Source: a virus
Lineage: Duplodnaviria; Caudoviricetes
Direction: 5' to 3' (one strand)
IMG/VR virus record: IMGVR_UViG_3300025121_000013
Length of the DNA: 64,000 nt
Shown: positions 1-64,000 of the stretch, in pieces
Numbering within the stretch: the stretch's first letter is position 1
Layout of the letters: each line of letters begins with the position of its first letter
The notes under the pieces: generated by a model
Databases searched by the model: none
The model's input: the letters and a program-made list of their open reading frames with translations, nothing else
What the model was told of the DNA's origin: nothing
Translations under genes and position numbers: made by a program

Positions 1-235
1 CATAATATTCATCTCTAATATATGAAACGATAGCTTTTGGAAATTTTTCTAAAATCACTTGTTTTTGATTTTCAAAATCTAATGGATTTCGAAATGAACT
101 TTTAGCTTGTGAAATTCCAATAAAAATAATAACTTTTGTATGTTCATTAAATACAAATCGAATCAATTCTTCATGACCTTCATGGAGTTTATCAACTTGA
201 AATCTTCCAACTATAACTCCGACGGTGTTTTTCAT
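1..235 (-). CDS. NMN adenylyltransferase (NadM/NatV-like), N-terminal part; runs off the window
   Basis: Not in the ORF track. Manual translation from ATG at 235: MKNTVGVIVGRFQVDKLHEGHEELIRFVFNEHTKVIIFIGISQAKSSFRNPLDFE. GRFQ, HxGH and RNPL are NMNAT-family motifs. Confidence 0.8.
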   Translation of the reverse strand, partial: MKNTVGVIVGRFQVDKLHEGHEELIRFVFNEHTKVIIFIGISQAKSSFRNPLDFENQKQVILEKFPKAIVSYIRDEYY

Positions 236-262
236 CCTATCCCTTTCAAAGATATATTTGTT

Positions 263-667
263 TTAAGAAATAATAAATATTTCATTTTTATTTTTTAGAA
301 ATTTAACTGGTCTTCCAAATGATTTATATCCCATGCATCTCTTCCAACAAATTATTTCTGATCTTTCATTAAATATTTTACATGGTCTCACTATTTCAGA
401 ATGATAGATTTTCATTCGATTATATTTTAATATAAGGTTGACCTGCATTACTCCAGAATGACAATGTCCTTTCGGATTAGTTATAGCGCTTTCATATATT
501 TGTTTCACACAATGACAATCAATCTTTATTCTCTTTCCGCAAAAAGGACAAATATTAAAATTTTTGTTAAATAACCATTTATCGGAAATCTGATCAAAAA
601 ATAAATCACAAAAAGAGAAGCAATTGATTCTTAAAATACATTTATCACAAAAGAAGTTTGATTGCAT
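263..667 (-). CDS. Cys-rich protein, paralogue 1 of a four-member family
   Basis: CDKCIL..C..C, CPFCG and PC..F..CW.C.GY pattern shared with three neighbours. Confidence 0.7.
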   Translation of the reverse strand: MQSNFFCDKCILRINCFSFCDLFFDQISDKWLFNKNFNICPFCGKRIKIDCHCVKQIYESAITNPKGHCHSGVMQVNLILKYNRMKIYHSEIVRPCKIFNERSEIICWKRCMGYKSFGRPVKFLKNKNEIFIIS

Positions 668-668
668 T

Positions 669-1052
669 TTAAAATATCATATATAACTTATTTTTATTTT
701 TTAAATATAAAGTTGTCTTATCACTCAATATATAACCTATACAATTCCAACATTTTTTTGGATCATTTTTATCAAAATTAACACAATGTTTTTCTATATT
801 TATTCTATAAATACGTAATAGCATATGTCCTAGAAAACGCGTACAAACTATATCAGAGTGACAATCTCGAAGGCTAGAAAATAATGATGTAAAAACCTTA
901 CAGTTTTTTGGTGATATTTCTTTAAATGGTTGTCCACAAAATGGACATAATACATATTTTTCTTCAAAAATATATTCTTGAGATAATTGTTCTAAAAAAT
1001 TTATACAACTTTTTTTACATACTTTTTTCAAAATACAATTATCACAAATCAT
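669..1052 (-). CDS. Cys-rich protein, paralogue 2
   Basis: MICDNCIL..VC...C, CPFCG, C..FDKNDPKKCWNCIGY. Confidence 0.75.
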   Translation of the reverse strand: MICDNCILKKVCKKSCINFLEQLSQEYIFEEKYVLCPFCGQPFKEISPKNCKVFTSLFSSLRDCHSDIVCTRFLGHMLLRIYRINIEKHCVNFDKNDPKKCWNCIGYILSDKTTLYLKNKNKLYMIF

Positions 1053-1495
1053 TAAAAAACAGCCGAAATTATATTTTTATAATTTAAAAATCTACAATAA
1101 ATATCAAACTCAAAACCTAAACAGTCAAAACACTTTTTTGCATTATTTTTTTCAAACTTTTTACATGGTTTTACAATATATAAGAGGTAAATTTCAACCT
1201 CTCGATTATTAAATCTAATACCAAAATGGTATCGTCGTTCAATCCCACATTCTCTATGATAAGGTAAATCAAGAATAAGTCTTGATACAAAAATTCCACA
1301 TGAACAAAATCCATTAGATATTATATGATTACAAAATGGACATTTTCCTTTTTCTAATCTCATCAGTTCAATTTTTTCAATACTATCAATAAAGTTTTCA
1401 CATTCAAAACCACAAACATTTGTTAAGATACAATTATCACAAATCATAAAATAAAATGAATTCTTGATATTTAAATTCTGAAACATAATATCCAA
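1052..1495 (-). CDS. Cys-rich protein, paralogue 3 (probable true start at 1447, MICDNCIL)
   Basis: Internal MICDNCIL matches paralogue N-termini; CPFC and PCKKFEKNNAKKCFDCLG. Confidence 0.75.
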   Translation of the reverse strand: MDIMFQNLNIKNSFYFMICDNCILTNVCGFECENFIDSIEKIELMRLEKGKCPFCNHIISNGFCSCGIFVSRLILDLPYHRECGIERRYHFGIRFNNREVEIYLLYIVKPCKKFEKNNAKKCFDCLGFEFDIYCRFLNYKNIISAVF

Positions 1496-1667
1496 CCAAA
1501 ATTTTATTAATATCTTTCACTCGTACTTCAATAAAACATTTGGGTATATTTGTCATATAATTAATATAATCTTTTATATTTTCAATTGTTATCTTATTGA
1601 CTGGCTCAAATAAAAATTCTTCCATAACATTACTCAAAACTTCTTTTGTTCTTTTAGATATTTTCAT
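1437..1667 (-). CDS. Small hypothetical protein with an FLFEP motif like gp25/sheath C-terminal domains
   Basis: EEFLFEPVNKITIENIK; packed tightly between neighbouring genes. Confidence 0.45.
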   Translation of the reverse strand: MKISKRTKEVLSNVMEEFLFEPVNKITIENIKDYINYMTNIPKCFIEVRVKDINKILVGYYVSEFKYQEFILFYDL

Positions 1668-1992
1668 AATTTTTTTTCTTTCTGTTCCAACCTAAATTTA
1701 ACTCCTTTGTATAAACCGGAAAATGGAAGAAGCATTGGGTTTGTGACTTCACCACCAATAAATTTTTGCAGGTCTTGTGCCATCTTTGACGCTTTCATGT
1801 AACAATGAAAACAGAGATAAATATATTTCATATCAATTCTAACATTATTGGGACAATCCCAAGATCTAAAATATTATCAAAAGAAGGAACCAAATTTCCA
1901 AAATTTTCTTCAACTTCTTTTTCACAATGGTTACATTTAATTATTTTTCCCATGAAAAAGGTTCCCTTCTGTATCTTTTATATTCTCATCTT

Positions 1993-2394
1993 CTAAAATA
2001 CCATGTATATTTTATTATTATTTTCATTTATTAAATACAATATTATTGAACTATATTCTATATAATTCAGACATTTCCAACAATTTTTTGGATTATTTTT
2101 ATCAAACTTTTCACAAGGATTGTTTATTTTCATTCTGCCTATATGAATTTCCTTCATTCCAATAATAAAACTTGTAAAACTAACTCTTGAGTGGTAGTCT
2201 CTTTTTAACTCAACAAATTTATTATCTGTAAAAACAATACAATTTATATCATGAATTTTTTCATAAAAATTTATTCCACATAAAGGACAAATATTAAAAT
2301 TATCTTTACTAATATATTCTTCAGATATTTGATTTAGCAAATTTATACAATTTTTTTCACATATTTTATTTAAAATGCAATTATCACAAATCAT
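1993..2394 (-). CDS. Cys-rich protein, paralogue 4
   Basis: MICDNCILNKICEKNC, CPLCG, PCEKFDKNNPKNCWKC. Confidence 0.75.
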   Translation of the reverse strand: MICDNCILNKICEKNCINLLNQISEEYISKDNFNICPLCGINFYEKIHDINCIVFTDNKFVELKRDYHSRVSFTSFIIGMKEIHIGRMKINNPCEKFDKNNPKNCWKCLNYIEYSSIILYLINENNNKIYMVF

Positions 2395-2533
2395 CTATTC
2401 CTGAGATCAATAAAATTGGAAAAAATATAAAACAACCTATTAAAAATATTCCGATTCCAATTTCAAACCCTAACGAAATAATTAACCCAATAATTATAAA
2501 CAAAAGTCCAACAAAAAATAAACAACCAGTCAT
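2384..2533 (-). CDS. 49-aa hydrophobic membrane peptide
   Basis: Manual translation MTGCLFFVGLLFIIIGLIISLGFEIGIGIFLIGCFIFFPILLISGIDDL; its ATG overlaps the upstream stop (ATGA). Confidence 0.55.
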   Translation of the reverse strand: MTGCLFFVGLLFIIIGLIISLGFEIGIGIFLIGCFIFFPILLISGIDDL

Positions 2534-3963
2534 AAATATGAATTCAAAATATATTTCATTTTATCAAATTTATCATCTAATTTTCCAGAGAAATAATCAC
2601 TAAAATATTCTATCATCTCAGACTCAATTTTTGTTAAAGGAATACCTGGTAAAGGAGCGCCTGTGATCGTATGATAAAAGCCAGCTCTGGAAATTCTTCC
2701 TATAAAATAACTTAAAGTATTATATAAAAAGACTTTGGTTTTAAATCCAAAAAAGGTTGAATCATTTTGTTTTTCTATATATTCTTTAACTGACTTTATT
2801 GTATAGGTTGTCATCAATGCCGGAGAAGCGGTTGGATAATATTCCAATAATGTAAAGAGATTTTTATATTCATTATCAAAAACTTTTTGAAGAATTTTAC
2901 TAACCAAGATTGAAACCACCGCAGAATGTTCTGGAGATAAAGTTTTGAAATGTACATAAGGAATATTTGTAATTTTTGAAAGAACTGGAAAAGTCAAACA
3001 TTCACACAAGGGAGAAATAAATTCAGACTTTCCTATTCTTGTTTGAAATTCTAATAATTTTAAATCTTCATTCTTGCTATCAAAATGAGAACTTGATTCT
3101 TTTTCAATCGTGTCATAAATCAATTCATATGAAACGCCCTTAATTCTTCCAAGTCCACTATTATATGTATAGGTTTTTAAATTATCTGTACTTGGGGTAT
3201 AAATATCTTCAGTTGAAATACTATCCTCATAAACGATTGTGTCTTTATAAACTGATCTCAAAAACCATTTTACCGATTCATCTGTAACCCCAATAAAATA
3301 AGTGATTGGGTTTTTATCTTCTTCACAAAGAATTAAAATACTATTCATAACAAAATTAAAAATCTCAACTACATGAATATCAATTGATTTACAACGAATT
3401 GCCATAATATAATCCCACATTGATTTATCTGTCAAATTATATCTAAATGTTTTTGTTTTTATTAAGTCAAAAATCTTTACGGCAATATCTGATTTTGAAA
3501 CATCATCGGCTACCAAATTATAAATCTTTTTATATTGATTTTGATTCAACTTATCTTTTGAATTAGAAAAAATCGCTATAAGTTTTAAATAAGAAGATAG
3601 CTTAATTATTTTTTCGATCTCGTCAGGCATAAATAAAATACTTGTTTTCTTAGCTTTAGATAAATCAACATGTTTATTAAAATCCAAACCAGAATTTAAA
3701 ATATAATCATCAACATATTTTTTTATGATTGGAATATTATTTTCAAGAATTTCCAATCTATTTTCCATATTATCTTGATATTCAGAAATCATATTAAAAT
3801 ACCATTTTGAAAATTCATCACCAAACATCTTTAAAAGATTGTTTATAAAATTTTCCACAATAAAAAACTTGTTGGTTACAGTTGAGCTAATTAATTGAAC
3901 TTGTCTTTCGGTTGATCCATCACTGATTTTAACAACTTTTTCTTTGGGATCAAATTCGAACAA
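2530..3963 (-). CDS. Conserved jumbo-phage protein; possible sigma-like promoter-specificity subunit (phiKZ gp68/AR9 gp226-like)
   Basis: 477-aa ORF with SD (AGGAGG). Size and spaced patterns (TSILF..D..KI..LS.YLK; SPLC..LTF.VL.K) recall gp68/gp226 from memory only. Confidence 0.35.
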   Translation of the reverse strand: MFEFDPKEKVVKISDGSTERQVQLISSTVTNKFFIVENFINNLLKMFGDEFSKWYFNMISEYQDNMENRLEILENNIPIIKKYVDDYILNSGLDFNKHVDLSKAKKTSILFMPDEIEKIIKLSSYLKLIAIFSNSKDKLNQNQYKKIYNLVADDVSKSDIAVKIFDLIKTKTFRYNLTDKSMWDYIMAIRCKSIDIHVVEIFNFVMNSILILCEEDKNPITYFIGVTDESVKWFLRSVYKDTIVYEDSISTEDIYTPSTDNLKTYTYNSGLGRIKGVSYELIYDTIEKESSSHFDSKNEDLKLLEFQTRIGKSEFISPLCECLTFPVLSKITNIPYVHFKTLSPEHSAVVSILVSKILQKVFDNEYKNLFTLLEYYPTASPALMTTYTIKSVKEYIEKQNDSTFFGFKTKVFLYNTLSYFIGRISRAGFYHTITGAPLPGIPLTKIESEMIEYFSDYFSGKLDDKFDKMKYILNSYL

Positions 3964-4021
3964 ATTAGCCTCCTTCTTTTGGGTTCAAAAAAAAAGAAAT
4001 GGATAAATATAGATCTCAAAT

Positions 4022-4035
4022 ATTAATATATATAG
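4022..4035 (-). promoter_or_regulatory. Conserved 14-nt motif ATTAATATATATAG (minus strand CTATATATATTAAT), candidate early promoter
   Basis: Exact copy 1 of 4; upstream of the minus-strand block starting at 3963. Confidence 0.6.
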
Positions 4036-4100
4036 AAGACGGGAGGTCAAAGAAGAAATAAAGGGGATATTGTATTTGTTCTTTTTATGAAAAAAAATAT

Positions 4101-4619
4101 CTATTTAATGATAAAACGTTTAACCATTGAAATCAAAATCGCTTTATCAAAAAATTCTCCAGGACAAGTAATTTTTTCATTAGTGCTAACTTCGTTATGA
4201 AGGAGGATTTTTTCTGGACGGAGTGTGTGAAATACTCGAATGAGAGGATTGATTAAACGATAAGCCAAAACTTCATAAAGGCGAGGCTCTGGAATTTTAA
4301 AATCATATGAACCTAAACATGCAATATGAATAGAATTTTCATTGATATTAAAAGGAATATCATCCCACTCACAAATATAAACAAAAGGCCTCCCAGCTAA
4401 AACTTGATAATCATCATCAATCTTTTCAATAATATAATGATAATTTATATCAGCTTGCTTTTTTTCTAAAACGCCTTTTAAAACTCCAGGCAATTGATAT
4501 TTTCCATTGTCTATTCTGGAAGAGGGAATATCATATATTTCTGAAGTATGATGTATAATTATCCATCGTGGTTTACGATATCTAGTTTTCATCAAGCTGG
4601 GCTTAAAAGGAATTTTCAT
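4101..4619 (-). CDS. N-acetylmuramoyl-L-alanine amidase (Amidase_2, T7 lysozyme-like)
   Basis: IIIHHT, YHYII, SIHIACLG, HNEV and TCPG zinc-amidase motifs. Confidence 0.85.
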   Translation of the reverse strand: MKIPFKPSLMKTRYRKPRWIIIHHTSEIYDIPSSRIDNGKYQLPGVLKGVLEKKQADINYHYIIEKIDDDYQVLAGRPFVYICEWDDIPFNINENSIHIACLGSYDFKIPEPRLYEVLAYRLINPLIRVFHTLRPEKILLHNEVSTNEKITCPGEFFDKAILISMVKRFIIK

Positions 4620-4628
4620 ATTATACCT

Positions 4629-5870
4629 CTAAGAAAACTCAGAACGTTTTTCTTTTATAATATTTGTATAATAAGTTTTTTGAATCTTTTTGTCATTAAA
4701 ATGTTGCAAACGATCAGGAAGAAGATCTGGAATAACTGCATTTACCATTGACTCAATTATAACACGAGTTCCTATATTTGTAATTTCATCTTCTCTTAAA
4801 TTATTTATATTTTTCCATCTGTTATTCAATTCTTCAAATCTTTCAATGGTTAAAGACCCAGAAGTGTCTTCTCCATTTGGCAATCTATCCTTTCCACAAA
4901 CTGGAGAAAAATCTTCTATCGTATTTGTTAACGTCGTATATCCAACAAATTTAAAATAATCAAAATTCCATTCAACAGTTCCCATAAGCCAATCTGTTGC
5001 TGAAATTGTCATTCCAGGATGAGGTTCAGAAATGACATTTCCAAAAATATCCATCCATTGAAATCTATATCCGCCGCCGGCTAAAATAATTCCTTTATGT
5101 GTTGGACTTCCCGCAACCAAAGCAATTTGATTTCTAATTTGTGGGGTGTTAACTAAATATATTTCATCAAAAGAAGTTGAGTCCTCATAAACAAAATTGA
5201 TTATCCCCATCATCTCATCATAGATCTCATTCATATTCAAAACATAATTATAATCATTTTTTTCTTTATTATCAGAGGCTTGATCTAAAATTTTTTGATA
5301 TGTATCCGCTGGATCTTCATAATTTAAATACATATATTCGGCTTGAAAAGATTCTTGGTCTATACAATATGTCGTTATCAAATCTATAATATTATTTGCT
5401 GTTGTCCATTCTCCACTAGTTCTTTTTAAAATAAATAGTTGATATAATTCTTGAAATTGAAGATCAGATAAAAGGGTCGGTCTATTACTATATGGCATTT
5501 CATAATCTTTAAAATATTGCCCAGTCGAAGGATTAATTGTAATTACCCAATTCGACATTGAGTCAATTCTTGATTGCTTTAATTCAGTAAAATTTAATTC
5601 TCCATCTGTCAAAGTTCCTTCGGTTGTTTTAATATATGAATCTAAAAAAGAAAGTTCATTTAAAAGCCACTCAAAATGATTTTTTGGATTTTGAATATCA
5701 ATGTCAGATAAAATGCCTCCATCCTCTTCTAAAAATAAACCATCCAATACCCAAATTTTCATCTTTAAAATTTCTTTATCTGAAGAATTATTATAATCTA
5801 AAATAAATAATTGGTCTCTTATATATTGAAGAGGGTCTGTGAAATTATCTTGATTTCTAATAACAGCCAT
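4629..5870 (-). CDS. Hypothetical acidic protein, probably baseplate/structural
   Basis: 413-aa ORF directly downstream of the PAAR/spike genes. Confidence 0.5.
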   Translation of the reverse strand: MAVIRNQDNFTDPLQYIRDQLFILDYNNSSDKEILKMKIWVLDGLFLEEDGGILSDIDIQNPKNHFEWLLNELSFLDSYIKTTEGTLTDGELNFTELKQSRIDSMSNWVITINPSTGQYFKDYEMPYSNRPTLLSDLQFQELYQLFILKRTSGEWTTANNIIDLITTYCIDQESFQAEYMYLNYEDPADTYQKILDQASDNKEKNDYNYVLNMNEIYDEMMGIINFVYEDSTSFDEIYLVNTPQIRNQIALVAGSPTHKGIILAGGGYRFQWMDIFGNVISEPHPGMTISATDWLMGTVEWNFDYFKFVGYTTLTNTIEDFSPVCGKDRLPNGEDTSGSLTIERFEELNNRWKNINNLREDEITNIGTRVIIESMVNAVIPDLLPDRLQHFNDKKIQKTYYTNIIKEKRSEFS

Positions 5871-6173
5871 TTAGCCTCCAACCAAAACATTCGCCGCTCC
5901 AGTCACAATTAATCCGGTAAAACACCCAACAAAAGTTGAGCTGATTCTAGCAATTGGCACCCCACCAGTTATGGCTAAATTTGACCCTGAAACAACAACG
6001 CCCACATGTCCACAAGTTCCTATAATAATACTTGAAACTACCCCAGTTGGAAGGCCCTGAACAAGAACCGAAGAATTTCCTGAAATTATAAAACCGGTCA
6101 TAGGAATGCAAGGAGGGTCTGAGTGGCAACAACACGTTCCCGTTCCTATGCTCGATAATGTCGCTCTATTCAT
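5871..6173 (-). CDS. PAAR-like spike tip protein
   Basis: Gly-rich 100 aa with C.CH and CGH metal ligands, GVPIARI, IVTGAANVLVGG; follows the gp5-like gene. Confidence 0.8.
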   Translation of the reverse strand: MNRATLSSIGTGTCCCHSDPPCIPMTGFIISGNSSVLVQGLPTGVVSSIIIGTCGHVGVVVSGSNLAITGGVPIARISSTFVGCFTGLIVTGAANVLVGG

Positions 6174-6175
6174 TT

Positions 6176-7126
6176 TTATGAATCCCTATCCCCTTCTGGA
6201 TTATTTATGGTTACCGTCGAAGGAGATAAAGCTGGAGTCGCTCCCATTTGCTCTCGAACTAAAGAACCTTGTAAGCTAACAATTCCACTTGTCAAAACAT
6301 CGACATTTGTAGTTGATTGAATATTTAAACTTGATAAACTTTTAATATTCATTCCCGATGTTCCCTGGACAAAACAATTTAACCCAGCTCTAATTCCAAT
6401 ATTTAATATAGATTGTATTTGAATATTTCGATTGCATTTAATATTTAAATTCTTCCCAGTTATAATATTTAAATTTCCATTGGTTTTAATTGTAATGTCA
6501 TTATCAAAAGACATTTCCAATTTTCTATCTGAAACATTAATATTTATAAAATCTCCTTTATAAGTTCTTACCAAAATTTTTTCTTTTCCTGTTCTTTCAT
6601 CTAATAAAATTGTGGTTTGATTTCCATCAATTTCATAAACTGAATTTGTATCTCCAGAAGGAGGATTTGAAATATTTCTTTTCTTTCCAGTTATTTCAAC
6701 TCTTTGATCATATGGGTCATCTGATACAACAATGCATCTTCCATTTGAACTTTTAAAAATAACCCACTTATCTTCGTAATTTGTTCCAACTTGACACTCC
6801 GGTAAAACTTTAGCATTTTCTAAATCTAAAGATGCAAAATAAAAAGGATTAGAAGGATTTCCTCCTTCAAAAAATATCCAAACCCATGAGCCAACCTTAG
6901 GATTATATGAAGTTCCTGAATAATAACAATCACTTGAAGATTCTGTGTTTCGCCCTCCCATCGGATTATTTGCGGGTCTGGCAAATATCCCTTGATCATC
7001 AGGAATATTTGACATTAAATCTGGAATCCAAACTAACACTCTTCCATATTTTTGTTGATCTTTATTATTAACAACCCTCGCTCTATAAAACCCATAAACC
7101 CCTTGTTTAATATCTAGTTTTTTCAT
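6176..7126 (-). CDS. Baseplate central spike (T4 gp5/VgrG-like OB fold plus beta-helix)
   Basis: YRARVVNNKD...GRVLVWIP; PKVGSWVWIFFEGGNPSNP; C-terminal beta-helix-like repeats. Confidence 0.85.
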   Translation of the reverse strand: MKKLDIKQGVYGFYRARVVNNKDQQKYGRVLVWIPDLMSNIPDDQGIFARPANNPMGGRNTESSSDCYYSGTSYNPKVGSWVWIFFEGGNPSNPFYFASLDLENAKVLPECQVGTNYEDKWVIFKSSNGRCIVVSDDPYDQRVEITGKKRNISNPPSGDTNSVYEIDGNQTTILLDERTGKEKILVRTYKGDFININVSDRKLEMSFDNDITIKTNGNLNIITGKNLNIKCNRNIQIQSILNIGIRAGLNCFVQGTSGMNIKSLSSLNIQSTTNVDVLTSGIVSLQGSLVREQMGATPALSPSTVTINNPEGDRDS

Positions 7127-7129
7127 TTT

Positions 7130-7903
7130 TTATTTCTTAAAAAAACCTATGGCTATGTTTTTAAATTTGCTTAAATTATTTGTTTTTGCAGCCTCCTCTA
7201 ATTCTTTTGATTTTAACAAATTTTCAACTCGTGTTTGTAATGAAGGGTGTTCTCCTAACTCATTTGTTATTTTTGATTCGACTTTACAAATAAAACCACA
7301 TTGTTGACTATTTATCAATCTTGTATAAACCTTATCAAGTTTTTTAAGTGAAGATATTAACTCATCTCCATATCCATATTTGGAAGCATAACTATCAGAC
7401 ATCTTTTCATATTTTCGACCAAAAATCAATTTATATGGAATTTCAAATATAAAACAAGAAAGTGAAAAAGCTATTATTCCAGAAAAGGGGATAACTGCAT
7501 TCGAAGAAATTGCTACAAATGCTGCCAAATAAAAAATTATATATTTATAAGATAAATCTTTATATATATGTAAATCTAAGACATGCCAAACCTCATGTAA
7601 TAAAACTGAAATGACTTCCCTTGGGGTTAAAATATCCACAAGGCCAGATGTTACAAAAATTACTTTAGGCCCGATAATAAAGGCGTTTGGAGTTTTTTCT
7701 TTTACAATTCTAACCTCAAATTTCTTTCCTAAAGGAACTAAAACTTTATTTAATTGATCAGTTAGATTTTTATCTGGACTTATTTTTTTACTTGAAAATA
7801 AAGTTAAAATAAAAGATATCATGCCAATAATACTTGACAACACAGCGATAGATCCAACCACCAAAACTAAGGATTCATTTTGTATTTCTCTATTATCTTT
7901 CAT
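7130..7903 (-). CDS. M48 family (HtpX-like) membrane zinc metalloprotease
   Basis: PNAF, VTSGL, HEVWH (HExxH), E..SD.YA, HPSLQTR, plus hydrophobic segments. Confidence 0.85.
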   Translation of the reverse strand: MKDNREIQNESLVLVVGSIAVLSSIIGMISFILTLFSSKKISPDKNLTDQLNKVLVPLGKKFEVRIVKEKTPNAFIIGPKVIFVTSGLVDILTPREVISVLLHEVWHVLDLHIYKDLSYKYIIFYLAAFVAISSNAVIPFSGIIAFSLSCFIFEIPYKLIFGRKYEKMSDSYASKYGYGDELISSLKKLDKVYTRLINSQQCGFICKVESKITNELGEHPSLQTRVENLLKSKELEEAAKTNNLSKFKNIAIGFFKK

Positions 7904-8796
7904 TTTATTTTAAAAACCTCTTTTTGTAATAGACCTATTTTAATATATTCATTCTCATTATATTTCGAAATAAAATTAGGAATTAAATTTGAACTTTTAA
8001 CAGTGGAAGCAAAAATTGATGAACAAAATCTGCTAAGATCTTCAAGACTTGGTAAAAAATTTACCCCAAATAATTTTAAAAATTTAGATGTAAATTTATA
8101 TTGATCTAAACCTGGCATGACTTTAAATCTTGATAAGGAAATTATCAAAGCCCTTATATCAGAAAAATCTAAAGTGTCTAATTCCTTTTTTATTTCCTTA
8201 TAATTAACCAAAGATAATGAAGAAGATAAAATATAAGACTTCTCAGCTTTCTCATGAAAAAATGATTGATAAATATATACCCCTAAAAGAAATTTCAACT
8301 TTGGAATCTCAGAAGAATAAATACCTAAAAGTCCATAATCTTTTCCAAATAATCTGATCATAACAGATAAATAATAATTTATAATAGCCGATGCGTACAA
8401 AGGTTTTATCGGAGAAATGCCATAAATAAATCTATGAAAGGATACCCCATATAAAATCATAGCATAAAGAGTTTGAATATTTATTCGACTAAACTCAGAT
8501 ACATGAAATGGTTTTAAATTTAAAATTATTTGCTCAGTTTTAATATTTAAAGTGATTGGTAATAAGTAATTTTCAAATTCAACAATTTTAAACATGTCTA
8601 AATTTTCTTCTTTAAAAAGTTTAAAAATAGGTTCTTTAGCAATATGTAAAATTCTTTTTTCATTTATTTTTAAAAAAGCAAAAAGATTTTTTGTTGAATT
8701 TTCTGGGATAGAATAAAAATCTAAATCTTTTTTTGTAAGGTCAATTAAATTTGTTGTTCCTCTCAATAGGTCAAAAGACTTTTTATAATCTATCAT
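7900..8796 (-). CDS. Hypothetical protein
   Basis: 298-aa ORF overlapping both neighbours in the operon. Confidence 0.6.
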   Translation of the reverse strand: MIDYKKSFDLLRGTTNLIDLTKKDLDFYSIPENSTKNLFAFLKINEKRILHIAKEPIFKLFKEENLDMFKIVEFENYLLPITLNIKTEQIILNLKPFHVSEFSRINIQTLYAMILYGVSFHRFIYGISPIKPLYASAIINYYLSVMIRLFGKDYGLLGIYSSEIPKLKFLLGVYIYQSFFHEKAEKSYILSSSLSLVNYKEIKKELDTLDFSDIRALIISLSRFKVMPGLDQYKFTSKFLKLFGVNFLPSLEDLSRFCSSIFASTVKSSNLIPNFISKYNENEYIKIGLLQKEVFKIK

Positions 8797-9185
8797 TATA
8801 AATTTACCCTTGTTAAAGAATCAACGTCTTTTAAGGGAAAAAGATCTTGAACAATTTCAGTTAAAGCCCAACTCGTAGGAATAACAACCTTATCCAAATC
8901 AAATTCTTCCCTCGACATAACGCCATTTACGTACATAAGAATCTGCCCATAATTTATAGTTCCATATTCATCAAAAGATAAATCCATAGGTTTAAACTTA
9001 TATTTTTTATTAAATGGTTTTTCTGAAGAATTTCTTAAAAGAAAAAATAAATTCTTTTCCAATGTCCAGAGGGATGGAGATTGGAAAATAAATATTTCAT
9101 TTGACGTAACATATTTTTCAGACATATTAGAAATATCTAAAGGCATTCTTATTAATTGTCTGACATCTTGATCGATTGTTATCAT
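8796..9185 (-). CDS. Baseplate wedge protein, T4 gp53/LysM-like
   Basis: LSFDEYGTINYGQILMYVNG pattern; structural gene context. Confidence 0.5.
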   Translation of the reverse strand: MITIDQDVRQLIRMPLDISNMSEKYVTSNEIFIFQSPSLWTLEKNLFFLLRNSSEKPFNKKYKFKPMDLSFDEYGTINYGQILMYVNGVMSREEFDLDKVVIPTSWALTEIVQDLFPLKDVDSLTRVNL

Positions 9186-9781
9186 TATGCTATTTTCCTA
9201 TAATCATCTTTAGACCATGTACAATTACTTTCATTTATCGATAATCTTTGTTGTATTAATTGTAAGTCAGAATCCTCAATATATTTTGAGTATTTCTCGA
9301 TAAAATATTTATAATCTCCTTTAATCAAACTTTGTGGGATTGTTAAAAAACCATTATGAAATTTTTCATGAAGTGTTTTTACCAAACAAATATATCCTAT
9401 CTTATTCATAAAATGTAATCTTATTGCCTCATCGGATATATCAAAAGATGAAAACTTTTCCTTCTCTTCAATTTTTTTATTTATCAAAGTTTTTATTAAA
9501 ATATATAAAGAAGGAACATGATGATGAACTTCGATAGAAACTTCATCTATTAATTCATTGGTTATAAAACAATGATTCATCCCTATCACATCTATAATAT
9601 AATTTTTCCATTGTTTATATTCTAAGGAAATTCTAACTAATTTTTCACAAGATCTTATAAATTGAACATAGGCTTTTTCATCTTCAAAATTTTCAATTTT
9701 TAAACTTAAACGAAATGGAACTGTATCGCTATATAATTCAAGATCTTTTATATTTGATCTTAATTCAATATTATCACCCAT
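9185..9781 (-). CDS. Hypothetical protein with an HNH-like His pattern
   Basis: C.IT...IEVHHH...LVKTLHEKFH. Confidence 0.45.
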   Translation of the reverse strand: MGDNIELRSNIKDLELYSDTVPFRLSLKIENFEDEKAYVQFIRSCEKLVRISLEYKQWKNYIIDVIGMNHCFITNELIDEVSIEVHHHVPSLYILIKTLINKKIEEKEKFSSFDISDEAIRLHFMNKIGYICLVKTLHEKFHNGFLTIPQSLIKGDYKYFIEKYSKYIEDSDLQLIQQRLSINESNCTWSKDDYRKIA

Positions 9782-10432
9782 TTAACCTTCCCTTTTCCTA
9801 TCTTTGATATATTTAATAGCATTTAAAATCAAATAAATAATTAGCATTAAACAAATATTTAAAATGACAAATTCTGAGATTCCAGCTTGTGTAAAAACAT
9901 CATAAAACCATTCTAAAGATGCATAAACAAATTTTATGGTATATTCAATTAATCCAGTTTTTTGAAGATCTTCTAACCATCCAATTTCAAAACTTTTTGA
10001 ATATGTATTGTTAAAATTTTTAGAGAACCCTTTTATTGTGTCATTTCTGGTTAAAGGGCTTAAAGATAAAATTGCCGCCACGGGTTCTAAGATAGATTTA
10101 TGAATATTATCTCCGTAAGAATCTTCTAAAATTGATAAATTCTTTTTATAATCAGTTTGAAAAGAAGGTTTATATTTTTCTGCCTTTTGTATTAAATTAT
10201 CGTAACTTAAAACCTTTGGTATAAACCTGAATAAATTTAAAACCTTATCGAGCTTCCCTTCTCTTGAAAAATTTAACACTGAATTTTTTAAAGAGCTAAT
10301 ATATTCAATAGGTATTTTTTTTTGTAAAAAATCAGAAATATCTTCTTGTAAAACATTTTCAGTACAAATATTTTCAAGATAAAAATCTAGAATAAGTTTA
10401 GTTTCTTTCATATTATCTACTCCCTTTATCAA
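9782..10432 (-). CDS. Putative head-associated membrane protein (paralogue-like to 10413-11072)
   Basis: N-terminal YLE...LQE pattern and C-terminal hydrophobic helix. Confidence 0.45.
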   Translation of the reverse strand: MIKGVDNMKETKLILDFYLENICTENVLQEDISDFLQKKIPIEYISSLKNSVLNFSREGKLDKVLNLFRFIPKVLSYDNLIQKAEKYKPSFQTDYKKNLSILEDSYGDNIHKSILEPVAAILSLSPLTRNDTIKGFSKNFNNTYSKSFEIGWLEDLQKTGLIEYTIKFVYASLEWFYDVFTQAGISEFVILNICLMLIIYLILNAIKYIKDRKREG

Positions 10433-11072
10433 TCATATCAAGGAGTTTATTTACAAGATAACCAATTAAAATTAATACCAAACCAAAAATCGTTACCTTC
10501 CAATAAACCAAAGCGGCAATCGCAATATAAAAAATTGCCTTTCCGTAAAGTATTACGATAGAAAGTAATAAAGCCCACCCTATTGCAAACTCTAAAAATA
10601 CACCTTTTGGCATATCAACTTTTTCTTCACTCTTCTCTTTAAATAAACCTAAAAATGTATTAGAAAATTTATTTACGTTATCATGTAAAGATTTCTTAGG
10701 ATTTTCTTTATCTTGATAAATTGAATATAATGAAACCGCTATTGATCCAATATTTAAATAATCATCTTTTAACTTTGGAACTTTTGATGATAATAATGCT
10801 TTTGAGTCCTGATAAACTTCTTTATATTTTGGATCAATCTTTTCACCTAGTTCTTCGATCTTATCAATCGAAGTCATTTTTATTCCTATAGATTTCAAAT
10901 GTGCATATGCGTTTTCTAAATTCCCTTTAGAAATACTTCCTTGTAAATTTTTAAAAATATCCTTAATTTTTTCTGGAGTTAATTTTCCAATAAAATCAGA
11001 TAACCCTTCATTTAGTAGAGATTCTTGTAAATAAATATTCTCTAAATATTCTTGAATTATAGTTTTAGCCAT
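10413..11072 (-). CDS. Putative head-associated membrane protein
   Basis: IIQEYLENIYLQESLLNEG leader; two C-terminal hydrophobic helices. Confidence 0.45.
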   Translation of the reverse strand: MAKTIIQEYLENIYLQESLLNEGLSDFIGKLTPEKIKDIFKNLQGSISKGNLENAYAHLKSIGIKMTSIDKIEELGEKIDPKYKEVYQDSKALLSSKVPKLKDDYLNIGSIAVSLYSIYQDKENPKKSLHDNVNKFSNTFLGLFKEKSEEKVDMPKGVFLEFAIGWALLLSIVILYGKAIFYIAIAALVYWKVTIFGLVLILIGYLVNKLLDMIDKGSR

Positions 11073-11074
11073 TA

Positions 11075-12364
11075 TTAAATTCTCCCAGCTTTATAATCTA
11101 TTAATTTATTTTGTGCAACTGATTCTCCTAATAATTTTGTTTCTTTAATTTGAGTTTTAAAAATAGAACTTGCACTGGCTTTAACTTCTTCCATATTTTC
11201 AAAAACTCTAGAATGAGTTCCAACCCCAACGCTTGAGTACAAAAAACTATAATTTGTAATTGAACACATCCCTTTAAATTCTTTCATACAAAACATTACC
11301 CGTCGATTAACATCATCTAAGAAAATCAATGAAGACCACCCCATCTTATATAATCTATTTATTCTTCCTGCAGATTTAAAAAAGTCATCATTTAAAGATG
11401 AAAAATTTATAGATGCATATAAATCTCTAAAGGATGTTCTAGCCATAATTATATCATGACGAACATCGCCTTTAACAGTACTGCCCTTTGATCTCCAAAT
11501 TCCCCGATCCCAAAACTTATACAAAAGTTTTAATACCTGTCTTCCTTTATTTAAAATATAACTTTCAATTTTACTAATTTGTCTATCATATAAAAGAAGT
11601 TGTGCTAAATCGGCTTCTGATTTAACCATATAAGGGATAACTTTTATTCCTAATAAACCAGTCGTCTCTCCACCATCTCTGGTTTTTATCGTCATTTTAA
11701 CCCATGTGGGCTCAAGAGTCAACCCAGTTGAGATAGGGCTAACATCAACAGTCCCTCCTTTGCCCTTTGCTTCCCACTCAGCTTCTTTTCTTTCAGATTC
11801 TTTTTTCTTTAATTCTAATTCTTCTCTTTGTTGAATGATTTTTAAAATTTCACTTTTTTCTTTTCTTCCTTGTTCCTCAGCTCTTTGAAGATCTTTTTCA
11901 ATTTGAGCTTTTTCTTTTTCAAAATCTTTAGAAGCTCTTTCACCTTTTTGCCATTTCATTTCATCTTGTCTTTGTTTTAAATCTTCAATTCTATGTTTTA
12001 ATTCTTTTTGTCTTAATTCATGTTCTTTTTCTCTTTGTTCAAACTCTCTTTGTTTTCGAAAAAATTCTTCAGCATTTTCTTCATCTCGTTGAGCTTGTGA
12101 TTTTTTTCCTGCCTCTCCACCTGGAATTTTAAAATCTCCACCTGGGACAGTTCCCTCAACTTCAGATATTAAATGTCCGTCTATAGAGATCATTTCAGAA
12201 TCATTAATTCCCATCCATTGCTTAGCCCATTGTGGGCTAACTCTCCTCATAATTTCATCTTGCTTATAAACTAACGTATAAACTTCCAAGGCTTTAACAA
12301 TGCCAGGAATAATATTAGAAGATATTGATTGTGGAAATAACATCGGATATATTACGATAGGCAT
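11075..12364 (-). CDS. Hypothetical protein with a long E/K/Q coiled coil, likely virion/scaffold
   Basis: 429-aa ORF with SD (GGAG) and a central charged coiled-coil stretch. Confidence 0.55.
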   Translation of the reverse strand: MPIVIYPMLFPQSISSNIIPGIVKALEVYTLVYKQDEIMRRVSPQWAKQWMGINDSEMISIDGHLISEVEGTVPGGDFKIPGGEAGKKSQAQRDEENAEEFFRKQREFEQREKEHELRQKELKHRIEDLKQRQDEMKWQKGERASKDFEKEKAQIEKDLQRAEEQGRKEKSEILKIIQQREELELKKKESERKEAEWEAKGKGGTVDVSPISTGLTLEPTWVKMTIKTRDGGETTGLLGIKVIPYMVKSEADLAQLLLYDRQISKIESYILNKGRQVLKLLYKFWDRGIWRSKGSTVKGDVRHDIIMARTSFRDLYASINFSSLNDDFFKSAGRINRLYKMGWSSLIFLDDVNRRVMFCMKEFKGMCSITNYSFLYSSVGVGTHSRVFENMEEVKASASSIFKTQIKETKLLGESVAQNKLIDYKAGRI

Positions 12365-12375
12365 ATCGAAATCTC

Positions 12376-13290
12376 CTAAAACAAAAAGATAGAATCTTTC
12401 TTATTTCTTTTTTCCTTTGGCGGAGATTGAATATCATCGCCTCCATCTTTTATACAAAAATCTTTATATTCACAATATGTACATTGTTCTTTTGTCTTTC
12501 CTATTTTTTCAGGAACAGTTTTCTCATCTAAATGCTTTTTTAGAATGGGTCCATATTTTAAATATTTTAAAGAAATCTCCTCATTACAAGGAAGATCAAA
12601 AATAACTGGCTTTTTTAATGTTCTTAAAATATATATCAAAGTCACATTTGTGATATTATATCCATATTCCTTATTTAAAATCTCAGAATATATTAATCCT
12701 TGTATTAAATCATTTTCTCTATATTTATTTTCAAATTTATCAGGATCTATAGTTTTTATTTCTATAACATTATTTTTAATAATTCCATCAACTTTTCCCT
12801 TGACTTTATATTTTTCGCTTATTATTGTTTTTTCCACTTCATCAAAAGGGTAAATCTCTTGAATCATCTTATGAATAAAAGATCCAGTTTCTCTCATTAA
12901 ATAACTATAAGGATAAATAAAAACTTTTTGTTCATTGATTTGATAATTCATTCTGGCATAATAAATTTTTCTCAAACATGAAAATAATTCAGTTACAGAA
13001 ATATACGGTCGTTCATATTCTTGAGGTTTATTTTTTTCTTGTAATAATTTTTTTCTTATTATTTTTTCAAATAGTTCTACATCAAAACAACTTGTTTCTT
13101 TATATGTTGTTTTAATATTTTGTTGAAGATCTTTAAAATCTTCTTTTGATTCATTTTTCTTTATTTCTGTTTGTTGGAAATAAGGGGAAGTCCCACTTTT
13201 TAAATCTTCTTGGGACTTCCCCTTATTCGTTTCTAAATAAGTTAAAAGATCTTTTAGATCACTTGTTTTTAGACTCATTAGATTCCGCAA
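12376..13290 (-). CDS. Cas4-like PD-(D/E)XK exonuclease
   Basis: SVTEL.SC.RK, G..IH, GKVDG, EIKT, Q..IY and C-terminal C..C...C (Fe-S) motifs. Confidence 0.8.
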   Translation of the reverse strand: MRNLMSLKTSDLKDLLTYLETNKGKSQEDLKSGTSPYFQQTEIKKNESKEDFKDLQQNIKTTYKETSCFDVELFEKIIRKKLLQEKNKPQEYERPYISVTELFSCLRKIYYARMNYQINEQKVFIYPYSYLMRETGSFIHKMIQEIYPFDEVEKTIISEKYKVKGKVDGIIKNNVIEIKTIDPDKFENKYRENDLIQGLIYSEILNKEYGYNITNVTLIYILRTLKKPVIFDLPCNEEISLKYLKYGPILKKHLDEKTVPEKIGKTKEQCTYCEYKDFCIKDGGDDIQSPPKEKRNKKDSIFLF

Positions 13291-13825
13291 TCAAAATAGC
13301 TGAGTCCACGAGAGATTCTCTAAGAACTTTATAAGCTTCTTCAATAATTCTTCCATCCATTTCATTTAAAGATTTGGGAGACTTTGATTCATTTAACATT
13401 CTTGAAATTAAAAGATTATCGATAGCCAAAGAGAATCCCTTTTTCCTAATAGTTTTTTCAACCGCCTCATTAATTTTAACTTTCTTTGATTCCTGAATCA
13501 AGGATTTCACAGCCTTTTTAATATCCTTTTCAGACTTTTCTGTAACTAAAATTGCCTTACTATTTTGCCTAGCAATTTTTGCACTTTCTGCGGCTAAAAT
13601 GTGTAGTCTCTTCTCCGTTAATTTCTGACCAATTGGTTTTGGAGAATGTTTTGTCACTTTATACATTTCAGACAAAACACTTAAAAGAGACCCTTTAATA
13701 GTCAAATATTCTTCCATCAATGCTTCACAACAAGTTTTCATTTCCCTAACAGGCTTTCCAAAAAATATATAATCTATACTATAAAAATTTTCAAGAATTC
13801 TTTCTTTTGAAGTAGGGCTTAACAT
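13259..13825 (-). CDS. Hypothetical protein with repeated (I/L)xE motifs, probably head-associated
   Basis: LAAE, LIQE, KINE, LNE, LRE and IAE clusters. Confidence 0.5.
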   Translation of the reverse strand: MLSPTSKERILENFYSIDYIFFGKPVREMKTCCEALMEEYLTIKGSLLSVLSEMYKVTKHSPKPIGQKLTEKRLHILAAESAKIARQNSKAILVTEKSEKDIKKAVKSLIQESKKVKINEAVEKTIRKKGFSLAIDNLLISRMLNESKSPKSLNEMDGRIIEEAYKVLRESLVDSAILIAESNESKNK

Positions 13826-14142
13826 TACTCTTTTCCTCCATGTCTTTTACTGGGTCTTTCATTGGTTTCATCTTCTAAAACTACCAATGATACTTTTCTT
13901 GAATCATTTATAAATTTTGTATTTTTTATCGCAGTCACGATAATATTTAAAGCCGTTATTGTTCTGCCTTTCTTTCCAATGACTTTACCACAATCACTTT
14001 TATCAACAGAGATTTGAACAATAATTGTTTTGGTTGAAATTGAAACATTGACAAAAACTTCAGATGGTTTATCGACAAGATTTTTAATAGATTCTTTTAC
14101 GTAATCTTTTAAAATATCAGCCATTGAAGAACTCATATTCAA
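13825..14142 (-). CDS. khpA: KH-domain RNA-binding protein (KhpA/UPF0109 family)
   Basis: LVDKPSEV.V, VDKSDCGKVIGKKGRTITAL (GxxG KH motif). Confidence 0.85.
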   Translation of the reverse strand: MNMSSSMADILKDYVKESIKNLVDKPSEVFVNVSISTKTIIVQISVDKSDCGKVIGKKGRTITALNIIVTAIKNTKFINDSRKVSLVVLEDETNERPSKRHGGKE

Positions 14143-14216
14143 TTTCCTCCGCCTGTTTCACAATAAAAAGATTTAAATTTTTATTTTGTTCTCAACAAAA
14201 AAGATTATCAGAACTT

Positions 14217-15494
14217 TTATGCATCGCCATATTTATCAATAAAATCTATCTTTATGGCTTCTTTAGCACATTTATCAAATGTCTCTTTAAAAGCTAAATC
14301 TGTTTCATATTGTTCTTCTGCGTCTTTTCGTCTAAATCTAATTTCAGGATAATCTGTTAACTTCCACCAACCAGCAGCTCCAGTCAGTCTTTTTGTTGTA
14401 TGAAGATAATTAAAATTTGTCCAGAAATTCGAAAAACCTCTGACGAAATTTCCACAAATAGGAACTGGAATATTTGGGGTAAATAACTTATTCTTAACAC
14501 ACTTTATCTCAGCTAAAAATCCTCTGAAGCCATAATCTTCTTCTTTTACCTCACCACGAACCTTGATTTCTAAAAGTTGAAAACTATTAAACTTTAGAGA
14601 ATTTCCACTTGGCATATCTTTTGTCGATGAGAGAAACTTCAAATCCCTCGGAGGAGCAAATTGTCCCATTGCCATCACATCTCTCAACTGATTTACAGAT
14701 AATAAACAAATATTATGTTTTCTAAGTTTCGTAATATATTTTGGCAAAAGAAAACTTAACAATCTTGCTTTATACCCTATGACTTGATTCACATCAATAG
14801 TTGGATCCTTTTCTTTATCCGTTGAGGTATTTGCAATCGAGTCCCAAATAACCATTGATGGAGTTTCGATAATTTTTTTAGTTTCTTTAAATACACAAAG
14901 ACCCTCAATAAATTTAAAAACCTTTTCAATTGTTATTTCATTATATGGGGTAATTGGAGGAGAATTAATTCCAAGATTAATTAAACGATTTCTTGTCATA
15001 GACTCTTCAGAATCTAAATATGCACTCAACATATTTGGATTAAGTTTTTGGGCATTGGCTAAACATTGAGCCGCTAACATTGACTTTCCACAGCCAGGCT
15101 GTCCAACTAAAACATTGATCGCTCCAATCGCAAACCCTCCACCAAGAATGGCATCTAAAATATCAATTCCAGTTGGAATGGTTCCTCGATCTTCAAAATC
15201 TTGAGTTATTTCTTTTGTCTTCTTGAGGAAAGATGAAAATTCTTCAAATAAATTTTGCTGCTCTGATGTTTCAACATTTTCTGTTTTCGATCTTTTCTTT
15301 GGCTTTTCCTCAATAAAAGTGTCTTCTATGGGCACAGCATTCTTTTTAATATCAGACATGATATCAATAAACTCAGATACCTCTTGGAATGAAGAAGGCG
15401 CCGGCTCATCTGGAAGAATATTAAACGTCTCACCTTTTTCTTCATTGTCCTTAGGAATAATTTCTTTCTCTTCACCATTCTCTAATTCAGACAT
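14217..15494 (-). CDS. recA: RecA/UvsX-like recombinase with an acidic N-terminal extension
   Basis: PTG..ILD.ILGGG, Walker A GQPGCGKS, YLDSEES, WDSIA, NQLRD, KNK. Confidence 0.9.
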   Translation of the reverse strand: MSELENGEEKEIIPKDNEEKGETFNILPDEPAPSSFQEVSEFIDIMSDIKKNAVPIEDTFIEEKPKKRSKTENVETSEQQNLFEEFSSFLKKTKEITQDFEDRGTIPTGIDILDAILGGGFAIGAINVLVGQPGCGKSMLAAQCLANAQKLNPNMLSAYLDSEESMTRNRLINLGINSPPITPYNEITIEKVFKFIEGLCVFKETKKIIETPSMVIWDSIANTSTDKEKDPTIDVNQVIGYKARLLSFLLPKYITKLRKHNICLLSVNQLRDVMAMGQFAPPRDLKFLSSTKDMPSGNSLKFNSFQLLEIKVRGEVKEEDYGFRGFLAEIKCVKNKLFTPNIPVPICGNFVRGFSNFWTNFNYLHTTKRLTGAAGWWKLTDYPEIRFRRKDAEEQYETDLAFKETFDKCAKEAIKIDFIDKYGDA

Positions 15495-15530
15495 TACTTT
15501 CTCCTTTATAAAAGTGAACTTTTATATTTG

Positions 15531-15962
15531 TTACCCAACTTCTTGTTTTTTTCCTTCATCAAAACTCTCAATCTTTTTAAGATTTTTATTGTTCTTAAAT
15601 CTTTCTTTAGCTATATTTAATAATTCAACCTTTTTAGCTAAATCATCATAATTTATATTATCAGGATTATCATTATTATTATTATTATTATTAAGATCAA
15701 TTTTTCTTCTAAATTCTAATTCATCTTTTAATGATTTGATAATCTCTTTTCTAATATCTAAAATAGTTTTAAATAATTCAGTCGCTGATTTAACTTTTTC
15801 TTCAAAAAATCTCATATATTTATGATCTAAATTATCACCAAATAATCTATCAATTTTTTGTTTTAAAACTTCTAATTCCTGAATCATCTTTACTAATTCA
15901 TCTCTTTGAATAGAAAACTCAGAAATTAGTTTTTCATTAATATTATTATTTACTTCAGACAT
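15531..15962 (-). CDS. Hypothetical coiled-coil protein with a poly-Asn tract
   Basis: 143-aa ORF; an (ATT)n microsatellite near 15672-15692 encodes NNNNNN. Confidence 0.55.
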   Translation of the reverse strand: MSEVNNNINEKLISEFSIQRDELVKMIQELEVLKQKIDRLFGDNLDHKYMRFFEEKVKSATELFKTILDIRKEIIKSLKDELEFRRKIDLNNNNNNNDNPDNINYDDLAKKVELLNIAKERFKNNKNLKKIESFDEGKKQEVG

Positions 15963-16159
15963 GGGGTCTCCATCAAAACTTCCATTTTACCCGTTTGATC
16001 TAAGGAATTTCGCCCTTTCATTTTTCTGTCTTTTATTGAGCCATCTTCCTGAAGAAATTCACAAGTAAACTTTACATTTCTATTTGGATTAGTTCCATTG
16101 CATCTTTCTGAATATTGACAAACTAATTTACAAACTTCATTGGGCATTAAAACCAACAT
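15950..16159 (-). CDS. Small Cys-containing hypothetical protein
   Basis: C..VC..S..C...C pattern; SD upstream. Confidence 0.5.
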   Translation of the reverse strand: MLVLMPNEVCKLVCQYSERCNGTNPNRNVKFTCEFLQEDGSIKDRKMKGRNSLDQTGKMEVLMETPCLK

Positions 16160-16171
16160 TTTATTTATCTC

Positions 16172-18535
16172 CTATATCTCACATTTTCCTGAAATGCAAG
16201 AAACATCTTTTTCTGTAAGATTTGAATTTGTCTGTTCTTTCTTGATATATTCTCTTGCATCTTTTTCAGAAACAATATTTAATATTTGACCCTCTCTTGA
16301 CCCATCGACATAAACCGTAACCCCTTTAAGATCTTTAATATATTCTAAAAGAAGATTATCTAATTGTTCAGTTGTTGAGCCTTTCGGCATATTAATTGTT
16401 TTAGAAACAGCTCCATCAACATATCTTTGAACCGCGCATTGAACTTCAAAATGATCCTCAGGTTTTAATTCTGAGGTATCAACAAACCATTCTGGAATTT
16501 CTTCATTATTTTCCAATAACTTTTTATAAAGAGGATGAACATAAATTCTTTCTCCAACACGATCTTCACGCCTATATGCCTTTGCAAAAAGAGGCTCTAT
16601 CCCTCCAGTATAAGATGTCAAAAGAGAAATTGTTCCCGTTGGAGCTATGGACATTCCAGTCACACAACGCGTTCCATATTTCTTAATATCAAGTCTAAGT
16701 TTTGGTGGAAGCTTTTTGATAAAAGATGCCCGAAGATATGGGATTGCATCAAACTTTGGAAAAGCTCCTTTTTCAGAGGCTAACTCAACAAGAGATTGAT
16801 AAACACAATCCCTAAAAAATTTCATTAATCTTTCAACTTCTTCATTGGCTCTTTTGCTGCCATATCTAAGTTGTTTAGCAAAAAGATATTCTGCTAACCC
16901 CAAAACCCCAAGACCAATTCTCCTTGAATTATGGGCTTTTATATCAACCTCTTTTAATGGATATTTATTTACATCAATGACATTATCTAAAAACCGAACT
17001 GCAAGTTTTATAGTGGCTTCGAGTTTTCTCCAATTTGTATTTACAGATCCTGTGATAAAATTGGGTAAAACAATTGATCCAAGATCACAAATTCCATGCG
17101 GCTCTAAAATAGCTTCACCACAATTTCGGCTATTAATAAAAAATAAATTTTTCTCTTTATCGTTTATATCTTCTTTACCAACAAAAACATAATAATTATG
17201 ATTATCATCAACAGTTCCATTAAAAACATCTTCTTTTTCTAACGTCTCTATACTAACAACTTTTATTCCTTCTTTAGACTCCACTGAATTTTCATTCTCT
17301 TTTTTACTATTGACATAACATGGAAAACTACAAAAGCATTTTTCTCTTGAGAGTTGATCAGTTAAAAAAGTCGTTCCACAATATTCACACTTTTTCTCTA
17401 AATTAGATTTTTCAATCTCTACAAATTTATTTGGAAAATTTATTGAAAAAATATTTTCTTTTAGGCTATGTAAAGAATCTCCAACTTTTAATTCATTGAT
17501 CTTAATTCTTTTTCCGTTTTGAAGTGTGACTTTATGAATTTCATTTGCTTTAAAAAATAATCCATTTTCTAAATTGACTTTTAGAATGACCTTATTTTTT
17601 CCAGACTTTCTTGGCCTTCTCATAATTTTAATTTCAACTTTTCCTGTTTTATCATTATAAGAAAAAACAGGAACATCAGCATCTTCTTCAGCCAATTGTT
17701 TAAAAGGAACTAGCCCTCTTCCATCCGCAACAAAAACTAATGTGTCCCCAGTATGGCAAGGATTACAACTTGAAACCGGGTCATAATAATATGAATTATT
17801 CTTTAAAAGATTATCCAAATTTAAAAGACCAGGTTCAGCACATTTAATCATATTATCTAAAATTTTATACCAAATTTCTTTTGCCTTCATTTTATGATAA
17901 TTTCTTTGATTAAAACGAAATTCCCATTCAGAATTTGTTTCAACTGCCTCCAGAAATTCACCGTTAATTCTTATTGAAATATTATAATGGGAAATTTCTT
18001 TATCAACGAGTTTTGCATTAATAACATCCATACATTCTGGATGATATATATCCACCCCAGCCAATCCAGCCGCTCGTCTAGCCCCTCCACTTTCGATTGT
18101 TGAGGCAACTGTATCTCCAGCTTTTAAAAAAGATAAAAGTCCAGAAGATTTTCCACCTTTTTGTTTTATCAAATCTCCTTTTGGTCTAAGAGGAGAAAAG
18201 TCGCATCCAACTCCACCCCCTTCAGACCAAAGAATAAGTGCTTCTTTATAATATTGTCCTATCTCTTCAATTGAGTCTCCGATGGGTAAAACAAAACAAT
18301 TAATCAATGAACCCTTGGCATGTCCAGCATTTCTTAAAATTCTTCCAGCACAAAGAAAATCTTGATTATAAAGTATTTCATGAAATGCCCGGGTATAATT
18401 ATCTTTTTCTTTTTCTACAGAGGCAATATTTTTAGCTACTCTATGTGTGGCACTTTCCCAATCTTCTCCAGGTTCAAAATATCTAGAAATTGCGATCTTC
18501 TCTGAATTTTCAGACAGAATATTCTTTTTGCTCAT
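16172..18535 (-). CDS. nrdJ: Class II (B12-dependent) ribonucleotide reductase containing an intein
   Basis: NCFV, GGGVG.DFS.LRP, EPG, NPCGE split by an intein, CDLGSI, R.IGLG..G, IAPTGTIS, KGVTVY.DGSR, C-terminal CxxGxC; no ATP cone. Confidence 0.9.
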   Translation of the reverse strand: MSKKNILSENSEKIAISRYFEPGEDWESATHRVAKNIASVEKEKDNYTRAFHEILYNQDFLCAGRILRNAGHAKGSLINCFVLPIGDSIEEIGQYYKEALILWSEGGGVGCDFSPLRPKGDLIKQKGGKSSGLLSFLKAGDTVASTIESGGARRAAGLAGVDIYHPECMDVINAKLVDKEISHYNISIRINGEFLEAVETNSEWEFRFNQRNYHKMKAKEIWYKILDNMIKCAEPGLLNLDNLLKNNSYYYDPVSSCNPCHTGDTLVFVADGRGLVPFKQLAEEDADVPVFSYNDKTGKVEIKIMRRPRKSGKNKVILKVNLENGLFFKANEIHKVTLQNGKRIKINELKVGDSLHSLKENIFSINFPNKFVEIEKSNLEKKCEYCGTTFLTDQLSREKCFCSFPCYVNSKKENENSVESKEGIKVVSIETLEKEDVFNGTVDDNHNYYVFVGKEDINDKEKNLFFINSRNCGEAILEPHGICDLGSIVLPNFITGSVNTNWRKLEATIKLAVRFLDNVIDVNKYPLKEVDIKAHNSRRIGLGVLGLAEYLFAKQLRYGSKRANEEVERLMKFFRDCVYQSLVELASEKGAFPKFDAIPYLRASFIKKLPPKLRLDIKKYGTRCVTGMSIAPTGTISLLTSYTGGIEPLFAKAYRREDRVGERIYVHPLYKKLLENNEEIPEWFVDTSELKPEDHFEVQCAVQRYVDGAVSKTINMPKGSTTEQLDNLLLEYIKDLKGVTVYVDGSREGQILNIVSEKDAREYIKKEQTNSNLTEKDVSCISGKCEI
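17123..17758 (-). mobile_element. Intein (212 aa) inserted in the RNR NP^CGE motif
   Basis: Starts CHTGDTLV and ends FINSRN before the extein Cys; C-terminal block VFNGTVDDNHNY; internal Cys cluster instead of LAGLIDADG motifs. Confidence 0.9.
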
Positions 18536-18622
18536 TATTTAATAACTCCTTTTTAATCTATCGAAAGTAGCGTATTCAACTTTTCCTATAATTTTTTGTT
18601 CATTTTCAATTTCTTTTTTTCC

Positions 18623-19096
18623 CTATTTTTCCATCTTCTTCAATTTTGAATAATAAGATTTTTCTAGCCCCGGTTCACTCAAATGATCCTTAGCAATATT
18701 CTTTGCTATAATTGGGCAATTCGTATGTTCTAACTCAACATTGATTCCCATTTTTAATTGTTCTTGATCAAATTCTTCATCAGGAACATGATTATGTTTT
18801 CCAATATTCATTAAAAGTTCATGATATAAATTATAAACAATTTCATCGAATCTTTTATAATCGATTTTAAGATCATTTAAAGCATATTCTCTTGCGGCTT
18901 CATGCGTTAGATTAGCTTTAGATAAAAATAGATCTTTAATATAACTTCTAATTTTTTCTTCTTGCCCATATTCTAAAACATTTTCATATAACATTTTAAA
19001 TAAATCTTTAGAATATTTTCTATTATTCATTATTATTCTCCTGGGTTGAAGCCTTAAAAAACAACCATGTTTTTGAATTTTTATCACCTTTTCCAA
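18623..19096 (-). CDS. DUF5661-like domain protein
   Basis: QLKMGINVELEHT...AKNIAKDHLSE...YYSKLKKME. Confidence 0.7.
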   Translation of the reverse strand: MEKVIKIQKHGCFLRLQPRRIIMNNRKYSKDLFKMLYENVLEYGQEEKIRSYIKDLFLSKANLTHEAAREYALNDLKIDYKRFDEIVYNLYHELLMNIGKHNHVPDEEFDQEQLKMGINVELEHTNCPIIAKNIAKDHLSEPGLEKSYYSKLKKMEK

Positions 19097-19445
19097 ACGT
19101 ACTTGTGTTTATTATATGATATAACCCTTTTATTTTGGAACCATGAAATATAATTTTAATATGTTTATTTGAACATGAAATTATTTCACATGCCCCCTTA
19201 TCATATTTTTCAATGGTTCCTGCTCCATAGCCGGATTCAATTTTTCCTATAAATAACGCTTCTTCTCTCGTATGTTCTGTGGTCTCAATTATAACAATCT
19301 TTTTCCCTGGAACTAATGGAATTTGATCTCTTACAGAAAAAGATATCCACATATTTCCAGATGGTTTTTTAAATCTTAAATCATTATGTAATCCTCTTTT
19401 TATAGCATCATGTTTTACAATTATAAATTCAGATGGTTGACTCAT
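19023..19445 (-). CDS. LigD 3'-phosphoesterase (PE) domain, standalone
   Basis: KHDA..GLHNDLRF, ETTEH, FIGKIESGYGAGTIEKYDKG match the LigD PE consensus. Confidence 0.8.
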   Translation of the reverse strand: MSQPSEFIIVKHDAIKRGLHNDLRFKKPSGNMWISFSVRDQIPLVPGKKIVIIETTEHTREEALFIGKIESGYGAGTIEKYDKGACEIISCSNKHIKIIFHGSKIKGLYHIINTSTFGKGDKNSKTWLFFKASTQENNNE

Positions 19446-19918
19446 TTTTTAGATTCCTCTAAAACAAATCTTGCTAAACAATAAGCATCACATAAATTAT
19501 TATTATCAAATTCCACACCAAATTTTTTATATGTTTTTAAAAGCATTAAATCTTTAGGAGAATTTCCTTTTCCAGTTATAAACTTCTTTAATGTGGTTGG
19601 GGGTATTTCCATATAAGAGAGATTATTTTCTAAACAGCTTATTCTAATAAAATAATTCAATGCCGACATTTCAGCAATTGATCTTCCTTTGCTTCCATAA
19701 GAAATTCCTTCAATTCCAATTTTATTTATCATTTTCAGATCTTCAGGAAGAAATGAGAAAATATTATTTTTTAATTTTATTATTCTTTTTTCATTGGAGC
19801 CATCAGAGGGAGAAGAAGATATTAATTCCTGATTTATAATATTTAAATTATTATCAATGATAATCATCCCTGTTCCGGTCATTGATAAATCTAAGCCTAT
19901 AAAATATTCTTTATCCAA
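19442..19918 (-). CDS. ruvC: RuvC-like Holliday junction resolvase
   Basis: IGLDLSMTGTG, IEG, PTTLKKFITGKGN..K, DAY.LA. Confidence 0.8.
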   Translation of the reverse strand: MDKEYFIGLDLSMTGTGMIIIDNNLNIINQELISSSPSDGSNEKRIIKLKNNIFSFLPEDLKMINKIGIEGISYGSKGRSIAEMSALNYFIRISCLENNLSYMEIPPTTLKKFITGKGNSPKDLMLLKTYKKFGVEFDNNNLCDAYCLARFVLEESKK

Positions 19919-20633
19919 AATCTACCACCACATTTAAAAGTCGATTTGTTGAAAGTTTATCTAATAATTCCCTTTTTTTAGTTTCTCCTTTTTCACCGAC
20001 ATCAGCGTCTATAGGAATTTCTCCAAAAGGAGTTCTCATATTTCCACTGTATTTTCTTCTAATATTTCCTAAAACAATCATTATATCTGCTAAAGCAAAA
20101 TCACAAAAAAACATTTGAAGATCATTTGGTATATCTCTAAAATCTTGTGGCTGTTGTCTTTCGTATTCGATGGCTAAATAAGTTTCTGAATTATTTGGAA
20201 TTGGAGAAATTCTAACTATATTTGGATGTTTAAATTCAAAGGTTCTATCAAACATAGAAAATTGCTTTATCATCATACTTGTGGCAACATCCAAAGCAAA
20301 GTTTCTTAAATCAGTCGGTTGACTTAAAGCACCCCAAATAGGGTGTCCATGAATAAAAAATTGAGAGTCAGAACCATAGATTTCTTTAACATTTAAAATT
20401 TCCAAACCATCGGGTTCGGTAATATAAAACTCATTTCCTTTTCCTGCAACCTTAGAAGAATTTAAAGTTGTATTTAAAACTGTAATTGCCTTACTTGGAA
20501 TATAATATGAAAATTCTTTCAATGAAAAATTTTTAACATCATACATAATTTCCTCATCAGTCAACTCTATTCCCACATGAGGAAACCCTAATTTTCTTTT
20601 TATAAATTGAATAACTTGATTATCATTTAGCAT
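19911..20633 (-). CDS. Neck protein, T4 gp13-like
   Basis: IKRKLGFP.V.IELTDEEI N-terminus; LGNIRRKY..M..PFG. Confidence 0.65.
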   Translation of the reverse strand: MLNDNQVIQFIKRKLGFPHVGIELTDEEIMYDVKNFSLKEFSYYIPSKAITVLNTTLNSSKVAGKGNEFYITEPDGLEILNVKEIYGSDSQFFIHGHPIWGALSQPTDLRNFALDVATSMMIKQFSMFDRTFEFKHPNIVRISPIPNNSETYLAIEYERQQPQDFRDIPNDLQMFFCDFALADIMIVLGNIRRKYSGNMRTPFGEIPIDADVGEKGETKKRELLDKLSTNRLLNVVVDFG

Positions 20634-20639
20634 TATCCT

Positions 20640-21776
20640 TTAACTCCCATAGTATAAAACATTTAAAGATTCTTCTTCAAGAATTACATGATTTTTTACG
20701 AGAGCGTTAAGAATTGAATCATATGACACAATTTCTTTAATTTTGAATGGATCTAAAAGTTTTTTCTTTTTATCAATTATTTCAGTACAATCAGGATTAT
20801 CTAATTTTCTTGATAAAAGTTCAAATGATACTAATTTCATATTTCTAGAAATCAATGAACTGTTTTTTTCAGATTCAATTATTTTATCTATATTTTTGTT
20901 CAGTTTTGTTTCCTGATACAATGAAAAAGGATTTGAACCTTCTTCAATATTTTTATATAATAAGGTCATATCTCCAATTATATTTTTTAAATCATTAAAA
21001 ATCGGAATAAATCTTCCAGCGGCAATTCCTTTTATGCCATCAATATCATCTCCAGAATCTCCAATAATACTCATCGCAAATGGAAGATATTCATCTGGAA
21101 TATCAGATTCTATTTTTAAATATTCAGATAAAACTTGTCCTTTTTTGATAATTTTTTTTGTTTTATAATGTCTGAAAAAAACAAAGGTATTTTCGTCAAC
21201 ACACTGATAAAGATCATGATCAGTCGAATAAATTAAATTGACTGTGTTTTCATCTTGTAAAATCTTTTTTCTTTTGATTAAATAATAAGGAACAAAGTCT
21301 GCTTCTAAATTTTGTAGATGAACAACAAAAACATTAGGAACTCTATTTAATGCTTTTTCTGTCATTAAGAAATTTGAATACAAGACAGATTTAAAAAGAT
21401 CTCTATCTTCTAAATCCAGTCCAAATAAATTCCCACCAACATGTCTTGATTTTTTATAATCTTTATGTAAATGAATATGATAATATGATTGACCCGTTTC
21501 AAAAAATATATAAAAATTTATATTCAACCCTCTTTTTAATGCATATAATTTATGAAATCCCAAAAAAGAAATAACTGATGAAAAAATAGATGTATCATAA
21601 TAATTTGAAGCTTTAGAATTCTCTATGATATTTTTGACAGCGAACTCTAAAAATGTTGTCTGAAGATTGTTCTTTAAATCTATAAAAATATTAATATTTT
21701 TATAATTTTTTGAACTAACGACCTCATCTAAAATATTATAAGTTGGATAATAAGGTAAAAGGGTTGTCGGATTCAT
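20640..21776 (-). CDS. 5'-3' exonuclease / RNase H (FEN family)
   Basis: LEADFV, STDHDLYQ, GDSGDDIDGIKGI. Confidence 0.8.
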   Translation of the reverse strand: MNPTTLLPYYPTYNILDEVVSSKNYKNINIFIDLKNNLQTTFLEFAVKNIIENSKASNYYDTSIFSSVISFLGFHKLYALKRGLNINFYIFFETGQSYYHIHLHKDYKKSRHVGGNLFGLDLEDRDLFKSVLYSNFLMTEKALNRVPNVFVVHLQNLEADFVPYYLIKRKKILQDENTVNLIYSTDHDLYQCVDENTFVFFRHYKTKKIIKKGQVLSEYLKIESDIPDEYLPFAMSIIGDSGDDIDGIKGIAAGRFIPIFNDLKNIIGDMTLLYKNIEEGSNPFSLYQETKLNKNIDKIIESEKNSSLISRNMKLVSFELLSRKLDNPDCTEIIDKKKKLLDPFKIKEIVSYDSILNALVKNHVILEEESLNVLYYGS

Positions 21777-22534
21777 TATTCCTCATCTTCAGAACTTATA
21801 AGAGAACCTCTTGAGTACATTACAATATCTATGGAGCCAATGAGAGTTTTAAATTTACAAAGCACTGTCTTTCTTTCATAATCCACAATATACATTTTAA
21901 ATTCAATATCACCATCATGTTCTACAATGAAAGGAATTGGAACCAAATTACAAATTGAAGACTCGATAGATTTATTCGTCGTTATATTTTGTATAAAGAC
22001 AACCGATTGATCTTTGGCTTGAGTCTTAGAAGAAATTTTCGCTTCATTATTTTCAATGGAAACTTCAAAAGATGTTGAGCTAAAATTTTGAGAGATAACC
22101 TTCATTCGATTTGAGATAGTTCTGTTAATTGTGCATTCTAAAATAAGATCTTCTTCTTGTAATGTAAACATTGCATTTAAATCATCATTGGTAATAAATT
22201 TATTATCTAAAAAATCCAAAGACGTATTCTTAATTTTTAAATTTGAAAATTGATCTGAAAAACCAAAAGATCTTTCTTCCGGTAATTCTGAAAGGGTAAC
22301 CTCTTGATTAATAAAACACTTCAAAATATCAAGCTTTTGCTTTAAATTACTTAAGGGAAAATTCAACTCAGAAATTATCTCAGATAAATTCATATCAAAA
22401 ATTACAGAAACATCATTTGTCTTTTGTCTAATTTGGCCATTTCTAATATCAACGTCCGTACATGAATCTTTTAAAATTTGTAGACACCGAATAAATTCAT
22501 CATATTGTTCTTGCTGAAGAGTCACGGTATTCAT
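21776..22534 (-). CDS. Sliding clamp (gp45/PCNA-like)
   Basis: 252-aa acidic protein between exonuclease, primase and clamp loader; assigned by size and context. Confidence 0.55.
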   Translation of the reverse strand: MNTVTLQQEQYDEFIRCLQILKDSCTDVDIRNGQIRQKTNDVSVIFDMNLSEIISELNFPLSNLKQKLDILKCFINQEVTLSELPEERSFGFSDQFSNLKIKNTSLDFLDNKFITNDDLNAMFTLQEEDLILECTINRTISNRMKVISQNFSSTSFEVSIENNEAKISSKTQAKDQSVVFIQNITTNKSIESSICNLVPIPFIVEHDGDIEFKMYIVDYERKTVLCKFKTLIGSIDIVMYSRGSLISSEDEE

Positions 22535-22539
22535 TGAGA

Positions 22540-22725
22540 TTATTTCCCTCCGAGATTTGAGATATTAACCATGCCCTTTTTATATAATTTTTTAGCCACT
22601 TTACCAATACACTTTTTATCCATAGTTCTTGTTTTTTCCCCATACATAGTTCTAATAGTTCCTAAAAGTTCTGGATCAAAAGCGTTTACCATTTTTCGAA
22701 TCTTTTTAGCGACAGTTCCTCTCAT
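22540..22725 (-). CDS. Small basic hypothetical protein
   Basis: 61 aa, Lys/Arg-rich, in the operon. Confidence 0.5.
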   Translation of the reverse strand: MRGTVAKKIRKMVNAFDPELLGTIRTMYGEKTRTMDKKCIGKVAKKLYKKGMVNISNLGGK

Positions 22726-22726
22726 C

Positions 22727-23164
22727 TTAATCCCTCTCTATTTCTTTAATCACTGAAATGTAAACCCCTGTTTCCATTTGGAGAATAAAAACCTTTTCAT
22801 AAAAAGTAAAACCACTTTCAAGCCACTTGATAATATTCATAACCTTTTCTGCAGAATATTTCACAGTTGATTCTTCTTTATTTTTTTGTTGAATATTGAA
22901 TATCATAATTATTGCGTCATTTCCATCATGTTTACAATTAAACATACATGTACTATTTCCATCAATATGAAAAATTTTATTTCTTTCCGCAGCTTTTCCA
23001 AATAATTTTATATAATCTAAAAGTCCTAAATTATAAATGTTTCCATCAATTTTCATATCTGAATCTATTGTTGAGTCGAAATGATCTTTAATTCTTTGAA
23101 TAATGATTTCATTTTTATCTAATGTTTCTTCTTTTCCTTGAATTAGATTTTCATTCTCATCCAT
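22727..23164 (-). CDS. Hypothetical protein
   Basis: 145-aa ORF with SD. Confidence 0.55.
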   Translation of the reverse strand: MDENENLIQGKEETLDKNEIIIQRIKDHFDSTIDSDMKIDGNIYNLGLLDYIKLFGKAAERNKIFHIDGNSTCMFNCKHDGNDAIIMIFNIQQKNKEESTVKYSAEKVMNIIKWLESGFTFYEKVFILQMETGVYISVIKEIERD

Positions 23165-23185
23165 ACCATTTCTCCTATTTAAAAA

Positions 23186-24163
23186 TCATAAAACATATTT
23201 TATTGGAATAGCTGGTGTGACATTAAAATCTTTTCCTTTCTTATTATAAAAGACAGATAATTTATCTATTAGATGTCTATAATCTTTTTTCATTTTCTTA
23301 TAATAATTCAATTGGACATCTGAATCGGAAAGGATATTTATATTTAATCTATATATTTGTTCATTAAAAGCAATACTTCTTGCTAATTCTCCAAATGAGC
23401 TAGATAAAGAACATGCATACAAATTTGCTTCATCTTGGACTTTGATACTATCAAAAATCATTTCACTATAAATATCAAAAATTCCTTCTCCTAATATAAC
23501 AAGATTAGAATCTTTTTTGGGTCCTTTTATTTTATAATAATCCAAAAATGTCGATTCTGATAACTTAAATTTGAAATGTCTAAAATTGCTAGATGCATCA
23601 ATATTTCTAAAAAATATACAAGTTTTATTTTCCGTTAAAAAACCAATAAATTTTTCTTCAATATAATCCTCTATCCTTTTAAAATCAGGATGAGGTTCTA
23701 TAAAATTTAAAGATAAAAAATCCTTTATGCTAAAAATTAAACCTTTTATTTTAAGAATATTCAGATCTGAAAAATCAATTCTTTTTCTTAAATAAAATTC
23801 TTTATCAGGAAATCGACCCATTCTGATTTCTGGGATATTATATTCCTTTGGTTTAAAAGCCTTTCCAGATTTAGAAAAATCTAATTGATTCTTTTTTATT
23901 TTTGTATAATCAATTAACTTATTTGAATTATCATTTCCTGAAACTTTTTGAACTAACTTTTTTATTGATCCAGATTGTCTACAATTTGCATAGAAACAAT
24001 TGAAGATTGGTAAGTCTAAAGATATATAACAATGATAATGTTTCTTTTCTTCAAAATATTCACACCACGGACAAGGAATAATTATATTTTTTGCTTTATA
24101 AACAATTTTCTTTGGCCCAAAATAATTTTCTAGAAACTTTTTAAATTCTTCAGTGTAAATCAT
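23186..24163 (-). CDS. DnaG-like primase (zinc ribbon plus TOPRIM)
   Basis: CPWC...H.Y...FNCF..NC; LGEGIFD; SDSD. Confidence 0.75.
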   Translation of the reverse strand: MIYTEEFKKFLENYFGPKKIVYKAKNIIIPCPWCEYFEEKKHYHCYISLDLPIFNCFYANCRQSGSIKKLVQKVSGNDNSNKLIDYTKIKKNQLDFSKSGKAFKPKEYNIPEIRMGRFPDKEFYLRKRIDFSDLNILKIKGLIFSIKDFLSLNFIEPHPDFKRIEDYIEEKFIGFLTENKTCIFFRNIDASSNFRHFKFKLSESTFLDYYKIKGPKKDSNLVILGEGIFDIYSEMIFDSIKVQDEANLYACSLSSSFGELARSIAFNEQIYRLNINILSDSDVQLNYYKKMKKDYRHLIDKLSVFYNKKGKDFNVTPAIPIKYVL

Positions 24164-25134
24164 TTAGATCTCAAAGTTTCATATTCTCTTAAAGATTTTA
24201 AAGATTCAAAAACCATTCCCATAAAATTCATTGAGGGAACCAAACAATCTTTATGTTCATTACTATATTTATTAACTAATATTTTTACAATTGGAGAGAC
24301 TCGTTCCATTTGAAAAATTGTTGTGTATAAATTTCTATAATCCAAACTTTCATTCAATGAATTCACTATTGTCCCTAACATTCGATTTAATTCATTCTTA
24401 TCATTTAAAGATTCACAAGCTTTTATAAAACTTGAGACAATAAGTTTTTCAGAGGTTATAATACCATTTTTATCAAAACGAAGTTTTCCTGTGTTTGAAT
24501 TTCTTTGAAGAGTGTTAACTATTTTTCTGATATCCGGAAATAATTGTTCTATTAAATATTTTACATCTTCTTCTTGAAAAGATATATTTTCATTGTTAAG
24601 AATATCTGTGCAGTATTTTAAAATAAAATTAGTTGGGATTTTCTCAAATTCATAGGATTGAAATCTAGATTGAATTGCTGGGGGAATTTTCGAAATATAA
24701 TTACATGTAAAAATAAATCTTCCATAAGAAACTTGATATTTTTCAATGATGTGTCTTAAAGAACTAAAGCTATTATCTGTTAAATAATCTGCTTCATCGA
24801 TAAAAACAATTTTATATTTATCTGTTCCAGATGGGGGAACCTTTAAAAAAGGTTCTATGGTTGTATCAACAAAATCGATACCTCTTGTTGATTTTGAAGA
24901 ACCATTGACAATTAATAGATTATCAACCTTTCTATGTAAAACTCCATTCTCCGAACAAATGATTTTTCCTAAAGTAGTCTTTCCACTTCCCTGACATCCA
25001 TAAAATAATAAATTAGGGATTTCTCCTTTTTTAAAATAGCTTGTAAAATCTTCTATATAATCATTAGGAATTACAAGATCTTTAATTTCCTTCGGACGAT
25101 ATTTCTCTACCCATAAACTTTCAAGGATTTTCAT
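24160..25134 (-). CDS. Clamp loader ATPase subunit (RFC/gp44-like)
   Basis: LWVEKYRP, GxxGSGKTT, DEAD.L, FIFTCNY, IQSRF, PD.RK..N.LQ. Confidence 0.92.
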   Translation of the reverse strand: MKILESLWVEKYRPKEIKDLVIPNDYIEDFTSYFKKGEIPNLLFYGCQGSGKTTLGKIICSENGVLHRKVDNLLIVNGSSKSTRGIDFVDTTIEPFLKVPPSGTDKYKIVFIDEADYLTDNSFSSLRHIIEKYQVSYGRFIFTCNYISKIPPAIQSRFQSYEFEKIPTNFILKYCTDILNNENISFQEEDVKYLIEQLFPDIRKIVNTLQRNSNTGKLRFDKNGIITSEKLIVSSFIKACESLNDKNELNRMLGTIVNSLNESLDYRNLYTTIFQMERVSPIVKILVNKYSNEHKDCLVPSMNFMGMVFESLKSLREYETLRSK

Positions 25135-25185
25135 TTTTCACCTTTCTCTTTTAAATATTTGTTATGAAAAATAATTTAACATTCT

Positions 25186-25584
25186 TTAGCAATGAAATCC
25201 ATCAGAGGAAATCAAAACAGATTTCATTTCAAATTCTTGCTCAAACTTAGCTCTAAATACTTTTTCTAAAAAATTAACATATTCCATTTTCGCTTCATTC
25301 CCAAATAAAAACCAACGTTGATCAGTTCCATAAAAAGGTTCCATTGCTACAATTTTATTCTGTGGAATAAAAGTCGTTAAATCCAATAAAAAATTAGTAA
25401 CTTTTTTGTAATCACTTGAGATATGAAAAGATAACATTAAATAATCTGTAATCGTTTCTATTAGAATATAAATATTTGAACTCATTAATAATATACTTTT
25501 TGTATCTTTTACCTCAGAAACATTTACCTTATCATAATATTTTTCCATCAAAGATTTTATTTTATCAAGATTCTTTTTAACCAT
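25186..25584 (-). CDS. Hypothetical protein
   Basis: 132-aa ORF in the operon. Confidence 0.55.
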   Translation of the reverse strand: MVKKNLDKIKSLMEKYYDKVNVSEVKDTKSILLMSSNIYILIETITDYLMLSFHISSDYKKVTNFLLDLTTFIPQNKIVAMEPFYGTDQRWFLFGNEAKMEYVNFLEKVFRAKFEQEFEMKSVLISSDGFHC

Positions 25585-25869
25585 TTATTCATCCTTATAG
25601 TTTTCGGAAAATGTTGTCAAATGAATTATCAAATCTTTCAAGAATTTATCAGAATCTTTTATATTTTTCTTCTCAAAGTTGAATTTAATTATTGTCTTGA
25701 TTGATGATAAAATATGATTTAACTTTTCATTTGATATTCCTTCAATTGGCTTCAAAGGGCAATCTCCATTTTTCACAGGAGGATGCATAAGTCCACAAAC
25801 AGAACAATGAATAGTACCCGTAAATTCATATGATGGATTTGGATTTCGTTCCATTTTTCTTCCTTTCAA
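25585..25869 (-). CDS. Small zinc-binding hypothetical protein
   Basis: CSVCGLMHPP...CP. Confidence 0.55.
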   Translation of the reverse strand: MKGRKMERNPNPSYEFTGTIHCSVCGLMHPPVKNGDCPLKPIEGISNEKLNHILSSIKTIIKFNFEKKNIKDSDKFLKDLIIHLTTFSENYKDE

Positions 25870-26027
25870 GTAAAAGTTTTTAAATTTGTTCTTTTCTCTA
25901 GAAACTAATTCTTTAAGAACATTTTTTATTTTTATATAACAAATTAATATAAAATTTTTTCTAACTTAAAGTAAAATGTTTTTAATTTACACGGCACATT
26001 AAACCACAAAAATGAAAGGCTTAAAAA

Positions 26028-26957
26028 ATGAAACTAGCGTCTGAACGTGGAATGAACAGATACATTCTTTCAAATCCCCAACGAAGGGGAAAAAATGTAA
26101 AACTTCCTCATGTATTAAAAATTATAAATCCAATTGATAAAGAAACAAATTTTGACCTTGAATTATCAAATTATTGGAACTGTGATTCATATATGATGAT
26201 GGATATTATAGGAACTATTTTTCTAACAAAACTATATAAAGATATTCCTAGAAATCCCTTAGATCCTTATATAATTAAAAATCAAGCAACATTTAAAAAT
26301 GAAAAAGATTTTAATAATCTTAATAATAATGGAAATCCATATCTCCAATTATGTATTGATGATTATACGCTTTTTAAAGATTTTCCTATTTTTAAAAAAT
26401 ATTCTTCTGGATATGTATATAATATTTTAAAAAATATATCAGAATGTAAAATAAGTTCAGAATATGTTTTTAGAGCTTTCAATAAAGAAGAGAAAGTGAC
26501 ATTTGAAGATATCAAAATTAATACTATAAAAGAACAATCATTTTTTGATCTTGATGTTAAAAATATTGAAGTCGGAAAAAATGGTAATGTTTATACTAGA
26601 AAATATCGATTAAATTTTAATGATCAAATAGGTTTTTGTTTTTTGAACAATTTATCAGTAATTAATATAGATTGGTTTCCTTTAGAATTTTATAGTTTAC
26701 CAGAAAGTACACAGTTTTTAGGAAGATTAATTTACGGATCTAAAAAGAGAATAAATACATACTTATTAAAAGAACTTAAAATATTATTATCTTTAGGTTC
26801 TTATTTAATAACAGCCGAATTAAAAGAGAGTTTGAAAAATAGTTTATTAGAATTAAAAGAATTGAATATGATCTCAGGATTTGAATTTTCGAGAAGAAGA
26901 TTTGAATATGTGGCTATAGAAAAAAGATTCTACCCAAATAAAAATAAAGAAAATTAA
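26028..26957 (+). CDS. Hypothetical protein; possible replication-initiator-like DNA-binding protein
   Basis: 309-aa ORF at the strand switch, next to an AT-rich non-coding region; function inferred from position only. Confidence 0.4.
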   Translation: MKLASERGMNRYILSNPQRRGKNVKLPHVLKIINPIDKETNFDLELSNYWNCDSYMMMDIIGTIFLTKLYKDIPRNPLDPYIIKNQATFKNEKDFNNLNNNGNPYLQLCIDDYTLFKDFPIFKKYSSGYVYNILKNISECKISSEYVFRAFNKEEKVTFEDIKINTIKEQSFFDLDVKNIEVGKNGNVYTRKYRLNFNDQIGFCFLNNLSVINIDWFPLEFYSLPESTQFLGRLIYGSKKRINTYLLKELKILLSLGSYLITAELKESLKNSLLELKELNMISGFEFSRRRFEYVAIEKRFYPNKNKEN

Positions 26958-26959
26958 GT

Positions 26960-27636
26960 TTAGATTTAAAATTTTATATTCCCTTATCAATAACGATTGT
27001 TATTAAAAAAATAATAAGTATTTTACAATGGTATTTAAGTTTGATGCTGTAGTTCTTTATTCAAGAACAGTTATATCTTAAGACATAACAGTAGTATTAT
27101 CTATGAAAAATATACCATATAAAATATTGAATATGTTATTATTTTTTCTATAGATCTTAGATCTATGATCTAAGATTAATATAAGGAATTTTAAAAAATT
27201 CCTAAAATTAAAAACAAAATACAAAAAAGTTTCCGTAATATGTTTCGGGAAATTACTGGAGAAAAATAACAAAATATCATTTTGTACTCCTTGAGTAAAA
27301 AGCATTTTCGATATTCTTTTTCATAAATATTTTTCATAAAACAAAATTCTTCTATTAGCTTTTAATATCAGTTGAAGTTTTGAGCTCCGTTCCGCTGGGC
27401 TCCACTTTGCTCAACCTTCAACTCTTAAACCTCTTTTTAACTTAAATCCATCTATTTATAAAAATTTAAAATTCAAGGGAAAAGTTCTAAAACTTACAGA
27501 ACTAAATAACTAGGAAAAATATTTTTCAATCTATAATTTCAGGTTTCCTACAGATTATATTCCCTTTTAAACCATTATTTTTTCCGGAATACTAAGGTAT
27601 TAGAAAATAATATTTCAAAGATAATGATTCCCACAT
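26960..27636. other. Candidate replication origin
   Basis: About 680 nt very AT-rich gap close to the minus-to-plus coding switch; inverted repeat ATCTTAGATC-TAT-GATCTAAGAT (27154-27176); GC-rich hairpin 27371-27422. Confidence 0.4.
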
Positions 27637-29670
27637 TTGTCCTCCTTTAATCCTTTTAGAAAGGTTTTAAATATGTCCAACCAAGAGTCAGAATTTTTCA
27701 ATCAGAATATCCTTTCTTTTAAAGATTTGAAATACAGTACAAATGGATATATTAAATGTTCTCTTTTTACGAGTACGATAGATTATAAAAATTTCAACCA
27801 ATTATTCTTTTCGATTTCAATTTCGAATGATAATTTTTCAAATAATTGTAGTTTAAATGTTTTTGAAGCTACTAATCTTTTATCATCACTTCAAAATGTA
27901 TTTGAGAATTCAAACAAGATCGGAAAAGAAAAGTTTCAAGTAATAAGAAAAATAAAGGATAAAATTCTAAATTTTACTTTTCTAGAAGACGAGAATAATC
28001 CCGAGTATATAACTCACATTTCAATTTTCCTTTCCGAGACCTCTTCAAATAGCATAATAGTACCGATTACATTTGTTAAAATATTGGCCATGAGATTAAA
28101 AAGTTTTATACAAAATTATGAGCAAAGTTTTCTGTCGATGATTCAAAGTCAGCTTCTTTCAAAGCTTTTAGATGTTAATAATAGGATTTCTAGAAATATA
28201 GAAATTTTGCCTTCTCAAGTCTCAATTACTAGGGAAAATAATTTCCAAAAAGAGGCTCAGAATGTTTTACGTATAGAGCGCGAGAATAATCCCAAGAACA
28301 ATTTCCAAAAAGAGGCTCAGAATGTTTTACGTATAGAGCGCGAGAATAATCCTGAGGATAATAAAGAAAATATTCTGGATAATTTTAATAGTTTTATCGA
28401 GAAAAATTTGGATTCTATCGAGATAGAAGAAATCAGTAAATTGAACGTTAAGAGCGCGCAGCCCACTTTTTCTCAAAAAGTTAAAAGTATTTTGATTGAT
28501 AATATTTTATCTAATGATATTTCCAATTTAATTCAATTAACAAAAAGTTGTTTGTCAACGAATAATCCAATATATAGTTTTATGAATACATGCTTAAAAA
28601 TGTCTCCTGGAAACAATACAGAAGATTTTTTCCGAGGTGCGTCTGAAGAAGAAAGAAAATCCATTTTTTACCTTTCAAAATTGTTGTATTCTATTATTTT
28701 AAATTCTTATCTTTCTTGTAATAATCCAATCCCAAATACAATTCCTTTATTACGGTATCGTTTGAAAAATAATGAACTTACTGATTTTAATAAAAATTTA
28801 TCTATGGATCTTTTAATCTCATCAATTTATATAAGAATAGCAAAAGAAAAATTGGAACAAAAGATAACAGATGAAAATGAAAATTTTTCCTTAGATTTAT
28901 TAGGGGTGCGAACGGTCACAGATTCTTTGATTTACAGTATTATAAAATTTTTCAATAAAGATCAAGGTGTTAATATTCTTCTTAATAAGTTTAGATCATA
29001 TAAGGAACTTGGGTTTTTTAAATCTATCGAAGAAAAATTAGAAATGTATAATAAAAATATTTCAGAAAATGAAATGAGACAATTTTTTGAAAGAGTTTTT
29101 GATCATTTAGAAACTAATAATGATTATATAAAAGATATACATGATGAGTATTTTAAAAACAAAACTGCACATATTTCTTTTGAGAACGCATTTTCTTTAG
29201 AACAAATTTTAAACGATATCGTTCCTTCTGAAACAAATTTTATTGTTCATGGAAAAATTCCCTTGGAAATATCTGAAGAAATTAAATCGTTATTGATCGA
29301 GCCAGAAAAAGAAAAGAAAGAAGATCAAAATGAATCTATGCTCGAAAGGTATATAAGGTTAAACAATGAAAGTCAAGAGAATTCTGAGAATGTTGATCGC
29401 CTATTATTGGTTATTAAGAAACAATTCCAAAATAAAAAAGTAGATATAAAAGATGAGATAGATTTAACATTATTACCAGAGAATATTTTAAAATCTTTGA
29501 TTATTTGGGATCCTGAAAATGATCAAAAGCAAAAAACTAATTATAAATATCTTTTAGATAAAATTGAAAATTCAAGTTTAAAAAGAGATAACGTTTTAAC
29601 GCTTTTAAAAGCAAAAGATCGGATTAATAATATTCCAAGTGAAAACTGGGCTGATAGTATTTCACTTTAG
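27637..29670 (+). CDS. Large hypothetical protein with an internal 20-aa duplication
   Basis: 677-aa ORF; NFQKEAQNVLRIERENNP occurs twice. Confidence 0.65.
   Translation: MSSFNPFRKVLNMSNQESEFFNQNILSFKDLKYSTNGYIKCSLFTSTIDYKNFNQLFFSISISNDNFSNNCSLNVFEATNLLSSLQNVFENSNKIGKEKFQVIRKIKDKILNFTFLEDENNPEYITHISIFLSETSSNSIIVPITFVKILAMRLKSFIQNYEQSFLSMIQSQLLSKLLDVNNRISRNIEILPSQVSITRENNFQKEAQNVLRIERENNPKNNFQKEAQNVLRIERENNPEDNKENILDNFNSFIEKNLDSIEIEEISKLNVKSAQPTFSQKVKSILIDNILSNDISNLIQLTKSCLSTNNPIYSFMNTCLKMSPGNNTEDFFRGASEEERKSIFYLSKLLYSIILNSYLSCNNPIPNTIPLLRYRLKNNELTDFNKNLSMDLLISSIYIRIAKEKLEQKITDENENFSLDLLGVRTVTDSLIYSIIKFFNKDQGVNILLNKFRSYKELGFFKSIEEKLEMYNKNISENEMRQFFERVFDHLETNNDYIKDIHDEYFKNKTAHISFENAFSLEQILNDIVPSETNFIVHGKIPLEISEEIKSLLIEPEKEKKEDQNESMLERYIRLNNESQENSENVDRLLLVIKKQFQNKKVDIKDEIDLTLLPENILKSLIIWDPENDQKQKTNYKYLLDKIENSSLKRDNVLTLLKAKDRINNIPSENWADSISL
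28240..28352 (+). repeat. In-frame tandem duplication, 60-nt period
   Basis: 28240-28292 is identical to 28300-28352 (53 nt). Confidence 0.95.
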
Positions 29671-29678
29671 GAGAATGG

Positions 29679-30899
29679 ATGCTAGAAGATAGTCAAAATA
29701 GATTTAATTATTTTTATATTCATAATACGTTAGGTCATTTTTATAAAGATATGTTAGATTATTTTTCAGATTATTTATATCCACGTTTTTCTTATAAAGT
29801 TATTGGAACTTATCATAAAGCCGTTGAATATATTTCTAAAACTGAACAATATGGAAGAGAGACAGATCAACCAAATCTTCCGGCTATAGCTTTAAATCCA
29901 ACTGGAGAATTTTTACCTTCAGACTCAAATACAACAGGAAAACAATTATGGAGATTTCCTAATTTAAATCCTGGAATGGCAGCTGGTTTATTTGATCCAA
30001 TTTATCAAGATAGAAATATAAAAATTACCCCAGGATTTATGAGATTAACTGGAGATGTAGAATTTATTATGTGGGTTGAAAACGTTTATGAATATTTAGA
30101 TCTTAGATTATTTTTAATATCAATTTTTGGTGGAATTGATAGGGTCATCCAACCTCAATATTTTAATTCCTTTATAATCTTGCCTCCAGAATTAGTAAAT
30201 TATAGATATACAAATGATGTCACAGGAAAATCTTATGTTATAGATTGGGAAAGTGCGTCGGCATATTCTTCTTTAATTAAATCAACAAACCTTAATGAAC
30301 TTGTTGTTCCGGTGAAAATAAGACCCCAGTTAAAATTATCATCAATTACAGATGGAAGCACAAAATATGGAGGAACAGATAAATTATCAGATTGGAGATT
30401 ATTATGTAATGTAAATTATGAAATATCGATTCCTTCATTCTTAGTTATAGAGACAGATTATCTTGTTGAGAAAATTGATTTTGAATTAAGATATGGCTCG
30501 GCATATTCCAGATATAGTTCTTTTCAACCTCCTTTGGAAAGAGAACTTTTAAGTTCACATTGGAACTCTGGAATAAATGATGAAGAACATACGCCAGACG
30601 CTTGGAGTTTACTTGAGGATGCAACCTCTTCATTTGAATATACATATGTCGCAGATTTTAATCATAGATATTATTATGAGGTAACCCAGACCGATATCGA
30701 TTCAACCGCAAATTTACAAATTACAATTCCTGAAGAAATTACAGATCATCGTCTTTTATATATCAATTCAAAGTTTGGGGAATTATCTTATGGAGATCAT
30801 TATAATTTAATTAGCACAACTTTGATCGAATTGACAGATTATGTGGAATTAGAAAAAGGGATGATCATAGAATTGTATGTATATAAAATTAGGAGTTGA
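29679..30899 (+). CDS. Hypothetical virion protein (tail completion/terminator-like)
   Basis: 406-aa ORF, aromatic/acidic composition; weak resemblance only. Confidence 0.4.
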   Translation: MLEDSQNRFNYFYIHNTLGHFYKDMLDYFSDYLYPRFSYKVIGTYHKAVEYISKTEQYGRETDQPNLPAIALNPTGEFLPSDSNTTGKQLWRFPNLNPGMAAGLFDPIYQDRNIKITPGFMRLTGDVEFIMWVENVYEYLDLRLFLISIFGGIDRVIQPQYFNSFIILPPELVNYRYTNDVTGKSYVIDWESASAYSSLIKSTNLNELVVPVKIRPQLKLSSITDGSTKYGGTDKLSDWRLLCNVNYEISIPSFLVIETDYLVEKIDFELRYGSAYSRYSSFQPPLERELLSSHWNSGINDEEHTPDAWSLLEDATSSFEYTYVADFNHRYYYEVTQTDIDSTANLQITIPEEITDHRLLYINSKFGELSYGDHYNLISTTLIELTDYVELEKGMIIELYVYKIRS

Positions 30900-31495
30900 A
30901 AATTATGAATAAAAATAAATGCCTATGTGAATTTATTTTATCTGGAAATGATAAAAAAGTAATAAAAGAAATGAACGTTGGAGCCAGTATAGTTTATAAA
31001 AAAGATAAAGATGGAATATTTTCTATTCTTTTAATAAGAAGATCATCGGAAGATCATTGGCCTGACGCTTGGGAATTTCCAAGAGGAAAATGTGACAAAG
31101 GACAAAACGAAAAAATAAGAGACTGCACAATTCGAGAAATAAAAGAAGAAACTGATTTAGATATTGAAATAGTTGAATTAATTGATTCCTTTCAATATTT
31201 AGCTGATAGAGAAACAAGAAAAACTACAAGTTGGAATTATCTTTGTAAAATGAAAGATCCTAATCAAGAGGTAAAATTATCAAAAGAACATAGCGCTTTT
31301 AAATGGATTAGAACATCTGGAGAGGCTGATAATTTAGTCTTTCAAGAACAAAGAATCACTATTATTAAAGCTCTAAATATTTTAAATGGTGAACAACATT
31401 CTTCAATTCCAATGAATGATTTCACGCTAAATAAAATTTTAGAGGGTTATATTTCTGTTTTTTTAGAACTATATAAAAAGAGTAAAAATATTTAA
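30896..31495 (+). CDS. NUDIX hydrolase
   Basis: WEFPRGKCDKGQNE...C..REIKEETDL Nudix box. Confidence 0.9.
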   Translation: MKIMNKNKCLCEFILSGNDKKVIKEMNVGASIVYKKDKDGIFSILLIRRSSEDHWPDAWEFPRGKCDKGQNEKIRDCTIREIKEETDLDIEIVELIDSFQYLADRETRKTTSWNYLCKMKDPNQEVKLSKEHSAFKWIRTSGEADNLVFQEQRITIIKALNILNGEQHSSIPMNDFTLNKILEGYISVFLELYKKSKNI

Positions 31496-31518
31496 CAATA
31501 TAATTTGGGAGTTTATTA

Positions 31519-31803
31519 ATGGCAACTAGAAAACAAATTAAAGAAAATATAGAAAAGATTTTTAAGACTTCTGAAAGTAAAGATTATTTATCTCTTAAAA
31601 AGATTGAATCGATTTTAGAAAGCATTAGGGTCGAACTTCAGGAGAAAATTTCATATAATGAATTTTTTAAGAAGAAGCTTGAAAAATATAAAGTTTCAAG
31701 CCCTACCCAGTTAGAAAAAGAAAAGAGGAAGAAATTTTTTGATGAGGTAAATAGTGACTGGAACAAGGTGAAGAGTGGTAAATCTTTAACAAAGAAATCT
31801 TAA
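31519..31803 (+). CDS. Small conserved myophage protein (likely head-associated)
   Basis: Y..FF.KKL.KY.V.SP..L....RKKFF..V...W motif preceded by LQE. Confidence 0.55.
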   Translation: MATRKQIKENIEKIFKTSESKDYLSLKKIESILESIRVELQEKISYNEFFKKKLEKYKVSSPTQLEKEKRKKFFDEVNSDWNKVKSGKSLTKKS

Positions 31804-31834
31804 TCTTTTTTAAGTTTGAAAGGTATCTTTAAAA

Positions 31835-33088
31835 ATGAATCAGGGAAATCTTGTTTTACAAAGAGAAAATAAAATTGAAAGTAAAAAGATTTCTGATACC
31901 GAATATAGAATTTCTGGATTATCAAAAAATATAAGAATTGTAGATAAAATTGAAGATCTTAGAAAAAGCCCTCCAAATATTATAATTGCCGAAGCAATTA
32001 GAAATGCAAAGTATATAGTTAACAAGACTTCTTTACAAGAATTTAAAAAGGGGCAAAAATATATTTTAAGTAGCTCTATTTATGAACAATTACATTATGA
32101 TAAAATAAGCAATCGAAAATTATTAAAACCATCTACGTCAAAGTTTATGAATATTTATAAACCTTATAGAGGACAAGATTTAAATAATAAAACTTTATTA
32201 ATTTGGCGAACTGGTGGAATAGGCGATTTATGTTTCATTCAACCTAATTTGAAATATTTAAAAGAAAAATATCCAACCTCTAAAATTATTTTTGCTTGCG
32301 GAGCACAATATAAAAGTATGGTTGAAACGTGGAAAAATATTGATGAATTGATTGAATTACCTTTTAATTTACAACGATTAGTTCATAGTGATTATCATGC
32401 AATTTTTGAAGGAGTGATTGAAAGATGTAAAGAAGCAGAAACAACAAACGCCTATGAGCTTTTTACAAAATGGCTTGGTTTAAATGTCCCTAAAGAAAAA
32501 TTATATCCTGAACAAGAACCAAGTGAGGAAGATTTAAATATTGTAAAAAGTCTATTAAAGACTCTAAACCCTCAGGATAAACCTTTTGTACTTTTTCAGC
32601 TCAGAGCCAGCTCGCCTTTAAGATCCCCAAGATTATCTAAATGGAAGGAAATAATTGATAAGGTAAATGAAAAAGGATATTTAGTAATTATCACAGATTC
32701 CCCGCCAATGGAAAGTAGTGTCCAGAAATTTATTGATACTTTGAATTTTAAAGATTTGGTGATAAACTTTTCTGGATTATCAAAAAAATTATCTTATAGC
32801 ATTGCTTTAACAAAATTAGCCAAATTTGTTGTTTCTCCAGATTCCTCTTTAATACATATTGCAGAATCAGTTAAAACAAAAGGCCTTGGAATTTATGGAG
32901 CTTTTCCAGGGCACATAAGACTCTCCACATACAAATATATAGAATGGATAGACGGAAAAAGTATCTGCTCTCCTTGTTTTAGTCATGGACACAAACCTTG
33001 TTTAAATTCTCGTTCTGGTGCTGGGATTTGTTATGATAATATAGATTCAAATGAGGTTTTAAAAATAATCGAAAAAAATATGTCTTAA
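31835..33088 (+). CDS. GT9 (heptosyltransferase-like) glycosyltransferase
   Basis: LLIWRTGGIGDL, VSPDSSLIHIA, G.YGAF, CSPC..H...C. Confidence 0.8.
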   Translation: MNQGNLVLQRENKIESKKISDTEYRISGLSKNIRIVDKIEDLRKSPPNIIIAEAIRNAKYIVNKTSLQEFKKGQKYILSSSIYEQLHYDKISNRKLLKPSTSKFMNIYKPYRGQDLNNKTLLIWRTGGIGDLCFIQPNLKYLKEKYPTSKIIFACGAQYKSMVETWKNIDELIELPFNLQRLVHSDYHAIFEGVIERCKEAETTNAYELFTKWLGLNVPKEKLYPEQEPSEEDLNIVKSLLKTLNPQDKPFVLFQLRASSPLRSPRLSKWKEIIDKVNEKGYLVIITDSPPMESSVQKFIDTLNFKDLVINFSGLSKKLSYSIALTKLAKFVVSPDSSLIHIAESVKTKGLGIYGAFPGHIRLSTYKYIEWIDGKSICSPCFSHGHKPCLNSRSGAGICYDNIDSNEVLKIIEKNMS

Positions 33089-33106
33089 GGCGAGGAAAAT
33101 AATTCA

Positions 33107-33937
33107 ATGTATAAAATTATGATAACTTGTAGAAACCGTTTGGCCATTACCCAAAAATGTATTGAATCCATTGTCAAGCATTCTAAGGAAGAGTTTCATA
33201 TTTATATTTATGATAATTTAACTTCTTATAGAATTGATGAGCATTTTTCATATTTTAATGAATTATATAAAAGCGGAATTATTAAACAGGTTACTTTCAA
33301 CACTCCATCATCCACATTTTTTGCTTTTTCAAAAGCTGTTTCAAGTAATATGTTTGGTCTTCAACATATGCAAGATCCAAAGAAAAATGAATTTTCTTTT
33401 CTTGTATTAATGGATAATGATATGATCGTAACTCCAGAATGGGATGAGAAAATTAAAAGAGTTTGGAAAATTGTAAATAAAACAAATTTAAATCATATTA
33501 AAATTATTAGCCAATGCCCAGGTGGGATCAAGCCAAAAATTCCATTGGATTTAGGAACTACAGATATTTCTGCCGTGACTGGAAAATTAGGTGGGTCTGG
33601 TTTATGGACAACAAGAAGCAATTTTTTTGAAGATGTCGGTTTATTGGATTTAAGATCATTAGTTGGACACAATAAAAAACATGATCAAATGTATTGGCAT
33701 TTGATGGATAAAAAGTCAGGCGGAAAAAATTATATTCTTGGAATACAAACAAAATTAGCTTATCATTGTGGAGCTATTTGCGGAAGTGTTTGTAATCAAT
33801 TAACTAAAATTAAAGATAAAAAAGAAGCTTTAAAAAGAATAAGATTTCAGGAATCAGATGAAAATATTTCTAAGATGGATTTTGATAGTTTTTATAAATT
33901 TATTGAGTCCAGAAGAGATATTGTCAAAGGATGGTAA
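33107..33937 (+). CDS. GT-A (GT2-like) glycosyltransferase
   Basis: ITC.NRL..TQKCIESI, IYDNLT, MDND (DxD). Confidence 0.75.
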   Translation: MYKIMITCRNRLAITQKCIESIVKHSKEEFHIYIYDNLTSYRIDEHFSYFNELYKSGIIKQVTFNTPSSTFFAFSKAVSSNMFGLQHMQDPKKNEFSFLVLMDNDMIVTPEWDEKIKRVWKIVNKTNLNHIKIISQCPGGIKPKIPLDLGTTDISAVTGKLGGSGLWTTRSNFFEDVGLLDLRSLVGHNKKHDQMYWHLMDKKSGGKNYILGIQTKLAYHCGAICGSVCNQLTKIKDKKEALKRIRFQESDENISKMDFDSFYKFIESRRDIVKGW

Positions 33938-33940
33938 ATA

Positions 33941-34231
33941 ATGGATAAAAAGGATTCAATATCAAATTTAGTAAAAGATCCTGTATGGCAAAAGGTACGT
34001 GAATCTCTTTTAGGAAAATGGACAGAAGAGCCAGAAAAAAATTGTAAAAAATTAAGAGAATATTTAGGTTCTTTAAGTTCTACTAAAAAAGAAAAACTAA
34101 GAATCGTTATGAATTATTTAACAGGAACCGGATTTAGAACAGGTAATATAAAACACCCTTGTATTCAAAAATTAAGAACAGAAATTTCTTTAGAAATAAA
34201 AATTAGAAAAGCCAAAGGGAATTGGTATTAA
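33941..34231 (+). CDS. Small basic hypothetical protein
   Basis: 96-aa ORF in the operon. Confidence 0.55.
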   Translation: MDKKDSISNLVKDPVWQKVRESLLGKWTEEPEKNCKKLREYLGSLSSTKKEKLRIVMNYLTGTGFRTGNIKHPCIQKLRTEISLEIKIRKAKGNWY

Positions 34232-35121
34232 TGGAAAAAGCAATTTTAGCTGGACCATTTATAGGGGAATTGGGCTGGCAAGTTTTGCGTTTTGCCCCTT
34301 TTGTAATTTGGAATAAAATTTCTAAATATAAAAATAAAGTTAAACTTATCGTTTATACAAGGGAAGACACTTTTGATCTTTATGGACAATACTCTGATAT
34401 TTTTGTTCCTTTAAGAATTGATGGAGATTTTACAAAATATAAAGGAAACTGTTTTAGATTAGAGGGTTATCCATTAACAGGTTATTATAAACTAATAACA
34501 AATTTTCATGATAAGTATATGAATCAATATGATATTGTTGAACATCTTTATCCGAAGATAGAAAAGCCTCATCATTTAAATAAGCATCAATTTCCACGTG
34601 GAAAAATGATTCATGAATTTAAGCCAAGAAAAGATAATTTAATTATAGTAAATAAATATATTTCAAATGGTAAAAAAAATGTAGTTTTGGGTTCTAGATT
34701 TCGAAGAGGATTTAAAAGAAACTGGAAATATTGGAATGAGTTTTATGATTTATTATATCAAAGCGATTTATATAATAGATTTAATTTTATAATTTGTGGA
34801 AAAGCTCCAGAATATATTCCAGATTCAAAAGAAAGATTTTTAGATATAAATAATTTTAAATTAACTAAAGATTCTTCTTTAATCGGCATCACTATAGAGT
34901 GCATAAAAAATTCTATTTTGACTTGTGGAAGTCAATCCTCTATTCCAAATTTATCTTTATCTTTAGGAACAGAAGTTTTAGAATGGGGAGATCAAAAAAG
35001 ATTTCATACTTTAGATTATAATTATAAAAAGACTCCTATAACTTTTATCGATGATAGATATTATAATATCCCACCTGAAAAAGTTTTGAAAATAATGTCA
35101 AAAATTCTAAGGAATAAATAA
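34222..35121 (+). CDS. Putative GT-B glycosyltransferase (paralogue of the next gene)
   Basis: GPFIGELGW N-terminus; KRNWKYW..F..L and CG.QS..PNL resemble GT9-like C-terminal domains. Confidence 0.5.
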   Translation: MVLMEKAILAGPFIGELGWQVLRFAPFVIWNKISKYKNKVKLIVYTREDTFDLYGQYSDIFVPLRIDGDFTKYKGNCFRLEGYPLTGYYKLITNFHDKYMNQYDIVEHLYPKIEKPHHLNKHQFPRGKMIHEFKPRKDNLIIVNKYISNGKKNVVLGSRFRRGFKRNWKYWNEFYDLLYQSDLYNRFNFIICGKAPEYIPDSKERFLDINNFKLTKDSSLIGITIECIKNSILTCGSQSSIPNLSLSLGTEVLEWGDQKRFHTLDYNYKKTPITFIDDRYYNIPPEKVLKIMSKILRNK

Positions 35122-35906
35122 TGAATTCGATATTTTTATTTGGCCCTTTTATAGGTTCTTTAGAATGGGAGATGTTATATTTTGCTCCGTTTTGCATTTA
35201 TACAAAAAGAAAAAATCCTAAAAGTCAAATAGCTGTTTTTACAAGACCAGAGAGATTTGATTTATATGGAAGATATGTTGATTTTTTAATCCCTTTATAT
35301 TTTGATGATAATAATTCTGAGATGTTTAGAGATACGGAAATAACAAATGATGAATATATAAAAATGTCAGAAAAATTTAAGTCAAAATATTCAGGAAAAT
35401 TTAAAATAGAAAATCATTTTTTTCCAAGAATACATTCTTTTAATTATAAGGTAAAGTGGCAATTTCCTCGAAGTAAAATGCTTTATGATTTTTTACCAAG
35501 AAGAGACAATGAAGCTTTTATTCATGACACATTGAAATATGATAAAAAAAATATTTTTATAGATTTTGATGCTATAAAAAAAATAAGTATTTTAGATAAA
35601 GTATTTGAAGTAATGTTTAAAGAAAATAATGAAAGATTTATTATTAATAGTTCAGAAAATGTAAATATAAAACGAAAGAATATACAAATATCTAAGATTC
35701 AAGAAAGTAAAAATCTTACAAAATTAGGTTGTATTATTGAGTCATTAAAATTATCTTCTCTAAGCATTGGAAACTTAAATTCGGATATTACTAAATTAAG
35801 TCTTTTGCTTAAAAAACCAACAATCCTTATTAATGAAAAATGTACTAATGATCAGATATCTTTAATAAATCCTATGAAGACAAAAATATTCAGGAGAACT
35901 TTTTAA
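35121..35906 (+). CDS. Putative GT-B glycosyltransferase (paralogue of the previous gene)
   Basis: GPFIGSLEW, TRPERFDLYG and QFPRSKM.Y.F.PR.DN shared with 34222-35121. Confidence 0.5.
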   Translation: MNSIFLFGPFIGSLEWEMLYFAPFCIYTKRKNPKSQIAVFTRPERFDLYGRYVDFLIPLYFDDNNSEMFRDTEITNDEYIKMSEKFKSKYSGKFKIENHFFPRIHSFNYKVKWQFPRSKMLYDFLPRRDNEAFIHDTLKYDKKNIFIDFDAIKKISILDKVFEVMFKENNERFIINSSENVNIKRKNIQISKIQESKNLTKLGCIIESLKLSSLSIGNLNSDITKLSLLLKKPTILINEKCTNDQISLINPMKTKIFRRTF

Positions 35907-36890
35907 ATGAAAATTATTTTTAATTTGTTGAATTGTGGTCTCGGAAATAATGGTGGGTCACATACTATAGTTAGATCTGCAAATACTTTGGCTAAGTTGG
36001 GAAACGAGGTAACAATTATTGATAATACAAAAATTGGTTATAATTGGACTCCAATTAAATGCGATTATCTTTCAATAAAAAGAGAAAATCAAATTCCTGA
36101 TGCTGATTTTATAATTGCGACAGGATATAAAACAGTCAAGTCGACATTGAATATTCCTCAGAGGTGTGGGAAAAAAATACATTGGATAAGAGGCTGGGAA
36201 ACATGGAAAATGGATGAAAATGTTATCATAAAAAATATATTAAATGTTCCAACGATAAAAGTTGTAAATAGTATAGGCTTACAAAATTATATTGAAAAAT
36301 TTAATATTCGTTCTTTCGTTATTAGACCTGGTTATGATTTTAATGAACAATATCCAATGAATTTAAGAAAAAATAATAATGAAATTGTTCTAGGTGGATT
36401 ATATCATACAAAACATAAAACAAAAAGATCTGACTGGATTTTAAAAATTCAAAGTGAATTTAAAGATAAATATAAAACAAAGTTATATATGTACGGAACA
36501 GATAAAATGACAGACTCTGTAATTGATCGATACGTAAAAACTCCTTCAATTGAAGAAAAAAATGAGATTTATAATTCTATAAATGTATGGTTAGCTCCAA
36601 CGTGTCTTGAAGGATTACATATCCCTCCAGCTGAAGCTATGTTGACAGAATGTTGTGTCGTTGGAATAAATGCGGAATTATCTGGAACAAAGGATTATTT
36701 AATACATAATCACTCTGGAGTGGTTTCAGAAAATAATTTTGAAAGTTTTAGACGAAGTGTGGAAAAGATAATTATTAATTCTAAAAAAAGATTTGAATTA
36801 GGAAAAAAAGGAAGGGAGGAAATTATCTCTTTAGGAAGTCGAGAATATAATATGAAAAAGTTTGTAAAACTTTTGGAGGAATTAAAATAA
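35907..36890 (+). CDS. GT4-like glycosyltransferase
   Basis: GNNGGS.TI, EG..IPPAEAM..EC.VV, NHSG. Confidence 0.8.
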   Translation: MKIIFNLLNCGLGNNGGSHTIVRSANTLAKLGNEVTIIDNTKIGYNWTPIKCDYLSIKRENQIPDADFIIATGYKTVKSTLNIPQRCGKKIHWIRGWETWKMDENVIIKNILNVPTIKVVNSIGLQNYIEKFNIRSFVIRPGYDFNEQYPMNLRKNNNEIVLGGLYHTKHKTKRSDWILKIQSEFKDKYKTKLYMYGTDKMTDSVIDRYVKTPSIEEKNEIYNSINVWLAPTCLEGLHIPPAEAMLTECCVVGINAELSGTKDYLIHNHSGVVSENNFESFRRSVEKIIINSKKRFELGKKGREEIISLGSREYNMKKFVKLLEELK

Positions 36891-36892
36891 TT

Positions 36893-37747
36893 ATGTCAAT
36901 AGAAATTATGAAAGGAAGATATCTTTTTTCTATCGAAGAAATTTTAAATGATTTAAAAAAATGTATAGAAAATAAAATCCCTTTTTCTTTGATTAGATTT
37001 GGTGACGGTGGATTAAAATTTATTGAATCTGTTACAAGAGGAAATCATAATCAACTAAGTGAAATATCTTTAAAAGAAGGTTTTCCTATTGAACTGTCTG
37101 GTGATATTTTAGAATGGTGGGGATGGGCTGCAAGAACGGCAAATTATATTGATACCCCAGAAATATATTTTACGGAATATTTTTGGCCCAGGCTTAGAGG
37201 GCCAAAAAAGCCAATGCATAAACAAACCATTATGAAATTAAAATTGTGGTATGAAATATATAATGATGCTGAATTTGATAATAAAAATTATTGTAATCCA
37301 GAAATAAATTTTTTATCTGTTTTAAGAATTAGTAAAAATAAAATGAATTTAATCGATTTATTAAAAGGTAAACGAGTTTGTTGTATAGGAACAAATAAAA
37401 AAATAATTGACATTTTACAAGAATTAGAATGCGCCTCAGAATGTATAGAAATCCCATCACAATGGCAAAATCAGTATGAAAAGTCATTTAATACTGTGAT
37501 TAAAGAGATTTCAGAAAAAGCAAATTATTATGATATGTGGTTGGTTTCAGCTGGAGAATTAGGGAGAATATATTCTGGAGTGATAAAAGAATATGGCGGA
37601 AGATCTTTTGATTTAGGTTTTGTCTATGACTATTGGCTAAAGAAAGATATTCCTGTGAGATTAAAAGAGTTTATTGGCAAAAATCCGGATAATCAATATG
37701 AATTCATTTTAAAAAAAAAAGCAAAAAAATTCCAGAGGTATTTATAA
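36893..37747 (+). CDS. GT-D fold (DUF1792-like) glycosyltransferase
   Basis: PFSLIRFGDG, LV.AG.LG, G..FDLG. Confidence 0.7.
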   Translation: MSIEIMKGRYLFSIEEILNDLKKCIENKIPFSLIRFGDGGLKFIESVTRGNHNQLSEISLKEGFPIELSGDILEWWGWAARTANYIDTPEIYFTEYFWPRLRGPKKPMHKQTIMKLKLWYEIYNDAEFDNKNYCNPEINFLSVLRISKNKMNLIDLLKGKRVCCIGTNKKIIDILQELECASECIEIPSQWQNQYEKSFNTVIKEISEKANYYDMWLVSAGELGRIYSGVIKEYGGRSFDLGFVYDYWLKKDIPVRLKEFIGKNPDNQYEFILKKKAKKFQRYL

Positions 37748-38494
37748 ATGGATAAAATAGATATCACTATGACATCTGTGTTAAGACCGGAAATTGTTAG
37801 AGGAACTTTGAAATCATTTTTCAAAAGTATGTTTTATAAAAATCCAGATAGATATAGATTAATTGTAAATATTGACCCTTTGGGAAATGGCAAGGCTACA
37901 GCGAATGATGTTTTAGAAGTTTGTAAAAATCATTTCAAAAAGGTCGTATATAATATATCTAAAGAACCATCTTTTCCTAAGGCTGTTAGATGGACATGGG
38001 ATCAAGTTGAATCACCTTGGGTTTTTCATTTAGAGGATGATTGGATTGTTCACCGAAAAGTCGATGTTGATCACATGATAGAAATTATGAATAAATACAA
38101 AGACCTTGCATGTTTGAGACTCTATAAAGAACCAATTCCAAATGTTTTAACCCCAAGAATATTTAATACGAAATATAGATATAACGAAGAAGGTTTTTTT
38201 GTGGCGGATGATCAAAAAAAACAATTTGGGTTAAACCCTGTTTTGATAAGGGGAGAATTTGTCAAAACAGGACGAACCATGATGGTTGATGATAAAAACC
38301 CAGAAAAACAATTTAGATTTAAGAATCCAAAAATGTCGGATTTTATAATGAAATGGAAATATGGTATTTATGGCAAACCTGGAGACGCTAGATTAGTTTG
38401 GGGTAAAAGAGGAAAGTATTGGAGAGATGCAAATCATTTTTCTAAGGTGACACCAGGAAGAGAACAATTTATTTCATGGAGGAAATTAGAATGA
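37748..38494 (+). CDS. GT-A glycosyltransferase
   Basis: ITMTS..RP, NIDP, FHLEDDW, NP.L.R. Confidence 0.7.
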   Translation: MDKIDITMTSVLRPEIVRGTLKSFFKSMFYKNPDRYRLIVNIDPLGNGKATANDVLEVCKNHFKKVVYNISKEPSFPKAVRWTWDQVESPWVFHLEDDWIVHRKVDVDHMIEIMNKYKDLACLRLYKEPIPNVLTPRIFNTKYRYNEEGFFVADDQKKQFGLNPVLIRGEFVKTGRTMMVDDKNPEKQFRFKNPKMSDFIMKWKYGIYGKPGDARLVWGKRGKYWRDANHFSKVTPGREQFISWRKLE

Positions 38495-39036
38495 CTGATA
38501 AAAAAATATTTTTTCATCTATGGAGAATTTATCAAAGAATCTTTAAGCAAAATTATATTCATAAAAGTTTTATCAAAGGAAAAAATTTTAAAATTGGAAA
38601 ATTTTGTATTATCGAAGAAGGTGTGATTTGTGGAGACGATGTATCTCTAAAAAATTATGTTTTATTACAAGAAAATACATGTATTTTTAATGGGGTTTCA
38701 ATCGATAGTTTTGTGAAATCTTCTGGTGATAATGTGGTTGGTTCAAATACAACTTTGAGATTTAATTCTACAATTTGTAGAAATATCCATATAGGACATA
38801 ATTGTTTTTTATCTCCAAATGTTATGACAATATTTTCTGATGTTAAGGGGGATCATTCAAAATATATAAAGATAGAAAAAAATTGTTATATAGGTACAAA
38901 TGCTGTGATCGGTCCAGGAGTTCATATTGGTCATAATACAATTATTGGAGCGATGAGTTTTGTAAATAAAAACTGTGACAAAAACTCTACATATATCGGC
39001 ATTCCTGCAAAGAAAGTGATAAATAAAAATGATTGA
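38476..39036 (+). CDS. Hexapeptide-repeat (left-handed beta-helix) acetyltransferase
   Basis: Repeated [IV]G..C.I patterns; IGAMSFVNK....YIGIPAK. Confidence 0.85.
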   Translation: MEEIRMTDKKIFFHLWRIYQRIFKQNYIHKSFIKGKNFKIGKFCIIEEGVICGDDVSLKNYVLLQENTCIFNGVSIDSFVKSSGDNVVGSNTTLRFNSTICRNIHIGHNCFLSPNVMTIFSDVKGDHSKYIKIEKNCYIGTNAVIGPGVHIGHNTIIGAMSFVNKNCDKNSTYIGIPAKKVINKND

Positions 39037-39802
39037 AATGTCATTATTTAAAGATTTATTAGATAAAAAAACATGCTCAATAAAATTTTTGAAACCAGAC
39101 TGCGTTTCATATATTAAAGATTTGACATATTTAAAATATCTAATTGATATAAATTTTCCTGTTCATATTTTAGCTGATGAAAAATTAGAGTTTCATTTAG
39201 CAGATAGTAATGACAATTTTTTAAACCATAAATTTGTTAAATTTTATTTTGTGTCCAATGTATTATATTCATTTTCAATTTTACATAATTTTATAAATAG
39301 AAACAAACCAAGGGCTAAAATATCAATAGGAAAAAATGGTTCAATTCATATAAGTTCTGTGTTAGGAGCTGAGGGATTACATTTAGCGTTTGGATTAGAT
39401 GATTCCGAAAATAAAATTAAAATTCAAATGATTCATATAGGAAATTTATTTATTGGAGATAATGTGATTATTGGGGCTCACTCTGTAATACATAGAGGAG
39501 TTTTAGATGATACGATCATTGGAAATAATATATATATTGGAGCCCTTTCTAATATTGGGCACAATTGTATTATTGAAGATAACACAGTAATTGGAAATGG
39601 TTGCATAATTTCTGGGTCAGTTAGAATAGGAAATAATTGTTGGGTTGGGGTGGGAACAAATATAAAAAATAAAGTTTCTATCTGTGATAATGTTATTATT
39701 GGAATGGGATCAAATGTTTATAAAAATATTACGGAGTCTGGAATTTATTATGGGACTCCATTAAAAAAACAAAAAGAATATATAGAAAATTGGAATTTTT
39801 GA
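39029..39802 (+). CDS. LpxD-like hexapeptide N-acyltransferase
   Basis: HIGNLFIGDNV.IGA.S.I.RG.LDDT.IG, NIGHNC.I, YYGTP. Confidence 0.8.
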   Translation: MIEMSLFKDLLDKKTCSIKFLKPDCVSYIKDLTYLKYLIDINFPVHILADEKLEFHLADSNDNFLNHKFVKFYFVSNVLYSFSILHNFINRNKPRAKISIGKNGSIHISSVLGAEGLHLAFGLDDSENKIKIQMIHIGNLFIGDNVIIGAHSVIHRGVLDDTIIGNNIYIGALSNIGHNCIIEDNTVIGNGCIISGSVRIGNNCWVGVGTNIKNKVSICDNVIIGMGSNVYKNITESGIYYGTPLKKQKEYIENWNF

Positions 39803-39806
39803 AGGA

Positions 39807-40412
39807 GTGAATATGAAAAGAATTTTAGCAATTGGAGCTCATTTTGATGATATAGAAGTTGCATGTTCCGGAACATTAAATAAACATATAGATAAAAATG
39901 ATGAAGTTTATTTAGCAATTTTAAATAGTGATGAAACAAGAACTGGAGATCCAGAGATAAGAATTCAAGAACAAATATGTGCTTCCGATTTAATGAAAAT
40001 TTCAAGAGATAGAATTTTTCTTTTTACTGGAGATATTTTAGACCCATCAGATATTATAGGTGAATTAGATTTGATTAAGCCAGATATTATTTTTTCAATG
40101 TTTGAAAAAGATAGCCATCAGCATCATGTTCAAGCCGCTTTTATAGGCCGGTCGGTAGGAAGAAAAAGAAATTTGACAACATTCTTTTATTCCAGCGGTT
40201 CAACATATGATTTTTATCCTACAGTTTATAATATAATTGATAAAGAAAGAAAAAGAAAAATTGTTGATTGTTTTAAAAGTCAACTTGAGTTAAATGCAAT
40301 TAATCACAATCTTATAGATAGAAGAGAATCTTTTTGGGCAAGTGAAATATCCACTGAGCCTGATTTATACGCTGAAGGCTTTATCGTAAGAAAACTTCAA
40401 TATCCTTTTTAA
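39807..40412 (+). CDS. PIG-L/LmbE family deacetylase
   Basis: AIGAHFDDIE, R..EQ..A, DSHQHH. Confidence 0.85.
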   Translation: MNMKRILAIGAHFDDIEVACSGTLNKHIDKNDEVYLAILNSDETRTGDPEIRIQEQICASDLMKISRDRIFLFTGDILDPSDIIGELDLIKPDIIFSMFEKDSHQHHVQAAFIGRSVGRKRNLTTFFYSSGSTYDFYPTVYNIIDKERKRKIVDCFKSQLELNAINHNLIDRRESFWASEISTEPDLYAEGFIVRKLQYPF

Positions 40413-40427
40413 TTAAGGGCGTGAACA

Positions 40428-40775
40428 ATGATTGTTCAAAAGAGAATTGATAAAAAAGGTCGAGTTTTTAGATATTCAGATTTGTTAATATCTGACATTG
40501 TTTTTGATATTAATAAAGATCTAAAAAATAGATATGGAGAAATGACATATCGAATTCTTTTTAAATATAATAAAGAATTAAAAAGATGTACTTATTATTG
40601 TCAAGTTAAAAGTATATTTTTCTGGAGAAATATTAAAGCCAAAGAAATATTGATTTTAAAAAATATTAAAGGTCCAATTACATCTGATAATCCGTATGTT
40701 TTATCAAAAAAAATCATTCCTATTTTTCAAGCTATAAAAGTTCAAAAGAAAATAAAAATAACTGGAGAACGATAG
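40428..40775 (+). CDS. Hypothetical protein
   Basis: 115-aa ORF. Confidence 0.5.
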   Translation: MIVQKRIDKKGRVFRYSDLLISDIVFDINKDLKNRYGEMTYRILFKYNKELKRCTYYCQVKSIFFWRNIKAKEILILKNIKGPITSDNPYVLSKKIIPIFQAIKVQKKIKITGER

Positions 40776-40776
40776 A

Positions 40777-41415
40777 ATGGGTATAGAAAAGAAAATAGAA
40801 AATAATTTTAAAGATTTATATGAAAAATATTTTGAAGGGATTATTGATGAATATAATGAATATATTACAACCATCTCAAGTGGAGGTGCGGCTGCGTCAA
40901 TTGAATGTTCAGTTTTTCTTTTGATTTTAATGGAACTTTTTAATTGTAAAAGTGTATTGGATTTAGGCAGTGGTTTTTCATCTTATATTTTAAGATTTTA
41001 TCGAAAGCGTTATGGAACCAAAGATATGAAAATTTGGTCTATAGACACTGATAAAGATTGGTTATTGAAGACAAAAAAATTTGTTGAGAAAAAGGGTTTA
41101 TTAGATGAAAATTTTTCAGTCTGGAATAAATTTAAAAATGAAAAACGAGATTTTGATTTAGTATTTATTGATATAGATCAAACAAAAAATAGACCCGATC
41201 ACATTCCAATTATTTTAGAAAATTTTGTGACAGAAAAAACGATTGTTCTTTTTGATGATTTTCATAAGAAATGGTATACTGATAAGATTATGCCTTTTAT
41301 AGATAAAACATATTTATATAATAGTTATGATATAAAAAAATATACTTTGGAAAAGAATAGGGGAAAAATGATTCGGTATTGCTGGCTTTCTACCAATTTT
41401 CAAAAAAGAGGTTAA
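40777..41415 (+). CDS. Class I SAM-dependent methyltransferase
   Basis: VLDLGSGFSS, SID, FDLVFID, LFDD. Confidence 0.8.
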   Translation: MGIEKKIENNFKDLYEKYFEGIIDEYNEYITTISSGGAAASIECSVFLLILMELFNCKSVLDLGSGFSSYILRFYRKRYGTKDMKIWSIDTDKDWLLKTKKFVEKKGLLDENFSVWNKFKNEKRDFDLVFIDIDQTKNRPDHIPIILENFVTEKTIVLFDDFHKKWYTDKIMPFIDKTYLYNSYDIKKYTLEKNRGKMIRYCWLSTNFQKRG

Positions 41416-41418
41416 GAT

Positions 41419-42342
41419 ATGAGAATTTTAGTTTTAAGCCCAAATTTAATTGGGCGTTATAATTGGGGGCATCAGAGATTTAGAAATGATATAGCTAAAT
41501 TTCATGATGTAGTTTTTTATGGTTCAGGGTTTCCAAACTTTGATCCAAAAAAAAGAGTTATGGATGTTATAAACGAATATGGTAATAATTTTGATTTTGT
41601 TTTTACATGTGGCTTAAGATATACTTTAGAATTTAATGGATTGGAAGATGTTAAACATATTCCAAAGGTTCATTTTGTTGTTGATTATTTTCCAAAACAT
41701 CCTTCTGGTTATAAAGGAAGTTGGCCAAGACAACATGAATTTATGAAAAAAAATAAATTTGATTTATTTTTTGTTAGACAATATAGACAGGTTGAAGATC
41801 TTAAGAAAAATGGAATAAATGTTCCATCTTATTTTTTACCATTTTCTTCTGATATGGAAGTTTATAAAAGACTTGGGTTAGAAAAAGTTTTTGACGTAAT
41901 TACAAGTTCGACACAAAGATCAGATGTTTATCCTAATAGATCTAAAATAAATAAAATGCTTTCTAAAACAAAATTAAAAGTTTATATGAGAAGGGTCACT
42001 CATCAAGCATATATTAACGCAATAAATCGCTCAAGTATTGCTGTGATCTCAAATAATATATTTGGCTCATTTAATATGAAATATAGTGAGTTTCTTGGAT
42101 GTGGAACTTTTGTTTTAGCAGACCGTCCCCCCGATCTAGAAAGAATTGGGTTAGAGGACGGCAAACACTTGGTTATATATTCTGATTTAATTGATTTAAG
42201 AAATAAAATTTTTTATTATTTAGAACATGAAAAAGAGAGAACTAAAATAGCCAAAGAAGGAAATAAATTTGCACAACAATATTTAAGTAATGATTATAGG
42301 ATAAAAGAAATGACTAAGATTATAAAAAAGGAGCTTTTCTAA
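41419..42342 (+). CDS. GT-B glycosyltransferase (CgeB/Glyco_trans_1_2-like)
   Basis: MKYSEFLGCG.F.L, EDGKHLV.Y...DL..KI.YYL....ER..IA..G. Confidence 0.8.
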   Translation: MRILVLSPNLIGRYNWGHQRFRNDIAKFHDVVFYGSGFPNFDPKKRVMDVINEYGNNFDFVFTCGLRYTLEFNGLEDVKHIPKVHFVVDYFPKHPSGYKGSWPRQHEFMKKNKFDLFFVRQYRQVEDLKKNGINVPSYFLPFSSDMEVYKRLGLEKVFDVITSSTQRSDVYPNRSKINKMLSKTKLKVYMRRVTHQAYINAINRSSIAVISNNIFGSFNMKYSEFLGCGTFVLADRPPDLERIGLEDGKHLVIYSDLIDLRNKIFYYLEHEKERTKIAKEGNKFAQQYLSNDYRIKEMTKIIKKELF

Positions 42343-42345
42343 AAA

Positions 42346-42933
42346 ATGAAAAAAGAGATGCCTCCAGAATATTATGATAAGGTATATAAAAATCCTAAGC
42401 ATTTAAAAAATATTGAAGAAAGTGGATATTATGAATTGTATAAAAAAGCTGTTGACTCTATTCCAACAATTTGTTCAGAACGAATAATTTTAGATGTTGG
42501 TTGTGGCACTGGAAAAATAGCAAGTCTAATAAAGAAAAAAGGATTTAAGAAATACACAGGAATTGATTTCTCTAAAACTGCAATTAACATAGCTAAAAAA
42601 ATGTATCCAGAATTTAATTTTGAGAACATAGATCTTTTTGAATTTCATAAAAAGAATGGTTTTGAAAATTATAACACTTTCATTTTATTGGAAACATTAG
42701 AACACATTCAAGATGACATAAAGGTATTAAGTCTAATTCCAAAAAATTCTGTCATAATTATTTCAGTTCCTAATTCTAATTTTGAATCTCATGTTAGATT
42801 TTTTAAAACAATTGAAGAAGTTCTAGATCGTTATAAAAATATTTTTGATAATAGATATATTCAAAGATACACAATAGAAAATCCAAAAAAGCCAGGAAAA
42901 AAAATCTTTTTAATTTCTGGATTTAAAAGTTAG
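42346..42933 (+). CDS. Class I SAM-dependent methyltransferase
   Basis: ILDVGCGTG, GIDFS..AI, ETLEHI.DD, IISVPN. Confidence 0.9.
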   Translation: MKKEMPPEYYDKVYKNPKHLKNIEESGYYELYKKAVDSIPTICSERIILDVGCGTGKIASLIKKKGFKKYTGIDFSKTAINIAKKMYPEFNFENIDLFEFHKKNGFENYNTFILLETLEHIQDDIKVLSLIPKNSVIIISVPNSNFESHVRFFKTIEEVLDRYKNIFDNRYIQRYTIENPKKPGKKIFLISGFKS

Positions 42934-42945
42934 GAAAACTTAAAA

Positions 42946-43632
42946 ATGTCATATCCCGAACATCCAGATACAATAATTATTAAAAATAAATATTATCCAA
43001 AAGGTTTAACTGAGATAGATATTTGGAATTATTATCAAAAAGAAAAAGTGAACTTATTACAAGAATTAAGTAGACATAGGGCTATGATTTTTTTAGCTAC
43101 AAATGAAAATGAATTTATAGTTAAGAGAAAATTGAATAATGATTATATAAAATTTTCATCTTCGAATTATGATAAAATTATGTCTGGAAGAACCGTCTCA
43201 ATTCATACGACTATGGAAACACATGAGAATTTTTGCATTGTCGATATTGACACCGAAAATTGGACAATGGCAAAATACGCAGCGATAAAAACATATGAAA
43301 CATTAACAGATGCGTCATTTTTTCAAAAGGTTGAAATTAGGTACACAGGAAAAAATAGTTTTCATTTAGTTGGATATTTAGCAAGAAAAATAAATATCGA
43401 TTCATCAAGATATTTATTAGAACATTATTTGAAAAATAGTGATTTAAAAAAAGAATTTACAATAAGTCATAAAAGAACAAAAGATATTGTAAATTTAGAT
43501 CTATGGGCATCAAATAAATATAATGGAAATTTTATAACTTTAAATAGTTTATCTGTTTGGGGTTTAAAATGTATGAGAGTTGAATATAATGAAATTAAAA
43601 ACTTTGAACCCATGAAGGCCACAATAAAATGA
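42946..43632 (+). CDS. LigD polymerase-domain-like AEP primase-polymerase, standalone
   Basis: HPD..I....YP.G.T..D...YY N-terminus; VDID, TGKNSFH, LD...NK..G. Confidence 0.7.
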   Translation: MSYPEHPDTIIIKNKYYPKGLTEIDIWNYYQKEKVNLLQELSRHRAMIFLATNENEFIVKRKLNNDYIKFSSSNYDKIMSGRTVSIHTTMETHENFCIVDIDTENWTMAKYAAIKTYETLTDASFFQKVEIRYTGKNSFHLVGYLARKINIDSSRYLLEHYLKNSDLKKEFTISHKRTKDIVNLDLWASNKYNGNFITLNSLSVWGLKCMRVEYNEIKNFEPMKATIK

Positions 43633-44654
43633 GAAAAAAAATATTTTGGATGTTTAGAACCGATTTGAAGAATTTAGAATACTACCATAAGTATACCAAT
43701 CAATTGGATTTTTTTAGAAATTGTCATGACTTTTATTTGATGATGCCTTTTTATTTTTATCAAGAAGGAATTTTCGATGAAGTCATCATTTGGAGATTAA
43801 CTGATAAACCAAAAGAGTCTATAATTTTTGAATTTGATAATCGAAGATATATTCAAAAATGGGTTAAGTCTTTTGATGAATGTTTTAAAGAAAAAGAAAA
43901 ACCTGATATAAGTTTTTTTAGAGGAGGATTTAAATCATATTGTGAAATTACAAAAAAGAATCCTAAATTCTTTGGATTAAAATTATATCTAGGATCTTCA
44001 AAAAGAGTCAACCCTGTATATGGGGGAATTTATGACTATATTTTAGTCGAGGATAATTCTGAATTATCAAGTCCTAAACATTTACCATTTTTTAAAACAG
44101 CAAGCCCTGATGTATTTTATCCTATTAAAAATAAAGAATTAAAATACGATATTTGTTGGCCATGTAATTTTACACAAATCGGATATAAAGGACAAGAATA
44201 TTTTATTCAAAAAATTTCAAATTCAAAATATTTAAAAACATTACAAATTGTTCATTGTGGAAATAAACCAGAATTGGGAAAACAACTTTGTAAAAAATAT
44301 AACGTTAATAATATTGAATTTATTGGATCTATAGATAGAAGAACTATGAATGAATTATTGAATAAATCTAAATTAGGATTGGTTACTTCAAATAAGCAAG
44401 ATGGATGTCCAAGAGTTTTAACAGAAGTTCTTATGGCTGGAACACCTTTGCTTGTTAGAGACACAACAAGATTTCTAAATTTTTACAAAAAAATAAAAGG
44501 GGTTTTTATATTCGATGAAAATAATCTTGAAAAGATAATTTTTAAAGCCATAAAAAATTTAGATATTTTAAAACAAAATTTATCAAATGAAGTTCAAGAT
44601 GGAAATCTCAATTTTATAAAAATTTGCAAAAAAAATTTAGAATTATGGAAATAA
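43629..44654 (+). CDS. GT4-like glycosyltransferase
   Basis: KGQE.F, S..DGCPRVLTEVL.AGTP. Confidence 0.7.
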   Translation: MRKKIFWMFRTDLKNLEYYHKYTNQLDFFRNCHDFYLMMPFYFYQEGIFDEVIIWRLTDKPKESIIFEFDNRRYIQKWVKSFDECFKEKEKPDISFFRGGFKSYCEITKKNPKFFGLKLYLGSSKRVNPVYGGIYDYILVEDNSELSSPKHLPFFKTASPDVFYPIKNKELKYDICWPCNFTQIGYKGQEYFIQKISNSKYLKTLQIVHCGNKPELGKQLCKKYNVNNIEFIGSIDRRTMNELLNKSKLGLVTSNKQDGCPRVLTEVLMAGTPLLVRDTTRFLNFYKKIKGVFIFDENNLEKIIFKAIKNLDILKQNLSNEVQDGNLNFIKICKKNLELWK

Positions 44655-44667
44655 ATAAAAATGTTTA

Positions 44668-44709
44668 TTCGCCAATGGGGTCCGGTTAGACATAGACCCC
44701 ATTGGCGAA
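44668..44709. terminator. 15-bp perfect hairpin between convergent genes (bidirectional terminator candidate)
   Basis: TTCGCCAATGGGGTC / GACCCCATTGGCGAA. Confidence 0.75.
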
Positions 44710-44716
44710 AGATTTC

Positions 44717-45898
44717 TTAGTCAATAACCTCATACAAAAATGTCGTGCCTGCAATGAGTTTTCGGTTATTTGAAGTTGACTGAATAAATACCCTCCAATT
44801 TGATAGTTCAATATTTGGAAGTCTTTCAGTTATCCCTCCACTTGCCGTTTGAGGTTTAAGGCCTAAAATAAGTCGAGCTTCTTTTCCACCAAAAAATTCT
44901 CCTGTCCTTTTATCCATTAAAATGATTTCTTTGTATTGCTGTACTTTAACTGACTTTGAGAGTTCATAAAAACCTCTACCTTTTTGAAAAGGAATTCCTT
45001 GAGACGAAACAAACGTTTTTATATCAATGGTTGAATCGACAGGAATAACTTGAAATCTTCCTGAAGGAATAATTTCAAGACCTTCAGGGAGATTTTTAAA
45101 TTCTCCTGATTTTTTCGTTACCCTTCGAATATCTCTATATGATGTTCTTTTCGGTTTTTCAAAATATGGATCTTCATATTCAAAATCATACTCGGAATAA
45201 TCTTTTTCAATTGAAATTCCTCTGAGGGCATCAAATGATTTTTTAAGAGAAACTGTCATAAAACCTGATCTTTCAATTTCATCATTGAATTGATTTAATG
45301 AATTATTTTGATTATAACAGACTCCCATAATTAAATTCATAATGTCAGAAAATTGTTCAAGAGTTAAATAGAACCCTCCTGTTTTATTAGCAATTTCCAT
45401 ATAGAATGGTTTTGAGTGTCTTCGAATTCCTGGCATTGCATGAACCCCATAAACTTGAATTCCCATCTCTTTTAAAAGATCTAATTCTTTTCTCCAATCA
45501 ATTTTTTCAGTGTTCATATTATAATGTGGAGGGTGTGGAATATCATCTCCAATGATGACAATCAATTTTTTGCTTCCAGGAGTCCATGAAATTTCAGTTC
45601 TTGCCTGCCTTAGAACTTTTTCATAACATTCGGGACTGTCGCCCCCACCAGTTGGACCAATGTTCATAACAAAGTTTGTAATATTTGTCATATTGTTGCT
45701 CAGATTTAAAAATGTCGTAACATAGGTTCTATTTTTATCACAATAATCTCCATGGGCCAAGACTGAGATTCTTAAATTTGGTATGTCCTTAAAAAGTCTC
45801 TCAATACTTTGTTTAAGAACTCTTCGAACTTGTGATAGACAGGGATACATACTTCCTGTCGTATCAAAACTGAACAAAATCTCGATCAGATCGCTCAT
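44717..45898 (-). CDS. vWA (MIDAS) domain protein with an uncharacterised C-terminal domain
   Basis: FSFDTTGSM (DxTxS), GGGD.PE.Y, IGDD.PH. Confidence 0.85.
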   Translation of the reverse strand: MSDLIEILFSFDTTGSMYPCLSQVRRVLKQSIERLFKDIPNLRISVLAHGDYCDKNRTYVTTFLNLSNNMTNITNFVMNIGPTGGGDSPECYEKVLRQARTEISWTPGSKKLIVIIGDDIPHPPHYNMNTEKIDWRKELDLLKEMGIQVYGVHAMPGIRRHSKPFYMEIANKTGGFYLTLEQFSDIMNLIMGVCYNQNNSLNQFNDEIERSGFMTVSLKKSFDALRGISIEKDYSEYDFEYEDPYFEKPKRTSYRDIRRVTKKSGEFKNLPEGLEIIPSGRFQVIPVDSTIDIKTFVSSQGIPFQKGRGFYELSKSVKVQQYKEIILMDKRTGEFFGGKEARLILGLKPQTASGGITERLPNIELSNWRVFIQSTSNNRKLIAGTTFLYEVID

Positions 45899-45974
45899 GG
45901 GGTTTCCTCTGGTTCTTTTTTAGTAGTTTTTTAGAACATTTAGAATTAGATTTAAAAAAAATAAATTTTTGTGT

Positions 45975-46500
45975 TAGGGCCTGGAGCGGTGATGTGTGCA
46001 ATGCCTTCTTGCACGGTTTGGTGTTCCCGCTCCAGGCCCAACCCTTTTCTTTTTGGGCGGTGGGGTAGACCGATGCAACTCACTCGGATTTGTACCCCAC
46101 CGCCCAGGACCCTTTAGACGTCTAAAGAGCCCTTGGTGAAGGAAAGTTTTATGCGGTCTTATGGCAGAGGCCCATGTAAGTGAGTTTGCCGGCCAGCAAG
46201 GTGGTTCCCCCAAGATCTGTTAACTTGGGGGAACCCTTTCCTTCATTCTTTTAATGGGGGAAGGTTTGGATGTGGACTTACAGACTTTCCCCGTGAGGGT
46301 ATTCGCTGTCGCCTTAACATGAAGTCATCAAGATACAAGCGCCTTGACGCACTTCCCTTCCCCCATTTGCTTCGGCCGTTGGGCTCTTGGCAAGTCCAGC
46401 GGCTAATCCCAGGCTGAGGCCGTAGCCCGGGAAAAACCACACAAATTCTACTTCGCCTAATTCCTTCCGTGCCCTGCCGGCCTCCAGAAGGTTTCGGACA
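45975..46500. ncRNA. Putative large structured ncRNA A
   Basis: Perfect stems 45977-89/46027-39 (13 bp), 46054-67/46093-106 (14 bp), 46137-46/46236-45 (10 bp), 46203-14/46224-35 (12 bp), 46253-64/46356-67 (12 bp); 16-nt palindrome 46112-27; no credible CDS. Confidence 0.65.
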
Positions 46501-46510
46501 TGATAGAATT

Positions 46511-47404
46511 CTACTTCACGGCTTCCTTGATCTTGTCCTTGGCGAAGTCCTGGATCTCGTCGACGTACTTCGTTCCGCTGTCGACCGATCCATCCGCTTT
46601 GAACTTGAGGGTTTTTTCCTGAGCCGGGAAGTCAACCCAGGACTTGAAGGAAGGGGGGCCGCCGAACAGGCCGGAGAGGAGGGTTTTTTCCTCTCCGTAG
46701 ACCATGGGGCCAAACTCCGTTGTCCCAAGGGGAACCACGATTTCATTCCTGTTCTCAACTACCCACCAGGGCTTGCTGATGCCCTGGCTGATCATCCTCT
46801 TGATCAGCCAGGACATGGTTGTCTCGGGACCCAGGACCATGCCGGCAGAGGTGATTGGCGCAATCACTGCTCCCTCCACCAGATCCCGGTATATCGTCCA
46901 CGGGAAGACGACGCTGTCCTGGCCATTCTCCTTGGCCTGGAAAACGAGGCCCTTGAGGATATGGGGATTCTTCATCCCCTCCTCGTTGGTGATCACCTGC
47001 ATCCCATCGACCGTCACGAACCTGAAACCGAGGAACTCCGGATTCTTCACCTCAGCCCGGAGTTCCTCAACAACGTCCTTGGCGAGCTGGTTTTCGCCGG
47101 AGATCGCCTTCAAGGCCAGATACATGTCCTTGGCCCCGGTGAGGCTGTTTCCCACGGAGCTCGCCACGTCCTTCATGCCTTGGGAGCTGAAGCCCCCGAA
47201 GGCCGCGAAGAGAACGATCATTCCCAGGATCATGACCAGGGTGATCTTCATCGTCCGAAGGACCTTTGTGGTTGTTTTCTTGGCCACATGTTTCAGGTAT
47301 TCCTTCGCCTTCTTGTTCTCCGTACCCTTCTCTTCTCCGACTTGGCATCCATCTTCCATTGTGTCCTCGCTTTCATGTAACATTGTTTTGGGTGAATTAC
47401 ACAA
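46511..47404 (-). CDS. GC-rich membrane-anchored hypothetical protein
   Basis: One TM helix (ITLVMILGMIVLFAAFGG); G/C-ending codons produce shadow ORFs on the other strand. Confidence 0.7.
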   Translation of the reverse strand: MCNSPKTMLHESEDTMEDGCQVGEEKGTENKKAKEYLKHVAKKTTTKVLRTMKITLVMILGMIVLFAAFGGFSSQGMKDVASSVGNSLTGAKDMYLALKAISGENQLAKDVVEELRAEVKNPEFLGFRFVTVDGMQVITNEEGMKNPHILKGLVFQAKENGQDSVVFPWTIYRDLVEGAVIAPITSAGMVLGPETTMSWLIKRMISQGISKPWWVVENRNEIVVPLGTTEFGPMVYGEEKTLLSGLFGGPPSFKSWVDFPAQEKTLKFKADGSVDSGTKYVDEIQDFAKDKIKEAVK

Positions 47405-47443
47405 TGAACGCCATTCTTTATCTGGCGTTGGTAAATGAACTTC

Positions 47444-47869
47444 CTATTCGGAAAGAAGGCCTTTTTCTCGGGCCATTCTTAGAATTGCGAGTTGGTTGAT
47501 AAGTCCAGCATCTCTGAATATTTTAATATACTTAACCAAGTCTAAATATATTTCTTCATAAGGTTCAATTTCTTTTTTCATCTTTATACAGTCTTCAATC
47601 CTATGTTTTAATAAGTGCTCGAAAATTGTATATAATTTTTCCCATTTTCCCATAGTAAAAAGCTTGTTTATATTTTCGATTATTTCGGAAAAGAGATGAT
47701 TTGCAAATTCATTATGATTTTGTGCACAGAATATCATAAACAATTTATTAATTGAATCCATGGTTGCATTAGGAAATTTATTGACATCTAATAGCGCAAA
47801 TAATGCATTTCTTTGATCGACTCCCAATTGGTTTATGATATCATTCTGTTCCTTTGTCAGCTCTAACAT
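47444..47869 (-). CDS. Hypothetical protein
   Basis: 141-aa ORF with SD (AAGGAG). Confidence 0.6.
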   Translation of the reverse strand: MLELTKEQNDIINQLGVDQRNALFALLDVNKFPNATMDSINKLFMIFCAQNHNEFANHLFSEIIENINKLFTMGKWEKLYTIFEHLLKHRIEDCIKMKKEIEPYEEIYLDLVKYIKIFRDAGLINQLAILRMAREKGLLSE

Positions 47870-47880
47870 GTTCTTTCTCC

Positions 47881-48054
47881 TTAAACTATTGGAGTTTCAT
47901 TTTTATCATCATCCTTGGTTATCAATTGAAATATGAGTTCAAAGATTTTTATCAAAATCTCAAGGGAGATTTTTAAAATTAAACCTATTAACGTTACCAT
48001 TGAAGCAAATACGCTTTCAACCACAAAGGCGATTATTTTGAGACATAAATCCAT
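47881..48054 (-). CDS. 57-aa hydrophobic peptide
   Basis: Manual translation MDLCLKIIAFVVESVFASMVTLIGLILKISLEILIKIFELIFQLITKDDDKNETPIV; overlaps the upstream stop (TAATG). Confidence 0.5.
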   Translation of the reverse strand: MDLCLKIIAFVVESVFASMVTLIGLILKISLEILIKIFELIFQLITKDDDKNETPIV

Positions 48055-48302
48055 TATTGACTCAAATCTAAAACTATTTTGTTTTGATATTTAATAATTT
48101 CACAAACCATATTTGGCAAAAGCACATATAATCTAAATGTGTCCAAATGCATCACTATATCTTTTAAATCTGTTTTCAAGAATTTATCTTTTTTTCTTTT
48201 GATTCGAAATTTATCTCCAGGTTTAAGATCTTTTATTGTTATCTCTTTTACAGTACATGATGAACTGTTCATCTTTTTCTCCATGTCTGGGATTGACTCC
48301 AC
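48054..48302 (-). CDS. Small hypothetical protein
   Basis: IKDLKPGDKF motif; in cassette. Confidence 0.5.
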   Translation of the reverse strand: MESIPDMEKKMNSSSCTVKEITIKDLKPGDKFRIKRKKDKFLKTDLKDIVMHLDTFRLYVLLPNMVCEIIKYQNKIVLDLSQ

Positions 48303-48303
48303 T

Positions 48304-48339
48304 GGGGCCGGATTGATTTCCTAATACCAATCCGGCCCC
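48304..48339. promoter_or_regulatory. 12-bp intergenic hairpin (processing site or attenuator candidate)
   Basis: GGGGCCGGATTG / CAATCCGGCCCC between co-directional genes. Confidence 0.55.
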
Positions 48340-48345
48340 CTCTGC

Positions 48346-48597
48346 TTATCTGTTGTTTTCTTCCCATCTCCGGAAGGCGATCAACAGATATCCCGCGTTC
48401 CCACCGAAAGGGCAAGATTCCCATCCCTTCCAGGTTCCAATTCTTTTAAAGGTTGCACATCCCGGCGGGGATGCGTCATTACATTCAACCACCTTGGAAA
48501 AGGGAACTTGAAATCTCCCTAATCCAGCCCCTTGGAGACAGGGATTTTGAATCATTGAAGACTCCATTTGAGGGTTGATAATTACGCAAACATCCAT
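48346..48597 (-). CDS. Small hypothetical protein
   Basis: 83-aa ORF overlapping the upstream gene. Confidence 0.45.
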   Translation of the reverse strand: MDVCVIINPQMESSMIQNPCLQGAGLGRFQVPFSKVVECNDASPPGCATFKRIGTWKGWESCPFGGNAGYLLIAFRRWEENNR

Positions 48598-48830
48598 TCG
48601 AAGGGAACTGAGAGGTTTCCCTTCTTCTGATTCTTATTATACCATTTATCTGCTTCTCTCTCCGAGACCACCCTTTCCTCCATGAGGTCACCTTTTTTGT
48701 TTCTCTTGGAAAGGATGAAAGTACTGCTTTTGAGAATGAGTTCTTCAACCGTTTCCTCGGTATGAACGACAGCGATTATATCCGACATTGTTATGTCCTC
48801 TCTGAGGGTTGATATAGGAATGAAAACCAC
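48582..48830 (-). CDS. Small hypothetical protein, first gene of the cassette
   Basis: 82-aa ORF just downstream of the 14-nt motif. Confidence 0.5.
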   Translation of the reverse strand: MVFIPISTLREDITMSDIIAVVHTEETVEELILKSSTFILSKRNKKGDLMEERVVSEREADKWYNKNQKKGNLSVPFEWMFA

Positions 48831-48852
48831 ATAAACAACTCATAACTCATTT

Positions 48853-48866
48853 ATTAATATATATAG
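48853..48866 (-). promoter_or_regulatory. ATTAATATATATAG motif, copy 2
   Basis: Exact match; heads the minus-strand cassette 44717-48830. Confidence 0.6.
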
Positions 48867-48908
48867 AAAGTAAAAGAATAAATGAAAAAAAGAAGGTATT
48901 TTTAACCT

Positions 48909-48977
48909 AAAGAACAAATTAAAAATTTGAATATTTTGGTTAAGAAAAAGTTTTTTAGATAAAGAACAAATTAAAAA
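48909..48977 (+). promoter_or_regulatory. Two copies of AAAGAACAAATTAAAAA, candidate phage promoter
   Basis: 48909-48925 and 48961-48977, upstream of the queC-like gene. Confidence 0.55.
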
Positions 48978-49009
48978 ATAGTTTTCCTCAAATCGTGAAA
49001 GGCTAAAAA

Positions 49010-49588
49010 ATGGGAACTGATAGCACATGTGATCTGGTTATTTTGTATAGTGGTGGTGCGGATAGCAGACTTATGATCGAATTTGCTTTAGGTACAAAAA
49101 AGAAACCATTTGGTGTTTTAATTGATTATGGGCAAAAACATATTGAAGAATTGAAATATGCAGAATCTCATTTATCTGAAGGAAATATTCCATATAAGAT
49201 TTTGAAAGTAAATTTAGGAGAAAATATTTCTAGTGGTTTAACTGGAAATTTAGTTTCAGGAAAATATGGAAATGCTCATCCAATGCACGTTCCTGGAAGA
49301 AATACAATCTTTTTGGGTTTGGCCTTATCCGTTGCAGAAAGTATGAATATTAAGACGGTTTGGATTGGGCCGGACTTTTCAGATTATCTAAATTCTTTTC
49401 CAGATTGTTCTCAAGAATTTATTGGACGAATGAATAATGCATCTCAAATTTCTCCATCTTATCCCATCAATATTGAAGCTCCATTATTAGGAATGACTAA
49501 AGAACTAATTAAATCTCTTCTTTCAAATCAATATCAAATTAAAGAAAATACCTATTATTCTGGTTATGAACCTCCAAAGAAAGGCTAG
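49010..49588 (+). CDS. queC: QueC-like (7-cyano-7-deazaguanine synthase family) protein lacking the C-terminal Cys cluster
   Basis: LYSGGADS, IDYGQKH..EL..A, VPGRNTIFL, FPDC..EF, IEAPL. Confidence 0.8.
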   Translation: MGTDSTCDLVILYSGGADSRLMIEFALGTKKKPFGVLIDYGQKHIEELKYAESHLSEGNIPYKILKVNLGENISSGLTGNLVSGKYGNAHPMHVPGRNTIFLGLALSVAESMNIKTVWIGPDFSDYLNSFPDCSQEFIGRMNNASQISPSYPINIEAPLLGMTKELIKSLLSNQYQIKENTYYSGYEPPKKG

Positions 49589-50786
49589 TTTAAAAATGTG
49601 GAAAACAGAACTATTATTAAATAAAGAATTAACAGAAGAACTATTTAGAATTATTGTAAATATTAAAAATAGAACTTATACAAATCAAGAAAGTCTTGAA
49701 AGAATTGTTGAGGTTTTTAAAAAAGCTTTTGATTCTTTATTTATTAATGAGCCGGTAAAACCAGAAGAAAAATGTTCTTGCTCTAAAGATGATGGATGTT
49801 CTAATTGCGGAGAAAATTCAAATCTTCAAAAAGAAAAAAATGTAATGTTAAAATCAGGAATTTTTAATGATAAAAAAATGTTTAATGGGTTAGGTTTAAC
49901 ATTAAATGAGATTTTTACTATTTATAATGAAATATTAAATTGTACTAAAAGTTCAGAAGTTCAACATGAAATTGACAAATCATGTAAATTTATTATGAAG
50001 TCAATTACTAATCAATTAAATAAAAAAGATGAAAATAAAGATGGTAACGTTGATCATTTAACAGCTTATATTCCGCCATTTGATTCTAAAATCATTGAAG
50101 AAATTAGAAAAGAAAAAACTGATAAGGAACAAATTAAAAATAGTCAGGAAAAAGAAATTAAAATCTGTCATTGTTCTGAAAATGAAAAGTGTGAAGCATG
50201 TAATAATATATTGAATGATCATGATGAAGAAAAAATTGCTTTTTATATGGCTAAGTCTTTTTTGCCCTATGACGTAGTAAAACAATGTTTAAACTTTCTT
50301 CCAGAAATTGAAGATTTCAAAGAATTTCCTCAGCCTTCCGAATCAGAAAAACACCCTTTTAATGTTTCATGTTTAGAAAGCATGAAAAATATTAACAAGG
50401 AACAAATTAAAAAATCTTCAAATGATATGAAAATTAAAAATAGTCAGGGAAAAGATATCAGTATGTATAATACTGGTCTTTCAGCTAAAAGAGAAAATTG
50501 GGCAGCTTTTGCAAAATTAATTGCAAATCAATTTGAACATGGCGGTGAAAAATATGCATTAATCAATGATATGGAACATACAGATTTTGTTTGTCTTTTA
50601 AGTCCAGGAAAAACTGGAGTCGATTGGATTATTCAAACAATTGTAAAATATTGTGGAAGATTCTTGAATCAAAAAAGAGAAAAAGATCTTTTGAAAATTG
50701 CAACGTATTGTTTTTTAGCTTGGATTAAATGTGGGTTTCATTTGAATCAGGATCATGATGAAGATGTAAAGAAGTCAAATAACTAA
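49566..50786 (+). CDS. Mosaic protein with a C-terminal DUF3310/nucleotide-hydrolase-like helical domain
   Basis: C-terminus HGGEKY...IVKYCGRF...REKDLLKIATY; two CxCx4CxxC motifs. Confidence 0.5.
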   Translation: MNLQRKASLKMWKTELLLNKELTEELFRIIVNIKNRTYTNQESLERIVEVFKKAFDSLFINEPVKPEEKCSCSKDDGCSNCGENSNLQKEKNVMLKSGIFNDKKMFNGLGLTLNEIFTIYNEILNCTKSSEVQHEIDKSCKFIMKSITNQLNKKDENKDGNVDHLTAYIPPFDSKIIEEIRKEKTDKEQIKNSQEKEIKICHCSENEKCEACNNILNDHDEEKIAFYMAKSFLPYDVVKQCLNFLPEIEDFKEFPQPSESEKHPFNVSCLESMKNINKEQIKKSSNDMKIKNSQGKDISMYNTGLSAKRENWAAFAKLIANQFEHGGEKYALINDMEHTDFVCLLSPGKTGVDWIIQTIVKYCGRFLNQKREKDLLKIATYCFLAWIKCGFHLNQDHDEDVKKSNN

Positions 50787-50809
50787 AAGAAAAGGATTTA
50801 AAAAAAGAA

Positions 50810-51157
50810 ATGAAGTTCAATGTTTTCATGACTGGTTTTTCGGCTAAGGAATCTGGAGAAATTATCCAAAAGTATGGCAAGACTCAAAACATCTCTGCGA
50901 TCAATGATATTATGGGAGATGGCGATTATCATATTGAAATGTCCAAGAATAAGATTGAGAATGCAGATTTTCTTTTGGTAGGAAGTTTGAATAAGATGAT
51001 GTCAGGAATGCAGATTTATTTCGCTCGGACTTTGAACAAGCCAGTCGTTTCGGTTGATCCCGACGATTCCGAAGTTTGTAATCTTTGGTTTTTGGATAAC
51101 GTGACAAAGACCGTTGTTTCTGTCGGGGATTTCTTCAAGTATTTGAGTGAGTTTTAA
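50810..51157 (+). CDS. Nucleoside 2-deoxyribosyltransferase-like protein
   Basis: KIENADFLLV...SGMQIYFA..LNKPVV; about 115-aa Rossmannoid fold. Confidence 0.55.
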   Translation: MKFNVFMTGFSAKESGEIIQKYGKTQNISAINDIMGDGDYHIEMSKNKIENADFLLVGSLNKMMSGMQIYFARTLNKPVVSVDPDDSEVCNLWFLDNVTKTVVSVGDFFKYLSEF

Positions 51158-51211
51158 TTTTTGGCTTGAATTCTCTGTTGGGGATTTCTTCAAGTATTTG
51201 AGCGAGTTTTA
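51125..51211 (+). repeat. 32-nt direct repeat pair (1 mismatch) separated by 23 nt
   Basis: GGGGATTTCTTCAAGTATTTGAG(T/C)GAGTTTTA at 51125-51156 and 51180-51211. Confidence 0.9.
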
Positions 51212-51214
51212 GAT

Positions 51215-51829
51215 ATGATATCCGGTGAGATTTCTAAGGAATCTTTTGATAAGAAAGTGAGTGCGAAAATGAATAAGGGAAAGCAAGTGGATTCTTTTCC
51301 GGGAACGGGAATTAAGATTGGATCGGGAATGGAAACTAATGAAGCGAAGGAAACGTCTGCGGGAATTAATATGGGCGAGATAGCAAAAGATAGAGATATG
51401 AATAAACTGAACCTTGGAGATGGAAGGTTTGGCTTGGAAGATAGAGATGTGGCAACAAAGCTTCTCGATAAAAATTTTAGTCCCATGATAATTCGAAAAT
51501 ATACACGAATTGGGTTTCCACTTTTTGTTAGCTTAATTTGTGATGAGAATTTGGATGATTTGGATAATGTAGTTCATGACTGTATAGATTTTTGCAGAGA
51601 TAATAATATCTTAAGAAACAATATTCAATCCCTCAGAAATTTTACTGGAATTTTATCTGATACAATTAATACGCATTATGATAAAAAGAAACGTGGCTGT
51701 GTTGAGTCAATATCCATAATTTTATATGCTGACAAGCTCCTGCTGAGTTCACTTCAAGGCGACGCGATGAATTTTTTAGCTTGTCGAATGGAACTTTATG
51801 AATCTTTGAATTTGATGGCTAAGATTTAA
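51215..51829 (+). CDS. Hypothetical protein
   Basis: 204-aa ORF. Confidence 0.55.
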   Translation: MISGEISKESFDKKVSAKMNKGKQVDSFPGTGIKIGSGMETNEAKETSAGINMGEIAKDRDMNKLNLGDGRFGLEDRDVATKLLDKNFSPMIIRKYTRIGFPLFVSLICDENLDDLDNVVHDCIDFCRDNNILRNNIQSLRNFTGILSDTINTHYDKKKRGCVESISIILYADKLLLSSLQGDAMNFLACRMELYESLNLMAKI

Positions 51830-51836
51830 GAATTAA

Positions 51837-51900
51837 TTTCATATCGACACCCATTATGAATAAGAACAAAATATAAATCATAATGGGTGTCGATATGAAA
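51837..51900 (+). promoter_or_regulatory. 23-bp perfect inverted repeat with the AAGAACAAA motif in its 18-nt loop
   Basis: TTTCATATCGACACCCATTATGA / TCATAATGGGTGTCGATATGAAA; abuts the AAGGAG SD of the HNH gene. Confidence 0.75.
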
Positions 51901-52875
51901 AGGAGCTTTAAAATGAGTGAAGAAAATTTTCCTTTATGTGATTGTGGGTGTGGAAAAGAAGTTACTAAAAAAACTAATAAATATTTATGGGGTCATAATA
52001 AGAATGTGGTTACTGATGAAACTCGTCAAAAATTAAGAGATGCTAATTTAGGGATTACTTTAGAAATGCGACATGGTGAAGAAAAAGCAAAAGAAATAAA
52101 GAGAAAAATTGGATTAAAGAGCAAAGAAAGAATTCCTTATCAAAAAGGAAAAACTTGGGAAGAATTATATAGTAAAGAAGGGTCAGAAAAATTAAGAGAA
52201 AGATTAAAAGAAACCCATACAAATAATCCAATATTTAAAGATCGCAAGGGGCCGAGGAATCCATATTATAAAGGAGCTAAGGATAGTCTTTATAAACATT
52301 GGAGTCCAAAAATAACAGAAGATAAAAATAGAGAAAACAAAGATAAGAAAATAGAAGTTAAATGTACATATTGTGGAAAGTGGTATGTTCCAACACAAAT
52401 TGAATTAGATAATAGAATTGGAGCAGTTAGAAAAAATAATGGAATAGGTTGTAATTTTTATTGCTCTGGTGAATGCAAAAAATTGTGTCCAGATCATTAT
52501 CAAGTGTTGTGGCCAAAAAATCACAAACCGTATAATATTAAGAAAGATGATACGCCCAATCTAACAAATGAACACGGACATAATTTCTCAGTCGAAGTCA
52601 ATCCCCTCATCCGAAAACTCGTCTTTGAAAGAGACAATTGGGAATGTCAAAGATGCAATGTCCAAGAAAGTCTTCAATGTCATCATATTGACCCAATCGC
52701 TCTTAATCCCGGCTTCGCAAACGACATAGATTCTTGTATCACACTTTGCATAGAATGTCATCAATCAGTCCATAAAACTATCGAAGGCTGTGGATACAAC
52801 GATCTCAAAAACGAAAAACAAAATCGAATTCAAGGCTGTCCTGAAAAGCAAGAGGTAACAAATGGCGAAATATAA
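51883..52875 (+). CDS. HNH homing endonuclease with NUMOD3-like DNA-binding repeats (likely start 51913)
   Basis: LCDCGCG, ETRQKLRDANLG repeats, CQRC...LQCHHIDP...CITLCIECH..VH. Confidence 0.85.
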   Translation: MGVDMKRSFKMSEENFPLCDCGCGKEVTKKTNKYLWGHNKNVVTDETRQKLRDANLGITLEMRHGEEKAKEIKRKIGLKSKERIPYQKGKTWEELYSKEGSEKLRERLKETHTNNPIFKDRKGPRNPYYKGAKDSLYKHWSPKITEDKNRENKDKKIEVKCTYCGKWYVPTQIELDNRIGAVRKNNGIGCNFYCSGECKKLCPDHYQVLWPKNHKPYNIKKDDTPNLTNEHGHNFSVEVNPLIRKLVFERDNWECQRCNVQESLQCHHIDPIALNPGFANDIDSCITLCIECHQSVHKTIEGCGYNDLKNEKQNRIQGCPEKQEVTNGEI

Positions 52876-53248
52876 AACTATAAATAACCTTCTTCAAAAT
52901 AATAATGATAAAATGAACGCAGTCATTTTTTCTGGATTTGAAAATGGGATTCCTCAAGTTGTGGTTAGACCGATTTTATTTTGGGGAATTTTCGATATTG
53001 AAGATGATGAAGATAAAAATTTTTTAGAACAAGAAATAGTGGGAATGATATATTATAGTGGGAAAATCGGACCTTGTACAGATTCAAAGATTTTTATGAC
53101 TTATGTTTCTTCTGAAGATGAATTAGAACTTTTGATCAGTTCTTTAAATGAAGAAGATTTTAATGAAATGATAAATCCTGGAGAAAAGGAAGAAGTGAAA
53201 GAGGAAGGTAAAATTATCAATATAGATTTCGGAAAGAAGAAAACATGA
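52862..53248 (+). CDS. Hypothetical acidic protein
   Basis: 128-aa ORF. Confidence 0.55.
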   Translation: MAKYKTINNLLQNNNDKMNAVIFSGFENGIPQVVVRPILFWGIFDIEDDEDKNFLEQEIVGMIYYSGKIGPCTDSKIFMTYVSSEDELELLISSLNEEDFNEMINPGEKEEVKEEGKIINIDFGKKKT

Positions 53249-53727
53249 ATGTGATTATGGCTCCACATCCAGATGATGAGATTATAGGTTGTTTTGAGAT
53301 TTTAAAAAAAGGAAATTGTGTAGTTAATTTTACAACAAAATTAAATAAAGAGAGAGCGGAAGAATGTTTGAATTTGAGAAATCATTTTGATGTTAAATTT
53401 ATATATTTTCAATATTCTGTTCCTCCAGCTTTTTTATCAATAAAAAATACTTTTTATTTTCCACATCCGATTTATGAAACTCATCCGGAACATAGATTAT
53501 TGGGACAACATGGTGAAAGGCTTTTAAGAAATGGTTACAATGTAATTTTTTATTCGACAATAATGAATGCGCCTTTTATATTTGAAACGCCTTTTTCAGA
53601 AGAAAAGAAAAAGGTTTTAAATTTATTGTATCCAAGTCAAAAATCTTTATGGGAATATGATTATAAATATTTCTTGTTTTCAGGGTATGACAAATGGCTT
53701 ATTGAATTAGGAAATGAAAATGGCTAG
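53245..53727 (+). CDS. PIG-L/LmbE family deacetylase (compact)
   Basis: APHPDDEIIGC, HPEHR. Confidence 0.8.
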   Translation: MNVIMAPHPDDEIIGCFEILKKGNCVVNFTTKLNKERAEECLNLRNHFDVKFIYFQYSVPPAFLSIKNTFYFPHPIYETHPEHRLLGQHGERLLRNGYNVIFYSTIMNAPFIFETPFSEEKKKVLNLLYPSQKSLWEYDYKYFLFSGYDKWLIELGNENG

Positions 53728-54673
53728 ATTGATTTTTGTACCACAACTTCCTATAAAGATGAGATATAGCGAATGGTGGTTTACAGAGTTTCCAAAGAAT
53801 GTTCAAGATGCTTTTAGCGAAGTCATTGTTTTAGGAAAAAATAATATTCCTCAAAATGCTGATAATTCGGGATTATTTTCTAATACAGAAATGGCTATTA
53901 AATTTGAGCTATCTCAAGTTGAAGAATATCTTGATTTAAAACTAGAAAAAAATGATGTTTTATTTCATGCTGATTTAAGTTTTCCAGGAGTTTTTCATTC
54001 AGTTTTATTTCATAAAAAACCAAAGTTAAGTTTATGCTTTTGTCATGGCTCATCATTAAATAAATATGATTATTTTCAAAAAGTAAGAAAAGAAAAATAT
54101 TTAGTTGAACAGGGCATGGCAAATAATTATGATTATATTTTAGTTGGAAGCGTTTATCATGCCCTTAAATTAAAAGGCATAAAAAATATAATGATCACAG
54201 GACTTCCACAACCATATGATATTTTTAATGATGAAATATTCAATTCAAATAAAATAATTGACATAACTTCTGTGTCTAGATCTTGTATACAAAAATCTAC
54301 AAAAAAAATAGAGAGAGAAATAGAAAAAGAATTTAACACAAAAATTATTAGAAAATCATTTGACTCATGGAAAGATTATTATCAACATTTAGCAAATTCT
54401 AAAATTCTTTTAATTTCCTCAAAAGAAGATACATTTAATTATTCAATTTTAGATGCATATTTAATGGGTTGTATCCCTTTGGCTCCAAATAGATTAGCTT
54501 TTCCCGAATTATTACCAAGAGAATATTTATATAATAATATTGAAGAATTAAAAGATAAAATTAAAAAAATTTTTAGAGGAGAATTAAAACCGTTGAAAGA
54601 ATTAAATAATCAATATAAGGTTGATCACTTTTATGAAATCTTTGAGAGCGTTATAAATGAGACTTTAAATTAA
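53714..54673 (+). CDS. GT-B glycosyltransferase
   Basis: SSKEDTFNYSILDA...GCIPLAPNRLAFPELL (GT4-like Ex7E region). Confidence 0.75.
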   Translation: MKMARLIFVPQLPIKMRYSEWWFTEFPKNVQDAFSEVIVLGKNNIPQNADNSGLFSNTEMAIKFELSQVEEYLDLKLEKNDVLFHADLSFPGVFHSVLFHKKPKLSLCFCHGSSLNKYDYFQKVRKEKYLVEQGMANNYDYILVGSVYHALKLKGIKNIMITGLPQPYDIFNDEIFNSNKIIDITSVSRSCIQKSTKKIEREIEKEFNTKIIRKSFDSWKDYYQHLANSKILLISSKEDTFNYSILDAYLMGCIPLAPNRLAFPELLPREYLYNNIEELKDKIKKIFRGELKPLKELNNQYKVDHFYEIFESVINETLN

Positions 54674-54694
54674 CAAAACTTTAAAACATAGTAT

Positions 54695-54743
54695 GACCTC
54701 AAGACAGGGATAAGGGAATTTCAAAAGTCCCTGTCTTGAGGTC
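54695..54743. terminator. 16-bp perfect hairpin between convergent units
   Basis: GACCTCAAGACAGGGA / TCCCTGTCTTGAGGTC. Confidence 0.75.
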
Positions 54744-54941
54744 TTCTGAATATCATTAATTCCAGATGAAAAGTATTCCTACTAACCAAAAAAATGGAAT
54801 GAATTCACTCGGATCTTTTTGAAACATCAAAACTGCTGCGGCACTAATTGCAATTGTCCCAACCCCTTGACAGGCTGGTTTCATGTCAAATCCTTTCTTA
54901 GAGAGAATAACCAATTCAATTCTTTATTATTTTTTGAATAA

Positions 54942-55433
54942 TTAATTTTCTAAAGTATCGATTTTAATACCAACTAAATTTAGATTTTCATTAAGGATAT
55001 GCAGGAATTTTTCCTTTCTTGCATTTCCCACGAATATTCCCATCCCCAAAGTTATCAACAATGGAGAGCCGTTTGTCAGACCAACCACTTTTTTGGAAAG
55101 TTCATCCATTGACACCTTATCAGATGCCTTTAGCCATAGAAGAGACGTCTGGATCAAAGGCAGTATGGATTCTTTTGAGCCACGATAAGAAATTATATCT
55201 TTACACCCGCAAACTCTGGTGCTCAATTTAATTTCAGTAATTTCAGAAATATTTCCCCCAAACATCAATTCCCATCTCACCAAATTTTTTATTGCATCCA
55301 GAACAAAAAATTCGGTTTTGACCGCAGGAATATTTTCCTTGTCTCTTGAGTCATTGAATATTCTGAAATTGGTTTTTGTTATTATTCCTTCCATTAGGTT
55401 TTGACCTTGTTCTGTTAGAGCCCCTCGGTCCAT
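54942..55433 (-). CDS. Hypothetical protein
   Basis: 163-aa ORF with SD. Confidence 0.55.
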   Translation of the reverse strand: MDRGALTEQGQNLMEGIITKTNFRIFNDSRDKENIPAVKTEFFVLDAIKNLVRWELMFGGNISEITEIKLSTRVCGCKDIISYRGSKESILPLIQTSLLWLKASDKVSMDELSKKVVGLTNGSPLLITLGMGIFVGNARKEKFLHILNENLNLVGIKIDTLEN

Positions 55434-55448
55434 GCTTTTATCCCCCTT

Positions 55449-55844
55449 TTAATCTGAAGTGATTCTAGTTTTCTCAAAATTTTCCATTTTCGTATCATAA
55501 AGAATTTTTATCAATGAATTAAAAATCCATATACACATTAAGAATGTATGTCCAAAAGTTCCTAAACTAATTATATAAAATATCCATAATATATTTTTAA
55601 AATAGAATATAAAATCTTTTTTAAATTCAAGCTTCTTTTTCGTATATATAAATGCTAAATCAAATAAATTTTCCTTAAAGAATAAAATAGGCATAGAAAC
55701 GATTAATGCTAAGGTAATGAGAATTGTATAGAATATGAACACATCAAAAAATATATAGTTTTTAAAATAAACACCATAAATAAATATTCCTAAAAATATC
55801 AATTGAAAAAACATTTGTGAAAAATATTTTTTTAGGTTTTCCAT
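55449..55844 (-). CDS. Multi-pass membrane protein
   Basis: Three hydrophobic segments. Confidence 0.55.
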   Translation of the reverse strand: MENLKKYFSQMFFQLIFLGIFIYGVYFKNYIFFDVFIFYTILITLALIVSMPILFFKENLFDLAFIYTKKKLEFKKDFIFYFKNILWIFYIISLGTFGHTFLMCIWIFNSLIKILYDTKMENFEKTRITSD

Positions 55845-55892
55845 TCTTAGAATAGTCCTTTCATTAAGTGGGTATAAAAATCCTTCTCGTTT

Positions 55893-55906
55893 ATTAATAT
55901 ATATAG
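55893..55906 (-). promoter_or_regulatory. ATTAATATATATAG motif, copy 3
   Basis: Exact match; heads the minus-strand cassette ending at the 54695 hairpin. Confidence 0.6.
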
Positions 55907-55974
55907 TTAGAAATTAAAAAACAAAAAGAAAAATATTTAGAATAAAAGAACAAAAATTTAAAAGGATAAAAGAT

Positions 55975-56526
55975 ATGCCATTTAAGACTTTTTTTAATTG
56001 GCTTTTTGACGATTCAATCAATTCTGAAATTCCAAAACCTAAATTAAATGAAGAAGGTAAAGTTTTAATTCCTGATATTTTGAAATACAATTCTCCAATC
56101 ACTCATACCTATGTAATTTCTTTATTTTTAAATAGTCCTGAATTAAATCATTTTTTAAATAAAAAATTTAATAATATCAATTTAAGATATTTAGAAAAAA
56201 AGGAATTATTCTTATTCATTAAAAAGTGTGTAATTGATTTTAGAATTAAAAGAAATATGATGCTTTATAAACCTTATAAAAAACAAGAAGAATTATTTAA
56301 AGGTTTAAGAAGTAAAATTCCTTTATTAAAAAATGATGATATAGAATTATTATCAGACCTTTGTTTAAAATTACCAGATGAAGAAAAAGATGAAATATAT
56401 TCTGGATTGGGCTTATTGAAGGAAAAACCAGTTAAAACAAAAATCAAAAAAGAAACTAAAAAGAAGCAAAAAAATAAGATTAGTAAAGATGACTTCTTAA
56501 AAAATATAAGTGTGATTAAGAAATAG
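55975..56526 (+). CDS. Hypothetical protein, possibly clamp loader small subunit (gp62-like)
   Basis: 183 aa with a Lys-rich tail; weak pattern resemblance; AAAGAACAAA motif at 55945. Confidence 0.35.
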   Translation: MPFKTFFNWLFDDSINSEIPKPKLNEEGKVLIPDILKYNSPITHTYVISLFLNSPELNHFLNKKFNNINLRYLEKKELFLFIKKCVIDFRIKRNMMLYKPYKKQEELFKGLRSKIPLLKNDDIELLSDLCLKLPDEEKDEIYSGLGLLKEKPVKTKIKKETKKKQKNKISKDDFLKNISVIKK

Positions 56527-56535
56527 AATTTTGGA

Positions 56536-57065
56536 TGGATGGGCCCCAAAGGCGGAATGACGGCGCCGGTTGGGGCCCATCCAGAATTACTAGGCAAAGG
56601 CCTGCGAGAGCAAAGGGGTTTCTCTCAGCTGCAGGCCTTTGCCTTTCTGCGGTGAAGCGATCTAAGTCTTCCAATCCACGAGAGCCCAGCGTCCCAGGTC
56701 TCTTGGTTTGGGATTGGATAGCCTTAGACCATCTTTCGCTTTTTCATGGCACGCCCTTTCAAAGTTGGGGTTGGTTTTCACTCCAGGTGCTCCGGACTTC
56801 TGGCGGTCAGTGAAAAGCTATCCGTGTTCTAAACAGGAAAAACCTCAACACGAGGTATTTCATCCTGTCTCCTTTCGATGATGGTTCATTCCAAGGTTTC
56901 CCAGAATTAAGTTTCCCTTGTCTAAATGAAACGTGGCTGGAGATCACAGGGCGTTGCCCAAGCGTAACGGATAAGAGGAAAGTCTAGATCTTCTTAACTA
57001 ACAGATCCGAAAATTCCTTAGTTCCGTTTCTAGTGACCCGCAGTTTTCCCTCATGCCCTTGAGGA
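56536..57065. ncRNA. Putative large structured ncRNA B downstream of rpsA
   Basis: Perfect stems 56536-49/56570-83 (14 bp) and 56592-605/56631-44 (14 bp); long irregular hairpin about 56652-56746; further stems TTTTCACT/AGTGAAAA, ACAGGA/TCCTGT, ACGGA/TCCGT. Confidence 0.65.
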
Positions 57066-57098
57066 CCACAAATTAACGATTATCAATATCCCCCATCT

Positions 57099-58754
57099 CT
57101 ACTTCGTTTCGCTTCTCTTCATGACAAAACGGGGCTTGTTGAACCCCGGCTTTCCCTTGGAAGTCGGCCCTCCTCCCTCCATCTTGTTGATGGAGAAGGC
57201 CATCTTCCGTTCCTCCTTGTTGATGGAGACCACTTTGGCCTCCACGGAAGATCCGACCGGGAACGAGCCGGCGAGGTTCTTCGTCAGGTCCTTGGGGATC
57301 TCGGAAACGTGGACCAGGCCTCGCAGTCCGCCCTCAAGGGAGAGGAACACGCCGTAGTCGGCGGTCCCGGTCACCGTGCCGCAGATCTTCGTTCCGACGG
57401 GGAACCTTTCCCCGACGGTATCCCAGGGATCGGGCTCCAGTTGCTTGACGCCCAGGGCAATCCGCCCTGAAGAGGGATCGATCCGGATGATCTTGGCCCG
57501 GATCGTTTCCCCGATGTGATAAAGCTCAGCGGGCGTCTTGATGTGCCCGGTCCAGGAGATGTCCGAGATGTGGACCATGCCGTCGATTCCCTCATCGATG
57601 CCGAGGAAGATCCCGAAGTCGGTCATGGCCTTGATCTTGGACTCGATGGTGGTGCCCACCGGGTACTTCTCGCTGACGCTCTCGATGGGGTCCTTCTTGA
57701 TGGCCTTCATGGACAGGGCCAGCTTTCTCTGGGCCGGGTCGATCTCGAGGACGATGGCCTCGATCTCCTGGCCGATCTCCACGACGCTTGCAGGGTTCTT
57801 CACCCTCTGGTGGCTGATTTCCGTGGTGTAAATCAGGCCACGGATCATGGGGGCCACCTCGACGAATATCCCGTATTCGGTCGTCGAGGTCACCAGGGCC
57901 CGGATCTTCGTGCCCTTCTTGAACTTCTCGGCGGCCTCGATCCAGGGATCCGGAAGGAGCCGCTTGATGCTCAGCTCGATCTTCTCTTCCTCGGCGTTGA
58001 CGTTGACGACCTTCACCTCGATGTTCTGGCCCACGGTGTACTCCTGGGTCAGATCCGTGATCTTTCCCCAGGAGACCTCCGAGATGTGGACGAGGCCATC
58101 TACACCTCCGAGGTCAAGGAACAGGCCGAACTTGGTGATGGCCTTGATGTCCCCCTTGACGACGGAGTCTGGAATGATCCGGGCAAAGGCTTCGGCCATG
58201 TTGGCCTCCCTCTCCTTCTCCAGGATCGCCCTCCTGGACACGATGACATTCCTCGTGTCCTCGTTGAAGGTGATGATCTTGAAGTTCATCGCCTTTCCCA
58301 GCACCTCTTCGGCCGAAACGGGGTGAAGGTCCACCTGGGAGCCGGGAAGGAAGGCGGGAACGCCGATGTCCACGGAGAAGCCGCCCTTGACCTGGTTTTT
58401 TACCAGGCCGAGGATATCGAGACCTCCCACGTAGGTTTCCTTGAGGCTTTCCCAGGTCACTCCCATGTTCTTTCCTATGGAGATCTGGACGGGCCGTCCA
58501 TCCTTCTCGAGGCCATCGAGAATGACTTCGATGAAGTCACCCTCCTTGACGGCCAGGCTTCCATCCTTGGTCGGAAGATCTCCGACCGGGATCAAGCCCA
58601 TGGTCATGCATCCCACGTCGACCATGGCGTTGATCTCGTTGATCTGGGTGATCACGCCGTCGACGACCGTGCCGATTTTGAAGATCTTCGGCTCGAAAAT
58701 CGACATGACGTTGTCTTGGGTGTATTCTGAATCTCGAACAGACGTCTTTTCCAT
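57099..58754 (-). CDS. rpsA: 30S ribosomal protein S1, six S1 domains, GC-rich
   Basis: VKGGFSVDIGVPAFLPGSQVD; FGLFLDLGGVDGLVHISEVSW; FGIF....GIDGMVHISDISW; LGVKQL..DPW; SD AAGGAG. Confidence 0.95.
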   Translation of the reverse strand: MEKTSVRDSEYTQDNVMSIFEPKIFKIGTVVDGVITQINEINAMVDVGCMTMGLIPVGDLPTKDGSLAVKEGDFIEVILDGLEKDGRPVQISIGKNMGVTWESLKETYVGGLDILGLVKNQVKGGFSVDIGVPAFLPGSQVDLHPVSAEEVLGKAMNFKIITFNEDTRNVIVSRRAILEKEREANMAEAFARIIPDSVVKGDIKAITKFGLFLDLGGVDGLVHISEVSWGKITDLTQEYTVGQNIEVKVVNVNAEEEKIELSIKRLLPDPWIEAAEKFKKGTKIRALVTSTTEYGIFVEVAPMIRGLIYTTEISHQRVKNPASVVEIGQEIEAIVLEIDPAQRKLALSMKAIKKDPIESVSEKYPVGTTIESKIKAMTDFGIFLGIDEGIDGMVHISDISWTGHIKTPAELYHIGETIRAKIIRIDPSSGRIALGVKQLEPDPWDTVGERFPVGTKICGTVTGTADYGVFLSLEGGLRGLVHVSEIPKDLTKNLAGSFPVGSSVEAKVVSINKEERKMAFSINKMEGGGPTSKGKPGFNKPRFVMKRSETK

Positions 58755-58819
58755 GTAACATTCTCCTTGTTGTGAGGTGGTATGGTTTGATTCTGAGACG
58801 ATTTTCTGGAACTTGGGGA

Positions 58820-59446
58820 CTAGATCTCGAACCCGGAGGCCCGGATTTCCTTCTTGAGGGCCAGGGGGATCCTCACCTTGGACAACTCAATCCCGGAACC
58901 CAGACAGGTGGGACAATCCCTCGAGCTCTTGATCTTCCTCCCGAGGACCGGCTCGGTGCATTTTCCTGCCCCCTTGCACTTCGGGCAGGGCACATCATCT
59001 GCCCGGAAGCGATTCTTCCGGTGCACATACACGCCGGTGCCGTTGCACCGGGAACATGTTTCCACTTCGCCGGCCCGGCCGCCGCAGACGGCGCAGACGT
59101 CTGTCCGGATCCCCCGGCCTCCGCAGGATGGGCAGGTGATTTCCTCCTCCCCTATCTGGAAGATGAACTTCTGACCCGCCCCCTTGCAGGCGGGGCAGAT
59201 GGGGGATGAGGGTGCCACCGACCAGGATTCTCCTGCCTCGATGGCGGCCCGGATCTTTTCGTTCTTGGCCGCCATGATGGCCTTGAACTCCTCCATGGTC
59301 TTGGTTTTCGAAATCAGGGACTCCAGACCCCGAACCTCATTGATGTCCACGTACTGGATTTCAACCTCGGCTGCATCATCCATCGGTAACATCCCTTCGT
59401 GTGGGTTTCGGCGGAAGCTCCGCCATGATGACCTTGACCATTTCAA
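58820..59446 (-). CDS. Protein with six DnaJ-type CxxCxGxG motifs and no J domain
   Basis: CPACKGAG, CPSCGGRG, CAVCGGRAG, CSRCNGTG, CPKCKGAG, CPTCLGSG. Confidence 0.8.
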   Translation of the reverse strand: MKWSRSSWRSFRRNPHEGMLPMDDAAEVEIQYVDINEVRGLESLISKTKTMEEFKAIMAAKNEKIRAAIEAGESWSVAPSSPICPACKGAGQKFIFQIGEEEITCPSCGGRGIRTDVCAVCGGRAGEVETCSRCNGTGVYVHRKNRFRADDVPCPKCKGAGKCTEPVLGRKIKSSRDCPTCLGSGIELSKVRIPLALKKEIRASGFEI

Positions 59447-59813
59447 GGTCCTTTTCTTTTTTTATTGCCATGAGCATGAGAGCGGAGCCCACCAAAATTC
59501 CTCTCTCAGAACATATGACTCCTTGTTTCTGTATCGAATTTAAGATTTTGGAAACTTCATCGTCAAGTCTCCAAAATTCTTTTATCGGAGTTCCAGGGGT
59601 TTGACTCATGTCATTTAATTTCTGAGCAATGGTTGATATTCTTTTCCACCCATGTCGAATTCTTTTAATCATTTCAGAAGCCTCTGTTTCAAGATTTCTT
59701 TGAACATTTATTTCTTTCTTGCCCAATTTTTTGTATTCTTTTCCAGAACCTTTTCCGGCTTTTTTGGATTTCTTTTGCTCAGCCATTCGTTTTCTCCTTG
59801 GACGTTGTAACAT
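59376..59813 (-). CDS. Basic hypothetical protein, first gene of the rpsA cassette
   Basis: 145-aa ORF with a Lys-rich N-terminus; SD AAGGAG before MAEQKK. Confidence 0.55.
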   Translation of the reverse strand: MLQRPRRKRMAEQKKSKKAGKGSGKEYKKLGKKEINVQRNLETEASEMIKRIRHGWKRISTIAQKLNDMSQTPGTPIKEFWRLDDEVSKILNSIQKQGVICSERGILVGSALMLMAIKKEKDLEMVKVIMAELPPKPTRRDVTDG

Positions 59814-59903
59814 ATTTTTAGTTTATTATATTCTGTAAAGTTAATATAATTTATCCCCATAAAGTGAGTATAAAAAATGTGTATTAAATATCTCAATTCA
59901 TTA

Positions 59904-59917
59904 ATTAATATATATAG
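59904..59917 (-). promoter_or_regulatory. ATTAATATATATAG motif, copy 4
   Basis: Exact match; heads the rpsA cassette. Confidence 0.6.
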
Positions 59918-60026
59918 GTTCAAAAAGAAAACATAAAAGAATCTTGTCGTTCTTCAAGATTTTAAATAAAGAAAAAATATAAAAGTAAAAGAACAAATTA
60001 TTGTAAACTTTTAAAAGGAGGATTCT

Positions 60027-63000
60027 TTGGAATCAATAAAAAGTTCTTTGGGAAACTGTATGGAATGTTCTTTACAAAACGAACCTTCTTGTATTTTAGA
60101 AACAAATTGTGAAGATGATCTTTCAAAAGTCGATGTAATTTTCGTAGCAGAAAATCCAGGAAAAGAAGAAGTGGAATATATTCCTCCCACTCCACTTATA
60201 GGAAAGTCTGGACAAACTTTTAGAAAATATTTTAAGAAATTAAAACTTGATAAATTGAATTATTTAATTACAAATGTAGTTTGGTGTTTAACTTTAAATG
60301 AAGATGGAACAACAGGAAATCCTTCACAAAAGGTTATAGATTGTTGTAAAGAAAATTGCTTTGAGTTAATAAGAAATTGTAATCCAAAGTTGATTGTAAT
60401 TATGGGAAATTCTCCTTTGTCTGCATTCAATATTGCAAAGACTGGAGTCACAAAATGTAGAGGTAAAATTTACGATTGGGAAGATTATAAAATTTTCGTG
60501 ACAGTTCATCCATCTTATGTAAATAGAAATAGGATTGTTGAAGAGCCTGAATTTGAAAGAGATTTATCAAAGGTCGCAGAGTTCTTTGGAATAAAAAATG
60601 ATATTGAACAAGGAAAAGAAAGAAATATAAATATTACAAATATAAAAGGAAAATATCAATATTCTATACCTGAGAAATATTATACAGATAATTATCGGTT
60701 GGTCGATGTCCAATATTTAGGAAGAAAAAGAGAAGTCATTTATATTTTTAGAGATAAAGATAATAAAAAGGAGATTTATAAAACAGATGATAAATATTAT
60801 TGTTATACATGTTTAGATGATAATGAAAAGAAAAAAATTGTACCCTATGAAAAACTTAATCAAACGTTTTTACATTATTCTGATAAATCTTTATTAGATT
60901 TTAATTGTACGTATGAGGGTGATAATAGAATTACGTCGAAACATGCGTTAGATTATTATTTGAATTCAAAAGGCGAGGCTCCTAAACTTGATTTAAATAT
61001 TATGTATTTTGATATTGAGGTTGACACTGGAGAATCTCGTTCATTTCCAAAACCCACTGAAGCAAATTATCCAATCAATTTAATCACAAAGATTTATCAT
61101 AAGATTAAAACCACATATGTCATTGATAATAAAACAGAGGAAATTCAAAATATTGAAGGGGTTATTATAAAGAAGTTTAAAAACGAAAGAGATTTAATGT
61201 CATCTTTTATTTCTGATTTTAAGAATGATGACCCTGATATTCTGAGTGGTTGGAATTGTATCGATTTTGACCTCCAGTATATTTTTAATAGATTACCTAA
61301 AATAAATATTCGTCAAGAATCTATGTCTAAATTTGGTGAATTTTATGTTGATGGAAAAAGATTTGTTTGTAATCTTGCAGGGTGTGTTCCTTTGGACCAA
61401 TGCTTTTTATATAAGAATTTTACCTTCACAAAAAAGGAAAATTATAAATTAGGATTTATCGCCCAAGATGAATTAGGTTATACGAAAGTCGCAATGGATC
61501 TTCCGATCAATCAAATGTATTCAAAACTTTTAAATAAATTCATTGGTTATAACATTCGAGATACGGAACTTCTTGAAGGCCTTGAAAATAAACTAGAACA
61601 TATAAATCTCTTAAATGAAATTAGAACTATTTGTCATACGAGTTTTGATAATTGTTCGACATTTGGCCAGATTGATGCAATGTTAATTTCTTTTTTGAAG
61701 CAAAGAGGGTTTGGTTCAAAGAATAGTAATCAACATATGGAAAAAGTTAAATATGCAGGGGCTTTTGTTTTTGAGCCAATTCCTGGCATTTATGAAAAGG
61801 TTGTAGACTTTGACTTTAAATCACTATATCCAAGTTTGATCATTACATACAATATTGGAATAAATAATTTTAGAATTAAATTAGAGGATCCTTCTTTGGG
61901 GTTTGAATTATCGAAACACCCGGAGAATCTTCCTGATGAAATATCTGTAATTTTTGATCCAACTTTCAGAGCTGAGAAAAAAATTATAAAGAAGGAAGCA
62001 CTTCTTAACATCATTAAAAAAAATAATTATATTCATACAATTAATGGTTGTTTATTTGAAAATCATGATAAAGAGTTATCTGTTTTAGGAGAAGCTTTAA
62101 AAGAGATTTTAGATTCTCGTGATAGATATAAGAAGATGATGTTTAAAGCCGTAGAAGAAAAGAAAAATGACGAATCAAAATTTTATGATACAAGGCAACA
62201 AGTTTATAAGGTTTTGGCAAATGGAACATATGGAGTTTTAGGAAATAAAGCATTTAGATTTTATGATGAATCTTGTGCTGGTGCAATTACATTATCAGGT
62301 CAAGAAGCTTTAAAGAATTCAATTATTTATGGAAATAATTTTATGGAAAGTTTAAATTTAGAAAAGCCGATGGTAATTCCTGATGAGATAACTAAGAAAG
62401 AAATTTTCTCAGATGAAATGCCTGATATTAGAAAAAGGATCAAATATATTGTAACTGGAGATACCGATTCAATTTTTTGTTGTTTTGAAAAATTTAAAAA
62501 GGAAAAGAATGTTGAAAATATTAGAGGCTGGTGTAAAGAAATTGAAAATTATTTAAATAATGTTATTATGCCACATATTGTTAGAACACATAATGTCGAT
62601 CCAAAAAATAGTGTTTTAAAATTAAAAAATGAATTGATTATTTCTCGTGGATTATTTTTAGCAAAAAAGAGATACGCAATTCATGTTATAAATAATGAAG
62701 GAAAATCTGTTGATAAAATGAAATTTATGGGTGTTGAAATTAAAAGATCAGATTATCCGCAAAAGTCAAAAGAGTTTTTAACTGAGTTGGTAAATTTGAT
62801 TTTAAAATCAGAAAAAGTTTCTATTACAAAATTAATGAAATTTGTAGAGATGAAAGAAAAAGAATTTATTGAGGCAATAAATAATGGAGAAAAAACAATC
62901 GCAAGACCTGTTTCAATTGGAAAAGAGATAGAAGAATATAAGACTGTTCCTCAAGGAACAAAGGCTATGTTGAATTTTAATGATTTAATTTATGACGCTC

Positions 63001-63269
63001 ATGATGTTGGAAGTCGTGGATATATGTTTAAAATTAAAGGGATAAATTTAGATTTAGCTCCAGATGATGTAAAGAAAAATTATCAGAAGTTTTTATCTTC
63101 TGGAAAAAAATTGGAAGTTATTGCCATTCCTGATGAAGAACAACGATTACCAAAATATATTATTCCTGATATGAAAGAACAATTAAAATTTTCTTTTACT
63201 GATCGTTATGAACTTATGTTAAAACCTATTTTAGACATAAAAACTAAAAATACAGTTCTAACTTTTTAA
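60027..63269 (+). CDS. polB: Family B DNA polymerase with an N-terminal family-4 UDG-like domain
   Basis: UDG-like: C..C.L, AENPG..E, G.SG, TNVV.C, C.C, HPS. Exonuclease: FDIE, GWN...FD, YN..D. Polymerase: DFKSLYPS, K..ANGTYG, GDTDS, KKRY. Confidence 0.93.
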   Translation: MESIKSSLGNCMECSLQNEPSCILETNCEDDLSKVDVIFVAENPGKEEVEYIPPTPLIGKSGQTFRKYFKKLKLDKLNYLITNVVWCLTLNEDGTTGNPSQKVIDCCKENCFELIRNCNPKLIVIMGNSPLSAFNIAKTGVTKCRGKIYDWEDYKIFVTVHPSYVNRNRIVEEPEFERDLSKVAEFFGIKNDIEQGKERNINITNIKGKYQYSIPEKYYTDNYRLVDVQYLGRKREVIYIFRDKDNKKEIYKTDDKYYCYTCLDDNEKKKIVPYEKLNQTFLHYSDKSLLDFNCTYEGDNRITSKHALDYYLNSKGEAPKLDLNIMYFDIEVDTGESRSFPKPTEANYPINLITKIYHKIKTTYVIDNKTEEIQNIEGVIIKKFKNERDLMSSFISDFKNDDPDILSGWNCIDFDLQYIFNRLPKINIRQESMSKFGEFYVDGKRFVCNLAGCVPLDQCFLYKNFTFTKKENYKLGFIAQDELGYTKVAMDLPINQMYSKLLNKFIGYNIRDTELLEGLENKLEHINLLNEIRTICHTSFDNCSTFGQIDAMLISFLKQRGFGSKNSNQHMEKVKYAGAFVFEPIPGIYEKVVDFDFKSLYPSLIITYNIGINNFRIKLEDPSLGFELSKHPENLPDEISVIFDPTFRAEKKIIKKEALLNIIKKNNYIHTINGCLFENHDKELSVLGEALKEILDSRDRYKKMMFKAVEEKKNDESKFYDTRQQVYKVLANGTYGVLGNKAFRFYDESCAGAITLSGQEALKNSIIYGNNFMESLNLEKPMVIPDEITKKEIFSDEMPDIRKRIKYIVTGDTDSIFCCFEKFKKEKNVENIRGWCKEIENYLNNVIMPHIVRTHNVDPKNSVLKLKNELIISRGLFLAKKRYAIHVINNEGKSVDKMKFMGVEIKRSDYPQKSKEFLTELVNLILKSEKVSITKLMKFVEMKEKEFIEAINNGEKTIARPVSIGKEIEEYKTVPQGTKAMLNFNDLIYDAHDVGSRGYMFKIKGINLDLAPDDVKKNYQKFLSSGKKLEVIAIPDEEQRLPKYIIPDMKEQLKFSFTDRYELMLKPILDIKTKNTVLTF

Positions 63270-63333
63270 GAAAATAAGAATATATCAAAGAACAAACATT
63301 TATATAAAATAAAATTTTGAAAGGGTTGTGATA

Positions 63334-64000
63334 ATGGACAATATAAAAGTAATTGAGTCTTTTATAACATGGCAGGGAGAGGGGCCTGACATTGGAAAGA
63401 GAATGCTCCTTTTAAGATTTAAAACCTGTGATAGAGTCGAAAATAAAAATCCTTGTTCATGGTGTGATACAATAATTAAAATGAGATGCTCCATTGAGCA
63501 GGAGGTTTCTCTCCAAACGATCCAAGAAACTTTAGATAAAAACAAAGCTGGTTTGATGATAACCGGAGGGGAACCTACATTTGGAGAAAACTTAAAAAAT
63601 ACAACCAGACTTTTAAATTTATATTATAACGTTGCTAACATTGAAACAAATGGTTTTGATCTTTTAGGCCTTTTTAAAATTATCTCCAATATTGATAAAA
63701 ATATAAAAATAATTTGGTCTCCAAAAATTTTCAGCAATAAAGATTATGTCGATTTTCAAGTCAAAGTCTCAGAATTAAATTCATATAAAAATGATGTTTA
63801 TTTAAAATTTGTAATAGACAATAAAAATTTTCCAGAAGATAATTTAAGGGTAGAAAAATGTTTACAATTTATCTTAGATAATCCAAAAATTAAATTTGAT
63901 ATAGATAAAGTTTATTTAATGCCAGAAGGAAAAACAAGGGAAGACTTAATTAAAAATTCAGAGATTTGTTTTGACATGTGTGAGAAGTGGAATTGTAGTT
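63334..64000 (+). CDS. queE: QueE-like radical SAM enzyme (7-carboxy-7-deazaguanine synthase family); runs off the window
   Basis: Not in the ORF track. Manual translation MDNIKVIESFITWQGEGPDIG...RFKTCDRVENKNPCSWCDT...ITGGEPT...IETNG...SPK. Confidence 0.88.
   Translation, partial: MDNIKVIESFITWQGEGPDIGKRMLLLRFKTCDRVENKNPCSWCDTIIKMRCSIEQEVSLQTIQETLDKNKAGLMITGGEPTFGENLKNTTRLLNLYYNVANIETNGFDLLGLFKIISNIDKNIKIIWSPKIFSNKDYVDFQVKVSELNSYKNDVYLKFVIDNKNFPEDNLRVEKCLQFILDNPKIKFDIDKVYLMPEGKTREDLIKNSEICFDMCEKWNCS

Follow-up and report, generated by a model that had tools for sequence, protein, structure and literature searches.

A structured non-coding region behind a GC-rich orphan gene of an AT-rich giant groundwater phage, a candidate 3' trailer

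GOLLD and ROOL are large non-coding RNAs (ncRNAs) of phages and prophages, about 0.5-0.8 kb in size and folded into multiple domains, that are typically found in tRNA neighbourhoods. To our knowledge, very few large ncRNA classes have come from huge phages. Structured elements also occur as stable hairpins between co-transcribed genes, and those of REP/BIME elements and T7 RNase III sites define 3' ends and block exonucleases. In T4-type phages, orphan cassettes recombine at small promoter/stem-loop units termed PeSLs, in which an early promoter adjoins a terminator stem-loop and which are repeated along variable regions (PMC2839356). The stem-loops that close known moron/PeSL cassettes act as terminators (PMC2839356).

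Here we describe RNA A, a structured region of a very AT-rich giant groundwater phage, within a window that is the whole 64-kb stretch of DNA analysed. RNA A resembles GOLLD and ROOL in size class, phage setting and multi-domain non-coding fold, and the equivalent neighbourhood in some related phages has tRNA genes. Unlike GOLLD and ROOL, it matches neither covariance model, has no tRNA genes in its window, is contiguous with a co-directional gene without a promoter motif of its own, and is a singleton without covariation whose loops are large and tetraloops few. As in the moron and PeSL cassettes of T4-type phages, an orphan of foreign composition in a variable region is closed by stem-loops (PMC2839356); PeSLs, however, are short, repeated promoter-plus-stem-loop units, whereas RNA A is 536 nt long, unique and without an adjacent promoter motif. 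Its terminal domains, like 3' stabiliser hairpins, consist of a lower stem, an internal loop and an upper stem. REPs form repeated families, whereas nothing in RNA A is repeated within the window, and its predicted internal loops are larger than those of T7 sites.

A GC-rich gene with a structured non-coding tail

GC content is 24-33% nearly everywhere along the window (26% for the genome); two islands, about 46.0-47.4 kb and 57.0-59.5 kb along it, stand out as GC-rich. Gene content, judged from domain and PHROG matches, indicates a large phage: the window encodes a family B DNA polymerase with a fused uracil-DNA glycosylase domain, QueC and a six-domain ribosomal protein S1, and PHROG matches are numerous among its proteins. 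Groundwater and soil metagenomes have yielded assembled contigs, the longest of 274 kb, that encode the protein adjoining RNA A. With ARAGORN, neither tRNA nor tmRNA genes were detected in the 64 kb, and the cumulative GC-skew minimum falls near 25 kb, away from RNA A.

Features of the locus are collected in Table 1. GC at codon positions 1/2/3 is 0.53/0.36/0.77 in the orphan gene and 0.55/0.37/0.83 in the S1 gene; GC3 of ordinary genes of the phage is 0.22-0.30. The orphan gene is preceded by a good ribosome-binding site. An exhaustive HMMER search of 1.84 billion cluster representatives with its protein returned only the query itself, and no relatives were found in viral contigs or in a word-indexed set of 5.8 billion clusters. 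By language-model search the protein is nearest to Cache/PDC-type extracytoplasmic sensor domains (score 0.93, few shared features), a resemblance taken here as a lead only. GC-richness is unbroken from the orphan start codon at 47359 through RNA A and ends abruptly at 45975, and the first RNA A helix takes in the stop codon of the gene; thus, the unit is a GC-rich gene plus a GC-rich structured tail. A 7-bp hairpin (47405-47431) lies at the upstream border of the island, in the gap that separates the 141-aa gene, past its stop codon, from the ribosome-binding site of the orphan gene.

For the downstream vWA gene, no separate promoter could be recognised. The sole recurrent promoter-like motif near RNA A is the one at 48853, which is oriented for the minus strand; two recurrent promoter-like motifs were considered, and neither lies beside RNA A on either strand.

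Table 1. Coordinates of RNA A, its domains and repeats, and associated features in the window.
Feature	Position	Strand	Description
GC3-rich orphan gene P0001/P0003	46511..47359	minus	282 aa, N-terminal membrane helix; RNA A follows its stop codon
RNA A, whole structured non-coding trailer (candidate)	45975..46510	minus	536 nt, 52-53% GC; repeats, folding, no codon signal
Domain H1	46443..46511	minus	long minus-strand-specific hairpin; takes in stop codon of upstream gene
Domain H2	46399..46440	minus	minus-strand-specific hairpin, 6 + 9 bp, 3 G-U
Domain H3	46253..46367	minus	12-bp closing stem; 91-nt multibranch interior
Domain H4	46137..46245	minus	10-bp closing stem; inside, perfect 12-bp hairpin (46203-46235) and second arm
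Domain H5, palindromic hairpin	46103..46136	minus	12 pairs including 2 G-U; C-A mismatches break plus version
Domain H6	46054..46106	minus	perfect 14-bp stem; 25-nt interior with small inner hairpin
Domain H7 (terminal)	45977..46039	minus	perfect 13-bp stem around inner 6-7 bp hairpin
Perfect inverted repeat, 13 bp	45977-45989/46027-46039		
Perfect inverted repeat, 14 bp	46054-46067/46093-46106		
Imperfect palindrome, 17-nt arms	46103-46136		core 46112-46127 is a perfect 16-nt palindrome
Perfect inverted repeat, 10 bp	46137-46146/46236-46245		89 nt enclosed
Perfect inverted repeat, 12 bp	46203-46214/46224-46235		
Perfect inverted repeat, 12 bp	46253-46264/46356-46367		91 nt enclosed
Four minus-only helices	46133-46106, 46432-46407, 46349-46326, 46511-46443	minus	G-U pairs
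AT-rich spacer	45899..45974	minus	76 nt, with ribosome-binding site of next gene
AT-rich vWA-domain gene	44717..45898	minus	downstream of RNA A; conserved in related phages
Perfect 15-bp hairpin	44668..44709		end of minus-strand block at convergent gene junction
Recurrent 14-nt motif, candidate promoter	48853..48866	minus	head of minus-strand block; 4 exact copies in window
S1 gene	57099-58754	minus	GC3 0.83
S1 trailer, RNA B	56536-57098	minus	about 560 nt, GC-rich, non-coding

An earlier note on this DNA, made from the letters alone, had described a GC-rich stretch of nested pairing with at least five perfect stems of 10-14 bp, two of them long-range and enclosing multibranch domains, and a 16-nt palindrome. 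The stretch is real, and all of these elements appear in our repeat search and folds. Five perfect repeats of at least 10 bp are present, whereas 300 dinucleotide shuffles of these 536 nt contain 0.06 on average and at most one, and both long-range stems (46137/46236 and 46253/46356) enclose multibranch domains in the minimum free energy (MFE) folds of the plus and minus strands alike. About seven independently closing stem-loop domains are predicted side by side, five of which precede two terminal hairpin domains, and 67% of the MFE pairs have a probability >0.9. Hairpin loops are large and tetraloops scarce, with none capping a stem of more than 3 bp, unlike in ornate ribozyme-type RNAs. The contrast in GC between paired and unpaired positions is no different from that in shuffles, an uninformative result of the loop decay test.

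Domain H7 has A/T-rich runs on either side and resembles a terminator that works in both directions. Past its 13-bp stem, the U-rich run starts after about 11 nt on the minus strand and after about 5 nt on the plus strand, and a consensus terminator scan lists only weak sites. In a canonical intrinsic terminator the U tract comes directly after the GC-rich stem, and the distance of about 11 nt on the minus strand departs from that form. The contention that there is far more structure here than a terminator needs is supported, and the structure also far exceeds chance.

The arms of the stems at 46203-46235 and 46253-46367 have a common 8-nt core (TTCCCCCA / TGGGGGAA), so that the four arms could pair in alternative, mutually exclusive ways. 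The core is either a trace of hairpin duplication or possibly a conformational switch. Internal duplication of domains H3 and H4 was rejected, as the two do not align.

Strand, coding capacity and family membership

Folding energies favour the minus strand, which is the strand of both flanking genes. RNA A folds with z scores of -6.1 (plus) and -9.3 (minus) relative to shuffles, and with -10.9 when the exact 536 nt are taken on the minus strand. The MFE is -244 kcal/mol for minus versus -227 for plus, mean positional entropy 0.40 versus 0.60, mean base-pair distance 54 versus 72, and helices that depend on G-U pairs and are thereby strand-specific number 4 versus 1. Controls of equal length gave z scores of 0.0 for the AT-rich vWA gene, -3.9 for the adjacent GC-rich gene and -2.9 for the S1 gene. 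Thus GC-rich genes are somewhat "sticky", both GC3-rich coding sequences (46511-47359 and 57099-58754) folding better than their dinucleotide shuffles, and RNA A stands well apart from them. Perfect 12-bp hairpins also occur inside GC3-rich coding sequence, at 46783-46812 and 47030-47068.

The earlier note had placed the RNA on the plus strand, antisense to the flanking genes, on account of a GUGA (GNRA) loop and a UUCG loop. The letters are indeed present on that strand (46293-46296 and 46371-46374); however, the loops sit on stems of just 3 and 2 bp and are missing from the plus-strand MFE structure, and so are weak evidence of strand. Energy, z score, ensemble definition and the occurrence of G-U pairs where the other strand has C-A mismatches make the minus strand, sense to its neighbours, probably the correct one. 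This call rests on in silico energies and is no proof, since perfect Watson-Crick stems carry no strand information.

RNA A is non-coding. GC by codon position is flat across it, and codon-usage scores trained on the two GC-rich genes of the window are negative or near zero in every frame, versus +0.5 to +1.0 in the upstream gene. No RNA A open reading frame (ORF) of 42-79 aa has a Pfam match. A protein-coding region or pseudogene remnant was rejected on these three grounds.

In the frame of the upstream gene (minus strand, 46327-46513), four TAG stops come in succession, the gene's own stop codon and the three after it (46513, 46459, 46450, 46405), and this run of four is followed by a double TGA at 46330/46327. 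TAG makes up 1 of the 13 stops in the other two frames of the RNA A region and ends 8 of the 46 long ORFs in the window. Read-through of TAG to extend the upstream gene by 61 aa was rejected, as codon usage of the extension is not gene-like; recoding is not supported, although the in-frame TAG run remains peculiar. An exact 11-nt direct repeat (46444-46454 and 46507-46517) recurs in frame 63 nt apart, with TAG in each copy and the real stop codon of the upstream gene in one. A small duplication or recombination event where the gene ends may have left this repeat behind.

The inability of the earlier note to assign an RNA family was upheld. A scan of the whole window with Rfam 15, including the GOLLD, ROOL, OLE and HEARO models, gave no match at the gathering score, and at E values up to 10 there were six noise matches only, the best with 19 bits against a threshold of 90. 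A REP/BIME or MITE-type repeat was rejected, as no part of RNA A recurs in the other 63 kb of the window. A known mobile-element end, which the earlier note had named as evidence that would count against its reading, did not emerge: the island is not bordered by terminal inverted repeats or by a target-site duplication, and the proteins neighbouring RNA A contain no transposase, integrase or nuclease domain. We rejected an insertion sequence or other mobile-element end on both grounds, and a PeSL cassette because neither recurrent promoter-like motif occurs within or beside RNA A. As to moron features, composition differs from that of the neighbours and terminator-type hairpins are present; no promoter of its own was recognised.

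A similar layout at the S1 gene and the distribution of RNA A

The layout of GC-rich gene and tail occurs twice in the window. RNA B, like RNA A, lies on the minus strand after a GC3-rich gene, falls in the same size class and closes with a tandem pair of perfect hairpins of 13-14 bp: those of RNA B both have 14-bp stems and are 8 nt apart (56536-56583 and 56592-56644), and those of RNA A have 13- and 14-bp stems and are 14 nt apart. The two RNAs have no sequence similarity. RNA B as a whole is less structured on the minus strand, with z about -5.5 and a poorly defined ensemble (entropy 0.78 versus 0.40 for RNA A), and, unlike RNA A, it abuts a convergent gene. Long perfect stems with loops of 12-25 nt are found at other unit ends, at 44668-44709, 48304-48339 and 54695-54743. 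The two terminal domains of RNA A look like the normal end-of-unit punctuation of this phage, and its special feature is the five further domains packed before the terminal pair. The longest perfect hairpin of the window, formed by a 23-bp inverted repeat around 18 nt of loop, occupies 51837-51900, immediately ahead of a ribosome-binding site and start codon.

The orphan gene is carried by 21 public contigs. Two of these loci were compared with the window and match it at 100% identity, and four metagenome runs show no differences inside RNA A. No RNA run was among those listed for the sequence. RNA A DNA has no match in phage and plasmid collections and is absent from the two IMG/VR records with the vWA homologue. 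An exact 14-mer scan of viral contigs, itself poorly chosen, gave chance matches only, none of which aligned to RNA A. Viral contigs also yielded no relatives of P0002 or of the 406-aa neighbour. Homologues of the vWA protein occur at 41 loci with 32-63% identity, and these loci have no other neighbour in common with this phage and nothing like RNA A. Peaks of GC upstream of the vWA homologues correspond to tRNA genes or to coding sequence. About one in five related loci checked has tRNA genes no more than 1.5 kb upstream of the homologue (related contigs L126, L123, L125, L131, L133, L143 and L155). One tRNA gene of L126, at about 980-1055 nt on the upstream side of the vWA homologue (match start at 4001), carries a CUA anticodon and might encode an amber suppressor. 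In the sequences searched, RNA A appears to be confined to this phage, and since it is a singleton its status as a new RNA class is unproven.

Candidate roles of RNA A

We favour, tentatively and with somewhat less than even confidence, a reading of RNA A as the multi-domain 3' trailer of a GC-rich orphan cassette, forming and protecting the 3' end of its mRNA. RNA A would be transcribed on the minus strand within an accessory-gene block extending from near 48866 to the hairpin at 44709-44668 and would act in cis. Its terminal hairpins would define the 3' end of the cassette mRNA by termination or processing, and the fold would shield the message from 3'-to-5' exonucleases and from nucleases preferring AU-rich single strands. 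The predicted outcome is a long-lived, nuclease-resistant message among the AU-rich transcripts of the phage. A cis-acting mRNA trailer fits better than a free-standing antisense ncRNA because RNA A continues the GC-rich gene and ends in a hairpin of the unit-end type. Also pointing to a trailer are the in silico preference for the minus strand (MFE, z score, entropy and minus-only helices), the recurrence of the layout at the S1 gene together with long hairpins at other unit ends, and the position of the 48853 motif at the head of the minus-strand block, with no recurrent motif beside RNA A. Moreover, large loops match the unit-end hairpins of this phage better than they match ornate ribozyme-like RNAs. 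Against a trailer, 536 nt and about seven domains far exceed what termination or exonuclease protection needs, and the co-directional vWA gene starts 76 nt later without a recognised separate promoter. The gap of about 11 nt between the last hairpin and the U-rich run also counts against it. The perfect Watson-Crick pairing of the strong stems would equally fit a role at the DNA level, and the strand preference comes from predicted energies alone. The copies compared show no sequence variants and hence no covariation.

RNA A could instead represent a new class of large structured ncRNAs, either free-standing or derived from a 3' UTR, with a function comparable to that of GOLLD and ROOL. It would then work in trans while the phage infects its host, serving as a scaffold, decoy or multimeric particle. 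We consider this unlikely, though with a real chance of being right. Structured ncRNAs are classically found by looking for long GC-rich intergenic regions in AT-rich genomes, and RNA A is such a region; in this genome, however, coding genes can be GC-rich too, which deprives composition of diagnostic value. The extreme and well-defined fold (z -9 to -11, with two-thirds of the MFE pairs, 67%, above 0.9) and the two closed multibranch domains speak for an ncRNA, whereas the scarce tetraloops and large loops do not. tRNA genes near the vWA homologue in roughly one in five related loci recall the GOLLD/ROOL neighbourhood, but there are none in the window itself and no recurrent promoter-like motif adjoins RNA A. 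Absence of an Rfam match even at E 10, and of any homologue in the collections searched and thus of covariation, weighs further against this alternative.

Passenger DNA is an account that has some modest chance of being correct and is, on the whole, unlikely. The gene and its downstream flank would have been imported, moron-fashion, from a GC-rich donor, and the hairpins would be donor terminators or REP-like elements with little or no role in the phage. The island spans 1.39 kb with sharp composition boundaries on both sides, its GC3 of 0.77 and trailer GC of 0.52 would fit a donor of about 60% GC, and the gene is an accessory orphan in a variable-gene block, with the neighbours of the vWA gene conserved in 0 of 41 related loci. 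However, no donor lineage is visible, with no homologue among 1.84 billion representatives or 5.8 billion clusters and no DNA match in phage or plasmid collections. Five perfect stems in so strongly AT-biased a genome argue for selection or a very recent origin, and the arrangement of gene, trailer and two hairpins recurs at the S1 gene.

It is quite unlikely, in our judgement, that with RNA A we see the founding example of a class of structured RNAs in huge phages that are large (about 540 nt), multi-domain and trans-acting. Such an RNA would be freed from the 3' end of an early or accessory mRNA rich in GC, and might serve as a scaffold, as a decoy for host RNA-binding or RNA-degrading proteins, or as a self-assembling particle like those of GOLLD and ROOL.

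A DNA-level element, in which hairpins or cruciforms would serve recombination, replication priming or packaging or mark a mobile-element end, is very unlikely: the strong stems are all perfect Watson-Crick and fold on either strand, and T4-type phages shuffle orphan cassettes at PeSL units (PMC2839356), but no part of RNA A has a second copy in the 64-kb window, no transposase, integrase or nuclease gene is adjacent, the island has no terminal inverted repeats or target-site duplication around it, the GC-skew minimum is elsewhere (near 25 kb), and nested multibranch pairing with strand asymmetry suggests a single-stranded fold.

The non-coding tail is as GC-rich as the gene it follows, which argues against codon adaptation alone as an explanation of the GC islands of this phage. 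It points to a cause that acts on the whole nucleic acid segment, either as selection on the nucleic acid or as import of the segment. Were RNA A free-standing, the large ncRNA classes of huge phages would grow by one; were it the founding member of a class released from mRNA, GC-rich islands of gene plus trailer would be a dedicated format for nuclease-resistant RNAs in an AU-rich transcriptome. If, as we tentatively favour, RNA A is a cis-acting trailer that stabilises its message, the phage would follow an unusual strategy in which chosen genes and their 3' tails are kept GC-rich and tightly folding within a 26% GC genome, and these selected transcripts would perhaps outlast the rest of its transcripts.

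Follow-up and report, generated by a model that had tools for sequence, protein, structure and literature searches.

REP/BIME-type 3' hairpins protect the upstream mRNA against 3' exonucleases. A canonical intrinsic terminator, as we use the term here, is a GC-rich stem with a loop of 3-8 nt and with a U-tract right after the stem. Large ornate RNAs associated with phages, such as the classes GOLLD, ROOL, HEARO, and OLE, were found via GC-rich stretches, free of open reading frames (ORFs), in AT-rich genomes. The Escherichia coli rpsA gene, which encodes ribosomal protein S1, has a translational operator: a 5' leader at the start codon by which S1 regulates its own synthesis. S1 binds mainly single-stranded, A/U-rich RNA.

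S1-like proteins have also been reported from a few huge phage genomes (PMC7162821). Here, we describe the sequence downstream of an rpsA gene in a stretch of 64,000 nt of phage DNA (the window), which is part of a groundwater jumbo phage of about 265 kb and 26% GC. The window contains phage genes (polB, which is fused to UDG, and genes for QueC and a VWA protein), and identical copies of it are found on contigs of 264-274 kb in several groundwater assemblies. It is therefore from a huge phage like those in that work.

A GC-rich cassette in an AT-rich phage genome

Nearly all of the window is 25-30% GC, and this AT-rich background is broken by three GC-rich patches. GC3 is 77-83% in the genes of these islands, as compared to 16-22% in the resident genes. 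On their 3' side, three minus-strand genes are followed by GC-rich non-coding tails, at 45899-46510 (RNA A), 48303-48581 (RNA C), and 56527-57098 (RNA B). That several compositionally foreign blocks, along with their non-coding tails, are kept in a genome of 26% GC is of some interest in itself. The features that we will refer to are as follows.

13179, 48304, and 51837: intergenic junction hairpins
44668-44709: junction hairpin at a convergent junction
45900-47440: GC-rich patch 1, with ORF297 and RNA A
48303-48581: GC-rich patch 2, RNA C
54695-54743: junction hairpin at a convergent junction
55975-56526, plus strand: orf183, a resident gene of the phage, AT-rich, which converges with rpsA
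56527-59500: GC-rich patch 3, with the RNA B stretch, rpsA, and a DnaJ-type zinc-finger gene
56536-56583, equally stable on both strands: junction hairpin 1, with a perfect 14-bp stem, a 20-nt loop, and a 4-bp inner stem
56592-56644: junction hairpin 2, with a perfect 14-bp stem and a 25-nt loop that contains an inner stem
56655-56735, minus strand: third hairpin, imperfect, about 80 nt
56740-57098, minus strand: spacer of about 360 nt and 45-47% GC, directly 3' of the rpsA stop, non-coding
56807-56863, minus strand: small ORF of 18 codons behind AAGGAG, a weak candidate that is probably due to chance
57099-58754, minus strand: rpsA, encoding a six-domain ribosomal protein S1, GC3 83%
58820-59446, minus strand: gene for a DnaJ-type CXXCXGXG zinc-finger protein, GC3 77%, with AT-rich syntenic counterparts in two related phages (L026 and L031)

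RNA B is 572 nt without a gene (56527-57098), between the stop codon of rpsA (57099, minus strand) and the convergent stop codon of orf183 (56526, plus strand). It is 49% GC, versus 21% in the neighboring orf183, and according to the gene table, it is the largest gap without genes within a neighborhood of 21.6 kb. It contains no ORF of more than 92 amino acids and has no codon (3-base) periodicity: across 120-nt windows of the spacer, the GC phase difference is 0.05-0.15, as compared to 0.25-0.5 in rpsA. We rejected the idea that the spacer is a decayed GC3-rich gene, as a drop from 58% to 46% GC should leave a phase difference of about 0.3. Using tblastn, we found no match between the spacer and the genes that flank rpsA (cmk, sppA, and others) in the one bacterial locus that we examined (L025). 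RNA B does not contain any direct repeats, and there is no copy of it or of its hairpins elsewhere in the 64-kb window.

No other protein that we found is more than 47% identical to this S1 (the best of them is Desulfobacterota-like), and the zinc-finger protein is an orphan in protein searches. The proteins of this block are of the GC type in their amino acid usage as well as at synonymous sites. For example, the zinc-finger protein has FYMINK of 0.25 and GARP of 0.31, versus 0.40 and 0.21 for its counterpart in L026. Such usage is more readily explained if the block evolved in a GC-rich genome than if only its synonymous sites were recoded. A module from an unsampled GC-rich relative may have replaced what was there, or the block may have evolved in place. 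From composition alone, and with no donor visible, we infer that the block may have been imported recently. Because the block is compositionally foreign, its 49% GC tail can ride along without selection. The age of the block is our main uncertainty: if it is young, then a passenger tail of 46-49% GC needs no function, and if it is old, then the GC content implies constraint.

We also note that the zinc-finger gene has the same place and orientation in three phages (58820-59446 in the window, 6161-6628 in L026, and 2356-2856 in L031). In L026, the gene is AT-rich and its protein is FYMINK-rich, while in the window, GC3 is 77% and the protein is GARP-rich, so here a resident syntenic gene has a foreign composition. 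In patch 1, ORF297 (46511-47404, GC3 77%) has one predicted membrane helix (by eye), and among 5.8 billion proteins, it has no homologue except its own copies. Within the last 50 nt of rpsA, about 30 nt before the stop codon, there is a canonical terminator-like hairpin on the minus strand (a GC stem and then TTTT, 57130-57148). It may be a terminator that was retained from the source of the gene and is now crossed by the reading frame.

Some assemblies differ from the window within the cassette. The NCBI copy (L001) is missing about 76-78 nt of rpsA, at about 57658-57733, so that its S1 has 525 amino acids rather than 551, and in an ENA scaffold (L002), 57717-57726 within rpsA is a string of N. 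The gap at 57658-57733 may reflect a difficulty of assembly, or one of the S1 domains may be polymorphic for an indel. In run X9, one contig of low depth (2.7x) connects 56484 with 59993 through 20 unrelated letters. This joint is below our threshold for listing, and it may represent a variant or a relative that lacks the whole rpsA cassette. The exact orf183 protein occurs in 24 contigs, all of which have the identical arrangement and none of which lacks the island.

Folding of RNA B and of its GC-rich counterparts

According to an earlier note on this DNA, the low-coordinate end of RNA B has two consecutive stems of 13-14 bp, each with an internal loop and a short apical stem, and this description holds. 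Both stems are perfect and have 14 bp (56536-56549/56570-56583 and 56592-56605/56631-56644), and both carry a small internal loop and an apical stem of 4-8 bp. Hairpin 1 starts 10 nt past the orf183 stop, or 1 nt past it in an alternative register. The 121-nt module of two hairpins has a folding z of -8.0 on the minus strand and -7.1 on the plus strand. Even a single perfect stem of 13 bp was reached in only 0.3% of 1,000 dinucleotide shuffles of RNA B; two stems of 14 bp are far beyond chance. The third hairpin (about 56655-56735) is moderately significant: on the minus strand, none of 200 shuffles was as stable (z = -3.6), and on the plus strand, z = -2.3. The four main stems of RNA A and RNA B contain only Watson-Crick pairs and are equally stable on both strands, as might be expected if they act in both directions or if they are young.

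Neither of the two terminal hairpins of RNA B has the form of a canonical intrinsic (Rho-independent) terminator: the loops span 20-25 nt, no run of five or more U is present, and a scan for the consensus omits both of them. On the plus strand, hairpin 2 is followed by a short U-rich tail.

The earlier note had described about 530 nt of continuous hairpins, and this is refuted by the folding of the rest of RNA B. The whole region has z of -5.1/-5.3, which stems from the terminal hairpins, as 56650-57098 alone is near chance. This segment of 449 nt, with the two hairpins removed, has z = -1.2 on the minus strand and z = -1.5 on the plus strand, values that were matched by 12 of 100 and 9 of 100 shuffles. 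The 349 nt nearest to rpsA (56750-57098) have z = -0.05, and in six overlapping windows of 150 nt, with starts from 56675 to 57050, z ranges from +1.0 to -1.6. Apart from the two 14-bp stems, no local perfect stem exceeds 8 bp (the longest have 8, 8, 7, and 7 bp), which is the level of the shuffles (mean maximum of 7.2). So about 210 nt (56530-56740) are structured, and about 360 nt (56740-57098) fold no better than shuffled sequence. A large structured non-coding RNA would generically show excess folding along the whole element, while in RNA B, only 56530-56740 is significant. A folding z near zero is nevertheless compatible with a functional RNA.

As the earlier note had claimed, RNA A has the same layout of paired stems at its low-coordinate end (13 bp at 45977-45989/46027-46039 and 14 bp at 46054-46067/46093-46106), and it has no sequence similarity to RNA B except for 10-13-mers that are expected by chance. 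The likeness between RNA A and RNA B is confined to these tandem hairpins. Once the terminal hairpins are removed, the body of RNA A (46113-46510, 398 nt) has z = -6.1 on the minus strand (-162.8 kcal/mol), versus z = -1.2 for the body of RNA B. So the architecture that was proposed to be common to both is indeed common at the ends but not in the bodies, and we found neither the sequence nor the body structure that would make them one family. On the plus strand, the body of RNA A has z = -2.8 (-141.5 kcal/mol). Because it folds more strongly on the minus strand, this points to an RNA-level fold on the strand that is sense for the gene. RNA A is a much better candidate than RNA B for a real structured RNA: it looks genuinely folded, and it merits attention that RNA B does not.

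RNA C is a GC-rich, ORF-free stretch of 279 nt (48303-48581) between two small minus-strand ORFs. At its start is a hairpin with a perfect stem of 12 bp (48304-48339), and the body folds with z = -3.4. Low-depth contigs from run X9 skip 48055-48331 and 48577-48824 and keep the intervening segment with two base changes, which hints that the RNA C segment is better conserved than the ORFs that flank it.

Junction hairpins in related phages and database searches

Other intergenic junctions in the window hold hairpins like those of RNA B, with a perfect stem of 12-23 bp and a loop of 9-25 nt (see the list above). By scanning metagenomes with polB, we identified relatives of the phage: L026 (56% identical), L031 (54%), and L028 (46%). 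In L026 and L031, the gene order is an orf183-like gene on the plus strand, a zinc-finger gene on the minus strand, and polB on the plus strand. The homologues of orf183 are 44% identical in L026 and 55% identical in L031, and the zinc-finger proteins of L026, L031, and the window are 26-31% identical to one another. In both relatives, there is one long hairpin between the convergent stops of the orf183-like gene and the zinc-finger gene (6117-6157 in L026 and 2305-2355 in L031). The junction hairpins of L026, L031, and the window are unrelated in sequence, and it is their position and form that are conserved. This is as would be expected if they punctuate the ends of transcripts. The hairpins of RNA B fit this pattern, as they have long perfect stems and loops within the range of 9-25 nt and lie at a junction that is syntenic in the relatives. 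That a clade of huge phages marks its junctions with long perfect hairpins without U-tracts bears on how transcription ends.

None of the relatives (46-56% polB identity) has rpsA, the trailer, or a GC island at this locus. So the block of orf145, the zinc-finger gene, rpsA, and the trailer departs from the ground plan of the clade.

We searched the whole window with the covariance models of Rfam 15, which cover GOLLD, ROOL, HEARO, and OLE as well as group I and II introns, tmRNA, RNase P, and 6S, and found no match at the gathering threshold. The best score below the threshold was for Thr_leader, on the two hairpins (26.6 bits versus a threshold of 55), and the spacer (56740-57098) did not match any Rfam family even at E <= 10. 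Similarly, the island DNA had no similarity to phage records, and the exact hairpin word is absent from IMG/VR. Across 596 Gb of prokaryote genomes, the arms of hairpin 1 had one match, to a hairpin between convergent genes of Rhodococcus gannanensis (L062 5329-5365). Its 13-nt arms are identical to those of hairpin 1, and 17 nt are common on one side. We rejected it as a relative of hairpin 1: the flanks have no similarity, so the match is probably due to chance among GC-rich terminator stems.

All public copies of RNA B are 100% identical, and contigs of four groundwater runs over 44500-60500 have no variant letters in it. (Variants at 57573-57641, in rpsA, were rejected because they derive from the rpsA of other organisms.) Among sequencing runs, the sequence was found in 12 DNA runs from 6 studies and in no RNA run. 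A query of IMG/VR with the S1 protein gave no match, while a query with an S1 alignment gave four loci that were at most 35% identical and were mostly at contig ends. In the INPHARED match to S1 that we inspected ("Microcystis phage MaAM05"), rpsA lies among ispH, rplU, rpmA, and ruvA.

The 13-mer TTAATATATATAG has four exact copies on the plus strand of the window (4023, 48854, 55894, and 59905), all in divergent junctions upstream of plus-strand genes. With one mismatch, there are five matches in the window versus 0.6 expected. It also occurs upstream of polB in L026 (about 6688-6700), and it is probably a promoter element of the whole clade. Since this motif, the one promoter-like motif that we tested, has no copy inside RNA B, we expect that RNA B, if it is transcribed, is a trailer of rpsA or read-through from orf183. 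We also predicted duplexes between the tail and the starts of the cassette's genes. For the start region of rpsA, there was no pairing above that of shuffles (z = +1.3). The start of the zinc-finger gene gave z = -2.6 and the start of orf145 gave z = -0.2, so a single one of the three tests, all of them on GC-rich sequences, gave a weak value.

Explanations for RNA B and comparison with known systems

We lean, if only slightly, towards the view that the 572 nt are an untranslated passenger: the 3' trailer of a GC-rich cassette, closed by two or three junction hairpins that resemble terminators or act as stabilizers. The trailer would belong to the minus-strand cassette of orf145, the zinc-finger gene, and rpsA. 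Its real structural element would be the distal 210 nt or so (56530-56740), where transcription from rpsA would meet the convergent transcript of orf183. The hairpins would act on the RNA of both strands, by stopping or pausing transcription, by blocking 3' exonucleases, or both, and they would thereby insulate the two convergent units. The spacer of about 360 nt would be passenger sequence that arrived with the compositionally foreign GC-rich block. Position and form suggest the role of terminator or 3' stabilizer; given the large loops, the lack of a proper U-tract, and the absence of the hairpins from the terminator scan, it is mainly from their position that we infer this role. If this is correct, then RNA B is an ordinary untranslated trailer with terminator-like hairpins, and it is neither a new large RNA nor evidence for a particle of S1 and RNA. 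Against this reading, the hairpins are not canonical terminators, with no proper U-tract and with loops of 20-25 nt. Also, the 572-nt gap is the largest nearby and is one of three GC-rich tails, of which RNA A and RNA C are significantly folded, so RNA B could be a weaker-folding member of a set. And if the block is old, then a neutral spacer would be expected to have drifted towards some 20% GC, so that the 46% GC seen here would speak for constraint.

It seems rather unlikely to us that RNA B is instead a functional structured RNA, such as a stable RNA derived from the 3' UTR or a tail that stabilizes the mRNA, in a set with RNA A and RNA C and possibly bound by S1. GC-rich tails do recur 3' of minus-strand genes at three sites, the bodies of RNA A (z = -6.1, with a preference for the minus strand) and RNA C (z = -3.4) are folded, the distal 210 nt of RNA B are strongly folded, and a GC content far above the intergenic level of the genome needs either recency or constraint. 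But the 360-450 nt of the body of RNA B fold at the level of shuffles, it is unlike RNA A in both sequence and body structure, its hairpins are of the generic junction type, the relatives lack the element, there is no match in Rfam, and the promoter-like motif that we tested has no copy in it. Also, because S1 prefers single-stranded, A/U-rich RNA, perfect GC-rich helices would be atypical ligands and not obvious ones. For these reasons, of the earlier suggestion of a family of functional RNAs or 3' modules, we keep only the common 3' module (each of the two GC-rich cassettes has a long non-coding tail with two perfect hairpins at its end), and not the large functional RNAs or the S1-RNA particle. 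Nothing that we measured supports such a particle. A broader version, which we consider quite improbable, is that RNAs A, B, and C form a phage-specific class of 3' tails, rich in GC, which act as RNA, with the unstructured body of RNA B serving as a single-stranded platform for S1. Such tails might be processed to stable RNAs, or they might protect, or recruit for, the few host-like GC-rich messages.

The perfect palindromes could also act as DNA, at a boundary where the GC-rich cassettes recombined in. They would then be a site for a recombinase or nuclease or form a hairpin or cruciform, as in attC, REP, or double-hairpin elements. All three GC-rich segments open at their low-coordinate edge with a perfect hairpin (56536, 45977, and 48304), these hairpins are within 1-10 nt of the switch in composition, and their stems are free of G-U pairs and mismatches. 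Nevertheless, we find this very doubtful. The hairpin sequences all differ, and the 64-kb window contains neither several copies of one family nor conserved core sites of the kind that would mark REP, attC, or double-hairpin elements (attC-like core sites were not seen on reading the sequence). Checks of ORFs and Pfam found no integrase or transposase adjoining the islands, and hairpins of the same type occur at AT-rich resident junctions and in relatives that lack the islands. It is highly improbable that the spacer is the remnant of a decayed gene or that it conceals a gene for a small protein, such as the 18-codon ORF at 56863-56807. This ORF encodes a hydrophobic and basic peptide and has AAGGAG 5 nt before its ATG, but such a motif and ATG arise by chance at about 1% per strand, and we inspected many such patterns. 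As for a pseudogene, we saw neither residual codon periodicity (no 120-nt window has the value of about 0.3 that a half-decayed GC3-rich gene would show) nor protein similarity to the rpsA-flanking genes of L025.

How does an untranslated trailer with junction hairpins compare to known systems? As with the E. coli rpsA operator, S1 could bind to RNA B as a structured RNA in cis, but RNA B lies 3' of rpsA, and its predicted pairing with the rpsA start is not above that of shuffles (z = +1.3). Like GOLLD, ROOL, HEARO, and OLE, it comprises some hundreds of nt that are GC-rich and free of ORFs within an AT-rich phage genome, but it has no match to a covariance model, no excess folding in its body, and no homologues. 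RNA A, too, is a tail of about 600 nt behind a GC-rich gene of the minus strand and has two perfect 13-14 bp hairpins with inner stems at its end, but its body is strongly and asymmetrically folded, and it lies between co-directional genes rather than convergent genes. As in REP/BIME elements, there are tandem stable palindromes in the 3' untranslated region at a convergent junction. REPs are families of repeated sequences, however, while the hairpins of RNA B are unique in sequence. Lastly, consider the bidirectional terminators of convergent genes in bacteria and phages. RNA B departs from these in having two or three tandem hairpins, loops of 20-25 nt with inner stems, no clear U-tract, and 360 nt of spacer before the hairpins. 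As in those terminators, GC-rich symmetric hairpins lie exactly between convergent stops, and the position is kept in relatives while the sequence is free. The Rhodococcus hairpin, which lies in the same setting, has the same 13-nt arms, a match that is compatible with chance.

Follow-up and report, generated by a model that had tools for sequence, protein, structure and literature searches.

A ribosomal protein S1 gene, probably added to a conserved zinc-finger transcription unit of an AT-rich giant phage

Phages of the RIF_PHAGE_CIR_29 population, giant groundwater phages with a very AT-rich genome (~27% GC), carry a gene for a six-domain ribosomal protein S1 in what is probably a single phage transcription unit, read leftward and built up by accretion, and not in a cassette whose parts were acquired together. 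The ancestral core of the unit would have comprised a promoter-like 14-mer, a DnaJ-type zinc-finger gene divergent from UDG-PolB, and hairpins at the junction with a conserved gene encoding 172-183 amino acids. To this core the RIF_PHAGE_CIR_29 lineage would have added an orphan Lys-rich ORF between promoter and zinc-finger gene, as well as a Desulfobacterota-type bS1 gene with a spacer of ~450 nt between the zinc-finger gene and the terminators. The parts of the locus are given in Table 1, with positions in the window, the 64,000-nt stretch of viral DNA (IMGVR_UViG_3300025121_000013) that was analysed.

Table 1. Features of the S1 locus, from the head of the operon to the convergent neighbour (positions counted from the first nucleotide of the window)
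Feature	Position	Strand	Basis
Promoter-like 14-mer CTATATATATTAAT, operon head	59904..59917	-	exact copies in window and relatives
Sigma-70-like hexamers TTGAGA-18-TATACT, 7 nt downstream of the 14-mer	59867..59896	-	10/12 consensus match only
Orphan Lys-rich (basic) ORF, 136 aa, first gene of the unit	59376..59786	-	AAGGAG ribosome-binding site; independent gene calls
Zinc-finger protein, 187 aa: helical hairpin at the N-terminus followed by six CxxC motifs	58820..59383	-	PF00684, E 2.3e-12
Intergenic spacer, 65 nt, with the AAGGAG ribosome-binding site of S1	58755..58819	-	direct sequence reading
Six-domain bS1 homologue, 551 aa, GC3 0.83, hyper-structured coding RNA	57099..58754	-	Pfam; E. 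coli bS1 alignment; synonymous shuffles
In-frame segment of 78 bp (aa 341-366), absent from sibling RIF_PHAGE_CIR_29_18	~57658..57733	-	genome comparison
Non-coding spacer past S1, ~47% GC (moderate)	56645..57098	-	folding z = -1.4; no codon periodicity
Two tandem hairpins, perfect 14-bp stems, at convergent junction with orf183	56536..56644	.	z = -7.9 and -6.5
orf183, convergent neighbour, clade-conserved	55975..56526	+	46-56% identity to L027, L028 and L029 genes

RIF_PHAGE_CIR_29 was published by Al-Shayeb et al. (2020; Nature 578:425; PMC7162821), who already describe six-domain S1 proteins in huge phages from the same genome set. S1 itself is not new here, and the gene alone adds little because phage-encoded S1 is an already published idea. 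They also remark that Shine-Dalgarno sites are rare in S1-bearing phages, which fits the window poorly, since such a site is present for 42 of its 74 ORFs, S1 included. Within the passages searched, we found neither the anatomy of the locus nor the insertion into a conserved zinc-finger unit, nor an account of the recoding to a GC3 of 0.83, the excess mRNA folding or the rewriting of domain 4.

Both the genes and the assembly stand up to scrutiny. The exact zinc-finger protein recurs on 21 contigs that come from several assemblers and sources, contigs L005-L007 are 100% identical to the window over both GC/AT junctions, and there are three curated circular genomes. A preliminary description of this DNA had raised the possibility of a chimera, in which GC-rich bacterial reads were falsely joined into a phage contig; its sole point in favour is the extreme contrast in composition, and it can be dismissed for all practical purposes. 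Indeed, identical sequence, junctions included, was recovered in independent ENA, JGI and NCBI assemblies from different samples with megahit- and SPAdes-style contig names, the three circular genomes were curated manually, and the GC island lies within phage DNA, flanked by it on either side, and contains a clade-core phage gene.

The history of the unit is best read from relatives, whose PolB proteins are 54-59% identical to that of the window; PolB relatives from viral contigs were not used for this comparison because, at only 23-27% identity, they are too distant. In L027, L028, L029 and a JGI contig of 248 kb, the locus lacks S1: the zinc-finger gene adjoins an orf183 orthologue on one side and diverges from PolB on the other. 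The orthologues of orf183 (172-179 aa) directly abut the zinc-finger gene in L027, L028 and L029, and orf183 itself marks the presumed ancestral right-hand edge of the locus. Neither S1 nor the basic ORF is present at the relatives' loci compared. By comparison, three relatives (L027, L029 and L031) have the exact 14-mer ahead of their zinc-finger gene, and L028 has it there with a single mismatch. The window holds four exact copies (0.18 expected), each of which precedes a minus-strand gene and lies on that strand itself. On this distribution, CTATATATATTAAT is a clade-wide promoter-like element, and a loose resemblance to the early promoters of phiKZ/OBP type (PMC7058600) is the one pointer to the early timing supposed in the preliminary description. 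The sigma-70-like pair next to it matches the consensus better than anything else in the region. S1 has no copy of the 14-mer directly ahead of it. A phage moron would bring its own promoter and terminator; S1 has its own ribosome-binding site, but borrows the 14-mer and the hairpins of the unit. The basic ORF, in turn, is called as a gene in independent assemblies, its ribosome-binding site precedes an ATG, and its GC3 climbs from 0.24 to 0.53 along its length; searches of Pfam, PHROG and Atlas returned no relative.

At the other end of the unit, the "large structured RNA" of the preliminary description shrinks to a pair of hairpins. The whole 572 nt fold with a z-score of about -5 on both strands, and this signal traces to two hairpins with perfect 14-bp stems, at 56536-56583 and 56592-56644 (-68 to -72 kcal/mol for the pair). 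The remainder folds like shuffled sequence: 150-nt windows from 56680 on stay within ~2 standard deviations of the shuffles, the z-score given for the spacer in Table 1 was obtained over 56650-57098, and the ~370 nt beyond the hairpins fold no better than shuffles. Rfam 15 yielded no match at gathering score over the whole window, and under permissive settings the best hit was Thr_leader, which scores 26.6 bits (gathering score 55) and merely overlays the two hairpins. A tRNA/tmRNA scan found none. Looking for a decayed gene in the spacer, we detected no relic by tblastn with cmk and sppA (neighbours of rpsA), no codon-position periodicity, no convincing ORF under table 4 or with TAG read as Q, and no relative in related loci; likewise, the three GC-rich non-coding stretches share no similarity with one another. 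The hairpins are likely bidirectional terminators, a role supported by their position at a convergent junction, by a tandem pair at the same junction in L029 and by single long hairpins at other convergent junctions of the window. No clean U-run accompanies them on either strand.

The zinc-finger protein belongs to a phage family adjoining PolB that comprises ~118 clusters. It has been described as a DnaJ-zinc-finger protein, which holds for the zinc finger (PF00684) and fails for the rest of DnaJ: Pfam detects no J domain, only PF00684 and a weak anti-TRAP match. Its six CxxC motifs, mostly of the CxxCxGxG type also repeated in the Cys-rich domain of DnaJ/Hsp40, would form three zinc sites, whereas the DnaJ domain has four motifs. 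Lacking the J domain with its HPD motif and the C-terminal client-binding domains, it does not qualify as a full DnaJ/Hsp40 co-chaperone, and the family has an N-terminal helical hairpin of its own with an AKN-x-LL motif. An AlphaFold model (pLDDT 87) finds as best, though weak, fold matches DnaJA2, DNAJA3, the Cys-rich domain of E. coli DnaJ, BSD2 and anti-TRAP. A PHROG match to a "Q-like antiterminator" (E 1.8e-8, 46 residues) was treated as a cross-match of Cys-rich motifs. Across 42 family sequences, 11 of the 12 motif cysteines never vary, and the remaining one is near-invariant. The window protein is colinear with its positional orthologue in L028 (E 2e-11) and no more diverged than other members (27% versus 28%). 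Its amino-acid make-up is shifted toward GC (GARP 0.31, family mean 0.19), which may fit long residence under GC pressure and, equally, import from a GC-rich relative.

The S1 protein is full-length and of Gram-negative type, and it is indeed encoded in GC-rich codons behind a phage promoter-like motif, as first described. The Pfam S1 domain matches six times in the ORF (E 1.4e-76), and the protein is colinear with residues 19-521 of E. coli bS1 in a single alignment (336 bits), with the same order of six S1/OB domains (PDB 6H4N chain y, 6BU8). Its nearest homologues are S1 proteins of Desulfobacterota (46-47% identity, ~520 bits), which bear a long acidic N-terminal extension that the phage protein lacks. 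No protein between 47% and 95% identity to the phage S1 was found among 5.8 billion clusters, same-site assemblies included, a pattern scan of viral and genome contig collections turned up no close relative, and INPHARED phages gave no DNA match and S1 proteins of at most 35% identity. The phage S1 departs from its nearest homologues at 82 of the 212 positions that they hold near-invariant (39%), which argues for long independent evolution. The tree places it, by a long branch, within a Desulfobacterota-like group that is itself unresolved, and we take the placement no further because the C20 model drove this branch to its upper bound. The hope that S1 phylogeny would reveal the host was therefore disappointed, the Desulfobacterota affinity resting on a very long, unresolved branch.

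The captured S1 keeps six domains, a ribosome-binding site of its own and, apparently, the aromatic N-terminal anchor motif; domains 1 and 4 are diverged, as had been suspected. Conservation is lowest in domain 1, where 10 of 23 near-invariant positions have changed, and domain 2 ranks among the best conserved. In E. coli, Phe5 and Phe9 of the N-terminal helix are the pivotal contacts to S2 (PMC4288201). The corresponding anchor reads VMSIFEP in the phage and LMxMYEE in the nearest homologues (VMSIFEPKIF aligned to LMxMYEExxF), with an aromatic residue at the Phe9 position, Val at the Phe5 position and a Pro within the motif; the equivalent of Lys43, a minor S2 contact, is Met, and that of Asp39 is kept. 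The strand G-L-(V/I)-H-x-S-(E/D) is retained by domains 3, 5 and 6, but not by domain 4, where the G-(I/V)-E-G-L-I-H-V-S-E-M-S-W-T near-invariant in 121 homologues has become M-I-R-G-L-I-Y-T-T-E-I-S-H-Q. Eight invariant or near-invariant positions are altered here; in comparison with E. coli bS1, most of the RNA-binding strand motif of domain 4 is replaced. This change had been proposed to shift mRNA specificity; relaxed constraint fits it at least as well, since the sibling RIF_PHAGE_CIR_29_18 carries the 78-bp in-frame deletion at the end of domain 4 and in the following linker, the exact ends of which are ambiguous because an ACCCGG microhomology repeat bounds it. The phage S1 is a fast-evolving protein, with domain 4 under altered or relaxed constraint.

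Phage-borne bS1 of cellular descent has a parallel in the jumbo cyanophage PhiMa05, whose cell-derived bS1 is proposed to replace the host protein (ISME J 2026, PMC13157829). The two are independent acquisitions: the bS1 of the Microcystis jumbo phage MaAM05 is only 29% identical to ours (tblastn, phage collection), and the PhiMa05 gene lies among other ribosomal protein genes and groups with its likely donor clade (PMC13157829), whereas S1 stands by itself here, on its long branch.

Composition sets the locus apart, with an island of 55-63% GC in the ~27% GC genome. GC3 reaches 0.83 in S1 and 0.79 in the zinc-finger gene, compared with 0.14-0.22 in the phage genes checked and a window median of 0.18. 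In every relative, GC3 of the zinc-finger gene is among the highest of any gene, and GC3 excess over the locus median is 0.148 for first genes driven by the 14-mer versus 0.025 for others (Mann-Whitney p = 1.4e-4; n = 12 and 157), with two of the four motif-driven first genes of the window (at 55844 and 3963) not GC3-rich. The messages also fold more stably than synonymous shuffles, with z-scores of -7.9 (S1), -6.2 (ORF297) and -3.1 (zinc-finger gene), against -3.0 and -0.8 for bacterial rpsA and +0.4 to -0.9 for AT-rich phage genes; these scores are possibly somewhat inflated, as shuffling evens out local variation in GC3, and one rpsA control itself lies at -3.0. A search for a diverged copy of the S1 island found none, and a case for selection on silent sites therefore cannot rest on conservation. 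GC-rich islands in an AT-rich genome are also produced by phage-host codon matching, the adaptation or recoding of chosen phage genes. Here, however, the GC3 excess is tied statistically to a conserved promoter motif across the clade, and the folding exceeds what codon usage explains. GC-ending codons are probably a clade-wide tendency of genes behind the 14-mer promoter class, extreme in RIF_PHAGE_CIR_29, and a GC-rich, folding message may reflect selection for stability, host-adapted codons or both in a class of high-output expression. We tentatively put forward, as a possibility short of a probable one, that a conserved promoter class in this T4-like huge-phage clade marks genes written in GC-ending codons with extra structure, a message-level programme (for mRNA survival, for drawing on host tRNAs before the phage's own functions take charge, or for both) that has enrolled the captured S1, with RIF_PHAGE_CIR_29 as its extreme (GC3 ~0.8, z of -6 to -8).

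Other readings of the locus must be weighed against accretion. The preliminary description saw a four-part unit, a dedicated translation-takeover cassette whose three proteins (basic, zinc-finger and S1) work jointly with a large structured RNA at the 3' end. The four do lie in one apparent transcription unit, and the 8-nt overlap between the basic ORF and the start of the zinc-finger gene suggests translational coupling. However, the 14-mer and the zinc-finger gene form an ancestral pair found in four relatives without S1 at the locus, the basic ORF is an orphan missing there too, and the RNA is mainly a junction hairpin pair, of which a relative without S1 there (L029) has a similar one, followed by sequence that folds like shuffles. 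Such a cassette is very improbable and appears largely refuted by synteny. On a recent-import reading, the GC-rich block, made up of the zinc-finger gene, S1 and the spacer, would instead have been freshly recombined from a GC-rich replicon, as would the ORF297 island; the donor would be an unsampled GC-rich relative in the clade or the host, and the imported DNA would not yet have drifted toward AT. The abrupt GC step at 56530, a GC3 of 0.8 as expected of a ~60% GC genome, the GC-shifted amino acids of the zinc-finger protein, the clear descent of S1 from a cellular Desulfobacterota-type protein and the GC gradient of the basic ORF, which could mark a recombination joint, all agree with this. 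Nevertheless we judge it unlikely: the closest relatives in billions of sequences, same-site assemblies included, reach 47% for S1 and 49% over a partial match for the zinc-finger protein, S1 has lost 39% of its near-invariant positions, and the zinc-finger gene is GC3-elevated already in AT-rich relatives, GC3 tracking promoter class clade-wide. Nor does the island have terminal direct or inverted repeats around it, or an integrase, and the spacer holds no relic of cmk or sppA.

As for what S1 does, host S1 is a cofactor of T4 RegB. The phage protein might by analogy be a free RNA-binding factor that does not join ribosomes, for example an RNase cofactor, an RNA chaperone or an accessory of transcription or replication. 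The erosion of domain 1, including the Lys43 equivalent, and the Pro inside the anchor motif speak for this; Al-Shayeb et al. (PMC7162821) allow for a role "on or off the ribosome", and phage-related off-ribosome roles of host S1 have been reviewed (PMC13157829). We nonetheless find it doubtful, given an intact six-domain architecture colinear with bS1, a well-conserved domain 2 and the retained aromatic anchor residue and Asp39 equivalent; the genome also encodes S21, which fits ribosome-directed remodelling. The phage S1 would most likely supplement or replace host S1 on the host's 30S subunit, favouring phage messages.

If accretion is confirmed, the relatives show that S1 entered by being tacked onto a conserved operon and not as a module. 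The captured protein would be heavily remodelled, with one RNA-binding domain decaying, which limits any claim of simple mimicry of host S1. Extreme GC content would track a conserved promoter class and excess mRNA folding, which is a warning not to take such islands for recent transfers or for indicators of the host. Should the message-level programme prove true, composition islands in phages would be a readout of expression class, not of horizontal transfer, and this suggests a message-level layer of control in huge phages.

The window comes from a phage whose genome averages about 27% GC; the GC content rises abruptly to 55-63% between 56.5 and 59.5 kb, and a T4-type PolB gene with a fused uracil-DNA glycosylase domain occupies 60027-63269. 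The fused domain is of family 4 and lies at the PolB N terminus, and the fusion is kept in most of the 120 best-listed relatives (54-59% identity), one of which (P0160, 1529 aa) carries an additional intein-type domain, PF14890. This UDG-PolB marker is represented by over 500 proteins. A few kb past PolB lie genes for ribosomal protein S21 and the GroES-like Cpn10 (4181-4730 of L001, a contig from the sibling genome RIF_PHAGE_CIR_29_18; 1-359 of L005, another contig of the same phage). Both occupy the corresponding position in every relative examined and are therefore core genes of the clade, in contrast to the S1 gene.

Features of the S1 locus and of the second GC-rich island (window coordinates)
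Feature	Coordinates	Strand	Remarks
14-mer CTATATATATTAAT	59917-59904	minus	head of locus
Lys-rich ORF, 136 aa	59786-59376	minus	AAGGAG upstream
Zinc-finger protein gene, 187 aa	59383-58820	minus	start overlaps Lys-rich ORF stop by 8 nt
Spacer between zinc-finger gene and S1, 65 nt		minus	second AAGGAG inside
S1 ORF, 551 aa	58754-57099	minus	
ORF-free stretch, about 450 nt, 3' of S1		minus	
Two hairpins, perfect 14-bp stems	56644-56592 and 56583-56536		directly past orf183 stop
orf183, convergent gene	55975-56526	plus	
ORF297, membrane-anchored 297-aa orphan	46511-47404	minus	in second GC island (45975-47404); GC3 0.77

A chimeric assembly, the doubt attached to the preliminary description, can be excluded for practical purposes, because the exact zinc-finger protein is present on 21 contigs (ENA, JGI and NCBI) and both GC/AT junctions of the window recur at 100% identity in three fetched contigs. 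An S1 ORF 95% identical to that of the window lies on a 264,822-bp NCBI contig (GCA_902731115.1), which is RIF_PHAGE_CIR_29_18, one of three curated circular genomes of 264,740 to 264,917 bp from Rifle groundwater for which no confident host was given (Al-Shayeb et al., 2020; PMC7162821). Across 16.8 kb of compared sequence, the only difference from the window is a 78-bp in-frame gap in the S1 of this contig; the remainder is 100% identical. Contigs of two other assemblies end inside S1.

The window contains four copies of the 14-mer (0.18 expected), all of them on the minus strand and each upstream of genes of that strand. An identical copy precedes the zinc-finger gene in three loci of more distant phages of the clade (L027, L029 and L031), and a copy with one mismatch does so in a fourth (L028). 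As the zinc-finger proteins behind it have diverged to about 28% identity, the 14-mer is a promoter-like element under strong conservation throughout the clade. Its core is similar to the early-promoter consensus of phiKZ/OBP-type jumbo phages (PMC7058600); as a hint of early activity, this similarity is a lead only. In L027, a stretch of about 450 nt of GC-rich DNA (6300-6755, 46-50% GC) with no ORF of at least 60 aa separates a further copy from a downstream NAPRTase gene; this stretch may be a long structured leader. Another leftward unit of the window (54756-55906) comprises a 14-mer (55893-55906), orf131, orf163, a small ORF and a hairpin (54695-54743). The unit is missing from the corresponding position in L027, L028 and L029, and it looks like a moron-type insertion, because the genes on its two sides have orthologues that are direct or near neighbours in relatives.

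The zinc-finger protein belongs to a family of about 118 clusters with mostly similar protein lengths (full HMMER scan). An alignment of 42 members revealed a common N-terminal AKN-x-LL helix and six CxxC motifs, predicted to form three zinc sites, with 11 of the 12 motif cysteines invariant and the twelfth near-invariant. The window protein is 27% identical to the family, the members being 28% identical among themselves, and is thus equally distant; the L028 orthologue is colinear with it (E 2e-11). Its AlphaFold model is confident (pLDDT 87), and the only structural matches, all weak, were to the DnaJ Cys-rich domain, BSD2 and anti-TRAP; unlike DnaJ, it has no J domain detectable with Pfam. 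Many relatives have a PolB 54-59% identical to that of the window, and in L027, L028, L029 and a 248-kb JGI contig a gene of the zinc-finger family lies divergent from PolB and convergent with an orf183 orthologue, with no S1 within 10 kb. The zinc-finger gene is accordingly an old phage gene rather than cargo, and with the 14-mer it forms the ancestral pair. A role of the protein as an S1-specific partner is ruled out, since the gene is found in relatives without S1 at this locus.

The S1 ORF contains six S1 domains (Pfam). Its full-length alignment with E. coli bS1 scores 336 bits, far below the value of about 520 bits (46-47% identity) reached against Desulfobacterota-type S1. It had been expected that its phylogeny would reveal the host. 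In a tree built with the 119 best-matching homologues and two outgroups, however, the phage protein sits on a very long branch within an unresolved Desulfobacterota-like group; the host is not revealed, and a Desulfobacterota-like donor is only hinted at. The extent of divergence is large: the 119 homologues share 212 positions with an invariance of at least 95%, and the phage protein departs at 82 of these, compared with 0-5 for randomly chosen homologues. The preliminary description had pointed to an altered strand in domain 4, and the change is stronger than it stated, in that 121 sequences show practically no variation in the strand G-(I/V)-E-G-L-I-H-V-S-E-M-S-W-T, for which the phage has M-I-R-G-L-I-Y-T-T-E-I-S-H-Q. 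The 78 bp missing in RIF_PHAGE_CIR_29_18 (approximately 57658-57733 of the window; about 11020 of L001) are bordered by an ACCCGG microhomology and remove the last strand of the same domain together with the linker. We saw no clear sign of the purposeful specificity switch that had been proposed; the rewritten strand and the sibling deletion rather suggest that domain 4 is under relaxed or altered constraint. The putative N-terminal anchor motif resembles that of the nearest homologues and has an aromatic residue where E. coli has Phe9. In E. coli bS1, contact with uS2 depends chiefly on Phe5 and Phe9, and Lys43 contributes in a minor way (Byrgazov et al., PMC4288201). A Met occupies the position equivalent to Lys43 in the phage protein, which may plausibly bind the ribosome.

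The 3' end of the unit had been described as a large structured RNA. The full 572-nt region does fold strongly (z about -5 on either strand), but once the two hairpins are taken out, the other 449 nt have a z of only -1.4, and 150-nt windows from 56680 on fold within about 2 sd of shuffles. The spacer 3' of S1 yielded no Rfam match, no codon periodicity, no relic of cmk or sppA (which flank rpsA in the nearest bacteria), no convincing ORF under alternative codes and no counterpart in related phage loci. Other convergent junctions of the window also bear long perfect hairpins (44668-44709 and 54695-54743), and L029 has a tandem hairpin pair at the junction of the zinc-finger gene and the orf183 orthologue. 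The simplest reading is that the hairpins at 56536-56644 and the ORF-free stretch are putative bidirectional terminators and a spacer. A further terminator-like hairpin with a T-run (57130-57148, minus strand), within the last 17 S1 codons, is probably due to chance, because such sites are no more numerous in the region than in shuffled sequence.

The main puzzle of the locus is its composition: GC3 is 0.83 in S1, 0.79 in the zinc-finger gene and 0.77 in ORF297, against a window median of 0.18. A fresh import of a GC-rich block would be one explanation, but S1 is highly derived, and no protein between 47% and 95% identical to it is present in the collections searched. Moreover, the zinc-finger gene is GC-rich too, though a vertically placed clade gene, and has one of the highest GC3 values in every AT-rich relative. 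GC3 follows the 14-mer: in the window and three relatives, first genes downstream of it exceed the locus median by 0.148, compared with 0.025 for other genes (n = 12 and 157; Mann-Whitney p = 1.4e-4), and the five motif-driven genes of L029 take the top five ranks among 16. Orthologous 170-175-aa proteins of L027 (3325-3837) and L028 (3532-4059), 48% identical, have the highest GC3 of their respective loci (0.54 and 0.35) and no homologue in the window; the pair is a further example of gene-specific GC enrichment conserved between relatives.

We compared coding RNAs with 60 shuffles that keep protein and codon usage, summing energies over 300-nt windows. None of the 60 was as stable as S1 (z = -7.9), ORF297 (-6.2) or the zinc-finger gene (-3.1). 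The corresponding z values were -3.0 and -0.8 for two bacterial rpsA genes, between +0.4 and -1.4 for other bacterial genes and between +0.4 and -0.9 for AT-rich phage genes. Thus, the unusually structured part of the S1 message is the coding RNA, rather than the 3' tail. About 540 nt of non-coding sequence with two terminal 13-14-bp hairpins follow ORF297, and the interior without these hairpins (46115-46510) is strongly structured on the minus strand (z = -6.5) and more weakly on the plus strand (z = -2.4), unlike the spacer after S1. A third GC patch (48236-48616, about 46-50% GC), mostly non-coding and just downstream of a 14-mer copy at 48853-48866, has a folding z of about -3.4 on both strands. 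From GC3 and folding together, we infer that selection may act on the message, within one expression class.

The preliminary description of this locus was thus largely right in what it observed, but its four-part cassette dissolves, the 14-mer and zinc-finger gene being ancestral and present in relatives without S1 at this locus, and the RNA being mainly two hairpins. The presence of S1 in the RIF_PHAGE_CIR_29 phages is already published (PMC7162821); new here are the history of the locus, the extent to which S1 has been remodelled, and the link of a promoter class with GC3 and mRNA folding.
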